This document shows positions 1 to 64,000 of a stretch of DNA of 64,000 nt, piece by piece. Positions within the stretch are counted from its first letter, which is position 1, and every line of letters begins with the position of its first letter. The DNA lies in the NCBI RefSeq assembly GCF_032444005.1, contig NC_091287.1, positions 565,254,001 to 565,318,000 on the forward strand. The letters run 5' to 3'. The position numbers and the translations under genes are program-made. The stretch is from Ranitomeya imitator. Lineage: Eukaryota. The notes beneath the pieces are model-generated. The model ran no database searches and was not told where the DNA came from. It saw only the letters and a program-made list of their open reading frames with translations.

Positions 1-1631
1 CGGTGGAGGCCGTATCGGAGGGTGAGGGGAGGACGGTGGAGGCTGTAGCGGTAGGTGAGGGGAGGACGGTGGAGGCTGTAGTGGAGGACGGTGAGGGGAG
101 GACGGTGGAGGCTGTAGCGGAGGGTGAGGGGAGGACGGTGGAGGCTGTAGCGGAGGACGGGGGAGGCTGTAGCGGAGGGTGAGGGGAGGACGGTGGAGGC
201 TGTAGCGGAGGACGGGGGAGGCTGTAGTGGAGGACGGTGAGGGGAGGACGGTGGAGGCTGTAGCGGAGGGTGAGGGGAGGACGGTGGAGGCTGTAGTGGA
301 GGACGGTGAGGGGAGGACGGTGGAGGCTGTAGCGGAGGACGGGGGAGGCTGTAGTGGAGGACGGTGAGGGGAGGACGGTGGAGGCTGTAGCGGAGGGTGA
401 GGGGAGGACGGTGGAGGCTGTAGCGGAGGACGGGGGAGGCTGTAGTGGAGGACGGTGAGGGGAGGACGGTGGAGGCTGTAGCGGAGGGTGAGGGGAGGAC
501 GGTGGAGGCTGTAGCGGAGGACGGGGGAGGCTGTAGTGGAGGACGGTGAGGGGAGGACGGTGGAGGCTGTAGTGGAGGACGGTGAGGGGAGGACGGTGGA
601 GGCTGTAGCGGAGGGTGAGGGGAGGACGGTGGAGGCTGTAGTGGAGGACGGTGAGGGGAGGACGGTGGAGGCTGTAGCGGAGGGTGAGGGGAGGACGGTG
701 GAGGCTGTAGCGGAGGGTGAGGGGAGGACGGTGGAGGCTGTAGTGGAGGACGGTGAGGGGAGGACGGTGGAGGCTGTAGTGGAGGACAGGGGAGGCTGTA
801 GCGGAGGGTGAGGGGAGGACGGTGGAGGCTGTAGCGGAGGACGGGGGAGGCTGTAGCGGAGGACGGGGGAGGCTGTAGTGGACGGTGAGGGGAGGACGGG
901 GGAGGCTGTAGCGGAGGACGGTGAGGGGAGGACGGTGGAGGCTGTAGTGGAGGACGGTGAGGGGAGGACGGTGGAGGCTGTAGTGGAGGACAGGGGAGGC
1001 TGTAGCGGAGGACGGGGGAGGCTGTAGCGGAGGACGGTGAGGGGAGGACGGTGGAGGCTGTAGTGGAGGACGGTGAGGGGAGGACGGTGGAGGCTGTAGT
1101 GGAGGACAGGGGAGGCTGTAGCGGAGGACGGGGGAGGCTGTAGCGGAGGGTGAGGGGAGGACGGTGGAGGCTGTAGTGGAGGACGGTGAGGGGAGGACGG
1201 TGGAGGCTGTAGTGGAGGACAGGGGAGGCTGTAGCGGAGGACGGGGGAGGCTGTAGCGGAGGGTGAGGGGAGGACGGTGGAGGCTGTAGTGGAGGACGGT
1301 GAGGGGAGGACGGTGGAGGCTGTAGTGGAGGACGGTGAGGGGAGGACGGTGGAGGCTGTAGTGGAGGACAGGGGAGGCTGTAGCGGAGGACGGGGGAGGC
1401 TGTAGCGGAGGGTGAGGGGAGGACGGTGGAGGCTGTAGCGGAGGACGGGGGAGGCTGTAGTGGAGGACGGTGAGGGGAGGACGGTGGAGGCTGTAGCGGT
1501 AGGTGAGGGGAGGACGGTGGAGGCTGTAGTGGAGGACGGGGGAGGCTGTAGTGGAGGACGGGGGAGGCTGTAGTGGAGGACGGTGAGGGGAGGACGGTGG
1601 AGGCTGTAGCGGAGGACGGTGGAGGCTGTAG
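1..1631 (+). repeat. G-rich composite minisatellite (modules ggaggacggt / ggaggctgtag / gagg), runs off the window start
   Basis: Direct reading; strongly purine/G-skewed. Confidence 0.95.
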
Positions 1632-1744
1632 AGGGGATATATACAGCACACAGATATATACACTGACACTATGGAGTCCTCTGGCTTCCACTCTCTCTCT
1701 GCTCCTCCATCTCACCCATTACTCTTCCCGTCTGCCGGTCGGCT

Positions 1745-2085
1745 CCTCTGCCGGTTCTCTTCCTGTTAGTCCCCGCCCCTCCAGCTCCTCTGCCGGTTGG
1801 CTCCTCCTCTGTTAGTCCCCGCCCCTCCAGCGCCTCTGCCGGTTGGCTCCTCCTCTGTTAGTCCCCGCCCCCCAGCGCCTCTGCCGGTTGGCTCCTCCCT
1901 CCGGGCGGGCTTACCAGTTTCACTTCCGGTGTCTCCTCGGCTCCGCCCCCGGACGGACTGCAGTAGTACCAGTGTCCACCAGCAGAGGCAGTCGGGGTCA
2001 CGGCCGCTGTATTTCCGCTGGCGGTCAGCAGAGGGCGCAGCAGCACCAGGAAGTCAGTAGTCGGAGCGGCCCCCGGCCGGGAGAC
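1745..2085. promoter_or_regulatory. CpG-rich TATA-less promoter / 5'UTR, possibly bidirectional
   Basis: Three ~46-bp repeats each with a GC box (CCCCGCCC), ETS motif cacttccggt at 1921, high CpG; minus-strand donor CTG|GTAAGC at 1915/1914. Confidence 0.65.
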
Positions 2086-2283
2086 ATGGCGTGCGGGGGT
2101 CCCGTCCCCTCACAGCCGCTGCCCACAGTGCTGTTGTCGGCCCGAGCGTGGCTGGAGGAAGCGGGGAGCGGCCGGGACGCGGTGCATCTGCAGCTGAGCG
2201 TGGAGCCGGAGAGAGCCGGTGATTTCCGTCTGTCTGTGCGGAGGAGCCAAGCGGCGGCGGCGGCCCAGGGCCCGGCAGGAGCG
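2086..2283 (+). CDS. RBCK1: Exon 1 coding part, SHARPIN-like PH domain N-half (MACGG...VLLSARA...[15 protein letters not shown])
   Basis: gacATGG start in a CpG-rich region; resembles the SHARPIN LQLSADPERPGRFRL motif; donor GCG|GTGAGA, phase 0. Confidence 0.85.
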
Positions 2284-5200
2284 GTGAGAGGAGACCGGAG
2301 CTCCGCGGTGACGGCCGCAGCGGAGCCCCCACATATAACTGCACGTGACGCACAACTTCCCAGCAGCCCCTCTGTCCCTCCTCCTGGCAGCGCGAGGTCG
2401 GCTGTGTGCGCACCTGGCGGATTATTTCCTGCGGTGATTTAGGCTGTGTGCCCACGGTGCAGAAATGTCCGTAATGTGCGTTTCCGCAACTCACTGGTGC
2501 GGGTGAAACGCATGCGGAATTCTCGTGCGTTTTCCCGCAGAACTCGAGCGGTTTTATCTTGCAGAATGCGTGCGCTTTCCTCGTAGTGCGTGAGAAGTGC
2601 GACGCAGCCTCAATAGTAAAAGATGGAATGCGACAAATAATAAAATATCCGGTTATTCTCACCTTCCGACGGCCCCCGGACTCCTCCCGCTACCTTCCGT
2701 TCCCAGGATGCTTTGCGCCAAGGACCTTTGTGACGTCACGTGATTGCGACGTCATCCCAGGTGACTCACACAATGCATCCTGGGAACGGGAGCCGCCGCC
2801 GTGTGCACCGCTGAGAGGCGGGGGGGGGCTCCAGGGGCCGTCGGAAGGTGAGAATCGCTAGTTTTTATTTTAAGTCTTTATTTACAGGAATATTGTAGAA
2901 GAGTCTCCACCAGACCCGGGCACCATCGCTGTACACATGGGGGGCACCGGACCCGGGCGCCATCGCTGTACACATGGGGGGCACCGGACCCGGGCGCCAT
3001 CGCTGTACACATGGGGGGCACCGGACCCGGGCGCCATCGCTGTACACATGGGGGGCACCGGACCCGGGCGCCATCGCTGTACACATGGGGGGCACCGGAC
3101 CCGGGCACCATCGCTGTACACATGGGGGGCACCGGACCCGGGCGCCATCGCTGTACACATGGGGGGCACCGGACCCGGGCGCCATCGCTGTACACATGGG
3201 GGGCACCGGACCCGGGCACCATCGCTGTACACATGGGGGGCACCGGACCCGGGCGCCATCGCTGTACACATGGGGGGCACCAGACCCGGGCGCCATCGCT
3301 GTACACATGGGGGTACCGGACCCGGGCGCCATCGCTGTACACATGGGGAGCACCAGACCCGGGCGCCATCGCTGTACACATGGGGGTACCGGACCCGGGC
3401 ACCATCGCTGTACACATGGGGGGCACCAGACCTGGGCGCCATCGCTGTACACATGGGGGTACCGGACCCGGGCACCATCGCTGTACACATGGGGGGTACC
3501 GGACCCGGGCACTATCGCTGTACACATGGGGGGCACCGGACCCGGGCGCCATCGCTGTACACATGGGGGTACCGGACCCGGGCACCATCGCTGTACACAT
3601 GGGGGGCACCGGACCCGGGCGCCATCGCTGTACACATGGGGGGTACCGGACCCGGGCACCATCGCTGTACACATGGGGGGCACCAGACCCGGGCGCCATC
3701 GCTGTATACATGGGGGGCACCAGACCCGGGCGCCATCGCTGTACACATGGGGAGCACCAGACCCGGGCGCCATCGCTGTACACATGGGGGGCACCAGACC
3801 TGGGCGCCATCGCTGTACACATGGGGGGCACCGGACCCGGGCACCATCGCTGTACACATGGGGGGCACCAGACCCGGGCGCCATCGCTGTACACATGGGG
3901 GTACCGGACCCGGGCACCATCGCTGTACACATGGGGGGCACCGGACCCGGGCGCCATCGCTGTACACATGGGGGGCACCGGACCCGGGCGCCATCGCTGT
4001 ACACATGGGGGGCACCGGACCCGGGCGCCATCTCTGTACACATGGGGGGCACCAGACCCGGGCACCATCGCTGTACACATGGGGGGCACCGGACCCGGGC
4101 GCCATCGCTGTCCACATGGGGGGCACCGGACCCGGGCGCCATCGCTGTACACATGGGGGGCACCGGACCCGGGCGCCATCGCTGTACACATGGGGGGCAC
4201 CAGACCCGGGCACCATCGCTGTACACATGGGGGGCACATACGTAACGTGAGCGATTCACTGCAATCCTGTGTGTGCAGAATCTTTTTTTATGCGTTTCCG
4301 CTGCGGCAAAAACACTGCAGAACGGCATAAAAACGCGATGTGGGCACGCGGCCTTACAGCACAATGTAAATCAGGGAGGGAAAGAAGTGCCGTGCTAGTG
4401 GTGCCGAAAAATCCGCACGGATTCAAAAAAGGAGCATGTCCATTCTTCTTGTAGATCTGCAGCGTTTCTTCACCTATTGACGTCAATTGATACAGTCAAA
4501 TCTGCAGCAAAACCGCATTATCTGAGGTTTTGCTGCAGTGTTGGGTGCGAGAAATTCTGCAGATTGGGAGGGGGAAGAGTGTGTGTGCGGAGCCTGTGTG
4601 TGGGGGGATGCGCGGGGGTGTGTGTGTGCGGGTCTGCATGTAGGCAGGCATCGTCCCATGGGACTACTCAGAGGGGTATCTAGGGTTTCTGGCACACGTG
4701 GCAAGAATTTATTTTGGCGCGAGGACATATGCGATTTGCACACTGTCATGTACCCACGAGCTCCTCTCCCTAATGCTCTCAGTGATCAGTGAAAAACAGA
4801 GAAGCAGAAGAGAAGCTCGATGTCACAGGACCATAAGTATGGAAATCGCATATGAGTGACGTGTCCATGTGACGACTACTGGAACCTGCAGAGCTGAATC
4901 CTGACATCGCAGCTTCTGAATTCTCACAACGCATGCACTGCACACTACTAGGATTCTCCCTGGCCGGTGGACGGTCATGTCAGCACAAGTATGTGATTTG
5001 TATACTTCTGGCCACATTCTGACTAGATGTGCCCGGCCTCGCTCAGTTCATTTTCATTGAGTGAGGCCACACATGTCTAGTCAGCACGTGTCCGCACGTA
5101 TGTAAATCGCCAGCACGAGAGAATCCTGACAGCGTGCAGTGCGCACTGTGAGAAGTCAGAAGTCTGCAGTCACAAAGAATGACTGCAGACTCATCACAAG

Positions 5201-8200
5201 CCTGGACATCCCCTTTAATGCTCCTAACATAAATAAAAACATGAGTTAGTCAGGATCACACATAACATTTACATCCAGGAACCGTATAGATGACGTCGTC
5301 TCTGGAGCCGATCTCCTTCTTTCCTTCATCTTGTCCAGACCCCATGATGAGTTTTCTCATCCACAGCCGCCTCTGCAGACTTCCATCTTCTCCGCTCTTT
5401 TGCAGAAAATCTCCACATGACGCCCTTAACCCCTTTACCCCCAAGGGTGGTTTGCACGTTAATGACCGGGCCAATTTTTACAATTCTGACCACTGTCCCT
5501 TTATGAGGTTATAACTCTAAAACGCTTCAACGGATCCCGGTGATTCTGAAATTGTTTTCTCGTGACATATTGTACTTCATGATAGTGGTAAAATTTCTTT
5601 GATAGTACCTGCGTTTATTTGTGAAAAAAACGGAAATTTGGCGAAAATTTTGAAAATTTCGCAATTTTCAAACTTTGAATTTTTATGCAATTAAATCACA
5701 GAGATGTGTCACACAAAATAGTTAATAAGTAACATTTCCCACATGTCTTCTTTACATCAGCACAATTTTGGAACCAAAATTTTTTTTTGTTAGGGAGTTA
5801 TAAGGGTTAAAAGTTGACCAGCAATTTCTCATTTTTAGAACACCATTTTTTTTTAGGGACCACGTTTCATTTGAAGTCATTTTGAGGGGTCTATATGATA
5901 TAAAATGCCCAAGTGGGACACCATTCTAAAAACTGCACCCCTCAAGGTGCTCAAAACCACATTCAAGAAGTTTATTAACCCTTCAGGTGTTTAATAGGAA
6001 TTTTTGGAATGTTTAATGTTTAAATAAAAATGAACATTTAACTTTTTTACACAAAAAATTTACTTCAGCTCCAATTTGTTTTATTTTACCAAGGGTAACA
6101 GGAGAAAATGGACCCCAAAGGTTGTTGTCCAATTTGTCCTGAGTACGCTGATACCCCATATGTGGCAGTAAACCACTGTTTGGGCGCATGGGAGAGCTCG
6201 GAAGGGAAGGAGCGCCGTTTGACTTTTCAATGCAAAATTGACAGGAATTGAGATGGGACGCCATGTTGCGTTTGGAGAGCCACTGATGTGCCTAAACATT
6301 GAAACCCCCCACAAGTGACACCATTTTGGAAAGTAGACCCCCTAAGGAACTTATCTAGAGGTGTGGTGAGCACTTTGACCCACCAAGGGCTTCACAGAAG
6401 TTTATAATGCAGAGCCATAAAAATAAAACAAAATTTTTTTCCCACAAAAATTTTTTAGCCCCCAGTTTTGTATTTTTCCCTAGGGTAACAGGAGAAATTG
6501 GACCCCAAAAGTTGTTGTCCAATTTGTCCTGAGTACGCTGATACCCCATATGTGGGGGGGGGGAACCACCGTTTGGGCGCATGGGAGGGCTCGGAAGGGA
6601 AGGAGCGCCATTTGGAATGCAGACTTAGATGGAATGGTCTGCAGGCGTCACATTGCGTTTGCAGAGCCCCTAATGTACCTAAACAGTAGAAACCCCCCAC
6701 AAGTGACACCATTTTGGAAAGTAGACCCCCTAAGGAACTCATCTTGATGTGTTGTGAGAGCTTTGAACTCCCAAGTATTTCACTACAGTTTATAACGCAG
6801 AGCCGTGCAAATAAAAAATATTTTTTTTTCCACAAAAATTATATTTTAGCCCCCAGTTTTGTATTTTTCCAAGGTTAGCAGGAGAAATTGGACCCTAAAT
6901 GTTGTTGTCCAATTTGTCCTGAGTACGCTGATACCCGATATGTGGGGGGGAACCACCGTTTGGGCGCATGGGAGGGCTCGGAAGGGAAGGAGCATCATTT
7001 GGAATGCAGACTTAGATGGATTGGTCTGCAGGCGTCACATTGCGTTTGCAGAGCCCCTAATGTACCTAAACAGTAGAAACCCCCCACAAGTGACCCCATA
7101 TTGGAAACTAGACCCCTCAATGAACTTATCTAGATGTGTTGTGAGAACTTTGAACCCCCAAGTGTTTCACTACAGTTTATAACGCAGAGCCGTGAAAATA
7201 AAAAATCTTTTTGTTTTCCCACAAAAATTGTTTTTTAGCCCCCAGTTTTGTATTTTCCCAAGGGTAACAGGAGAAATTGGACCCCAAAAGTTGTTGTCCT
7301 ATATGTCCTGAGTACGCTGATACCCCATATGTTGGGGTAAACCCCTGTTTGGGCACACGGGAGAGCTCGGAAGGGAAGGTGCACTGTTTTACTTTTTCAA
7401 CGCAGAATTGGCTGGAATTGAGATCGGACGCCATGTCGCGTTTGGAGAGCCCCTGATGTGCCGAAACAGTGGAAACCCCCCAATTATAACTGAAACCCTA
7501 ATCTAAATACACCCCTAACCCTAATTCCAACGGTAACCCTAACCACACCTCTAACCCTGACACACCCCTAACCCTAATCCCAACTGTAAATGTAATCTAA
7601 ACCCTAACCGTAACTTTAGCCCCAACCCTAACCCTAACTTTAGCCCCAACCCTAGCCCTAGCCCTAACCCTAGCCCTAACCGTAACCCTAGCCCTAATGG
7701 GAAAATGGAAATAAATAAAAAAAATTTTATTTTTCCCTAACTAAGGGGGTGATGAAGGGGGTTTTGATTTACTTTTATAGCGAGTTTTTTAGCGGATTTT
7801 TATGATTGGCAGCCGTCACACACTGAAAGACCCTTTTTATTGCAAAAAATATTTTTTGCGTTACCACATTTTGAGAGCTATAATTTTTCCATATTTTGGT
7901 CCACAGAGTCATGTGAGGTCTTGTTTTTTGCGGGACGAGTTGACGTTTTTATTGAAAACATTTTCGGGCACGTGACATTTTTTGATCGCTTTTTATTCCG
8001 ATTTTTATGAGGAAGAATTACCAAAAACCAGCTATTCATGAATTTCTATTGGGGGAGGCGTTTATACCGTTCCGCGTTTGGTAAAATTGATAAAGCAGTT
8101 TTATTCTTCGGGTCAGTACGATTACAGCGACATCTCATTTATATCATTTTTTTATGTTTTGGCGCTTTTATACGATAAAAACTATTTTACAGAAAAAATA

Positions 8201-11200
8201 ATTATTTTTGCATCGCTTTATTCTCAGGACTATAACTTTTTTATTTTTTTGCTGATGATGCTGTGTGGCGGCTCGTTTTTTGCGGGACAATATGACGTTT
8301 TCAGCGGTACCATGGTTATTTATATCTGTCCTTTTGATCGCGTGTTATTCCACTTTTTGTTCAGCGGCATGATAATAAAGCGTTTTTTGCCTCTTTTTTT
8401 TTTTCTCTTACGGTGCTTACTGAAGGGGTTAACTAGTGGGCCAGTTTTATAGGTCGGGTCGTTACGGACGCGGCGATACTAAATATGTGCACTTTTATTG
8501 TTTTTTTTTTTTTATTATTTAGATGAAGAAATGTATTTATGGGAATAATATATTTTTTTTTTTTCATTATTTTGGAATATTTTTTTTTATTTTTTTTTTT
8601 TACACATTTGGAAATTTTTTTTTTTTACTTTTTTACTTTGTCCCAAGTGGGGACAATACAGATCACTGATCTGACAGTTTGCACAGCACTCTGTCAGATC
8701 ACTGATCTGACATGCAGCGCTGCAGCCTTCACAGTGCCTGCTCTGAGCAGGCTCTGTGAAGCCACCTCCCTCCCTGCAGGACCCGGATCCGCGGCCATTT
8801 TGGATCCGGGGCTCGAGCAGGGAGGGAGGTGAGGAGACCCTCGCAGCAACGCGATCACATCGCGTTGCTGCGGGGGGCTCAGGGAAGCCCGCAGGGAGCC
8901 CCCTCCCTGCGCGGTGCTTCCCTGCACCGCCGGCACATCGCGATCATGTTTGATCGCGGTGTGCCAGGGGTTAATGTGCCGGGGGCGGTCCGTGACCGCT
9001 CCTGGCACATAGTGCCGGATGTCAGCTGCGATAAGCAGCTGACACCCGGCCGCGCTCCCCCCGTGAGCGCTGCCGATCGCGCTGGACGTACTATCCCGTC
9101 CAGGGTCAGATAAGCCCAGGGCACCTCGACGGGATAGTACGTCTAAGGTCACAGAGGGGTTAAAGATAGAAGTGTCGTTATAATGCTCCGGAATAAAAAA
9201 TTGCCCCTCACTATATTGTCTGCACAAAATATGACCCCCACACTGTCCCTCTTATGGTACATGCTTTTCACACTGACCTCTCCTTTCCATACCGGCCCCC
9301 TCTTCACACTGTCCTCTCACACTGTGTCCCCCTATAGGGCCCAGTATTTATACTGTACTCTCTCATCACACTCCCCCCCCCTCCTTGGTATACTGTCCCC
9401 TCCTGGTTGTGCCCTTACACTGTCCCCCCATGCTACGCCCCCACTACTTAGTTCTATTCTGTGCCCACTCACTTTTCTCCCCCCATACTGTCTCCTCACA
9501 CTATTCCCCTCCCTCCTCATACTGTCTCCTCTCACATCCCCCTGTTTACCATACTGTTCCTCATATATTTACCCCTTCACTTTCTATACTGCCTGCTCAC
9601 CTGACTCCCCATACTGAGTCTGCACACCTCCCATCACCCTCACTCCCCGTACTGTCACATACATTTTTCACATTGCTCCTCATACTGTGTCCGCATACAT
9701 TTCCCCGTTCGCTCCCCATACTGTCTGCACCCATCCCCCATATTGTTTCCTCTTATATGCTCCCCATTCCCCCATACTGTTTCCTCAAACATGCCCCCCA
9801 TTCCCCGATACTGTTTCCTCATACATGCCCCCAATTCCCCAATACTGTTTCCTCAAACATGCCCCCCATTCCCCCATACTGTTTCCTCATACATGCTCCC
9901 CATTCCCCTGTACTGTTTCCTCATACATGCCCCCCATTCCCCCGTACTGTTTCTTCATACATGCCCCCCATTCCCCTGTACTGTTTCCTCATACATGCCC
10001 CCATTCCCCTGTACTGTTTCCTCATACATGCCCCCCATCTCCCCTTTTGCTCTTCATTTTGTGTCCTCAAATCTCCCCCACACATTAAATCCCCCATCCC
10101 CAATCCAAATCTCACCCAACACAAAATAAATTCCCCCATCCCCAAATTCTCCCCACACATAATAAATCCCCATATCCCCACTCAAATGGCCACACACCTA
10201 TTATTGTCCTCTATCCCACCCTGTCATTGCTCTCTCCACCACCTCCATCATTGCCTTCTCCGTCACGCCCATAATTGCCCATTTCACCACCTCCAGCATT
10301 TCCTCCCCCAATCCCATCCTTGCCCATTCCACCCCTTCCATCATTTCCTCCTCCCCCACCATCCCTATCCTTGCCCATTCCACCCCTTCCATCATTTCCT
10401 CCTCCCCCACCATCCCCATCCTTGCCCATTCCACCCCTTCCATCATTTCCTCCTCCCCCATCCTTGCCCATCCCACCACTTCCATTATTTCCTCCTCCCC
10501 CACCACCCCCATTTTTGCCCATTCCACCACTTCCATCATTTCCTCCTCCACCACCATCCCCATCCTTGCCCTCTCCCCGTCAGCCTCATCATTGCCCTAT
10601 CCTCACCCACCATCCCCATCCTTGCCCTCTCCTCACCCTACACATACACCATTTCCTTCTCTGCACATACCCCTGCCGGCCGCAGCCACCCCTGCCGGCC
10701 GCAGCCACCCCTGCCGGCCGCAGCCACCCCTGCCGGCCGCAGCCACCCCTGCCGGCCGCAGCCACCCCTGCCGGCCGCAGCCACCCCTGCCGGCCGCAGC
10801 CACCCCTGCCGGCCGCAGCCACCCCTGCCGGCCGCAGCCACCCCTGCCGGCCGCAGCCACCCCTGCCGGCCGCAGCCACCCCTGCCGGCCGCAGCCACCC
10901 CTGCCGGCCGCAGCCAGCCCTGCCGGCCGCAGCCAGCCCTGCCGGCCGCAGCCACCCCTGCCGGCCGCAGCCACCCCTGCCGGCCGCAGCCACCCCTGCC
11001 GGCCGCAGCCACCCCTGCCGGCCGCAGCCACCCCTGCCGGCCGCAGCCACCCCTGCCGGCCGCAGCCACCCCTGCCGGCCGCAGCCACCCCTGCCGGCCG
11101 CAGCCACCCCTGCCGGCCGCAGCCACCCCTGCCGGCCGCAGCCACCCCTGCCGGCCGCAGCCACCCCTGCCGGCCGCAGCCACCCCTGCCGGCCGCAGCC

Positions 11201-14200
11201 ACCCCTGCCGGCCGCAGCCACCCCTGCCGGCCGCAGCCACCCCTGCCGGCCGCAGCCACCCCTGCCGGCCGCAGCCACCCCTGCCGGCCGCAGCCACCCC
11301 TGCCGGCCGCAGCCACCCCTGCCGGCCGCAGCCACCCCTGCCGGCCGCAGCCACCCCTGCCGGCCGCAGCCACCCCTGCCGGCCGCAGCCACCCCTGCCG
11401 GCCGCAGCCACCCCTGCCGGCCGCAGCCACCCCTGCCGGCCGCAGCCACCCCTGCCGGCCGCAGCCACCCCTGCCGGCCGCAGCCACCCCTGCCGGCCGC
11501 AGCCACCCCTGCCGGCCGCAGCCACCCCTGCCGGCCGCAGCCACCCCTGCCGGCCGCAGCCACCCCTGCCGGCCGCAGCCACCCCTGCCGGCCGCAGCCA
11601 CCCCTGCCGGCCGCAGCCACCCCTGCCGGCCGCAGCCACCCCTGCCGGCCGCAGCCACCCCTGCCGGCCGCAGCCACCCCTGCCGGCCGCAGCCACCCCT
11701 GCCGGGGCCTCCCTCCATCTCCGCACGTTGGGAGCTGGCGCTCTGCAGCTTCTCCGTGCCGGCTGTCAGCTTGACAGTCGGCACAGAGATCAGCTGACTC
11801 CCAGACCGGGGGCTGCAGAATGCAGCCACCGGTGGAGACACTACGGACCGCCACATTATGCGGCCCGGCTGCGCCCGGGGCACATGCCCCGGCTGCCCCC
11901 CTAGATACGCCACTGAGACTCCTAGTCCCATCCGGCTATGACTGCTACAGTGACAGGTAGCGAGATGATGGGACAGTATAGTCCCATCATCCGGCTACTG
12001 TGTTCAAGTGTAAAAAAAATAACAACTCCCTCTATTTTAATAGCCAGTAAAGGCTAAATATACAGCTGTGGGCTGAGATTCATAGCCTGGGAAGAGTCAT
12101 GGGTATTACCCCCTTCCCAGGCTACAAATATCTGCCCACAGTCACTGGCTTTCCCACTCTGGACTTGAAAATTGCGCGGGAGCCCACGTCCATTTTATTT
12201 ATTTTTTTTAAATTAAACATTGCGTTTAAGGCCGGGGTCACAATTGCGAGAAACTCGCACGAGTCTCGCACCCCAATACTCAGCACTGTCGCCGGCACTC
12301 GGACCGGAGTGTGCGGCTGCGTGTATTTCTCTATAGCTGAACGCTCCGGTCCCAGTGTCTGGTAGAGAGGTGCAAGACTCGTGCGATTTTTCTCGCAAGT
12401 GTGACCCCGGCCTAACGCTGGTTTTGTGTGTTTATCTCTTTATGCACCATTTTATCAGCGACGGGCACAGTCCGGAAGAAAATGGCTGCTCCTTCCTCCC
12501 CGCAGTCACTGCCCGGCGCCCGCTCCATACTCCTCTCCAGTCACCGCTCACATAGGGTTAATGCCGGCGGTAACGGACCGCGTTATGCCGCGGGTAACTC
12601 ACTCCGTTACCGCCACTATTAACCCTGTGTGTCCCCAACTTTTTACTATTGATGCTGCCTATGCGGCATCAATAGTAAAAAATGTAATGTTAAAAATAAT
12701 TTTAAAAAAACCCAAAAAACCTGCTATTCTCACCCTCCGTAGTCCGCCGAGCCGGCCGCCATCTTCCGTTCCTGGCGATGCATTACGAAATTACCCAGAA
12801 GACTTGGCGGTCTCGCGAGACCACTAAGTCATCTGGGTAATTTCGCAATGCATCCTGGGAGCGGAAGATGGCGGCAGCCGCGCGCTACAAGGGGCCCTCG
12901 GATCGGAAGGTATGTTTTATTTTTTAACCTGTGACATGCGTGGGCTGTGCTGTATACCGCGTGGGCTGTGCTGTATACCGCGTGGGCTGTGCTGTATACC
13001 GCGTGGGCTGTGCTGTATACCGCGTGGGCTGTGCTGTATACCGCGTGGGCTGTGCTGTATACCGCGTGGGCTGTGCTGTATACCGCGTGGGCTGTGCTGT
13101 ATACCGCGTGGGCTGTGCTGTATACCGCGTGGGCTGTGCTGTATACCGCGTGGGCTGTGCTGTATACCGCGTGGGCTGTGCTGTATACCGCGTGGGCTGT
13201 GCTGTATACCGCGTGGGCTGTGCTGTATACCGCGTGGGCTGTGCTGTATACCGCGTGGGCTGTGCTGTATACCGCGTGGGCTGTGCTGTATTCCGCGTGG
13301 GCTGTGCTGTATACCGCGTGGGCTGTGCTGTATACCGCGTGGGCTGTGCTGTATACCGCGTGGGCTGTGCTGTATACCGCGTGGGCTGTGCTGTATACCG
13401 CGTGGGCTGTGCTGTATACCGCGTGGGCTGTGCTGTATACCGCGTGGGCTGTGCTGTATACCGCGTGGGCTGTGCTGTATACCGCGTGGGCTGTGCTGTA
13501 TACCGCGTGGGCTGTGCTGTATACCGCGTGGGCTGTGCTGTATACCGCGTGGGCTGTGCTGTATACCGCGTGGGCTGTGCTGTATACCGCGTGGGCTGTG
13601 CTGTATACCGCGTGGGCTGTGCTGTATACCGCGTGGGCTGTGCTGTATACCGCGTGGGCTGTGCTGTATACCGCGTGGGCTGTGCTGTATACCGCGTGGG
13701 CTGTGCTGTATACCGCGTGGGCTGTGCTGTATACCGCGTGGGCTGTGCTGTATACCGCGTGGGCTGTGCTGTATACCGCGTGGGCTGTGCTGTATACCGC
13801 GTGGGCTGTGCTGTATACCGCGTGGGCTGTGCTGTATACCGCGTGGGCTGTGCTGTATACCGCGTGGGCTGTGCTGTATACCGCGTGGGCTGTGCTGTAT
13901 ACCGCGTGGGCTGTGCTGTATACCGCGTGGGCTGTGCTGTATACCGCGTGGGCTGTGCTGTATACCGCGTGGGCTGTGCTGTATACCGCGTGGGCTGTGC
14001 TGTATACCGCGTGGGCTGTGCTGTATACCGCGTGGGCTGTGCTGTATACCGCGTGGGCTGTGCTGTATACCGCGTGGGCTGTGCTGTATACCGCGTGGGC
14101 TGTGCTGTATACCGCGTGGGCTGTGCTGTATACCGCGTGGGCTGTGCTGTATACCGCGTGGGCTGTGCTGTATACCGCGTGGGCATGCATATTCTAGAAT

Positions 14201-17200
14201 ACCCGATGCGTTAGAATCGGGCCACCATCTACTTATCTGTATGGAGCATCTTATGGGGCCATGTGCAGCATTATATGGGGCAAATATCTGGAGCATCTTA
14301 TTGGGCCATAATCAACATTTGTGCAGCATTATATGGGGCATATTTTAATATGGAGCATCTTATGGGGCCCATCATGAACTGTATGGAGCATTATATGGGG
14401 CTCCTGATTCAATATGGATTTTCAAAAACACGTAACCTACTGATGTCTCAATTAATTTTACTTTTATTGGTATCTATTTTTATTTTTGACATTTACCGGT
14501 AGCTGCTGCATTTCCCACCCTAGGCTTATACTCGTGTCATTAAGTTTTCCCAGTTTTTTGTGGCAAAATTAGGGGGGTCGGCTTATACTCGGGTCGGCTT
14601 ATACTCTAGTATATACGGTATCTATTATCTGTCTATTTATTATCTACTAGATGGTAGCCCGATTCTAACGCGTCGGGTATTCTAGAATTTGTATGTAGTT
14701 TATTTATGAAGATTTTAGAATAATACATTGATTGAATACACAGGATGCGGCCGGCCGTGACCAATTAGCGAAGCGTGGTTCAAATCCCGCACCAATTCGC
14801 GGCCGGACTGTGCATGTCGCTGATTGCTCACGGCCAGCCACGTAGTACATAGCGCAGCCCACGTAGTACATAGCGCAGCCCACGTAGTACATAGCGCAGC
14901 CCACGCATTATATCCCTGTTATAAAAAAAATAAATAAAAAATAGTGATATACTCGCCTTCCGTCGGCCCCTCGGATCCAGAACAGGCCTTTCCCGCTCCT
15001 CGTGACGCGCCAGTGACCACTCCATGCATTGCGGTCTTGCGAGATGATGACGTAGCGGCCGCGACCAATCAGCGACGCGGGATTTCCGGGACAGACAGAC
15101 AGACGGAAGTGTCCCTTAGATAATAAATATCTACTAGATAATACATAGACAATTATATATCTCTATTTTCCGTATTCTTCAATGGAGTATGTAAATGAAT
15201 AGGTTGGACCGGAAATGATATCACAATTTTTTTTTTTTTTAAGTATGTTAGCTTTATTTAGGTTACAAACACGCAGACAAATCTGCATGAAAAAACGCAG
15301 CAAATCCGCACCTGCTTTTTCTGGCAAGAGAGGGAAGAATCTGAAAATGCCACAGGCAAATCTGCAACGTGTGCACATTCCCTTAGGCTCTGTGCACACG
15401 GTGCGAATTTGGCTGCGGATTCGCAGGGGTTTTCCATGCGGTGCATAGTACCATGTAAACCTATGGAAAACCAAATCCGCTGTGCCCATGGTGCAGAAAA
15501 TACCGCGCAGAAAAGCTGCAGTTTATTTTCCTCAGCATGTCAATTCTTTGTGTGGAATCCGCAGCATTTTACACCTGTTCCATTATAGGAATCCGCAGGT
15601 AAAACGCAGGTGAAATCCACAGGTCATTCTGCAGAATCCAAAACGTGTGCACATACCGTAACTGTCACATCCAGAGCTGCGCTCCCCGTTCGCGTGCCCC
15701 GTCCAGTCTGGATCTCGTTGACGCCCCCTTCCTTACCCACCACCATCTCTTGTCGCCGGCCCCCTTCCATGCCCTCCGCTGTCCCCCTTCCTTGCCCCCT
15801 GCCGGCTCTTGTTTCCCTCCGTGACTCGTCTCTTCTGTCGCCCAGATCCTCGAGAACTTCCAACTCCGAGACGTCTCGTACGACATGAAGACGTCGCGGT
15901 GCCATGAACTCTCCTCCCTGGAGACGCCCGGCCGCGTCCTCACCTTCCAGTTTGATGATGAGCGGGAGGCCCAGCGATGGTGGACGGTGGTGAGCAGCTC
16001 TCTGCGAGAGGCCCAGAGAGGTGAGCCATAGCCGGCTGTGATTGGCTAGGAACTGGTGATGCTCCTCCCCTTTATCCGTCAGTCGCTGCTCTCGTCGTAG
16101 TTTGTGGATGGGGCAGAGATACAGTACAGACCAAAAGTTTGGACACACCTTCTCATTTAAAGACTTTTCTGTATTTTCATGACTATGAAAATTGTAAACG
16201 CATCAAAACTATGAATTAACACATGTGGAATTATATACTTAACAAAAAAGTGTGAAACAACTGAAATTATGTCTTATATTCTAGGTTCTTCAAAGTAACC
16301 ACCTTTTGCTTTGATGACTGCTTTGCACACTATTGGCATTCTCTTGATGAGCTTCAAGAGGTAGTCACCGGGAATGGTTTTCACGTCACAGGTGTGCCCT
16401 GTCAGGTTTAATAAGTGGGATTTATTGCCTTATAAATGGGGTTGGGACCATCAGTTGTGCAGAAGTCTGGTGGATACACAGCTGATAGTCCTACTGAATA
16501 GACTGTTAGAATTTGTATTATGGCAAGAAAAAAGCAGCTGAGTAAAGAAAAAGGAGTGGCCATCATTACTTTAAGAAATGAAGGTCAGTCAGTCCGAAAA
16601 ATTGGGAAAACTTTGAAAGTGTCCCTAAGTGCAGTGGCAAAAACTATCAAGCGCTACAAAGAAGCTGGCTCACATGAGGGCCGCCCCAGGAAAGGAAGAC
16701 CAAGAGTCACCTCTGCTTCTGAGGATAAGTTTATCCGAGTCACCAGCCTCAGAAATCGCAGGTGAACAGCAGCTCAGATTAGAGACCAGGTCAATGCCAC
16801 ACAGCGTTCTAGCAGCAGACACATCTCTACAACAACTGTTAAGAGGAGACTTTGTGCAGCAGGCCTTCATGGTAAAATAGCTGCTAGGAAACCACTGCTA
16901 AGGACAGGCAACAAGCAGAAGAGACTTGTTTGGGCTAAAGAACACAAGGAATGGACATTAGACCAGTGAAAATCTGTGCTTTGGTCTGATGAGTCCAAAT
17001 TTGAGATCTTTGGTTCCAACCACCGTGTCTTTGTGCGATGCAGAAAAGGTGAACGGATGGACTCTACATGCCTGGTTCCCACCGTGAAGCATGGAGGAGG
17101 AGGTGTGATGGTGTCGGGGGGGGGGGGGGGGGTGCTTTGCTGGTGACACTGTTGGATTTATTCAAAATTGAAGGCATACTGAACCAGCATGGCTACCACA

Positions 17201-20200
17201 GCATCTTGCAGCGGCATGCTATTCCATCCGGTTTGCGTTTAGTTGGACCATCATTTATTTTTCAACAGGACAATGACCCCAAACACACCTCAAGGCTGTG
17301 TAAGGGCTATTGACCAGGAAGTAGAGTGATGGGTGCTACGCCAGATGACCCGGCCTCTACAGTCACCAGACCTGAACCCAATCGAGATGGTTTGGGGTGA
17401 GCTGGACCTCAGAGTGAAGGCAAAAGGGCTACAAGTGCTAAGCATCTCTGGGAACTCCTTCAAGATTGTTGGAAGACCATTTCCGGTGACTACCTCTTGA
17501 AGCTCATCAAGAGAATGCCAAGAGTGTGCAAAGCAGTCATCAAAGCAAAAGGTGGCTACTGTGAAGAACCGAGAATATAAGACATAATTTCAGTTGTTTC
17601 ACACTTTTTTGTTAAGTATATAATTCCACATGTGTTAATTCATAGTTTTGATGCCTTCAGTGTGAATGTACAATTTTCATAGCCATAAATTGTAAAATAC
17701 ACAGTACACCCAATAATCGTGAGGATACTAATAATAACTTATTATAATTTAAAATACACGGTAACCAAAACTATCAGGGTGCGCTGTGAGAAAGTGCAGT
17801 GGACGAACCACTGCGAGAGGAGAACCAACAACCAACGTATTACACCATGGAACAAATTAAAGCTAAAACAGACCGAGGCGGGGAATATGAAAAATATATG
17901 GCTTTATTACAAAGCCATAAGAAAATTTAATCAATCCATTATATAAGCAAAAATTACATAAAAAATATAAAATAATTAATAAAGTGCGTACACTGACAGA
18001 TTATATATATGAGAAAAAAGACTACCGTATATATGTATCTCTTTATAGTACTAGAACCACCAACAGGGTAAAATATACGTCTCTAGAAATAAATATTTTA
18101 TAGCTGCACCAGAAGTTTAATAAAGAAAAATATATGTAAAAAAGTATATTAACCCCTTCATGACCCAGCCTATTTTGACCTTAAAGACCTTGCCGTTTTT
18201 TGCAATTCTGACCAGTGTCCCTTTATGAGGTAATAACTCAGGAACGCTTCAACTGATCCTAGCGGTTCTGAGATTGTTTTTTCGTGATATATTGGGCTTC
18301 ATGTTAGTGGTAAATTTAGGTCAATAAATTCTGCTTTTATTTGTGATAAAAACGGAAATTTGGCGAAAATTTTGAAAATTTTGCAATTTTCACATTTTGA
18401 ATTTTTATTCTGTTAAACCAGAGAGATATGTGACACAAAATAGTTAATAAATAACATTTCCCACATGTTTACTTTACATCAGCACAATTTTGGAAACAAA
18501 ATTTTTTTTTGTTAGGAAGTTATAAGGGTTAAAATTTGACCAGCGATTTCTCATTTTTACAACGAAATTTACAAAACCATTTTTTTTAGGGACCACCTCA
18601 CATTTGAAGTCAGTTTGAGGGGTCTATATGGCTGAAAATACCCAAAAGTGACACCATTCTAAAAACTGCACCCCTCAAGGTTCTCAAAACCACATTCAAG
18701 AAGTTTATTAACCCTTCAGGTGCTTCACAGCAGCAGAAGCAACATGGAAGGAAAAAATGAACATTTAACTTTTTAGTCACAAAAATTCTTTTAGCAACAA
18801 TTTTTTTATTTTCCCAATGGTAAAAGGAGAAACTGAACCACGAAAGTTGTTGTCCAATTTGTCCTGAGTACGCTGATACCTCATATGTGGGGGTAAACCA
18901 CTGTTTGGGCGCACGGCAGGGCTTGGAAGGGAAGGAGCGCCATTTGACTTTTTGAATCAAAAATTGGCTCCACTCTTTAGCGGACACCATGTCACGTTTG
19001 GAAAGCCCCCGTGTGCCTAAAAATTGGAGCTCCCCCACAAGTGACCCCATTTTGGAAACTAGACGCCCCAAGGAACTTATCTAGCTGCATAGTGAGCACT
19101 TTGAACCCCCAGGTGCTTCACAAATTGATCCGTAAAAATGAAAAAGTACTTTTTTTTCACAAAAAAATTCTTTTAGCCTCAATTTTTTCATTTTCACATA
19201 GGCAACAGGATAAAATGGATCCTAAAATGTGTTGGGCAATTTCTCCTGAGTACACCGATACTTCACATGTGGGGGTAAACCACTGTTTGGGCACATGGTA
19301 AGGCTCGGAAGGGAAGGAGCGCCATTTGACTTTTTGAATGAAAAATTATTTCCATCGTTAGCGGACACCATGTCGCGTTTGGATAGCTCCTGTGTGCCTA
19401 AACATTGGCGCTCCCCCACAAGTGACCCCATTTTGGAAACTAGACCCCCCAAGGAACTTATTTAGATGCCTAGTGAGCACTTTAAACCCTCAGGTGCTTC
19501 ACAAATTGATCTGTAAAAATGAAAAAGTACTTTTTTTTCACAAAAAAATTCTTTTCGCCTCAATTTTTTCATTTTCACATGGGCAGTAGGATAAAATGGA
19601 TCATAAAATTTGTTGGGCAATTTCTCCCGAGTACGCCGATACCTCATATGTGGGGGTAAACCACTGTTTGGGCACTTGGCAGGGCTCGGAAGGGAAGGCG
19701 CGTCATTTGACTTTTTGAATGGAAAATTAGCTCCAATTGTTAGCGGACACCATGTCGCGTTTGGAGAGCCCCTGTGTGCCTAAACATTGGAGCTCCCCCA
19801 CAAGTGACCCCATTTTGGAAACTAGACCCCCCAAGGAACTTATCTAGATGCATATTGAGCACTTTAAACCCCCAGGTGCTTCACAGAAGTTTATAACGCA
19901 GAGCCATGAAAATAAAAAATAATTTTTCTTTCCTCAAAAATGATTTTTTAGCCTGGAATTTCCTATTTTGCCAAGGATAATAGGAGAAATTGGACCCCAA
20001 ATATTGTTGTCCAGTTTGTCCTGAGTATGCTGATACCCCATATGTGGGGGTAAACCACTGTTTGGGCGCACGGCAGGGCTCGGAAGGGATGGCACGCCAT
20101 TTGGCTTTTTAAATGGAAAATTAGCTCCAATCATTAGCGGACACCATGTCACGTTTGGAGAGCTCCTGTGTGCCTAAACATTGGAGATCCCCCAGAAATG

Positions 20201-23200
20201 ACACCATTTTGGAAACTAGACCCCCAAAGGAACTAATCTAGATGTGTGGTGAGGACTTTGAACCCCCAAGTGCTTCACAGAAGTTTATAACGCAGAGCCA
20301 TGAAAATAAAAAAAAAAATTATTTTCTCAAAAATGATCTTTTAGCCTGCAATTTTTTATTTTCCCAAGGGTAACAGGAGAAATTTGACCCCAAAAGTTGT
20401 TTTCCAGTTTCTCCTGAGTACGCTGATACCCCATATGTGGGGGTAAACCACTGTTTGGGCACATGCCGGGGCTCGGAAGTGAAGTAGTGACGTTTTGAAA
20501 TGCAGACTTTGATGGAATGCTCTGTGGGCGTCACGTTGCGTTTGCAGAGCCCCTGATGTGGCTTAACAGTAGAAACCCCCCACAAGTGACCCCATTTTGG
20601 AAACTAGACCCCCAAAGGAACTTATCTAGATGTGTGGTGAGCACTTTGAACCCCCAAGTGCTTCATAGAAGTTTATAATGCAGAGCCGTGAAAATAATAA
20701 ATACGTTTTCTTTCCTCAAAAATAATTATTTAGCCCAGAATTTTTTATTTTCCCAAGGGTTACAGAAGAAATTGGACCCCAAAAGTTGTTGTCCAGTTTC
20801 TCCTGAGTACGCTGATACCCCATATGAGGGGGTAAACCACTGTTTGGGCACATGCCGGGGCTCAGAAGGGAAGTAGTGACTTTTGAAATGCAGACTTTGA
20901 TGGAATGGTCTACGGGTGTCACGTTGCGTTTGCAGAGCCCCTGGTGTGCCTAAACAGTGGAAACCCCCCACAAGTGACCCCATTTTAGAAACTAGACCCC
21001 CCAAGGAACTTATCTAGATATGTGGTGAGCACTTTGAACCCCCAAGTGCTTCACAGACGTTTACAACGCAGAGCCGTGAAAATAAAAAATCATTTTTCTT
21101 TCCTCAAAAATTATGTTTTAGCAAGCATTTTTTTAGATTCACAAGGGTAACAGGAGAAATTGGACCCCAGTAATTGTTGCGCAGTTTGTCCTGAGTATGC
21201 TGATACCCCATATGTGGGGGTAAACCACTGTTTGGGCACATGCTGGGGCTCGGAAGTGAGGGAGCACCATTTGACTTTTTGAATACGAGATTGGCTGGAA
21301 TCAATGGTGGCGCCATATTGCGTTTGGAGACCCCCTGATGTGCCTAAACAGTGGAAACCCCTCAATTCTACCTCCAACACTAACCCCAACACACCCCTAA
21401 CTCTAATCCCAACTGTAGCCATAACCCTAATCACACCCCTAACCACAACCCTAATTCCAACCCAACCCTAAGGCTATGTGCCCACGTTGCGGATTCGTGT
21501 GAGATATTTCCGCACCATTTTTGAAAAATCCGCGGGTAACAGGCACTGCGTTTTACCTGCGGATTTTCCGCGGATTTCCAGTGTTTTTTGTGCGGATTTC
21601 ACCTGCGGATTCCTATTGAGGAACAGGTGTAAAACGCTGCGGAATCCGCACAAAGAATTGACATGCTGCGGAAAATACAACGCAGCGTTTCCGCGCGGTA
21701 TTTTCCGCACCATGGGCACAGCGGATTTGGTTTTTCATGTGTTTACATGGTACTGTAAACCTGATGGAACACTGCTGCGGATCCGCAGCCAAATCCGCAC
21801 CGTGTGCACATAGCCTAATTCTAAAGGTATGTGCACACGCTGCGGAAAACGCTGCAGATCCGCAGCAGTTTCCCATGAGTTTACAGTTCAATGTGAACCT
21901 ATGGGAACCAAAAATCGCTGTACACATGCTGCAGAAAAACTGCACGGAAACGCAGCGGTTTACATTCCGCAGCATGTCACTTCTTTGTGCGGATTCCGCA
22001 GCGGTTTTACAACTGCTCCAATAGAAAACCGCAGTTGTAAAACCGCAGTGAAATGCGCAGAAAAAAACGCGGTAAATCCGCCATAAATCCGCAGCGGTTT
22101 AGCACTGCGGATTTATCAAATCCGCAGCGGAAAAATCCGCAGAGGACCAGAATACGTGTGCACATCCCGAAGCCCTAGCCCTAACCCTAGCCCTAGCCCT
22201 AACCCTAGCCCTAACCCTACCCCTAAACCCTAACCCTACCCCTAACCCTAACCCTATTCTAACATTAGTGGAAAAAAAAATTTCTTTATTTTTTTATTGT
22301 CCCTACCTATGGGGGTGACAAAGGGGGGGGGTCATTTATTATTTTTTTTATTTTGATCACTGAGATATAACCTATCTCAGTGATCAAAATGCACTTTGGA
22401 ACGAATCTGCCGGCCGGCAGATTCGGCGGGCGCACTGCACATGCGCCTGCCATTTTGGAAGATGGCGGCGCCCAGGGAGAAGATGGACGGGACCCCGGCT
22501 GGATCGGTAAGTATGATGGGGTGGGGGGGGACCACGGGGTGGGGGGGGACCATGGGGGGGGACCACGGGGGGGGGATCGGAGCACGGGGGGGGAATCGGA
22601 GCGCGGGAGGAGTGGAACGGAGCACGGGGGGGTGGAACGGAGCACCGGGAGGGGTGGATCGGAGTGCAGGGGGGGTGATTGGAGCACGGGGGGGTGGAAC
22701 GGAGCACCGGGAGGGGTGGATCGGAGTGCAGGGGGGGTGATTGGAGCACGGGGGGGTGGAACGGAGCACCGGGAGGGGTGGATCGGAGTGCAGGGGGGGT
22801 GATTGGAGCACGGGGGGGTGATTGGAGCACGGGGGGGGGGAGCGGAGCACTGGACGGAGGGGAGCCGGAGCAGTGTACCGGCCAGATCGGGGGGCTGCGG
22901 GGGCGATCGGTGGGGTGGGGGCACATTAGTATTTCCAGCCATGGCCGATGATATTGCAGCATCGGCCATGGCTGGATTGTAATATTTCACCCGTTATAAT
23001 AGGTGAAATATTACAAATCGCTCTGATTGGCAGTTTCACTTTCAACAGCCAATCAGAGCGATCGTAGCCACGAGGGGGTGAAGCCACCCCCCCCTGGGCT
23101 AAACTACCACTCCCCCTGTCCCTGCAGATCGGGTGAAATGGGAGTTAACCCTTTCACCCGGCCTGCAGGGACGCGATCATTCTGTGACACAGCATATGCT

Positions 23201-26200
23201 TCACAGGTCGGATTGGCACCGACTTTCATGACGCCTACGTGGCGTCATGGGTCGGGAAGGGGTTAAAAAGGAATAGGCACAGTATTTTATGTAATAATAT
23301 ATATGGGAAAAAAAAAAGGAAGGGAATGTATGATTGTGTACACAACTGTGTGAATATAGTAAATAAAGTGACAAATGCAACCAAAATACCACGTAGAATT
23401 AGATTATTGGCTAAAAATCTCTATATAAAAAACCAAATACTAATATATGCCACACAATGTGATGTGCAAAATCTGCCAACTAAAGTGACCAAGTGCAATA
23501 CAAAAAAAGAGAAAAAGAGCCAACAAATCTAAAACCAAATTCCTTCTACTATGCTAAATCAGTATCTATTCCAGGGAATATATAAAAAAACTGTGGATGG
23601 AAAAACTCCAACCGGAGTTGTAATGGTGATATAAGTAAAGAGTGCCTGTGCAATGTGATGGTTAAACTATCATGGTGCTCATAATCAGAGACTAAATGGT
23701 GCCACACTAATAGTCGCTGTATACCTGAGGTGGTTCTGCCAGTGTGCGCGCTACCCGACGCGCGTTTCGGAACGTGTGTTCTTTCCTTCTACCCTGTTGG
23801 TGGTTCTAGTACTATAAAGAGATACATATATAGTCTTTTTCTCATATATATAATCTGTCAGTGTACGCACTTTATTAATTATTTTATATTTTTTATGTAA
23901 TTTTTGCTTATATAATGGATTGATTAAATTTTCTTATTGATATGTAATCATAGGCACCCTAGTAATAAAGCCATATATTTTTCATATTCCCCGCCTCGGT
24001 CTGTTTTAGCTTTAATTTGTTCCATGGTGTAATACGTTGGTTGTTAATTTTCATAGCCATGAAAATACAGAAAAGTCTTTAAATGAGAAGGTGTGTCCAA
24101 ACTTTTGGTCTGTACTGTAGCTCGAGCTGAATCCAGTAATGACAGAGTGAGAACCGACTGGGCCGCACCCCGGGAGTCGCCCCTCGTCTGGCGGCTGCTC
24201 CTCAACTTATCGTTCTTTCTGTTTAGTTGCGCAATCACAAACGGAAGTTACCGGGTCAAAGCCAAGAATCCCCCCGGACGCGGCTGCTGCTAAGTCACCG
24301 TCTGCAGAGGACGAGCTGCCGACAAACCTCTGCGCAAAAGGTGAGCAGCGTCCGAGGTGGGGCCGATAATGTCACCTGCAGTCCTATGTAACACCACAGA
24401 TAACACATCGATCACTCTCTGAGTACAGATAATGTAGTAGATGTCACCTGCAGTCCTATGTAACACCACAGATAACACATCGATCACTCTCTGAGTACAG
24501 ATAATGTAGTAGATGTCACCTGCAGTCCTATGTAACACCACAGATAACACAGTGATATCTCTCTGAGTACAGATAATGTAGTAGATGTCACCTGCAGTCC
24601 TATGTAACACCACAGATAACACAGTGATAACTCTCTGAGTACAGATAATGTAGTAGATGTCACTTGCAGTCCTATGTAACACCACAGATAACACAGTGAT
24701 AACTTTCTGAGTACAGATAATGTAGTAGATATCACCTGCAGTCCTATGTAACACCACAGATAACACAGTGATAACTCTCTGAGTACAGATATTGTAGTAG
24801 ATGTCACCTGCAGTCCTATGTAACACCACAGATAACACAGGGATAACTCTCTGAGTACAGATAATGTAGTGATGTCACCTGCAGTCCTATGTAACACCAC
24901 AGATAACACAGTGATAACTCTCTGAGTACAGATAATGTAGTAGATGTCACCTGCAGTCCTATGTAACACCACAGATAACACAGTGATAACTCTCTGAGTA
25001 CAGATAATGCAGTAGATGTCACCTGCAGTCCTATGTAACACCACAGATAACACAGGGATAACTCTCTGAGTACAGATAATGTAGTAGATGTCACCTGCAG
25101 TCCTATGTAACACCACAGATAACACAGTGATAACTCTCGGAGTACAGATAATGTAGTAGATGTCACCGGCAGTCCTATGTAACACCACAGATAACACAGT
25201 GATTACTCTCTGAGTACAGATAATGTAGTAGATGTCACCTGCAGTCCTATGTAACACCACAGATAACACAGTGATATCTCTCTGAGTACAGATAATGTAG
25301 TAGATGTCACCTGCAGTCCTATGTAACACCACAGATAACACAGTGATAACTGAGTACAGATAATGTAGTAGATGTCACCTGCAGTCCTATGTAACACCAC
25401 AGATAACACAGTGATAACTCTCTGAGTACAGATAATGTAGGAGATGTCACCTGCAGTCCTATGTAACACCACAGATAACACATCGATCACTCTCTGAGTA
25501 CAGATAATGTAGTAGATGTCACCTGCAGTCCCATGTAACACCACAGATAACACAGTGATATCTCTCTGAGTACAGATAATGTAGTAGATGTCACCTGCAG
25601 TCCCATGTAACACCACAGATAACACATCGATCACTCTCTGAGTACAGATAATGTAGTAGATGTCACCTGCAGTCCTATGTAACACCACAGATAACACAGT
25701 AATAACTCTCTGAGTACAGATAATGTAGTAGATGTCACCTGCAGTCCTATGTAACACCACAGATAACACATCGATCACTCTCTGAGTACAGATAATGTAG
25801 TAGATGTCACCTGCAGTCCTATGTAACACGACAGATAACACAGTGATAACTCTGAGTACAGATAATGTAGTAGATGTCACCTGCAGTCCCATGTAACACC
25901 ACAGATAACACAGTGATAACTCTGAGTACAGATAATGTAGTAGATGTCACCTGCAGTCCCATGTAACACCACAGATAACACAGTGATAACTCTCTGAGTA
26001 CAGATAATGTAGTAGATGTCACCTGCAGTCCTATGTAACACCACAGATAACACAGTGATAACTCTCTGAGTACAGATAATGTAGTAGATGCCACCTGCAG
26101 TCCCATGTAACACCACAGATAACACAGTGATAACTCTCTGAGTACAGATAATGTAGTAGATGTCACCTGCAGTCCTATGTAACACCACAGATAACACAGT

Positions 26201-29200
26201 GATAACTCTCTGAGTACAGATAATGTAGTAGATGCCACCTGCAGTCCTATGTAACACCACAGATAACACAGTGATCACTCTCTGAGTACAGATAATGTAG
26301 TAGATGTCACCTGCAGTCCTATGTAACACCACAGATGACCCAGGGTTTCTCTCCTGTTGCAGAGGACTTGGCGTTGCGGCTCAGCAGATCCATTGAGGCC
26401 GGAGATCAGAAGATGGCGGCTCTGTGCGCCTCGGATCTCGCTCGGCAGAAGATCCCGCTCCACATCCAGCTGAATCCAGTGTGTTATCCTAAGAGTGAGA
26501 TCTGGTGAGTCTTGATGCTCTCGTTGACGCTGTGTGATCGGTGTCCAGGCTGACGCCTCTTTCCCTCCGCAGCATGAAGGTCGGTGTGGAGGACGCCTCG
26601 GCGTCTGTTAACATCTCCGTGCACGTGAGCGCTCACACTACGATCGCCGCTCTGAAGCAGCAGGTGAGTGGAGAAGCCCGGCCCTGGAGCGACTGCTCTG
26701 CGGATGTGGATGGCTTTTTGGCTCCTGTAACATCTAGCCATAAGCTCCAGTCACAATCAGAGCTGCAGCATGGTTTCTGTACCTTTTTTGTTAACTCCCT
26801 GGCTGCATGACGTTTCTTGCAGCTTTGGATGTGACTGGAGTATAATTCCATGGATTCCTTTTACAGATTTTCAACGAGTATCAGTTCCTCCCCAATATCC
26901 AGCGCTGGATTATCGGCCAGTGCCTCTGCTCGGACGATCGCACCGTTGCCTCTTATGGGATCAGGAAAGATGGAGACACCGCCTTCCTCTACTTGCTGGG
27001 GGCGAAACAGGCCAAACTGAATATGCAAGATCCATACACAAGCAACTTGTACCAGCCCTTCCCCCTGGTGCTCGCCTCCGGCTGGGATGAGCGCACCAAG
27101 TTCAACACCGTGCCAACCAGGTCCAGTACAAAAAATGGTGGTGAGTTACTGCATGGGGCTGGGCATGTCTGACCAAGTTATCCCTCAGACGGGTGTGCTA
27201 ACTTTATAGGCTGTAGATGAGGTGGAGGCTGTGCTCAGTTTAGTAACTGCATAGGCTGTAGATGAGGTGGAGGCTGTGCTCAGTTTAGTAACTTTATACG
27301 CTGTAAATGAGGTGGAGGCTGTGCTCAGTTTAGTAACTTTATAGGCTGTAGATGAGGTGGAGGCTGTGCTCAGTTTAGTAACTTTATACGCTGTAGATGA
27401 GGTGGAGGCTGTGCTCAGTTTAGTAACTTTATAGGCTGTAGATGAGGTGGAGGCTGTGCTCAGTTTAGTAACTTTATAGGCTGTAGATGAGGTGGAGGCT
27501 GTGCTCAGTTTAGTAACTTTATAGGCTGTAGATGAGGTGGAGGCTGTGCTCAGTTTAGTAACTTTATAGTCTGTAGATGAGGTGGAGGCTGTGCTCAGTT
27601 TAGTAACTTTATACGCTGTAGGTGATGTGGAGGCTGTGCTCAGTTTAGTAACTTTATACGCTGTAGGTGATGTGGAGGCTGTGCTCAGTTTAGTAACTTC
27701 ATAAGCTGTAGATAAGGTGGAGGTTGTGCTCAGTTTAGTAACTTTATAGGCTGTAGATGAGGTGGAGGCTGTGCTCTGTTTAGTAACTTTATAGTCTGTA
27801 GATGAGGTGGAGGCTGTGCTCAGTTTAGTAACTTTATAGGCTGTAGATGAGGTGGAGGCTGTGCTCAGTCATGTAACTATAGGCTGTAGATGAGGTGGAG
27901 GCTGTGCTCAGTCATGTAACTATAGGCAGTAGATGAGGTAGAGGCTGTGCTCAGTCATGTAACTATAGGCTGTAGATGAGGTGGAGGCTGTGCTCAGTCA
28001 TGTAACTATAGGCTGTAGATGAGGTGGAGGCTGTGCTCAGTCATGTAACTATAGGCTGTAGATGAGGTGGAGGCTGTGCTCAGTGTAGTAACTATAGGCT
28101 GTAGATAAGGTGACTGCTCAGTGTAGTAACTTTTATAGACTGTAGATTAGGTGGAGGCTGTGCTCAGTCATGTAACCATAGGCTGTAGATGAGGTGGAGG
28201 CTGTGCTCAGTTTAGTAACTTCATAAGCTGTAGATGAGGTGGAGGTTGTGCTCAGTTTAGTAACTTTATAGGCTGTAGATGAGGTGGAGGCTGTGCTCAG
28301 TTTAGTAACTTTATACGCTGTAGGTGATGTGGAGGCTGTGCTCAGTTTAGTAACTTTATACGCTGTAGGTGATGTGGAGGCTGTGCTCAGTTTAGTAACT
28401 TCATAAGCTGTAGATGAGGTGGAGGTTGTGCTCAGTTTAGTAACTTTATAGGCTGTAGATGAGGTGGAGGCTGTGCTCTGTTTAGTAACTTTATAGTCTG
28501 TAGATGAGGTGGAGGCTGTGCTCAGTTTAGTAACTTTATACGCTGTAGGTGATGTGGAGGCTGTGCTCAGTTTAGTAAATTTATAGGCTGTAGATGAGGT
28601 GGAGGCTGTGCTCAGTCATGTAACTATAGGCTGTAGATGAGGTAGAGGCTGTGCTCAGTCATGTAACTATAGGCTGTAGATGAGGTGGAGGCTGTGCTCA
28701 GTCATGTAACTATAGGCTATAGATGAGGTGGAGGCTGTGCTCAGTCATGTAACTATAGGCTGTAGATGAGGTGGAGGCTGTGCTCAGTCATGTAACTATA
28801 GGCTGTAGATGAGGTGGAGGCTGTGCTCAGTCATGTAGCTATAGGCTGTAGATGAGGTGGAGGCTGTGCTCAGTGTAGTAACTATAGGCTGTAGATAAGG
28901 TGACTGCTCAGTGTAGTAACTTTTATAGACTGTAGATTAGGTGGAGGCTGTGCTCAGTCATGTAACTATAGGCTGTAGATGAGGTGGAGGCTGTGCTCAG
29001 TGTAGTAACTATAGGCTGTAGATAAGGTGACTGCTCAGTGTAGTAACTTTTATAGACTGTAGATTAGGTGGAGGCTGTGCTCAGTCATGTAACCATAGGC
29101 TGTAGATGAGGTGGAGGCTGTGCTCCGTTTAGTAACTTCATAAGCTGTAGATGAGGTGGAGGTTGTGCTCAGTTTAGTAACTTTATAGGCTGTAGATGAG

Positions 29201-32200
29201 GTGGAGGCTGTGCTCAGTTTAGTAACTTTATACGCTGTAGGTGATGTGGAGGCTGTGCTCAGTTTAGTAACTTTATACGCTGTAGGTGATGTGGAGGCTG
29301 TGCTCAGTTTAGTAACTTCATAAGCTGTAGATGAGGTGGAGGTTGTGCTCAGTTTAGTAACTTTATAGGCTGTAGATGAGGTGGAGGCTGTGCTCTGTTT
29401 AGTAACTTTATAGTCTGTAGATGAGGTGGAGGCTGTGCTCAGTTTAGTAACTTTATACGCTGTAGGTGATGTGGAGGCTGTGCTCAGTTTAGTAAATTTA
29501 TAGGCTGTAGATGAGGTAGAGGCTGTGCTCAGTCATGTAACTATAGGCTGTAGATGAGGTGGAGGCTGTGCTCAGTCATGTAACTATAGGCTGTAGATGA
29601 GGTAGAGGCTGTGCTCAGTCATGTAACTATAGGCTGTAGATGAGGTGGAGGCTGTGCTCAGTCATGTAACTATAGGCTGTAGATGAGGTGGAGGCTGTGC
29701 TCAGTCATGTAACTATAGGCTGTAGATTATGTGGAGGCTGTGCTCAGTCATGTAACTATAGGCTGTAGATGAGGTGGAGGCTGTGCTCAGTCATGTAACT
29801 ATAGGCTGTAGATAAGGTGACTGCTCAGTGTAGTAACTTTTATAGACTGTAGATTAGGTGGAGGCTGTGCTCAGTCATGTAACCATAGGCTGTAGATGAG
29901 GTGGAGGCTGTGCTCAGTTTAGTAACTTTATAGGCTGTAGATGAGGTGGAGGCTGTGCTCAGTCATGTAACTATAGGCTGTAGATGAGGTGGAGGCTGTG
30001 CTCAGTCATGTAACTATAGGCTGTAGATGAGGTGGAGGCTGTGCTCAGTGTAGTAACTATAGGCTGTAGATAAGGTGACTGCTCAGTGTAGTAACTTTTA
30101 TAGACTGTAGATTAGGTGGAGGCTGTGCTCAGTCATGTAACCATAGGCTGTAGATGAGGTGGAGGCTGTGCTCAGTTTAGTAACTTCATAAGCTGTAGAT
30201 GAGGTGGAGGTTGTGCTCAGTTTAGTAACTTTATAGGCTGTAGATGAGGTGGAGGCTGTGCTCAGTTTAGTAACTTTATACGCTGTAGGTGATGTGGAGG
30301 CTGTGCTCAGTTTAGTAACTTCATAAGCTGTAGATGAGGTGGAGGTTGTGCTCAGTTTAGTAACTTTATAGGCTGTAGGTGATGTGGAGGCTGTGCTCCG
30401 TTTAGTAAATTTATAGGCTGTAGATGAGGTAGAGGCTGTGCTCAGTCATGTAACTATAGGCTGTAGATGAGGTGGAGGCTGTGCTCAGTCATGTAACTAT
30501 AGGCTGTAGATGAGGTGGAGGCTGTGCTCAGTCATGTAACTATAGGCTGTAGATGAGGTGGAGGCTGTGCTCAGTCATGTAACTTTATAGGCTGTAGATT
30601 AGGTGGAGACTGTGCTCTGTTTAGTAAATTTATAGGCTGTTGATGAGGTGGAGGCTGTGCTCATTTATTTATTATTTTTGGATTGGTAAAAAAGGGTTCA
30701 TTTATATCATCTCTTAACATTGTTTTAATGATATTTTTTTAAGCTTATTGCACACTTATTTTCTACTCCCCTTAGGGGTCTTGAACTATGTATTAAGCAT
30801 TTGATAAGCTGCCGATTTTGCAAGTTTTTCCACCTACAAAGAATGGAGAGGTCTCTAATTTTTATCGTAGGTACACTTCACCTGTGAAAAATTCTAAAAA
30901 TATAATCCAGAAAATCACATTGTATGATTTTTTTTTTATTATTTTTTAACATAATTAGCATTTTATTGCATGAAATAAGTATTTCCAGGTCATCAATCCT
31001 GACGGCACCATGGAGGTCGTCCTTCTTATCGCTACTGTGACTGGAAACAACGAGAGATTTAAGAGGACCCTCCCAGCTCCACCCCGCAGTGTTTTTTTTG
31101 TCCCAGTGAGAATAGGAACGACGAGAGAAGCGCTCCGGTGTATCCCTCCTGGTCGTACCTGGCAGACCCTAATGCTTCTTTGGAGGGCCCAGCCTCTCCC
31201 TTCCCCCAGTCAAGCGGTCTGTGGCCGACATCTCAGATGGTGTCCCTCAGCCTAACTGGTGAACGCTGTTCCCGGGCTGCAAGCCGTTTTACTCCCACCG
31301 GGAGACTCTCCTCTTCGGCGTCTTCCTCCGGCACACTGAATTCCCTGCGGGTGCACTTTTGGTGACGTCATCTCTGCGCGCCGGGTCGCGGCCACTGTGC
31401 GTTTCATAGTAAAATGCTGGAAGATATCCGGCGAAGCATGGATCCTAGCGGCGCCTCGAATGGAGGGTATCCTATTAATCAGGGGTCCCCAACTCCAGTC
31501 CTCAAGGCCCACCAACATGTCATGTTTTCAGGATTTCCTTAGTCTTGCCCAGGTAATAATTGCATCACCTGTGCAATGCAAAGGAAATCCTGAAAACATG
31601 ACCTGTTGGTGGGCCTTGAGGACTGGAGTTGGGGACCTCTGCTATAAATAGGGTCCTAGATGTCTGTAGGCTGCCCTACTGTATGCTTGGACATGGAGGA
31701 ATCTGCCAAACTCGAGACTACTTCTGAACATAGCCAGGGGCATGTGAGTAGACTAGTGAGATGCCCACTTGCAGCCCCTTACCCTACACATAAGGTACCT
31801 TCACACATAACGATTTCGTTAACGATATCGTTGCAACGTCACGCTTTTTGTGACGTTGCAACGATCCCGCTAACGATCTCGTTATGTGTGACAGCGACCA
31901 ACGATCAGGCCCCTGCTGGGAGATCGTTGGTTGCTGGGGAATGATCAGGACCTTTTTTTGGTCACTGATCACCCGTTGTCATCGCTGGATCGGCGTGTGT
32001 GACACCGATCCAGCGATGTGTTCACTTGTAACCAGGGTAAACATCGGGTTACTAAGCGCAGGGCCGCACTTAGTAACCCGATATTTACCCTGGTTACCAT
32101 TGTAAAAGTAAAAAAAAAAAAACAGTACATACTCACATTCTGATGTCTGTCACGTCCCCCGCCGTCAGCTTCCCTGCACTGACTGTGAGCGCCGGCCGTA

Positions 32201-32318
32201 AAGCAGAGCACAGCTGTGACGTCACCGCTGTGCTCTGCTTTATGGCCGGCGCTGACAGTCAGTGCAGGGAAGCTGACGGCGGGGGACGTGACAGAAATCA
32301 GAATGTGAGTATGTACTG

Positions 32319-32354
<36 letters not shown>

Positions 32355-35300
32355 ATGGTAACCAGGGTAAATAGGGGGTTACTAAGCGCAGCCCTGCACT
32401 TAGTAACCCGATGTTTACCCTGGTTACCCGGGGACTTCGGCATCGTTGAAGACAGTTTCAACGATGCCGAAGTCGTTCCCCGGATCGTTGGTCGCTGGAG
32501 AGAGCTGTCTGTGTGACAGCTCCCCAGCGACCACACAACGACTTACCAACGGTCATGGCCAGGGCGTATCGCTGGTCGTGATCGTTGGTAGGTCGTTTAG
32601 TGTAACGGTACCTGTAGTAACACATGGCATGTACTCTGTGTATTCTAGAGGGAACATCCGCCTCGGCAACACCTAAAAGGGATGGTAAGAAAGCAGGAAA
32701 AGGTAGAAGATGCACTATCTGCAATGTGATGTGAAGCTGCCGGACACCTGGCAGAAGCATCTATGTGAACCCTGGACCTCAAAGGTCATCAGAGAAGAAC
32801 AGTCATCTCTGCTGTCAGATGAGGTCCATCATCAGAAAGAAGGTCCAGGCCTCTTATCTCGGGGCTGGTCCAGACGCATGCTTCTCAGCCCGAGTCCCAG
32901 GGTTGTCCCTGTGAAAAGAGGTCAAGGGAGATGGAGGACATATAGTCAGGCGAATCTGACCAGGAAGAAGGGGAAATGATTGCCGATCTGCCAGAGGGAG
33001 GGAAGAAATACATTTTCTCCTCTGAGGACGTGGACAAACTCCTCTGGGCAGCCAGGAGCACTATGCAGGTGGAGGAAACCCAGAAGCCTCTCTCCGTACA
33101 GGACAAGATGTAAAAATCCGGTCGGATAACACGACAACCCGTGGCGTTTTTACACCATCAGGGGGTGCAAGACATCCCTCCCTACAACATCTGGCAGGGA
33201 AGATCTTTCGGTGGGCAGAGAGGACAGTGCTATCCATTTTTGCAGTTCACCCAGATAGGTCCAAGAACCAGGTAGCAGACTTTCTGAGCAGGCAAAGGTT
33301 ATCTCCGACAGTGGGAGCTGAACGAGGTGTTCTGCATGCTGTGTCCACGTATGCATGAGTTCCACAGGTAAATCTCTTCACATCCAGAAAAAATGCGAAA
33401 GTCAAGGAATTTTTTTTCCCTTTAATCGTCTAGATAATCTGGCGGGCGTCAACTCACTATCCCAACCATATGGGGGGGAGGGGGGGGGCTGACGTATTTG
33501 TTTCCCCCTCTCCCCCTGATTCCAAGAGTACTAAGGAAAGTACAGGAAGAAATGGCAAAGATCATTTTGGTGGTGCCCGTCTGGCCAAGAAGGAGTTGGT
33601 TTCCTCTGCCGAGGAAGATGTTGGTGGAAGATCCCATCCTGCTTCCACGGAGAAAAGACCTTCTCTGCCAGGGCCCAGTGTTTCACCAGAACCCGGACAG
33701 TCTACTACTTTCGGCATAGATCCTTAGAGGCAAGTCCTGAGATCAAGGGGGTTGTCCGATGAAGTGATATCTACCCTTCAGGCAAGCAGAACATCTGTAA
33801 CCTCATCTAAATATGACAAAATATGGAAGCGTTTTCTGCATGGAATGCGTGGAGTCATCAGTGGATACATATCGTCCTCATATTCCAACTCATCAATATA
33901 TAACAAAATCTGGAAGCGTTTTCTGCATGGAATGCGTGGAGTCATCAGTGGATACATATCGTCCTCATATTCCAACTCATCAATATATAACAAAATCTGG
34001 AAGCGTTTTCTGCATGGAATGCATGGAGTCATCAGTGGATACATATCGTCCTCATATTCCCCCTCATCGATATATAACAAAATCTGGAAGCGTTTTCTGC
34101 ATGGAATGCATGGAGTCATCAGTGGATACATATCGTCCTCATATTCCCAGGATTCTTGATTTCCTGCAGGCAGGTTTCAACAGAGGCCTAAGACCCAGAT
34201 CCCTAAGAGTACAAATATCAGCGTTGAGCATATTCTTCGATTCTTCCCTAGCTGCCCACCACTGCATAGCAAAGTCCTCCAGAGCAGTACCAAGGCTGAA
34301 ACCTTCGGTGAGATCTGTCCTACCTTGGGATCTTAAACTGGTGCTCAATGCGCTATATAAGCACCTGCACGAACCAGTAAGCGCTATAGACATTAGCTGA
34401 CTCTCCTTTAAAACGACCTTCTTAGTGGACATTACATCAGCCAAGAGGGTAGGAGAATTACAGGCCTATCAGGGACTCTTACCTGCAGATATTCGAGGAC
34501 CGAATAGTCTTGAGGCTCGACCCAGCCTTTTCTCCCTAAAGTTGTCGACCCCCCAAATATTAACCAGGAAGTTGCACTTCCCTCCTTCTGCCAGCACCCT
34601 AGAAACCTCAAGGAGCAGACCTTTCAATCTCTAGACGCAAGGCAGACGGTTCTCTACAACCTGGAAGCTACCAGGGACTGGTGACAGGACACAAACTTAT
34701 TCGTACAGTATGGAAGAATAAATTGGGGTAAAAAAAACAGCGAAATTCACAAGGTGAATCAGATCTACGATTGGACTGGTCTACGAGGCTGAGGAAAAAC
34801 CTCCTGAGACATTAAAGCCCATTCAACTAGAACCATATCCTCCTCATGGGCAGAAAGAGGGGGCATCAGTAGATCAGATTTGTAGGGCCGCAACGTGGTC
34901 CAGTCAGAGAGTATCTTTTCGAGACATTACATACTAGACGTAGTCTTAGGACAAGTGGCCTTCTGTAGGAAGGTTCTTCACGTGGTGGTTCCACGCTAGA
35001 TCACCATACTTTGTTATTCTCCATGGTGCTTTCAGGAGGGATGACCTGGAAAATGGTAAATAGACCTACCCGGTAATTGTGTTTCCAGGAATCCATTCTG
35101 ACAGCACAGCTAGTTCCCGCCCTCCCTTCTGAGAAATTCTGTACCTGTGTGACGTAACGTTTGTATAAAGAATGATCAATACATTTTGTTGCATCCATCC
35201 TGGTGTGGTACTTGGAAAGACACTGAGGGGGGGGGGAGAGAAGGGAGGGTCCTTTTAACCTCTCGTTTCCTGTCCCAGTAAGGATAAGAAGGACGACCTC

Positions 35301-38300
35301 TGTGCTGTCAGGATGGATTCCTGGAAACTCAATTACCGGTAGGTCTAATTACCGTTTTTATCACCGACCAACCAGCAAGGGACATGATGACTGCACTTTA
35401 TTGAAGGGAGGATGGATGGGGTTATGTATCGCAAGATTTGGGTTAACATCTTCCTTCCCTCAGTAAGAGCATTGAAGATGCGTCATTTTTGGGTCTTCTA
35501 GGATGACAATGACCAGATGCACAAGCAGGGCAACTAAGGAGAGGCTCCGTAAGAAGCATTTCAAGGTCCTGGAGTGGCCAAGTCAGTTTCCAGACCTGAA
35601 CCCAATAGAAAATCTTTGTATGGAGCTGAAACTCAATGTTGTCCAGCGACAGCCCCGAAACCTGAAAGATCTGGAGAAGATCAGTATGGGGGAAGGGGCC
35701 AATATCCCTGCTACAGTGTGGTCAAGAACTACAGGAAACGTCTGACCTCTGTAACTGCAAAGGTTTCTGGACCAAATATTAAGGTCTGTTTTTCTATTGT
35801 ATCAAATACTTATTTCATGCAATAAAATGCTAATTTTTTTATGAAAAAATCCTAAAGTGTGATTGTCTGGATTATGTTTAGATTCTGTCTCTCACAGGTG
35901 AAGAGTCCCTACGATAACAATTACAGACCTCTCCATTTTTTTTTTTTGTAGGTGGGAAAACCTGGATAATCGGCAGTGTATCAAATACTTATTTTACCCA
36001 CTGTATGTATGTATATATATATATGAGGGGCGTTCATTAAAGATTTCCCATGACCCACTTCCAGTGGACTGAGAGCAATGAAACTTGGCACAGTTATTAG
36101 TCCTTCTCTACATAGGTGCCACCTAGGGACACATACTTCTCCCATCTCTCTAACCCATTTCCAACACCGGGTGTAATAGTACGCCAATGTTTGACTCCCT
36201 CCCTTTGATGTGGGCACCGGTGCTGAGCCCACATCTTTTCCGGCACGTCAGCTGTTTTGAACAGCTGACATGTGCCTCTAACAGCCGCGGGTGGAATCTC
36301 AATCCACTCGTGGCTGTTAACTAGTTAAATTCCGTGGCCAGTCTCTGACAGCGGCATTTAATGTGCTCTTCAGTCAAGCCCGCCGGAAATCCTGCCCATC
36401 GGTGACCTCGTCACGTGATCGTGGGTCATGACTTCTGAAATCTGAGTCTCATCATCTGGAAAATGCTTGCCCTTCAAAAATAGCTTCATTGTTGGAAAGA
36501 GGTGGAAGTCCGATGGGGCGAGGTCGGGTGAATAAGGGGGATGCGGTGGAATTTCAGCATGTGAGTTGTGAGCTGGTGTATTGTCTTGCAGAAGGCGGAC
36601 ACCTTTGGTGAGCATGCCACGTCTCTTGGTTTTTATGACCTCCCGCGATGTCCGCAGCAGTGAAGCACAGTACGCCCCAGTGATCATGGTAACATTTGCT
36701 AGGAAATCCATCAATACTACTCCGTGCTGGTCTCAAATACTGTGAGCATGACCTTGCCTGCCGAGGGTTGGACACGTGCCTTCTTTGGAGGCTCTGAGTC
36801 ATGAGGCTTCCATCAACTGGACTTTAGTCTCCTGATCATAGTGATGGACCCAGCTTTCATCTGGTGTGATCAGTCTGTTGTCTCCATGGCCCATCCTCAA
36901 TAGAGCCTGAGAGCCTTCAACTCGTTCCTGCTTCTGGAAAGGTGTGAGCAGCTGGGGAACCCCGCGAGCGGATACATTGTGCAGGTGAAGATGGTCTTGG
37001 AGGATTTTTTTCCATGGAACCCACACTAATCTTGACATTTTGGGCTAGGTAACGAATGGTTTCTCAGTGATTTTCCAAAATGGCGACCTCCACTTGCTGG
37101 ATGGTGAGTGGGGTCACCCTGGAATTGAGCTGTTTGCTCCGAAGTCCGACCACATGTGAATTGACGATTCCAGTTCTTCACTACATCATATGATGGGAAC
37201 CATCACCATAAACCTCTTTCATCTCATCGAACATCTCCCTTGGTGTGCAGCCTTTCAAGTAAAGGAACTTGATGACGGCTCTGTATCCACTGGGGCCATT
37301 ATCAAACCTCGCGCCACTCCCATTATCAAACCTCGCGCCACTCCCATTATCAAACCTCGCGCCACTCCCATTATCAAACCTTGCACCACTCCCATTATCA
37401 AACCTCGCGCCACTCCCACTATCAAACCTCGCACACCTTCCATTATCAAACCTCGCGCCACTCCCATTATGAAACCTCGCACCACTCCCATTATCAAACC
37501 TTGCACCACTCCCATTATCAAACCTCGCGCCACTCCCATTATGAAACCTCGCACACCTTCCATTATCAAACCTTGCACCACTCCCATTATCAAGCCTCGC
37601 ACCACTTCCATTATCAAACCTCGCACCACTTCCATTATCAAACCTTGCACCACTCCCATTATCAAACCTCGCACCACTTCCATTATCAAACCTCGCACCA
37701 CTCCCATTATGAAACCTCGCACACCTTCCATTATGAAACCTCGCACACCTTCCATTATCAAACCTTGCACCACTCCCATTATCAAACCTCGCACCACTTC
37801 CATTATTAAACCTCGCGCCACTCCCATTATCAAACCTCGCACCACTTCCATTATGAAACCTCGCACACCTTCCATTATGAAACCTCGCACCACTCCCATT
37901 ATGAAACCTCGCGCCACTTCCATTATGAAACCTCGCACACCTTCCATTATCAAACCTTGCACCACTCCCATTATCAAACCTCGCACACCTTCCATTATCA
38001 AACCTTGCACCACTCCCATTATGAAACCTCGCACCACTTCCATTATGAAACCTCGCACCACTCCCATTATGAAACCTCGCACACCTTCCATTATGAAACC
38101 TCGCACACCTTCCATTATCAAACCTTGCACCACTCCCATTATGAAACCTCGCGCCACTCCCATTATGAAACCTCGCACACCTTCCATTATCAAACCTCGC
38201 ACCACTCCCATTATGAAACCTCGCGCCACTCCCATTATGAAACCTCGCACACCTTCCATTATCAAACCTTGCACCACTCCCATTATCAAACCTCGCACCA

Positions 38301-41300
38301 CTTCCATTATCAAACCTCGCACCACTTCCATTATCAAACCTCGCACAGCTCCCATTATGAAACCTCGCACACCTTCCATTATGAAACCTCGCACACCTTC
38401 CATTATCAAACCTTGCACCACTCCCATTATCAAACCTTGCACCACTTCCATTATCAAACCTCGCGCCACTCCCATTATGAAACCTCGCACCACTTCCATT
38501 ATGAAACCTCGCACACCTTCCATTATGAAACCTCGCACACCTTCCATTATGAAACCTCGCACACCTTCCATTATCAAACCTTGCACCACTCCCATTATGA
38601 AACCTCGCGCCACTTCCATTATGAAACCTCGCGCCACTCCCATTATGAAACCTCGCGCCACTCCCATTATGAAACCTCGCGCCACTCCCATTATGAAACC
38701 TCGCGCCACTCCCATTATGAAACCTCGCGCCACTCCCATTATGAAACCTCGCGCCACTCCCATTATGGAACCTCGCGCCACTCCCATTATGGAACCTCGC
38801 GCCACTCCCATTATCAAACCTCGCGCCACTCCCATTATCAAACCTCGCGCCACTTTAGCACCTGTAACATCAGGACCGTTCTCAGGTCTGAGCTGTAACC
38901 TACAGAGACTTCTGTCATTACAGAAGTGCAGTGTCAGTGTCCTGTGATAATACAAGTAGGTCAGGGGAAATCTGTAATGAACGTCCCTCGTGTATCTGAT
39001 CATTCTGTGTCGGAGAGCAGCCATGTTTGTCAGGTTTCGCCTATTACTGACCTCCGGGTCCTTCTTCTAGGGTCACACAATCTTCGGCCGGAGAGGATGG
39101 AGCAGACGCCGCACACCTTACACCTGGACTTCAAGTCCTTAAACATAATGCAGAAGCCCCAGGTCCCCGCTGCGCCCCCATCCCCCGCACAGGTAGGTGC
39201 CAGCCTTTACCCCTTCCACCTTCTGTGGACCCCGACTTCAACCATTTACGTGCTTCCAGTCTGTGGGGGGCTGTGAGGAGCCAGTTTGCTTGTCATGGAT
39301 TTGTCATAGACCCCCATGGCTCCCGTCTTAGCCCACCAACAATATTGTTCTGTTTCAGTCACGACATTTGCCAAAAAAAGTGATCACAACACAAATTTTT
39401 ATTTTTTTTCCCCCCGATACTTTTTATGGTAAATTGATCCCTCGACGAGGACAGAAAAACTCCAAATGTTCCGGCTCCTGGAGGAAGAGGATAACATGAA
39501 AGCGTAAAAACAAGCATGGGGCGCAGTATGGTGGGGACAAAGGGGCGTCCGGGCTCCATCATCAGATCCAGGCTGAACGCTCTGACCCACTGTAACGAGC
39601 CCTGCAGCTGTGTTAGTCGGAGTCTGTTGCAGGGGTCTCGGCAGAGCGCCCCCTGCTGTGCTGCCCTCTCTCATGCGCTGTTTTGCCTCCTGCAGCCCGG
39701 CTGGTCATGTCCTCAGTGCACCTTCATCAATAAACCCACCCGCCCCGGCTGTGAGATGTGCAGCGCCGCTCGCCCCACCGACTACGTAGTGCCGGAGGAA
39801 TACAAGCCGGACGAGACGGAGCGGCGGAGGCTGCAGCTGGAGAAGGACAGCTACCAGCAGTACAAGAAGGTAAAGGAGGAGATGCTAGCAAGTGATGTGG
39901 GAAATACAATGCGTATGCAGCTCTGGGGGTGACTGGAGTATTGGAATAGTAAATGCAGCTCTGGGGGTGACTGGAGTATTGGAATAATAAATGCAGCTCT
40001 GGGGGTGACTGGATTGGAATAGTAAATGCAGCTCCAGGGGTGACTGGAGTATTGGAATAGTAAATGCAGCTCCAGGGGTGACTGGAGTATTGGAATAGTA
40101 AATGCAGCTCCAGGGGTGACTGGAGTATTGGAATAGTAAATGCAGCTCCAGGGGTGACTGGAGTATTGGAATAGTAAATGCAGCTCCTTCCTCTTCCTCC
40201 ACAGTGTCAGTTTCCATATAGCCTATATTGTGAGTGTGCAGTCACTTTGTAGCTGGGACATTTCTCCTCCATGTACAAGCACGCTCGGCTGACTGCTGCT
40301 CCTCCATGTACAGTGGGGCAAAAAAGTATTTAGTCAGTCAGCAATAGTGCAAGTTCCACCACTTAAAAAGATGAGAGGCGTCTGTAATTTACATCATAGG
40401 TAGACCTCAACTATGGGAGACAAACTGAGAAAAAAAAATCCAGAAAATCACATTATTTTTTTTTAACATTTTATTTGCATATTATGGTGGAAAATAAGTA
40501 TTTGGTCAGAAACAAAATTTCATCTCAATACTTTGTAATATATCCTTTGTTGGCAATGACAGAGGTCAAACGTTTTCTGTAAGTCTTCACAAGGTTGCCA
40601 CACACTGTTGTTGGTATGTTGGCCCATTCCTCCATGCAGATCTCCTCTAGAGCAGTGATGTTTTTGGCTTTTCGCTTGGCAACACGGACTTTCAACTCCC
40701 TCCAAAGGTTTTCTATAGGGTTGAGATCTGGAGACTGGCTAGGCCACTCCAGGACCTTGAAATGCTTCTTACGAAGCCACTCCTTCGTTGCCCTGGTGGT
40801 GTGCTTTGGATAATTGTCATGTTGAAAGACCCAGCCACGTTTCATCTTCAATGCCCTTGCTGATGGAAGGAGGTTTGCACTCAAAATCTCACGATACATG
40901 GCCCCATTCATTCTTTCATGTACCCGGATCAGTCATCCTGGCCCCTTTGCAGAGAAACAGCCCCAAAGCATGATGTTTCCACCACCATGCTTTACAGTAG
41001 GTATGGTGTTTGATGGATGCAACTCAGTATTCTTTTTCCTCCAAACACGACAAGTTGTGTTTCTACCAAACAGTTCCAGTTTGGTTTCATCAGACCATAG
41101 GACATTCTCCCAAAACTCCTCTGGATCATCCAAATGCTCTCTAGCAAACTTCAGATGGGCCCGGACATGTACTGGCTTAAGCAGTGGGACACGTCTGGCA
41201 CTGCAGGATCTGAGTCCATGGTGGCGTAGTGTGTTACTTATGGTAGGCCTTGTTACATTGGTCCCAGCTCTCTGCAGTTCATTCACTAGGTCCCCCCGCG

Positions 41301-44300
41301 TGGTTCTGGGATTTTTGCTCACCGTTCTTGTGATCATTCTGACCCCACGGGGTGGGATTTTGCGTGGAGTCCCAGATCGAGGGAGATTGTCAGTGGTCTT
41401 GTATGTCTTCCATTTTCTAATTATTGCTCCCACTGTTGATTTCTTCACTCCAAGCTGGTTGGCTATTGCAGATTCAGTCTTCCCAGACTGGTGCAGGGCT
41501 ACAATTTTGTTTCTGGTGTCCTTTGACAGCTCTTTGGTCTTCACCATAGTGGAGTTTGGAGTCAGACTGTTTGAGGGTGTGCACAGGTGTCTTTTTATAC
41601 TGATAACAAGTTTAAACAGGTGCCATTACTACAGGTAATGAGTGGAGGAAAGAGGAGACTCTTAAAGAAGAAGTTACAGGTCTGTGAGAGCCAGAAATCT
41701 TGATTGTTTGTTCCTGACCAAATACTTATTTTCCACCATAATATGCAAATAAAATGATAAAAAAACAGACAATGTGGTTTTCTGGATTTTTTTTCCTCAG
41801 TTTGTCTCCCATAGTTGAGGTCTACCTATGATGTAAATTACAGACGCCTCTCATCTTTTTAAGTGGTGGAACTTGCACTATTGCTGACTGACTAAATACT
41901 TTTTTGCCCCACTGTACATGCATTCTCGGCTGACTGCAGCTTCTCCATGTACATGCATTCTCGGCTGACGGCTGCTCCTCTTCTGTGTACACGCAAGCTT
42001 GTCTGACTGCTGCTCCTCCTCCGTATATATGCACGCTCGGCTGACGGCTGCTCCTGCTCCGTGTATGCACACTCTCGGCTGACTGCTCCTCCGTGCACAC
42101 GGACTCTCGGCTGACTGCTGCTCCTCCGTGTACAAGCACGCTCGGCTAACTGCTGCTCCTCCGTGTACAAGCACGCTCGGCTGACTGCTGCTCCTCCTCC
42201 GTGTACAAGTACGCTCGGCTGACTGCTGCTCCTCCTCCGTGTGCAAGCACGCTCGGCTGACTGCTGCTCCTCCGTGTACAAGCACGCTCGGCTGACTGCT
42301 GCTCCTCCGTGTACGCACACTCTCGGCTTACTGCTGCTCTGTGTACACACACTCTCTGCTGACGGCTGCTTCGTGTACAAGCACTCTTGGCTGACTGCTG
42401 CTCCTCCGTGTACAAGCACGCTCGGCTGACTGCTGCTCCTCCGTGTACAAGCACGCTCGGCTGACTGCTGCTCCTCCGTGTACAAGCACGCTCGGCTGAC
42501 TGCTGCTCCTCCGTGTACAAGCACGCTCGGCTGACTGCTGCTCCTCCGTGTACAAGCACGCTCGGCTGACTGCTGCTCCTCCGTGTGCAAGCACGCTCGG
42601 CTGACTGCTGCTCCTCCGTGTGCAAGCACGCTCGGCTGACTGCTGCTCCCCCGTGTACACGCACTCTCGGCTGACTGCTGCTGCTCTGTGTACAAGCACG
42701 CTCGGCTGACTGCTGCTCTTCCGTGTACACGCACGCTCGGCTGACTGCTGCTCCCCCGTGTACACGCACTCTCGGCTGACTGCTGCTGCTCTGTGTACAA
42801 GCACGCTCGGCTGACTGCTGCTCTTCCGTGTACACGCACGCTCGGCTGACTGCTGCTCCTCCGTGTACAAGCACGCTCGGCTGACTGCTGCTCCTCCGTG
42901 TACAAGCACGCTCGGCTGACTGCTGCTCCTCCGTGTACAAGCACGCTCGGCTGACTGCTGCTCCTCCGTGTGCAAGCACGCTCGGCTGACTGCTGCTCCT
43001 CCGTGTGCAAGCACGCTCGGCTGACTGCTGCTCCCCCGTGTACACGCACTCTCGGCTGACTGCTGCTGCTCTGTGTACAAGCACGCTCGGCTGACTGCTG
43101 CTCTTCCGTGTACACGCACGCTCGGCTGACTGCTGCTCCCCCGTGTACACGCACTCTCGGCTGACTGCTGCTGCTCTGTGTACAAGCACGCTCGGCTGAC
43201 TGCTGCTCTTCCGTGTACACGCACGCTCGGGTGACTGCTGCTCCTCCGTGTACAAGCACGCTCGGCTGACTGCTGCTCCTCTGTGTACAAGCACGCTCGG
43301 CTGACTGCTGCTCCTCCGTGTACAAGCACGCTCGGCTGACTGCTGCTCTTTTGTGTACACGCACGCTCGGCTGACTGCTGCTCCTCCGTGTACAAGCACG
43401 CTCGGCTGACTGCTGCTCCTCCGTGTACACGCACGCTCGGCTGACTGCTGTTTCGTGTACAAGCACGCTCGGCTGACTGCTGCTCCTCCGTGTACACGCA
43501 CGCTCGGCTGACTGCTGCTCCTCCGTGTACAAGCACGCTCGGCTGACTGCTGCTCCTCCGTGTACACGCACGCTCGGCTGACTGCTGTTTCGTGTACAAG
43601 CACGCTCGGCTGACTGCTGCTCCTCCGTGTACAAGCACGCTCGGCTGACTGCTGCTCCTCCGTGTACAAGCACGCTCGGCTGACTGCTTCTCCTCCGTGT
43701 ACACGCACGCTCGGCTGACTGCTGCTCCTCCGTGTACAAGCACGCTCGGCTGACTGCTGCTCCTCCGTGTACAAGCACGCTCGGCTGACTGCTTCTCCTC
43801 CGTGTACACGCACGCTCGGCTGACTGCTGCTCCTCCATGTACAAGCACGCTCGGCTGACTGCTTCTCCTCCGTGTACACGCACGCTCGGCTGACTGCTTC
43901 TCCTCCGTGTACAAGCACGCTCGGCTAACTGCTGCTCCTCCGTGTACACGTATGCTCGGCTGACTGCTGTTTCGTGTACAAGCACGCTCGGCTGACTGCT
44001 GCTCCTCCGTGTACACGCACGCTCGGCTGACTGCTGCTCCTCCGTGTACAAGCACGCTCGGCTGACTGCTGCTCCTCCGTGTACACGCACGCTCGGCTGA
44101 CTGCTGTTTCGTGTACAAGCACGCTCGGCTGACTGCTGCTCCTCCGTGTACAAGCACGCTCGGCTGACTGCTTCTCCTCCGTGTACACGCACGCTCGGCT
44201 GACTGCTGCTCCTCCGTGTACAAGCACGCTCGGCTGACTGCTGCTCTTCTGTGTACACGCACGCTCGGCTGACTGCTTCTCCTCTAGTTCTTCCTGTAAG

Positions 44301-47300
44301 GGTATGTGCACACGTGTTCTGGAGGACTGCGGATTTTTCCTGCGGATTTATCGTGGTTTCTACTGCTGATTCCGCTGTGGCTTTACACCTGCAGTTTTCT
44401 ATTGGAGCAGGCGTAAAACCGCAGCGGAATCCGCACAAAGAATTAACATGCTGCGGAATGTAAACCGCTGCGTTTCCACACGTTTTTTTCCGCAGCATGT
44501 GCGCTGCGGATTTTGTTTCCCATAGGTTAACATGGTACTGTAAACTCATAGGAAACCGCTGCGGATCCGCAGCAAAATCCGCAGCGTGTGCACATACTCT
44601 AAATCCTGCTGTGATGTAATTTTGGGGACGTTTCTGCATTATTAATATCGGGATGTTCAGGATCTCTGCTTGCTGTCGCTGATCTCCAGCAGAGACAGCA
44701 AGCGCAGATCTTGAAATCCATTATTTGCTCGGCTCGGTGCAAGACAAGCTTGCGCTATATACTTGTGTGTGCGCTGAGGCAGGAATACCCCTTTAATAAC
44801 CGAGCAGTGATCCCTTTTATGATAGAAACCTTCTCTTCTTTCTTTCTCCAGGAAAAAGGAAGAAGAGAAGCGGCGCCCCCTTCCCACAAGGCGCCGGCCG
44901 GCGACTCTCTGGACGATTTTACCCTGTTACAGTGACGGTGGGAGCCGCACTGACGTCCAGGCCCGGCATGTTCCTCACCCCTTTAATGGTGACGTCATCT
45001 GTCATGGCCGCCACGAGCGCAGCGCAACCATCAAACGGACTATTAATTAGTGACTTGTTTTTGATTGGATTGATGATCACAAGACCGAGGCGGCGACGGA
45101 GGAAACGCAGCCGGCGCCTGCGGAAGAAGGGCTGCTGTCACCCGCTCCGTCTCTTTATGGGGAATTCCACCCAATAGGCCGATGAGGGGGGATGCGCAGT
45201 CCATCCCCCGCGCTGCATTGACAAGTTTCTGGACGCTCCTGGTGCTGCCGGTAGGATGTCGCCATTTACCCCCAGGGCATGAATGGGCGGCTTTGGTTAG
45301 GTGGAGCCCCCTTTAATGCGCGGTCACGTGTCTTGTGGACAGGATTGGACGCGGTTTTCAGATTTTTTTTTCTTAACCCCTTTTTAGAGGTTGTTGTTAG
45401 TGCGGGGTCAGGGAATGTACGATGGTGGGGTTTGCCGTCAAGTTCTTCACCGCCACATCCCCGACTCCTGCATTATGCTGGCAGCTCAGAGCCCCAATAT
45501 TCAGGTCAAATTTTGAGATGCGTCCTCCAGTCACAACCAAAGCTGCAACTCTTAGAACTACCATCACCTAACGATTATACTCCAGTACCTTCCAGAGCTG
45601 CACCTAAAGAGCCAGCAGAACTGTGAATGCAGCTTGGGATGGGACTAGAGCGTAGGAAGCGATGAAGCCGGCTTCTGCATAATAAGGCTACAGAGGCTGG
45701 AGCTGCGCTGCAGGCTGCCGGACCGCTCACCGGAGTCGCGAGGGTCCACATATCCGCAGCCATATTACTCAGATCGTCCTGGGGTCGGCGTCCTTTATTC
45801 ATCTCACCCGTCAATGCTGTTAACGGGCCACCCGGAAGTTACCAACACTTCTCAATCTGTATGCTCTATACACATCCAGAGCAGCATTCACAGTTCTGCT
45901 GGTCTTCATTGGACACGGACTAATGGAAAGGCTTAGTTTTCTCTGATGTGCTGTCTGAAGTCCCACAATGCAATGCTTCCTGATAGCAGCTCTGGATGTG
46001 ACTGGAGTACAAGATGTAAGGACAGAGTAGTGACTGCAGCTCTGGAGGATAAGACACAATGTAACAGCAGAATAATGATTGCAGCTCTGGAGGATAAGAC
46101 ATGATATAACAGCAGAATAATGACTGCAGCTCTGGAGGATAAGACATTATATAATAGAATAGCAACTGCAGCTCAGGAGGTGACTGGAGGATAAGACATG
46201 ATGTAACAGCAGAATAATGACTGCAGCTCTGGAGGTGACTGGATCACTTTCTGTGCATCACGTGGAGCTTTGGCCTGAGACTCTATGTAATGTGGGGTTT
46301 ACGGGTGGGGTTCCCCTTTTAAAGAAACCCCCCTCCTCCTCCTCCTCATTTATCCTCTTAGTATATTGCACCCATCATATTATACAGCACTGTGCACTCA
46401 CAATTGCTCATTTTCTACCCAGATAATTCTTCTTTTCTTTGCTCTATGTAGAAACAGGAAGTCTCTTGTCCCTGCATTTATCTTTCCCCTCTTCACCTCC
46501 TGACTCGGCTGCTCTCTCCTCCCCCTCCCAGGGATTTTTGCAGGGGCTCATGACTCATACAGGGAAAATTGACCTCCTGTTTCTACATAGAGCTTAGAAG
46601 GATTCAGCTTGTCGGTTATTAATCATGTGATGTCATAAACCTAATAGAAAAGAGACGGATTAGCCGGGTAGAAAGGTAAAACGAGCAATGTGCACACTGC
46701 TGTATAATCTGATGGCTGCACTATAGCAGGAGGATGAATGCTTTGCTGGCAGGAGGAGGAGGAGCAGGAGGGGCTTCTTTTAAGGTTTATGCACTTTATA
46801 GAAGATGTTTCTGTATCCCGGAGTGTGGTGACCCCTCGTCTCTGCAGATGGAGGGCGACTCTCAGGTATTTGGCGCTGGCTACTCAGGTTTTATTTGCAA
46901 CCTCTGCAGCAAGGAATAAAAAGGTTTTTACCGACTGGGCTCTGATTGACTCAATCCAATACTACTGGTACATAGACGTTCCTGCGGTATACGTGCACCG
47001 CGCCCACCATGGAGAAGAGGAGGGATAGTGGATGACACAGTCCTGGGATCGGCCGCTGGGTGTAAGGGCTGATGGGGAATCCAACCAGGGACTGAAGTGT
47101 GAGTGCGTGCGCGCGGTGTGCAACGTGGAGCTGTGCGTGCGTGCGCGCGCGCGCAGTGTGCAACGTGGAGCGTGCGCACATGGTGTGTTGTATTTTGGGG
47201 TCTGTAGTTTCTAATCTTCTCTGTTGCTGTATTATGGCTGTGATGTAGCAGCCTCTTCTTGTAACTGGGTCTACTGTGCTGTAGTACCTCTTTCAGCACC

Positions 47301-48035
47301 CCCCGTGTTTCAGGAGGTCCACTCTGCTTTTGCTGGATTCTGAATGAAAGACGCTGGCTGGAATTCCTTGATTACGTGAGAGCATATAAAAGCTGACTGC
47401 TACCCCACGTATTTCCAGTCTAAAAGAACACACTTTTATTCACAGCACACAGAATATATATCACAGATACACAGGGCAGGCCAATAATAAAAGCAGGCCA
47501 GACATACATTACAATAGCCGCAGGGGGCCGGAGCCTGCTGATATTTACTGTGGGAATTACAAAGGTGGGGGAGGTCAGAAGGAGGATATCTTGTCCCCTC
47601 TGACCAGGGGCGCAGCCTGTCGACTGATGCATTTCACATGGAACCTATTATACATAATATATACTGCATAACATATTCTTGGTGCTGGGGTTCTGTAACA
47701 CTCCTGTACTGCCTTCTCTCCTTTTCTCTCCTCTCCCCTCCTTTTTTTCTCCTCTCACCTTGTGAAGGTTGGTGGGATTTAATGGCAGCTTACAATCATC
47801 CTATATAGGCATGTGTAGCTGTAACAAGACACCTGGCTCTGCAGGTGGTCCTGCCTTTCAGCTGCAATTTCAGAATCTGCACCCCCAATAGCCAGCTAGA
47901 ATTTAGCACATTTGAATAATGCGCTGTGTAGGACCTAGGATCCAGCTGGAAGCCGATGCCCCCCGAGGCCCAGCGTACACATAATCTAACATCTTCCAGT
48001 AATTGACCTGATCCATCTGCTTATATTTTCCTGTA

Positions 48036-48086
<51 letters not shown>

Positions 48087-49592
48087 CACATATACACACA
48101 CTCCAGAATAATTCGGCAAGTTGTACTTTGATCACATGATGCTTTTTATACATGTTGTCCTACTCCAAGCTGTTCAGGCTGAGAGCCAACTACCAATTCA
48201 GTAAATCAGGTGATGTGCATCTCTGTAATGAGGAGGTGTTGTCTAATGACATCACCTATATAAGGTGTGCTTAATTATTAGGCAACTTCCTTTCCTTTGG
48301 CAAAATGGGTCAGAAGAGAGATTTCACGGCTCTGAAAAGCCGGGTCTGACAGGGTCGCAAGAAGCGTGTTGGGCTACAAAGGCGCAAAATAACTGCCCAT
48401 GAATTGAGGAAAATCAAGCGTGAAGCTGCCAAGATCCCATTTGCCACCAGTTTTGCCATATTTCGGAGCTGCAACGTTTCTGGAGTAACAAAAAGCACAA
48501 GGTGTGCGATACTCAGGGACATGGCCAAGGTGAGGAAGGCTGAAAAACGACCACCTGTGAACAAGAAACATAAGATAAAACATCAAGACTGGGCCAAGAA
48601 ATATCTTAAGACTGACTTCTCAAAGGTTTTCTGGACTGATGAAATGAGACTCTTGATGGGTCGGATGGACGGGCCGGAGGCTGGATCAGTAAAGGGCAGA
48701 GAGCTCCACTCCGACTCCGACACCAGCAAGGTGGAGGTGGGACTGGTATGGACTGGGATCATCAAAGATGGACTTCTGGGACCTTTCCGGGTTGAGGATG
48801 GAGTGAAGCTCAACTCCCAGACCTACTGCCAGTTTCTGGAAGACTTCTTCAAGCAGTGGTACAGGAAGAAGTCGGTATCGTTCAAGAAAAACATGATTTC
48901 CATGCAGGACAATGCTCCATCACAGCCTCCGACTACTCCACAGCGTGGCTGGCCAGTAAAGGTCTCAAAGAAGAACAAATAATGACATGGCCCCCTTGTT
49001 CACCTGATCTGAACCCCATGGAGAACCTGTGGTCCCTCATAAAATGTGAGATCTACAGGGAGGGAGAACAGTCCACCTCTCGGAGCAGTGTCTGGAGGCC
49101 GTGGTGGCTGCTGCACCAATGTTGGTCGTAAACAGGTCAAGCAACTGACAGAATCTATGGATGGAGGCTGCTGAGTGTCATCAGAAAGAGAGGGGGCTAT
49201 ATTGGACACTAATTTTTTTGGGGGGGTGTTGTTTTTGCATGTCAGAAATGTTTATTTCTAAATTTTGTGCAGTTATATTGGTTTACCTGGTGAAAATAAA
49301 CCAGTGATCTGGGAATACATTTGGTTTTTATTAAGTTGCCTAATGATTCTGCACAGTAATAGTTACCTGCACAAACAGATATCCTTCTAGGATAGCCAAA
49401 TCTAAACAAAACCACTCCAACTTCCAACAATATTAAGCTTTGATATTTGAGTCTTCTGGGTTGATTGAGAACATAGTTGCTGATCAACAATAAAAATAAT
49501 TCTCTAAAATACAACTTGCCTAATAATTCTGCACACAGTGTGTATGTGTGTGTGTGTGTGTGTATATGTATATATATATGTGTATATATATA

Positions 49593-49623
<31 letters not shown>

Positions 49624-52600
49624 ATTATAACCATTGTGTATTGGGGGATGTAGGAGGTCCCATTACAACCTTCAGCCCTGGCTGAGATAACTCTTGTGCC
49701 TGAGCTGGTGTCCCCACAGGACTTGGTACCCGGGAAAACCCTTGGTGTCTCCAGAATTGGAGATGTCTAAGGCTACTTTCACACTAGCGTCGGTACGGGG
49801 CCATCGCGCTGTGTCGGCCTGACGTACCGACGCATACTGTGCAAGCGCCGCACAACGGGGGCAGTGGATGCATTTTTCCAGCGTATCCGCTGCCCCATTG
49901 TGAGTTGCGGGGAGGTGGGGGCGGAGTTCCGGCCGCGCATGCGCGGTCGGAAATGGCGGACACAATGCCTCAAAAAACGTTACATGTAACGTTTTTTGCT
50001 GCCAACGGTCCGCCACAACACGATGCAACCGTCGCACGACGTGTGTCAATGCGTCGCTAATGTTAGTCTATGGGGAAAAAACGCATCCTGCAGACAACTT
50101 TGCAGGATGCGTTTTTTTACCCTAAACAACGCATTGCGACGTATTCAAAACGACACTAGTGTGAAAGTAGCCTAACTGACGCTGCCCGTCGCAAAGTTGA
50201 ATTTGAACTGGGGCGCCGGGAGGGGAGTGCGGGAGGTGGGGTTAACCTCAAATATTCCCGTGATTGTTTTGCTTGGGACAAACTTGGGGTGGCTAGTGTC
50301 CCAGTATGTGGCTACTGAACCATCAAGGCCTGATCCTCCAGACATTATGTCCACTCCTGTTGATGTCAATGTGGTTAACACGCCTACTGATGGGTATGTG
50401 GGGGTGGGTGACGTACTGTGTCCCTCTCCCACAGAGAGGTAGGAGAACAATCAAGCTAGCTGTGATATTGCCTTAGTGTGGCCAGCCGGCATGCTCCAAC
50501 GGTTTGTCGTGTGAGGAGGATGTTACAGAGGGGACACACGGGGCCGACGGCTGCGGAAGGGAAGCATGCAATTGAGGATGGGACTGTCCTAAAGGAGGTA
50601 GGAGTCTCAAGTAAGGCCTAATTACAGGGTTCTTCCACAACTGGGATGTCAGAGGGCCAGGATAGTCAGTCCGTACTGGAAAACTTGGTCAGAAGTAGAG
50701 GAACACTACCCGGGGTTGCTGCGACTTGGGGACCGACGGTTAGTGGCACCTTATCCGTTCAAGGTGGAGTTCTTGTGGGTTGCGCAAGGGATTCCGATGG
50801 CTGAGCATTTAGGGTTCTTTAAGACCAAGGCTAGGCTAGCACAGCATTTCTACTGGCCAAAGATTGGATCCGATGTAGCTGCCTACTGCCGTTTGTGTGA
50901 CATCTGTCGGAGGGTTTGGAAGGCGGGGCCGTGCCCCAAAGCCCCACTGGTAGCTCTGCCCATCATTGAAGAGCCTTTCAGGAGGGTGGCTGTGGATTTG
51001 GTTGGCCCGATGGCCACTCCCAGCAGCTCCAGGAAACACTTTGTACTGGTGGTAGAATACTATGCCACCCAGCACCCGGAAGGGATAGCCTTGTTGTCCA
51101 TATGGGCCAACAAGGTGACCATCGCTTTATTGAAGATTTTTTTTCCCTGAGTGGGTTTTTCCCAGGAAATGCTCACCGAGGGACCCAGTTCATATTGCAG
51201 CTGATGGAGTCCCTCTATAAGCAGATACAGGTACAACACCTGGTGGCCAGCCTCTACCACCCATAGACCAACTGTCTACGTGAACAGTTCAGTGGCACCC
51301 TGATGTAGATGCTTAAGATGTTGGTCATCTTAAGCGGGAGTGACTGGGAGCGGTACCTTCCCACATGTTGTTTGCTTTATAATTTGTAAAGCGCTGCGGA
51401 ATATGTTGGCGCTATATAAATAAAAATTATTATTATTATTATTATTTGCCTACCGGGAGGCTCCATAGGCCTTAACAGGGTTCTCCCCCAAACCCCCCAT
51501 TGAGCTCCTGTACGAGTGACGTGGGTGGTGGACCCTGGCTCTGGTGAAAGATTTGGGACGAAGACTTAGCCACCCCTGCAGTGTCAGTCATCGAATATGT
51601 TGTGTGCTTCCATGACTAGTTGCAGGCCTTGTCGCAGTTGGTGCGCGATATGATGCGAGCCCAGGCCGATCAGAAGCGATGGTACGACCAGAATGCTTCT
51701 GAGAGGACCTACCAGGTGGGTTAAAAGTTGTGGGTACTGGTCTCTGTACCCAGGACAAGCTTCAGGCGGCCTGGAAAGGCCTGCACCTCGTGTACCAGCA
51801 ACTCTCAATGCCGTAATGTACCTGGTCACCCTGGACCACGCCCAGGGAAGGCAGAAGGCCTTCCACGTGAACATGATGATGACACATCATGAGCTGGAAG
51901 CCTGCACCCTCCCTGTATGCAGCCTACCAGAAGAGGGAGAGACAGAGACCCTCCTGGTTATGCTCGCCCAGGCTAGTGTGGGTGGGACCATTAAGGATCT
52001 GGAGGTTTGCAACCAGCTCTTGTCAGACCAACTGTCCCAGCTGTGGGCAACCCTACACTCCTGGGATTTGTACAGTAAGAAGCGTGGAAGGACAGTCGTC
52101 AGTCCGTCACATGGACACTGGTGATCTCCTTGAAGGTACAGCAGCACATGCGCCAGGAGATAGAAGCTGGAAGTCATCCAACCATCCAGCAGCGCTTGGG
52201 CCTCACCTGTGGTCCTCGTTCCAAAGAAGGCCTGGACAACCTGGGTCTGCATGGACTACAGGGGCTTAATGCTATCACGGTCACTGATGAGTACCCAATA
52301 CCGCACATTGATGACCTGCTCGATCAGTTGGCTGGAGCCAAGTACCTTATCATTCATGGATCTGAGCTGGGAATATTGGCAGATTTCCCTGACCCACAAG
52401 GCACGGGAACGCTCTGCCTTTATCATCCCACAGTGATGCCAAGAATGCCCGTGCCACTTTTCAGCGGATTATCAACACGCTGTTCAAGGAACTTGAAGGG
52501 TACGCGGCTGCGTACCAGGACAACATTGCAATCTTTAGTCCCACCTGGGAGGATCACTTAGAGCATCTGGCGCAGGTGCTCGGGCGGATCCGTCAGGTAG

Positions 52601-55600
52601 GCTTGACACTTCAAGCTGGAAAAGTGCCAGCTGGGTATGAGTGAGGTCCACTACCGGGAACACTCAGTAGGCGGGGGCGACTCTAAAGACGTAGCCCGGG
52701 AAGGTGGATGCCACCACATCCTGGCCCACCCCCAGGACCAAGAAACCAGTGATGTTCTTCCTGGGTACTGCAGGAGGTTTGTCCCTCACTATAGTAGCCT
52801 GGCAAAGTCTTTGACTGACCTCACCAAGAAGCTGCCCTCCGAAGTTGATTGGACAAACGAATGTTTGAAGACCGTCCTTAGCTGCGTGTAGTACCAGGAA
52901 GCTGTAGACTTTACACGGCCGTTTACTCATCCAGGTCGAAACTATTGGCCAAAAACACCCCGTTTTGTACCTGAGCCTGAAGCGCCTGCCGAGGGAGGTG
53001 GCCTACTTCACGATGGAGAATGCAATTGTGTGGCCCTTGCAGCGTCTGCAGCCATACTTGTACGGACACCAATTCACTGTGGAAATGGACCACAACCCCC
53101 CAGCTGGTTACACACCATATCTGAAATGAATGGGAGGTTGCTACGCTGGAGCCTTGCACTTCATCAGTACCACTTCATCATTCACCACAAGAAGGGCCGT
53201 GACCACGGTAAAGCAATGGGTTATCCTGACAAGGGGAAGTTGCAAGTGGGGGAACACTGGAAAGTGCTGCACCCCGCCCAGCACCCTCTAAAGGGGTTAA
53301 ATGTGAAGGTTTAGAGGATGTAATGGCAGCTTACAATCGTCCTGTAAGCATGTATGGCTGTAATAAGACACCTGGATCCGCAGGGAGTCCCATCTTTCAG
53401 CTGCAATTTTAGAATTCGCACCCCCAAGATCTAACTAGAATTCAGTAACTACAGGAAGACCCCCTGTGGATCCAAACCATGTGGTCTGCTTTGTTCAGTC
53501 AGCTAGAATTTCATAAAAAGAATATGGGCTTATAGTACTTCCTAGCCACACACCTGTTACATTTTCGTGATCTCTGGGCCGGACGGAATGCCTTCCAGGG
53601 TCTCGATCTGTTCTAGCACCCAGGGGTAGGGAGATACATAGAACATCTACTAGATGCTAGGTAGTAAACCTGTGTTTGCTCTTAATGCATAGCAGGGTCC
53701 CGGCCGGATCCGATGGCACCAGAACCGCCGCCCTAGGACTGTCCAGAAAGGAGTTATGATTAGTGATGAGCGATTTATAGTCGTTGCTCGGGTTTCCCCA
53801 AGCATGCTTGAGTGATCTCCGAGTATTTGTTAGTGTTCGAAGATTAAGTTTTCATCGCCGCAGCTGATTGGTTTACAGCTATTAGCCAGGCTGAGTACAT
53901 GTGGGGGTTGCCTGGTTGCTAGGGAATCCCCACATGTAATCAAGCTGGCTAATAGCTGTAAATCATTCACCTGCGGCAATGAAAACTTAATCTTCGAACA
54001 CTAACAAATACTCGGAGATCACTCGAGCAACGAGTAAACTCCCTCATCACTAGTTATAATCTTTTCATAGGTTTTGGGAGATTTAGCTACAAACCTCCAG
54101 GGGAGGGGGATTTAGGTTCAGCCCAGAGGGCAGGAAGGGAGTGAATCAAAGGGGGGGATAAAAGTTAGTGAATGGCCATGTGGTCTGTCTCTCTGATGCA
54201 TGTGGCCCACTTCGAACTGGGGGGGTCACGTCGAGTAACGTGCTGTGAAGGACCTAGGAGTGGAAGCCGATGCCCCTGAGGCCCAGCGTACACATGATCC
54301 ATCTGCTTATATCTTTGTACAATACCTGTATTTGCATATCTGACTATTATATATATATATATAACTGTTGTGTATACGCTATAGTGCACTGTCTAGTGCA
54401 TTAAATATATAATTTAAGCTTGGGCTGCTCTTATATATTGATCCACGAATCCACTCGTCTGTTTCTCGGTTTAACTTTCCATGTTACCGGGGCTGGTTCC
54501 TGGACAGATATAACCCTGTTAATGGACCAGGCTTATATTGAACGAGGAACTGGTGGCAATCCTACTGGGCTGACCAGGCGTTTTCACTGGTGCCAGTGAA
54601 AGGGGCCTCTCAGTCTGTCAGGGTTGGGTGCGAGTGTGGTTTCTCACTCCCTGTGCCTCCCTGGGCCCGTGTGGACAGGGGGGTGTCCATGTAAAACTGT
54701 ACCAATCTGACCTTGCATGTCCCCAGGGGGTACGGAACGTCACGTTGGTGCAACTGGGGAAACCTTACTACGTGATCCCGCTGACTTAATATTGTCATCA
54801 GGAGGGCTGGCGAGGTGCGGATCCTTTCTCTTCCCTCCCTTTTTCTCTCCCCTATCCTCTTCTCTCTCCCCCCTATCCTTCGCTCTCCACTTCGCTCTGC
54901 CCTCTCCCCTTTGCTCTCTCCCCTTTGCTCTCTCCCCTTTACTCTGCCCTCTCCCCTTCGCTCTCTCCCCTTTGCTCTGCCCTCTCCCCTCTGTGCTCTC
55001 CCCTCTGCTCTCTCCCCTTCGCTCTCTCCCCTCTGCTCTCTCCCCTTCGCTCTCTCCCCTCTGCTCTCTCTCCCCTCTGCCCTCTCCCCTCTGCACTCTC
55101 CCCTCTGCTCTCTCCCCTTCGCTCTCTCCCCTCTGCTCTCTCCCCTTCGCTCTCTCCCCTTCGCTCTCTCCCCTCTGCCCTCTCCCCTCTGCGCTCTCCC
55201 CTCTGCTCTCTCCCCTCTGCTCTCTCCCCTCTGCTATCTCCCCTTCGCTCTCTCCCCTTCGCTCTCTCCCCTTCGCTCTCTCCCCTCTGCTCTCTCCCCT
55301 TCGCTCTCTCCCCTTCGCTCTCTCCCCTCTGCTCTCTCCCCTCTGCTCTCTCCCCTCTGCTCTCTCCCCTCTGCTCTCTCCCCTCTGCTCTCTCCCCTCT
55401 GCTCTCTCCCCTCTGCTCTCTCCCCTCTGCTCTCTCCCCTTCGCTCTCTCCCCTCTGCTCTCTCCCCTCTGCTCTCTCCCCTCTGCTCTCTCCCCTTCGC
55501 TCTCTCCCCTTCGCTCTCTCCCCTCTGCTCTCTCCCCTCTGCTCTCTCCCCTCTGCTCTCTCCCCTCTGCTCTCTCCCCTCTGCCCTCTCCCCTCTGCGC

Positions 55601-58600
55601 TCTCCCCTCTGCTCTCTCCCCTTCGCTCTCTCCCCTCTGCTCTCTCCCCTTCGCTCTCTCCCCTCTGCTCTCTCTCCCCTCTGCCCTCTCCCCTCTGCGC
55701 TCTCCCCTCTGCTCTCTCCCCTCTGCTCTCTCCCCTCTGCTCTCTCCCCTCTGCGCTCTCCCCTCTGCGCTCTCCCCTCTGCTCTCTCCCCTTCGCTCTC
55801 TCCCCTCTGCTCTCTTCCCTTCGCTCTCTCCCCTTCGCTCTCTCCCCTCTGTGCTCTCTCCTCTGTGCTCTCCCCTTCGCTCTCTCCCCTTCGCTCTCTC
55901 CCCTCTGCCCTCTCCCCTCTGCCCTCTCCCCTTTGCTCTCTCCCCTCTGCTCTCTCCCCTCTGCTCTCTCCCCTTCGCTCTCTCCCCTCTGCTCTCTCCC
56001 CTTCGCTCTCTCCCCTTCGCTCTCTCCCCTCTGCTCTCTCCCCTCTGCGCTCTCCCCTCTGCGCGCTCTCCCCTTCGCTCTTGCTTTTGACTCTTCCTCG
56101 TCTTGTGTTTCTGAGAAATGCGTGACCAGAAGATGCGGGCTGCGGCTGCCAGCAGGATGTAGTCTTTGTCCCCTCTTCCTGTCCTCTACAGTGTCTGCCC
56201 ATGATCTTTGCAATCTTTCATTTCATGATTCCTCTGACTTTCGTGGTGGCTGCCTGACACTGAGCCACACTTCACCTGGTCCAATTCAGGAACTAATGAA
56301 ATCCTTTGATTTTGTTCTTGTGTCATTTGAGCTATACCAGGCTCCAGTCACACCTAGACTAAAAAGTCAGTAGTACGCATAAAGCGGTGGTTGTATGTTT
56401 GTTATTTTAATTTTTTTATTTTTACATTATCCTCTGGTCACACCCAGTACATTAAGTCAACTAATGACCATTCTGTCGTCGATCAATGGTATATCATGTT
56501 TTACTCTAGTCACATCCAGAGCAGCATTAATTGTTAGAATTCATTATCCATTCTTTTTATCTTTTGGTTTGCTTTGGAGTCATATTTTGCTCCAGTCACA
56601 TCCAGAGCCGCAACACCTTTTTGTTTAGGAGTTACAGTACTTTATGCTCCAATTCCTTACATAGCTGCAAAAGTCAGTAAATTACCACTCTGATTTTGAG
56701 TAGCTGTAAATTTTCATTTTCATTTTTTCGAGGACCTGACACTTGCCGTAAACATGTTATTTTTCCCCTGGTGTAAATGCCGCTGTTCTCCTGAATCCGG
56801 CGATGTTTTTCATTTGTTTCTGCTCCTCTCTGTTCCTGAGGTTTGGCCTCTTCTTCCCTGTATATAAGTCCAGTCTTTTTTTTTCTATAGCCAAGTGGGT
56901 GTGGTTATCAGATCTTTTCTGTGTTCCTTTATGAGTTCCACTCCCACTTGGCTTACAAAATTAAAATTTTACACCTGGAAGAGGAGACTGTATCTCGGGA
57001 ACGGAGAGGGACAAGAGCAAAAGGAAAACATTGCCGGATTCAAGAGGACAGCGGCTTTTACACCAAGGGGAAAAATACATATTAACAGCTATTGACGGGT
57101 CACCTGTAAGTTATATTATGCTCTAGTCACATCCAAACCTGCATTAGAAAGTCAACAAAAATCTGCAACGTGTGCACATAACCTAAAGGGGACTGTTTAT
57201 AGTCTGTCACTGCAGAAGTCTGCAGAGGAGCTGAAAACACAAAACGGGAGATGGTTTTGATTAACGATTTGCAAATTTGCTTAATTTTCTTTTTCCATTT
57301 GGAGCAATAAAATTGTAAGAAATGCGCCGCCTGTGGTGTATCCGCGCCGGTGCATGGGTGAGCCCGTGCTCCTCACACGTCATGCTCCGTCCTTCTCTTT
57401 TCAGGCTCTGGAGAAGGAGCGGCAGCAGAACTTTCTGCATCTTCTGCAACTGGACAACGAGGTTCTGATCCCCAACCAGGAGCTTATTGAATGCCGGATT
57501 TGCTACATGGAGGTCCCTGCGGGGGTCGGGGTCCTGCTGCGGGAGTGTCTGCACAGCTTCTGTAGGTAGGTGGCTGCACAGCTTCTGTAGGTAGGTGGCT
57601 GCACAGCTTCTGTAGGTAGGTGGCTGCACAGCTTCTGTAGGCAGGTGGCTGCACAGCTTCTGTAGGCAGGTGGCTGCACAGCTTCTGTAGGCAGGTGGCT
57701 GCACAGCTTCTGTAGGCAGGTGGCTGCACAGCTTCTGTAGGCAGGTGGCTGCACAGCTTCTGTCGGTAGGTGTCTGCACAGCTTCTGTAGGTAGGTGGCT
57801 GCACAGCTTCTGTAGGTAGGTGGCTGCACCGATTCTGTAGGTAGGTGGCTGCACAGCTTCTGTAGGTAGGTGTCTGCACAGCTTCTGTAGGTAGGTGTCT
57901 GCACAGCTTCTGTAGGCAGGTGGCTGCACAGCTTCTGTAGGCAGGTGGCTGCACAGCTTCTGTAGGCAGGTGGCTGCACAGCTTCTGTAGGCAGGTGGCT
58001 GCACAGCTTCTGTAGGCAGGTGGCTGCACAGCTTCTGTAGGCAGGTGGCTGCACAGCTTCTGTAGGCAGGTGGCTGCACAGCTTCTGTAGGCAGGTGGCT
58101 GCACAGCTTCTGTAGGCAGGTGGCTGCACAGCTTCTGTAGGCAGGTGGCTGCACAGCTTCTGTAGGCAGGTGGCTGCACAGCTTCTGTAGGCAGGTGGCT
58201 GCACAGCTTCTGTAGGCAGGTGGCTGCACAGCTTCTGTAGGCAGGTGGCTGCACAGCTTCTGTAGGCAGGTGGCTGCACAGCTTCTGTAGGCAGGTGGCT
58301 GCACAGCTTCTGTAGGCAGGTGGCTGCACAGCCATCACCCATCAGCCGTAATATTACAACCACTTGTCTGATATAGCGCCTCCTGTCTGACCTGCTGAGG
58401 TCTGAACTCCACACTTCTGCTGCCAGGGGCTGGTGGTAGCTGTCTGGAGAATGGTTTCTCTTTGCAGCCTCTGTGGATTGGACTCCCATTTTCCAACTCC
58501 AGATGATAGATCAGATGGAGATCTGGGTGATGACTTGTCTCATTATTCCAAAAAGTCTTCTCACAGCTTTCTATCGTCATACCTGGATCCCACCTCAAGA

Positions 58601-61600
58601 CCCAGCAAAGCCTGCCATATATCGAGAACACTCATCAAAACCCGCCACTGCCCTGGACAGACCCACGACACATGCGGTATACTGGAACCAACTCTTGAGA
58701 GCCCCATTATTCTGGGAACACCCTATGAGCACTTCTGCGTTCCGGCAACACTCCTCTAGAGCCGCCGCATTCCAGAAACACTCCTTGATAGCTATCACAA
58801 TCCGGCAACATCTCGGGAGCTGCCGCACTCTGGCAACACTCCTCGGAAGGCGTCGTTTTCCGGAAACATTCCTCAGGAACTGTCGCATTCTGGCAACGCT
58901 CCTCGAGAGCCACCATGTTCCGGCAACGCTCCTCGGGAGCCGCTGCGTTCCTTTTCCCTCATTAGATTGTGAGCTCCTGTGACCAGAGCTGCGGTACTCA
59001 GGTTTTGTGTTGTCTCCTCCCCAGAGAATGCCTGAGACAAGTCGTGAACTGCTGCGAGGATCCAGAGGTGTCCTGTCCTTACCGGGACGATACGTATGCC
59101 TGTGACCGGAAGCTGCAGCAGAGGGAGGTCCGAGCGGTGAGTAGTCCACGCACCAGTCCCCAACAGGGTTGACAGTCCTGACCTGGAGGACACGTGCACA
59201 GCTGTAGGGAGCTCTTCACAAAGTCTCCCCCAAGAGATGGGTTCAAACGCAATAAGAAATGTGCCCCTCCTGTACCCCCATATCTGCAGCACTAGGGGTC
59301 ATAGGTAGCACGGAGGAAAACAGGGAAGCACATGAATCCTGATAGAGCGATCAATCATACTGCACTCTCCCTTCTCCACACCGTCCTCTTCCTCCTGTTC
59401 ATTTTTCTTCTTATCCTCCTTTTTACTTCCCTTTTGTACCTTTTGTTCTCGGTTTGCCCTCTGCTTTCCTCCCTTCTCCTCATCTTGTATTTCCTCTTTA
59501 ACGTTCTTTCTCCTTTTATTTTCTCCTCTTACCTCTATGAACTTTTTTTCCTCACCTTCCCTTTTCTCCAGCTGTCTTCCTCTGCTCTGTTCTTCATCTC
59601 TTCCTGTCTTTTTCCTCTCCTCTGCCTATCATCTGCTTTACTGCTCTCCCACCTCCCCTCTTTCTGCTTCTCCTGTTTTTTTGACCTCCTGTTCTCTTCC
59701 TTTACCCCCCATTTCCTTTTTTTCCCTCTTTTGCCCTTCCTGTCTTCTTCCTCTATTCTTCCCATCCTCTCTTCCCATATAACTTCCCTGCACTTCCTCT
59801 TTATTCTTCTCTACTTTTCCTGACTTCTATTTTCCTTTCTTCTTCTCTTCTTTTTTTCTTCTGGTTTTCCCCTCATTGCCTTCTTTCTTCTGCTCTTCAA
59901 CTTCTTCCTCTTCTGTTTATCCCCACGATTTCCTCTTCTTTCCTTTCTCCTCTTTCACTCTATCCCATGCTCTCCGTTTCTTTCTCCTCTGCGATTTTCC
60001 TCTTCTGTTCATCCCTTCAATCTCCTCTTTCCTTTCTCCTCTTCCCCTCTATTCTGTGCTCTCCTTCTTTGCCTTCTCCTTCTCTTCCTCTGTCTTCCTC
60101 TCCTCTTCTTTCCCCATCACCACACTCCAGTATACAGATAGTCCATGTCTGCTCCATCCTGTACGTGCGTCTTCTCTCTATTCACAGTTGGTGTCGGCGG
60201 AGGAGTATGCTCGTTTCCTGGATCACGGGCTGGTGGTGGCGGAGAGCAGAAGTCGGAACAGCTACCACTGTCGGACGGCGGACTGTAAGGGATGGTGCAT
60301 CTACGAGGACTCTGTCAATGAGTTCATTTGTCCGATATGTCGGGCTCAGAACTGCCTGATCTGCAAGGTACACTGCCCATGGATGACAAGTCGGCATGGT
60401 CGCGTGCGGGCCGGAGAGTCCTAATATAATGGGTCACCCGACATGTCCCTGAGCTCGGGAGGCTTATATTAGGTCTTGCGATGACCCATCATTGCTTTAT
60501 GTAGTTGGGAACATTGCTTGTTGAATCTCCCTCCTCCAGGCCATACATGATGGGATGAACTGCAAAGAATACCAGGACGACCTCCGCATCCGCGCTCAGA
60601 ACGACGCAGCCGCCAGACAGACCAGTGACATGCTGAAGGTGAGGACCGGGTGATTCAGGAGGGAGTTTACAGCAGGCCGGATCACATTGGACAGATAAAG
60701 TGATAGCAGGAGTATAGCGACACCTACAGTGTGTGTATACAGTGTGTGTCTGCAGGCATGTATACAATGTGTGTCTGCGGAAGTGTACACGTCTGTACAG
60801 TGTGTATTTGCTGTATACAGTACGTGTTTTGGTGTTTGCTGATGTGTATACAGTGTGTGTACACGGGCGTGTACATGTGTATTTATCTGCTGTATACAGT
60901 ACGTGTGCTTTGGTGTCTACTGTATGCAGTACGTGTGCTTTGGTGTCTGCTGTATACAGTACGTGTGCTTTGGTGTCTGCTGTATACAGTACGTGTGATT
61001 TGGTGTCTGCTGTATACAGTATGTGTGTCTTGGTGTCTGCTGTATACAGTACGTGTGTCTTGGTGTCTGCTGTATACAGTACGTGTGCCTTGGTGTCTGC
61101 TGTATACAGTACGTGTGCCTTGGTGTCTGCTGTATACAGTACGTGTGTTTTGGTGTCTGCTGTATACAGTACGTGTGCTTTGGTCTGCTGTGTACAGTAC
61201 GTGTGTCTTGGTGTCTGCTGTATACAGTACGTGTGCCTTGGTGTCTGCTGTATACAGTACGTGTGCCTTGGTGTCTGCTGTATACAGTACGTGTTTTGGT
61301 GTCTGCTGTATACAGTACGTGTGGTTTGGTCTGCGGTGTACAGTACGTGTGTCTTGGTGTCTGCTGTATACAGTACGTGTGCCTTGGTGTCTGCTGTATA
61401 CAGTACGTGTGCCTTGGTGTCTGCTGTATACAGTACGTGTGTCTTGGTGTCTGCTGTATATGGTACGTGTGTCTTGGTGTCTGCTGTATACGGTACGTGT
61501 GTCTTGGTGTCTGCTGTATACGGTACGTGTCTTGGTGTCTGCTGTATACAGTACGTGTGCCTTGGTGTCTGCTGTATACAGTACGTGTGCTTTGGTCTGC

Positions 61601-62472
61601 TGTATACAGTACGTGTGCCTTGGTGTCTGCTGTATACAGTACGTGTGCCTTGGTGTTTGCTGTATACGGTACGTGTGTCTTGGTGTCTGCTGTATACAGT
61701 ACGTGTGCCTTGGTGTCTGCTGTATACGGTACGTGTGTCTTGGTGTCTGCTGTATACGGTACGTGTGCTTTGGTGTTTGCTGTATACGGTACGTGTGCCT
61801 TGGTGTCTGCTGTATACGGTACGTGTGTCTTGGTGTCTGCTGTATACGGTACGTGTGCCTTGGTGTCTGCTGTATACGGTACGTGTGCCTTGGTGTCTGC
61901 TGTATACAGTATCTGTGCTTTGGTGTTTGCAGGCATTGACTTTTGTTTGCAGGTGTCATTTCTCTTCTCCTGCTCTTACACTGAATGTATGAGACCCTTG
62001 TAGGGGGTGACAGTGAGCGCCGGACATGTAATGTGAATGTGCTCTGTCCTCAGACCCTGGTCCAGACGGGAGAGGCCATGTACTGTCCGGCATGTGAGAT
62101 TATCGTCCAGAAGAAGGATGGCTGCGACTGGATCCGCTGTACCATGTGTCAGACTGAGATATGTTGGGTCACCAAGGGCCCTCGCTGGGGGCCACAGGTA
62201 AATTAGAGGCTGGTATACATGATGGGGCTTATAGGCAAGGGGGTAAAACAGAGTGCTGAGTCTGAATCCTGGGTACGACTCCTGCCCGGGGTCATCACAT
62301 CACGAGACTGAAGATGAATGGCCCCGGACCGTGTACTCTGTGAGCCGCCATCTTGATTGCTCATAGTTACTTTTTTTTTCCGTGTGCACAGGGTCCTGGA
62401 GACACATCTGCTGGATGTCAGTGTAATGTGAACGGAAAGAAATGTGATCCCAGATGTCAGAACTGCCACTGA
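2086..62472 (+). CDS. RBCK1: SHARPIN/RBCK1-related LUBAC E3 ligase (HOIL-1L-like with N-terminal SHARPIN PH domain; shrprbck1r type), 14 coding exons, 688 aa
   Basis: Manual splice join(2086-2283,15846-16020,24227-24340,26363-26504,26573-26663,26867-27140,39071-39192,39696-39869,57405-57565,59025-59136,60188-60367,60540-60638,62054-62197,62392-62472) = 2067 nt, open frame, GT-AG introns, phases match. Recognised PH, LTM, UBL, NZF, RING1, IBR and RING2 (QKKDGCDW...CQNCH*) motifs. Confidence 0.92.
2442..4353. mobile_element. PIF/Harbinger-like non-autonomous element carrying a 37-bp array
   Basis: TIR GGCTGTGTGCCCAC / GTGGGCACGCGGCC, TTA target duplication on both sides. Confidence 0.7.
2908..4237 (+). 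repeat. 37-bp minisatellite (ccggacccgggcgccatcgctgtacacatggggggca), ~36 copies
   Basis: Direct reading; some 36-bp variants. Confidence 0.97.
4900..5218. mobile_element. Fold-back MITE fragment with TTAA-AGGGG (Kolobok/T2-like) end
   Basis: Inverted arms centred near 5050; end cctggacatcccct-TTAA; left end not found. Confidence 0.4.
5430..9159. mobile_element. Non-autonomous piggyBac-like (TTAA) element with four ~390-bp internal repeats and a CCCTAA-like tract
   Basis: TTAA|CCCCT ... AGGGG|TTAA; marker gagtacgctgatac at 6141, 6531, 6921, 7310; left end homologous to the 18153 element. Confidence 0.75.
7470..7700 (+). repeat. Degenerate telomere-like (CCCTAA/CCCTAG)n tract inside the piggyBac-like element
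   Basis: Direct reading. Confidence 0.8.
9170..11915. mobile_element. Probable hAT-like element (CAGTGGCGTA terminus) with C-rich subterminal repeats; left end uncertain
   Basis: Right end ctagatacgccactg; degenerate ~31-bp and ~51-bp repeats at 9770-10630. Confidence 0.35.
10670..11705 (+). repeat. 19-bp GC-rich minisatellite (cctgccggccgcagccacc), ~54 near-identical copies
   Basis: Direct reading; only two adjacent variant units seen near 10917-10936. Confidence 0.97.
12230..12412. mobile_element. Harbinger-like MITE
   Basis: 24-bp TIR GGCCGGGGTCACA(A/C)TTGCGAGAAA with one mismatch, TAA duplication. Confidence 0.85.
12416..14232 (+). mobile_element. Non-autonomous Helitron-like element (3' part) containing a 21-bp array; 5' boundary uncertain
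   Basis: 3' hairpin cccgat-gcgttaga-atcggg at 14202-14221, then CTAC|T; homologous to the inverted copy at 14647. Confidence 0.6.
12938..14184 (+). repeat. 21-bp minisatellite (gcgtgggctgtgctgtatacc), ~59 copies
   Basis: Only one substitution seen (13292). Confidence 0.97.
14233..14618. mobile_element. Right part of a Tc2/pogo-like MITE
   Basis: End tcggcttatactctagtatatacgg|TA. Confidence 0.55.
14647..15160 (-). mobile_element. Short Helitron-like element, same family as 12416-14232
   Basis: Minus-strand hairpin plus CTAG|T end; three copies of a related 21-mer at 14839-14905. Confidence 0.65.
15261..15658. mobile_element. Two adjacent Harbinger-like MITEs (15261-15382, 15386-15658)
   Basis: GTGCACACG-type TIRs, TTA/TAA junctions. 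Confidence 0.6.
15846..16020 (+). CDS. RBCK1: Exon 2, PH domain C-half ([22 protein letters not shown]...[20 protein letters not shown])
   Basis: Acceptor tcgcccag|ATC, donor AG|GTGAGC; VSY...HEL and EAQRW motifs of the SHARPIN PH domain. Confidence 0.9.
16520..17580 (+). pseudogene. Degenerate Tc1 transposase
   Basis: [10 protein letters not shown]..., [19 protein letters not shown] motifs; in-frame stops and a G-run frameshift near 17120. Confidence 0.9.
21472..21815. mobile_element. Harbinger-like MITE inserted in the CCCTAA tract
   Basis: TIR GGCTATGTGC(C/A)CACG, TAA duplication. Confidence 0.85.
21825..22168. mobile_element. Harbinger-like MITE
   Basis: (A)GGTATGTGCACACG / CGTGTGCACATCCC, flanks TAA and GAA. 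Confidence 0.7.
24227..24340 (+). CDS. RBCK1: Exon 3, linker
   Basis: ttctttctgtttag| acceptor, AAG|GTGAGC donor, 114 nt, phase 1-1, open frame. Confidence 0.75.
24365..26336 (+). repeat. 72-bp minisatellite filling intron 3, ~27 copies
   Basis: gatgtcacctgcagtcctatgtaacaccacagataacacagtgataactctctgagtacagataatgtagta; period 72 (24440 to 24512). Confidence 0.97.
26363..26504 (+). CDS. RBCK1: Exon 4, LUBAC-tethering motif ([30 protein letters not shown])
   Basis: Similar to the SHARPIN/HOIL-1 LTM (L..AI..GD...AA..A..LA); AG/GT sites present. Confidence 0.9.
26573..26663 (+). CDS. RBCK1: Exon 5, UBL N-part (MKVGVEDAS...TTIAALKQQ)
   Basis: VEDA and [11 protein letters not shown] motifs; ccgcag| and CAG|GTGAGT. 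Confidence 0.93.
26867..27140 (+). CDS. RBCK1: Exon 6, UBL C-part ([11 protein letters not shown]...[17 protein letters not shown])
   Basis: Strong match to the SHARPIN/HOIL-1 UBL consensus; ttacag| and G|GTGAGT. Confidence 0.93.
27200..30663 (+). repeat. 43-45-bp minisatellite (ataggctgtagatgaggtggaggctgtgctcagtttagtaacttt), ~78 copies with block structure
   Basis: Direct reading; recurring variant blocks. Confidence 0.97.
31480..31641. mobile_element. hAT-like palindromic MITE
   Basis: CAGGGGTCCCCAAC TIR; 8-bp duplication ctattaat/ctataaat. Confidence 0.85.
31794..32612. mobile_element. Harbinger-like fold-back MITE
   Basis: GGTACCTTCACAC / GTGTAACGGTACC ends; central inverted repeat 32130-32320. 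Confidence 0.7.
33805..34148 (+). repeat. 87-bp tandem repeat (~4 copies) inside the DIRS recombinase region
   Basis: caaaat(c/a)tggaagcg at 33817, 33904, 33991, 34078. Confidence 0.9.
36024..38990 (-). mobile_element. Mariner-like element, degenerate transposase on the minus strand, expanded by a 24-bp array
   Basis: TIR (T/C)GAGGGGCGTTCATTA...; fragments [38 protein letters not shown]. Confidence 0.85.
37297..38854 (+). repeat. 24-bp minisatellite (attatcaaacctcgcgccactccc), ~65 copies
   Basis: Direct reading. Confidence 0.97.
39071..39192 (+). CDS. RBCK1: Exon 7, Pro-rich linker
   Basis: cttcttctag| acceptor, CAG|GTAGGT donor, phase 1 to 0 bridges exons 6 and 8. Confidence 0.8.
39696..39869 (+). 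CDS. RBCK1: Exon 8, NZF (RanBP2-type) zinc finger plus NZF tail
   Basis: [25 protein letters not shown] followed by helical tail; AAG|GTAAAG. Confidence 0.95.
39915..40186 (+). repeat. 38-bp minisatellite (gcagctccaggggtgactggagtattggaatagtaaat), ~7 copies
   Basis: Period 38 (40028 to 40066). Confidence 0.92.
40311..41914 (-). mobile_element. Full-length Tc1 (DD34E) transposon, 1604 bp
   Basis: TA|CAGTGGGGCAAAAAAGTATTTAGTCAGTC ... matching inverted end|TA; long TIRs. Confidence 0.95.
40525..41547 (-). pseudogene. Tc1 transposase, 340 codons with a single in-frame TGA at 40933-40935
   Basis: ORF-track pieces of 204 aa and 128 aa share a frame; WSDETK, QHDN-34-PIENLW. Confidence 0.92.
41915..44280 (+). 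repeat. 35-bp minisatellite (tacaagcacgctcggctgactgctgctcctccgtg), ~67 copies; one more copy at 40263-40310
   Basis: Direct reading. Confidence 0.97.
44300..44599. mobile_element. Harbinger-like MITE
   Basis: GGGTATGTGCACACG / CGTGTGCACATACTC, TAA duplication. Confidence 0.85.
44850..45850. promoter_or_regulatory. Intronic CpG-rich segment with promoter-like motifs
   Basis: TGACGTCA (CRE) near 44989, ATTGG/CCAAT boxes, CCGGAAGT near 45832, minus-strand CCG|GTGAGC donor at 45731. Confidence 0.35.
44852..44935 (+). CDS. Candidate alternative terminal exon ([27 protein letters not shown]) after the NZF exon
   Basis: Strong acceptor ccttctcttctttctttctccag|G in intron 8; in frame with phase-0 exon 8; no transcript evidence available. 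Confidence 0.35.
   Translation, partial: EKGRREAAPPSHKAPAGDSLDDFTLLQ
46020..46240 (+). repeat. Degenerate ~45-bp repeat (actgcagctctggaggataagac...)
   Basis: 4-5 copies. Confidence 0.7.
48094..49540 (+). mobile_element. Degenerate Tc1 element inserted in the 5' LTR
   Basis: TIR cagaat(a/t)att(c/a)ggcaagttg; fragments [28 protein letters not shown]. Confidence 0.85.
49771..50172. mobile_element. Harbinger-like MITE
   Basis: GGCTACTTTCACACTAG perfect TIR, TAA duplication. Confidence 0.9.
53761..54052. mobile_element. hAT-like MITE inside the 3' LTR
   Basis: TAGTGATGAG TIR; 8-bp duplication gttatgat/gttataat. Confidence 0.85.
54890..56075 (+). repeat. 14-bp pyrimidine minisatellite (ctctctcccctctg / ctctctccccttcg), ~85 copies
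   Basis: Direct reading. Confidence 0.95.
56728..57108. mobile_element. Fold-back MITE (Kolobok-like)
   Basis: Inverted arms 56753-56830 vs 57005-57083; termini degenerate. Confidence 0.55.
57405..57565 (+). CDS. RBCK1: Exon 9, RING1 first half (ECRIC...ECLHSFC)
   Basis: C3HC4 ligands; ttttcag| and AG|GTAGGT. Confidence 0.95.
57545..58332 (+). repeat. 25-bp minisatellite spanning the exon 9 / intron 9 junction, ~31 copies
   Basis: Unit gtggctgcacagcttctgtagg(t/c)ag; first unit lies in the coding exon. Confidence 0.97.
59025..59136 (+). CDS. RBCK1: Exon 10, RING1 second half (ECL...VSCPY...AC)
   Basis: Phase 2 to 0; cccag| and GCG|GTGAGT. Confidence 0.93.
59350..60125 (+). repeat. CT-rich low-complexity tract
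   Basis: Direct reading. Confidence 0.8.
60188..60367 (+). CDS. RBCK1: Exon 11, IBR ([12 protein letters not shown]...CPIC...NCLICK)
   Basis: HOIL-1 IBR motif; cacag| and AAG|GTACAC. Confidence 0.95.
60540..60638 (+). CDS. RBCK1: Exon 12 ([28 protein letters not shown])
   Basis: Closely resembles the corresponding HOIL-1 segment; AG/GT sites present. Confidence 0.95.
60815..61930 (+). repeat. 30-bp minisatellite (acgtgtgctttggtgtctgctgtatacagt), ~37 copies
   Basis: Period 30 on line 60961. Confidence 0.96.
62054..62197 (+). CDS. RBCK1: Exon 13, RING2 with catalytic Cys (CPAC...[11 protein letters not shown])
   Basis: RBR active-site motif intact; CAG|GTAAAT. Confidence 0.96.
62392..62472 (+). 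CDS. RBCK1: Exon 14, C-terminal zinc cluster ([26 protein letters not shown])
   Basis: HOIL-1-specific C-terminus ending CQNCH, TGA at 62470-62472. Confidence 0.95.
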
Positions 62473-63045
62473 TCATTAGTCACAGCAGCTGCCCATCCAT
62501 TATATGCAAGCAATGTCCCCGCCGTGCCTCACTTCTCCGAGATCCCTGTACATACCGCTAAAGATGGCGTCTAGCATCATGGCCGAAACCGTGATAGACA
62601 GACGGGGAGGGAAAAGACTGATGAGATGCCGCCTGTAACCTATGCAGAAAGGTGCAATAACTCCTCCTCACCCCGGGGGGCACCACTGACTTGTGATTGC
62701 TGGTCTTGCATTTCACAGATTTCTGTTCTTTATTGTACAGTTTTTTTTTGTCGTTTTTTTTAAAGGGGAGCCCCACTTTAGTTATCGTTATAGATGAAGG
62801 ATTAATTAGCGATCGTCCTGGAGACTGGAACATAACCCTCCATACTTGTTTGTGTTTACACTAGGCGTCTCCCCCTCCACAATAGTAGATTAAGGTGACT
62901 CTCCCCTGCATTAGACAATCGATGGAACACTACAGTCGGTCGACATCCCAGGACTCAGAAGCAAACAGAAGGAGTGAGAGCTTCGTCTTCCTCACAGCTG
63001 ACTACTGTTGTATCTCACTGAGTGTAACCGGACAGCCACATTGGC

Positions 63046-63051
63046 AATAAA
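63046..63051 (+). terminator. Candidate polyadenylation signal
   Basis: AATAAA about 570 nt after the stop; second AATAAA near 63237. Confidence 0.45.
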
Positions 63052-64000
63052 TGTGGTTCCACAGCAGCTTACGTTTCTTTTGTGATGCTACAACCATTGA
63101 TCAGGTCCAAGCATAAAGAGGTGAGGGCAACAGCCTGAGAGCTAACAGCAAGGCAGCGGAAGTGTGCATGACAGGACACAGATCTGACTACAAGCTCCAG
63201 AGCATTAGACCAAATGTGACTGTAGCTGTGACTGTAGAATAAAACCTAAAGAAAAAGATTTAGAGGAAGTGAGATGATGATCAGAAGTGGATCAGTCCAT
63301 AATCCTCTGAATTTAGGACCATAAATTTAGCCATAGACAGATTAGACAATGATTCTGACTTTATGGCCGCCTCTGATTTACTGAATCTCTGCTAAATTAC
63401 GGGACTTTTCTTGCAGCATCTTTTCCTTCTCTGATTTGCTAATCTTCCCCTTGCCATGATGTCTCTTCCTTTAATTTCTAGGTCTCTTCGATTGGTGGCG
63501 TCTTTTCCACTTTAGATTCTCTGGAATTCTTTCATCTCGGTTTCCACTGATTTACTGGACATCTCTACGTGGTGATCGCTCTTCCTCCACTGGATTCTGG
63601 AATTCTTCTCCCAGTAGCATCTTTGTCTTGAAGCTTCCTGGACTTCTTGTCATCACTTCCTCCATGTATTTCCTATACCTTTCCCGTCAGCAGTGCTCCT
63701 CCTCCTTCACATTTCCTAGACTTCACTTTTCATCTCTTTCCCCACTGAATTCCTAGATATCTAGTCTCAGAATTGTCTGACTTCATTGATTTCACAAACC
63801 TTCTATTTCAGATGTCCAGGATTTTCCCTCTCATGTCTTCCTTCGCTGATTTCCTAGACCTCTCCTCCCAGTAGTTTATCTTATACTCCTCCAATTTCCT
63901 GGATCATTTCTTCCTCTTCTGATTAGAGGCTTCTTCTCATGGTGGCCTCTCTTCAGCGTTCCTGGACTTCCCATCTCATTTCTTTATCCACCAATCTAGG

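What the first reader, a model, noticed from the sequence alone, without database searches (positions are those of the whole stretch)
44829..44935. Candidate alternative last exon: one gene could yield both a SHARPIN-like and a HOIL-1-like LUBAC subunit
Seen: intron 8 separates the NZF exon from RING1 and contains a strong acceptor (about 20 pyrimidines then CAG|G at 44852). It is in frame with phase-0 exon 8 and closes after 27 codons. AATAAA occurs downstream at 46915 and near 47487. Known: SHARPIN is PH-LTM-UBL-NZF, while HOIL-1L is LTM-UBL-NZF-RBR. Inference: splicing 39869 to 44852 would give a 457-aa PH-LTM-UBL-NZF protein without the RBR, so alternative termination could set the ratio of adaptor to ligase subunit from a single locus. 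A chance cryptic acceptor is also possible.
Basis: partly seen in the sequence, partly recalled or inferred. Interest (0 to 1): 0.75.

Follow-up and report, generated by a model that had tools for sequence, protein, structure and literature searches.

The report
Real alternative last exon, RBR-less isoform
The suspected exon is real: this frog gene of the SHARPIN/HOIL-1 family makes both a full ubiquitin ligase and a short ligase-less adaptor form by ending its message early. The same short form, with a conserved tail, occurs in frogs, reptiles and birds.

Summary

**The site.** The acceptor at 44852 is the best-scoring of 928 AG sites in the 17.5-kb intron 8. It is in frame with the NZF exon and closes after 27 codons, giving a 457-aa PH-LTM-UBL-NZF product.

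**Use in RNA.**
- RNA-derived contigs of four runs from three related species all begin to fit the genome at 44850. Each carries 7 to 27 further letters unlike the intron.
- 44702-44835 has no cover in three runs and next to none in the fourth.
- The window species' contigs end at 46934-46939, just after the only AATAAA (46915).
- In another frog, nine runs hold complete mRNAs that join the NZF exon to the orthologous exon.

**Conservation.** The tail, (E/G)KGRRE…SLDDFxxL, is kept in RBR-less proteins of Xenopus, Rhinoderma, chicken, alligator, snakes and gecko. Some of these are annotated as 'sharpin isoform X2'. The motif fits a canonical LIR, but that reading is an inference.

**What was not shown.**
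- The donor in this species.
- The ratio of the two isoforms.
- Whether this locus is the only source of these subunits in frogs.

**Novelty.** This is a new member of a known kind: the mammalian RBCK2/HOIL-N isoform lacks the RBR in the same way. I found no paper describing this exon.

The parts
2086..2283 (+). Exon 1: start codon and first half of the Sharpin-type PH domain
   Evidence: Pfam Sharpin_PH, E 3.7e-07. tblastn of P0092, P0095 and P0186. GT donor.
15846..16020 (+). Exon 2: second half of the PH domain
   Evidence: Pfam Sharpin_PH, E 1.3e-20. AG/GT borders.
24227..24340 (+). Exon 3: linker
   Evidence: tblastn of frog proteins. Borders and frame.
26363..26504 (+). Exon 4: LUBAC-tethering motif (LTM)
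   Evidence: Pfam LTM, E 1.9e-18. Matches to the LTM of HOIL-1L and SHARPIN in the PDB.
26573..26663 (+). Exon 5: first half of the UBL
   Evidence: tblastn at 85-87% identity to frog proteins.
26867..27140 (+). Exon 6: second half of the UBL plus linker
   Evidence: PDB matches: SHARPIN UBL 60 bits, HOIL-1L UBL 49 bits. Borders.
39071..39192 (+). Exon 7: linker
   Evidence: tblastn. Best-scoring borders.
39696..39869 (+). Exon 8: NZF core plus the HOIL-1L-type NZF tail helix. Its phase-0 donor at 39869|GTAAAG would be shared by the two isoforms.
   Evidence: Pfam Zn_ribbon_RanBP. 80 bits to the HOIL-1L NZF, PDB 3b08. In the related frog mRNA L001 this exon is joined directly to the orthologue of 44852.
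44819..44851 (+). Acceptor of the alternative last exon: candidate branch A at 44819, polypyrimidine tract 44830-44849, AG at 44850-44851
   Evidence: Best acceptor score of the intron. Contigs of four runs begin to fit the genome at 44850, and the stretch just upstream has no cover in three of them.
44852..44935 (+). Coding part of the alternative last exon: 27 codons plus TGA
   Evidence: Translation. 78% and 73% identity to the tails of P0092 and P0095. Five of the six listed substitutions against species B and C are at third codon positions.
44852..44869 (+). Conserved basic block EKGRRE. The GA-rich RNA here also resembles a GAR splicing enhancer.
   Evidence: G3, R4 and R5 are invariant and K2 and E6 nearly so in 13 tails. 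The nucleotides are identical in L001.
44906..44929 (+). Conserved block SLDDFTLL: a LIR-like short linear motif (acidic residues, then F-x-x-L)
   Evidence: F23 is invariant and L20 and D22 nearly so. The LIR consensus and the known LIRs DDDWTHLSS, TDDFVMVPA and HDDFVMIDF are in PMC5538626. The tail is predicted disordered.
44936..46937 (+). 3' untranslated part of the alternative last exon, about 2.0 kb. It holds a high-copy 45-nt repeat at 45981-46243.
   Evidence: X1 contig 44850-46027 with no mismatch. X1 contig 46584-46939 and X9 contig 46601-46934. Zero depth at 46980-47247.
46915..46920 (+). Poly(A) signal AATAAA of the short isoform
   Evidence: It is the only AATAAA or ATTAAA between 44852 and 47485. 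Contigs end 14-19 nt after it.
57405..57569 (+). Exon 9: start of RING1. This is the competing canonical acceptor of the long isoform.
   Evidence: tblastn of the 690-aa frog protein P0186 at 87% identity. Acceptor score 21.0.
59023..62472 (+). Exons 10-14: rest of RING1, IBR, RING2 and the C-terminal zinc finger. The tblastn blocks are 59023-59139, 60185-60367, 60531-650, 62051-62197 and 62389-62469. The stop codon follows at 62470-62472. Borders are approximate.
   Evidence: tblastn of P0186 at 80-96% identity. Pfam IBR and RING hits.

Best explanation
44852 to about 46937 is a genuine alternative last exon of a frog gene of the SHARPIN/HOIL-1 family. The gene encodes PH, LTM, UBL, NZF and an RBR.

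**How the two products arise.**
- Short form: the exon 8 donor (39869) pairs with the acceptor at 44852, and the RNA is cleaved after the AATAAA at 46915. The mRNA then encodes a 457-aa PH-LTM-UBL-NZF protein with no RBR. It ends in a conserved, disordered 27-aa tail (EKGRRE ... SLDDFTLL).
- Long form: the donor pairs with exon 9 at 57405, giving the long PH...RBR ligase (690 aa in the frog protein P0186).

**What is shown.**
- The acceptor is used in this species.
- The transcript ends at the predicted signal.
- The exon 8 to tail-exon junction exists in a related frog.
- The exon, its reading frame and its motif are conserved across tetrapods.

**What is inferred.**
- The donor in this species is exon 8.
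- The short protein binds HOIP through its LTM and UBL, as SHARPIN and mammalian HOIL-N do.
- The choice between splicing to 44852 with polyadenylation and splicing to exon 9 sets the adaptor-to-ligase ratio.
- The DDFxxL block is a docking motif of the LIR type.
For: - **Use in this species.** Contigs of X1 and X9 (same species, two studies) and of X10 and X12 (two other species) all start to fit at 44850. They carry 27, 7, 27 and 27 further letters that do not fit the intron. The two-letter overlap 'AG' matches the last two letters of exon 8. The 27+2 letters are close to k-1 of the assembler, as expected where one donor feeds two acceptors. Depth is 0 at 44702-44835 in X1, X9 and X12.
- **Transcript end.** Contigs end at 46934 and 46939, and depth is 0 at 46980-47247. 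46915 is the only poly(A) signal in range.
- **Junction in a relative.** Nine runs hold a complete 462-aa short-form mRNA. Exon 8 is joined to the orthologue of 44852 with almost the same letters on both sides.
- **Conservation.** Tails of 12 RBR-less proteins from frogs, reptiles, birds and unidentified RNA assemblies align with G3, R4, R5 and F23 invariant.
- **Coding constraint.** Five of the six listed substitutions against species B and C are at third codon positions (p = 0.018). Fourteen substitutions fall in the next 82 untranslated bases.
- **Product.** The 457-aa ORF has AG/GT at every border. The domains are confirmed.
- **Precedent.** The mammalian RBR-less variant HOIL-N/RBCK2 is expressed as a protein and is linked to mild phenotypes in HOIL-1L-/- mice (PMC6044281).
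Against: - The laid stretch did not include exon 8. I avoided the 2.4-kb minisatellite between the two exons. The 27 loose letters were not printed, so the donor in this species is inferred and not read.
- All runs are assembled contigs whose RNA nature is a guess by the tool. They give no strand, no poly(A) tail and no isoform ratio.
- No single contig spans the exon. A high-copy repeat at 45981-46243 breaks it.
- The polypyrimidine tract can pair with the first 19 nt of the exon (-35.5 kcal/mol), which might lower use of the acceptor.
- The short protein of this species is not in the protein collection.
- Only the best-supported differences were listed, so the third-position count may be incomplete.
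Confidence: 0.88

Rival explanations
1. The site is a chance cryptic acceptor in a long intron that is never or hardly ever used. The 27-codon frame is just what random sequence gives.
For: The ORF length is typical of random sequence. The tract is half of an inverted repeat, which could exist for reasons other than splicing.
Against: Contigs of four runs from three species start exactly there, with unlike letters upstream and little or no intron cover. The orthologous exon is joined to exon 8 in nine runs of another frog. The tail is conserved from frogs to birds.
Confidence: 0.02
2. The exon is real, but in this species it belongs to a separate transcript. That could be a non-coding RNA or one started from a promoter inside intron 8, spliced from some exon other than exon 8. 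No PH-LTM-UBL-NZF protein would then arise here.
For: The donor was not read in this species. CpG observed/expected is near 1, and a perfect CRE palindrome lies just downstream of the stop.
Against: The frame from exon 8 is open and encodes the conserved tail. The 'AG' overlap and the k-1-sized loose end fit a shared donor such as exon 8. Orthologous mRNAs use exon 8. A private first exon would give a longer loose end.
Confidence: 0.05
3. The short mRNA is made, but it is a by-product of premature intronic polyadenylation that only lowers the output of the ligase. The truncated protein and its tail would have no function of their own.
For: Intronic polyadenylation often acts this way (general knowledge). 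No protein evidence was available here. The structure model gives the tail no fold.
Against: The tail shows third-position-biased change. Residues are invariant across an amphibian-to-amniote span of over 300 million years (the date is from general knowledge). The exon follows exactly after a complete NZF plus tail helix. The RBR-less mammalian HOIL-N is a stable protein with an effect on phenotype.
Confidence: 0.05

Closest known systems
RBCK2 / HOIL-N, the RBR-less splice variant of mammalian RBCK1/HOIL-1L (Tokunaga et al. 1998; Tatematsu et al. 2008; Fujita et al. 2018, PMC6044281)
   Same: It is one gene of the same family. The variant keeps the N-terminal UBL-containing part and lacks the RING-IBR-RING part. 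It is reported to modulate the full-length protein (PMC4064560) and is linked to the mild phenotype of HOIL-1L-/- mice that still express it (PMC6044281).
   Different: The mammalian gene has no PH domain, so its variant is not SHARPIN-like in architecture. Whether the mammalian variant uses a homologous exon or carries the KGRRE...DDFxxL tail was not tested, because the 1998 paper is not held. By PDB scores the frog gene leans towards the SHARPIN lineage.
Mammalian SHARPIN (PH-LTM-UBL-NZF adaptor of LUBAC)
   Same: The short isoform has the same domain order. Sharpin_PH, LTM, UBL and NZF were all detected. The frog-type LTM-UBL scores higher to mouse SHARPIN (113 bits) than to HOIL-1L (102 bits). 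NCBI names many of these genes 'sharpin'.
   Different: SHARPIN is a gene without RBR exons, whereas here the same architecture is one of two outputs of an RBR gene. The frog NZF exon carries the HOIL-1L-type tail helix. The conserved KGRRE...DDFxxL tail is, from my memory of its sequence, absent from the human SHARPIN C-terminus; this was not tested here.
Predicted short isoforms in public annotation: 'sharpin isoform X2' of chicken (P0091), 'RBCK1-like isoform X2' of Rhinoderma darwinii (P0095), XENTR_v10017381 of Xenopus tropicalis (P0088)
   Same: They use the same exon position, directly after the NZF exon. They carry the same tail motif and lack the RBR in the same way.
   Different: These are automatic predictions in other species. 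I found no paper that describes them. In this frog, in P0092 and in Rhinoderma the tail stops right after DDFxLLQ and lacks the final LS.E.C residues of Xenopus and amniotes.
Canonical LC3-interacting regions: p62 DDDWTHLSS, ULK1 TDDFVMVPA, ATG13 HDDFVMIDF (PMC5538626)
   Same: The conserved block is (S)L(D/E)DF-x-x-(L/I/V), preceded by Ser and acidic residues, in a disordered C-terminal tail. The amniote version, LDDFIHLSS, nearly copies the p62 motif.
   Different: No binding to Atg8-family proteins was tested. One snake protein has F at the last core position. Short motifs of this type also arise by chance and can serve other partners.

Membership tests
Alternative last exon with intronic polyadenylation | An acceptor inside an intron of the long isoform is used in RNA | tested here: met
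   Contigs of four runs start to fit at 44850 with unlike letters upstream. 44702-44835 has no cover in three runs and next to none in the fourth.
Alternative last exon with intronic polyadenylation | The exon has its own poly(A) signal and the transcript ends there | tested here: met
   AATAAA lies at 46915. Contigs end at 46934 and 46939, followed by zero depth. Contigs cannot show a poly(A) tail.
Alternative last exon with intronic polyadenylation | The upstream donor is shared with the downstream canonical exon | tested here: inconclusive
   The junction is shown in a related frog. In this species there is only the AG overlap and the k-1-sized loose end. The long isoform is supported by colinear exons 9-14, not by RNA of this species.
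SHARPIN-type adaptor (architecture) | N-terminal Sharpin-type PH domain | tested here: met
   Pfam PF16764 on exons 1 and 2, E 3.7e-07 and 1.3e-20. PDB 4emo matches P0186.
SHARPIN-type adaptor (architecture) | LTM, UBL and NZF present, with no RBR in the product | tested here: met
   The 457-aa ORF ends before the RING1 exon.
SHARPIN-type adaptor (architecture) | Orthology to mammalian SHARPIN | tested here: inconclusive
   Over the LTM-UBL segment, P0186 scores 113 bits to SHARPIN and 102 to HOIL-1L. PH-less teleost RBCK1 scores 88 and 131. The window's LTM exon alone leans to HOIL-1L. No tree with mammalian sequences and no synteny was available.
SHARPIN-type adaptor (architecture) | Binds the HOIP UBA and stabilises LUBAC | not testable with these tools
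   Needs co-immunoprecipitation or reconstitution.
HOIL-1L/RBCK1-type RBR ligase (long isoform) | RING1-IBR-RING2 exons downstream in the same orientation and colinear with full-length relatives | tested here: met
   tblastn of P0186 over 57402-62469 at 80-96% identity. Pfam RING and IBR hits.
RBCK2/HOIL-N-type splice variant | Shares the N-terminal part with the ligase, lacks the RBR, and has a private C-terminal tail | tested here: met
.
RBCK2/HOIL-N-type splice variant | The tail exon is homologous to the mammalian RBCK2 exon | not tested
   No mammalian sequence was on hand, and the 1998 paper is not held.
Canonical LIR | Core [W/F/Y]-x-x-[L/I/V] with acidic residues or Ser/Thr upstream, in a disordered region | tested here: met
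   12 of 13 tails fit and F is invariant. The tail has pLDDT under 50. The consensus is from PMC5538626.
Canonical LIR | Binds LC3/GABARAP | not testable with these tools
   Needs a pull-down or ITC with the tail peptide and an F-to-A mutant.

The most novel reading that the evidence does not exclude
The PH+RBR genes of fish, amphibians, reptiles and birds are the orthologues of mammalian SHARPIN. Since at least the tetrapod ancestor they have been dual-output genes: a ligase, and an adaptor made through this alternative last exon. Mammalian SHARPIN would then be the frozen short output, left after the RBR exons were lost. The conserved DDFxxL tail would be a working LC3/GABARAP (or other) docking site, tying the adaptor form of LUBAC to autophagy in non-mammals.
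Probability: 0.3. Interest if true: 0.7.

Novelty: new member of a known kind. Interest (0 to 1): 0.55.

Why it matters
LUBAC biology rests almost wholly on mammals, where the adaptor (SHARPIN) and the accessory ligase (HOIL-1L) are products of separate genes.

This frog locus, and its counterparts in other frogs, reptiles and birds, shows that a single gene can give both kinds of subunit. It does so by choosing between an early terminal exon and the RBR exons.

- It offers a concrete model for how SHARPIN arose.
- It gives a natural system for asking what the RBR adds to a SHARPIN-like protein. Xenopus and chicken have the same exon.
- It points to a conserved tail motif of unknown function that mammalian work could not have seen.

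For annotating this genome, it means the gene needs two 3' ends.

Tried and rejected
- **Word search with the tail region of P0092.** It found only P0092 itself. The short protein of this species is therefore not in the collection.
- **Pfam on the 74-aa open frame through the acceptor.** No family matched.
- **Is the exon part of a repeat?** Only 44326-44605 upstream and the 45-nt repeats in the UTR recur in the window. The exon itself does not.
- **AlphaFold2 of the short isoform on a 10-sequence alignment.** Mean pLDDT was 53. Only the PH domain and parts of the LTM, the UBL and the NZF tail helix were confident, and the tail was under 50. I ran no fold search on such a model.
- **Papers.** Tokunaga 1998 and Landgraf 2010 are not held. 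Four literature searches found no description of the non-mammalian short isoform or of a LIR in SHARPIN or HOIL-1.
- **Choice of the laid stretch.** I left exon 8 out of the single read-laying run. The price is that the donor was not read.
- **The chance-acceptor reading.** I started at about 75% for it and dropped it.
Full report
**1. The observation**

The sequence is as described. Exon 8 is 39696-39869. It encodes the NZF and ends in phase 0 with ...TACAAGAAG before gtaaag.

At 44830-44851 lies a 20-base pyrimidine run followed by AG. Reading from 44852 gives 27 codons, [27 protein letters not shown], and then TGA.

The next canonical exon (RING1) starts at 57405, so intron 8 is about 17.5 kb.

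By a crude score (pyrimidine content, -3 base, +1 G, no upstream AG) this acceptor is the best of 928 AG sites in the intron. It scores 22.75, and the canonical exon 9 acceptor scores 21.0. A candidate branch point (TTTAT) lies 32 nt upstream.

The 27-codon length carries no weight. The other high-scoring AGs of the intron mostly run 5 to 66 codons before a stop.

AATAAA occurs at 46915 and 47486, and nowhere else between 44852 and 47485.

**2. The gene**

Pfam finds the following:
- Sharpin_PH on exons 1 and 2
- LTM on exon 4
- a RanBP-type zinc finger on exon 8
- RING and IBR signals on the downstream exons

PDB sequence searches give these matches:
- The UBL exon scores 60 bits to SHARPIN and 49 bits to HOIL-1L.
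- The NZF exon, including the helix that follows the finger, scores 80 bits to the HOIL-1L NZF of 3b08.

A 690-aa frog protein (P0186) is colinear with 14 exon blocks from 2086 to 62469. Joining exons 1-8 to the candidate exon gives an open frame of exactly 457 aa, with AG/GT at every border.

**3. Is the exon used?**

A search of public runs with 44640-47600 found 18 runs from 6 studies that hold about 60% of the stretch. All are small contig sets that the tool guesses to be RNA.

I laid four runs on 44300-48299. X1 and X9 are one species from two studies. X10 and X12 are two other species.
- In all four, a contig begins to fit the genome at 44850.
- Each carries further letters (27, 7, 27, 27) that do not fit the intron.
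- The bin 44702-44835 has zero depth in X1, X9 and X12, and 3.6 against about 160 in X10.

Exon 8 ends in AG, which explains why the fit starts two bases before 44852. The 27+2 letters are about the k-1 overlap of the assembler. That is what is expected where one donor feeds two acceptors.

In the window's species, one contig covers 44850-46027 without a mismatch. Others end at 46934 and 46939, which is 14-19 nt after the AATAAA. Depth is zero over 46980-47247, so the second AATAAA is not used there.

A high-copy repeat at 45981-46243 breaks the contigs, so no single contig spans the exon.

I did not include exon 8 in the stretch, because the 2.4-kb minisatellite at 41913-44284 lies between the two exons. 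The loose letters were not printed. The donor in this species is therefore inferred.

**4. Relatives**

A phmmer search with PH exon 2 and a word search with the C-terminal region of one hit returned two groups of proteins.
- **Long PH...RBR proteins of 680-726 aa.** These come from sturgeons, rays, frogs, lizards, snakes, turtles and birds. They are named either 'RBCK1(-like)' or 'sharpin'.
- **Proteins of 420-500 aa with no RBR.** These stop shortly after the NZF exon.

The C-termini of the second group all continue from ...QYKK or ...QYQQ into (E/G)KGRRE, about 12 variable residues, and then SLDDF-x-x-L. They include:
- an unidentified frog assembled from RNA (P0092)
- Rhinoderma darwinii isoform X2
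- Xenopus tropicalis and X. laevis
- chicken 'sharpin isoform X2'
- alligator
- two snakes
- a gecko
- three further RNA assemblies

In the alignment of 13 tails, G3, R4, R5 and F23 are invariant. K2, E6, L20 and D22 are nearly so.

P0092 is encoded by complete mRNA contigs of about 2.1 kb in nine runs. Aligned to the window, such a contig passes from 39693-39874 straight to 44850-44937. The letters on either side of the junction are almost those of the window. The window's 457-aa product is 76% identical to P0092.

**5. Coding constraint**

Against species B and C, the six listed substitutions inside the 84 coding bases fall as follows:
- four synonymous changes at third positions
- one third-position change, H to Q
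- one first-position change, K to Q

The next 82 untranslated bases carry 14 substitutions. Five or more of six at third positions has p = 0.018. The caveat is that only the best-supported differences were listed. A 12-base insertion, a multiple of three, lies at the stop codon in B and C.

**6. What the tail may do**

The model of the short form gives the tail pLDDT under 50, so it is probably disordered.

Its conserved block, Ser-Leu-Asp/Glu-Asp-Phe-x-x-Leu/Ile/Val, fits the canonical LIR consensus [W/F/Y]-x-x-[I/L/V] with acidic and Ser/Thr residues upstream. It resembles the listed LIRs of p62 (DDDWTHLSS), ULK1 (TDDFVMVPA) and ATG13 (HDDFVMIDF) (PMC5538626). The amniote version reads LDDFIHLSS.

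This is a resemblance and not a test. I found no paper on a LIR in SHARPIN or HOIL-1.

**7. Mechanism**

Shown:
- the acceptor is used
- the transcript ends after the AATAAA at 46915
- exon, frame and motif are conserved

Inferred:
- After exon 8 is transcribed, its donor can pair with the strong acceptor 5 kb downstream. A GA-rich enhancer-like run follows that acceptor, and cleavage at about 46937 then fixes the short form.
- Or the donor can wait for the acceptor of exon 9, 12.5 kb further on, which gives the ligase.
- The short form keeps the LTM and UBL, which in mammals bind HOIP, and a complete HOIL-1L-type NZF. It should therefore sit in LUBAC as an adaptor without ligase activity.
- Mammalian precedent comes from HOIL-N/RBCK2. 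It is an RBR-less variant expressed as a ~30-kDa protein. HOIL-1L-/- mice that still express it have a mild phenotype (PMC6044281). It also inhibits nuclear migration of RBCK1 (PMC4064560).
- The polypyrimidine tract and the GA-rich exon start can pair into a 19-bp hairpin. This might tune use of the acceptor, but I did not follow it up.

**8. Comparison and novelty**

The kind, an RBR-less isoform of a HOIL-1-family gene, is known from mammals. The very exon is already present as automatic predictions in other species.

New here:
- evidence of use in this species
- the breadth of conservation
- the conserved tail motif

The frog-type LTM-UBL scores higher to mouse SHARPIN (113 bits) than to HOIL-1L (102 bits). 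PH-less teleost RBCK1 does the reverse, 88 against 131. This suggests that the PH+RBR genes are SHARPIN orthologues that kept the RBR. Mammalian SHARPIN would then correspond to the short output. That stays a hypothesis, because I had no mammalian full-length sequences for a tree and no synteny.

Whether frogs also carry a PH-less RBCK1 was not tested, so 'a single locus' may be too strong.

**9. Verdict**

- It is a new member of a known kind.
- Interest is moderate. It is a real and conserved feature with a testable evolutionary and functional angle, but it is already visible in public annotation and parallels RBCK2/HOIL-N.

**10. Earlier notes of this scan**

The first I tested and found to hold. 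For the second I saw the array in passing.

Noticed in passing
window 44830-44870: The pyrimidine tract of the used acceptor and the GA-rich first 19 nt of the exon are an inverted repeat. As RNA they fold into a hairpin (-35.5 kcal/mol, z -3.2). The GA-rich run is identical in the related frog's mRNA and looks like a GAR splicing enhancer.
   Followed up: partly
window 45981-46243: A 45-nt tandem repeat inside the 3' UTR of the alternative exon shows enormous word depth in the RNA contigs, up to about 8e5 in run X10. It breaks all contigs, so it belongs to a high-copy or highly expressed repeat family.
   Followed up: no
window 44950-45200: A perfect CRE palindrome, TGACGTCA, lies near 44990, and CpG observed/expected is about 1 just after the stop codon. 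This could be a regulatory element or internal promoter inside the terminal exon.
   Followed up: no
window 44929-44939: The two related species (runs X10 and X12) carry a 12-base insertion at the stop codon. Their tails may therefore be four residues longer, or the stop may be shifted. The letters were not shown.
   Followed up: no
window 57545-58332: A 25-nt unit repeated 31.5 times starts right at the donor of exon 9. Other intron minisatellites lie at 37296-38854, 41913-44284, 54895-56062 and 60886-61930.
   Followed up: partly
window 16502-17577, 40525-41547 (-), 48404-49131: Open frames that look like decayed Tc1/mariner-type transposase lie inside the introns.
   Followed up: no
window 50716-53300: Open frames that look like decayed reverse transcriptase and integrase of an LTR retrotransposon lie in intron 8, split over several frames.
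   Followed up: no
proteins P0186 and P0191 (not in the window): Frog PH+RBR proteins lean towards SHARPIN in the LTM-UBL part, and PH-less teleost RBCK1 leans towards HOIL-1L. This suggests two old lineages, with the RBR lost from SHARPIN only in mammals.
   Followed up: partly
proteins P0036 and P0196 (not in the window): A cyprinid protein (404 aa) and a chicken UniProt entry (385 aa) stop a few residues after the NZF core with unrelated tails. They may represent other truncated forms or annotation errors.
   Followed up: no
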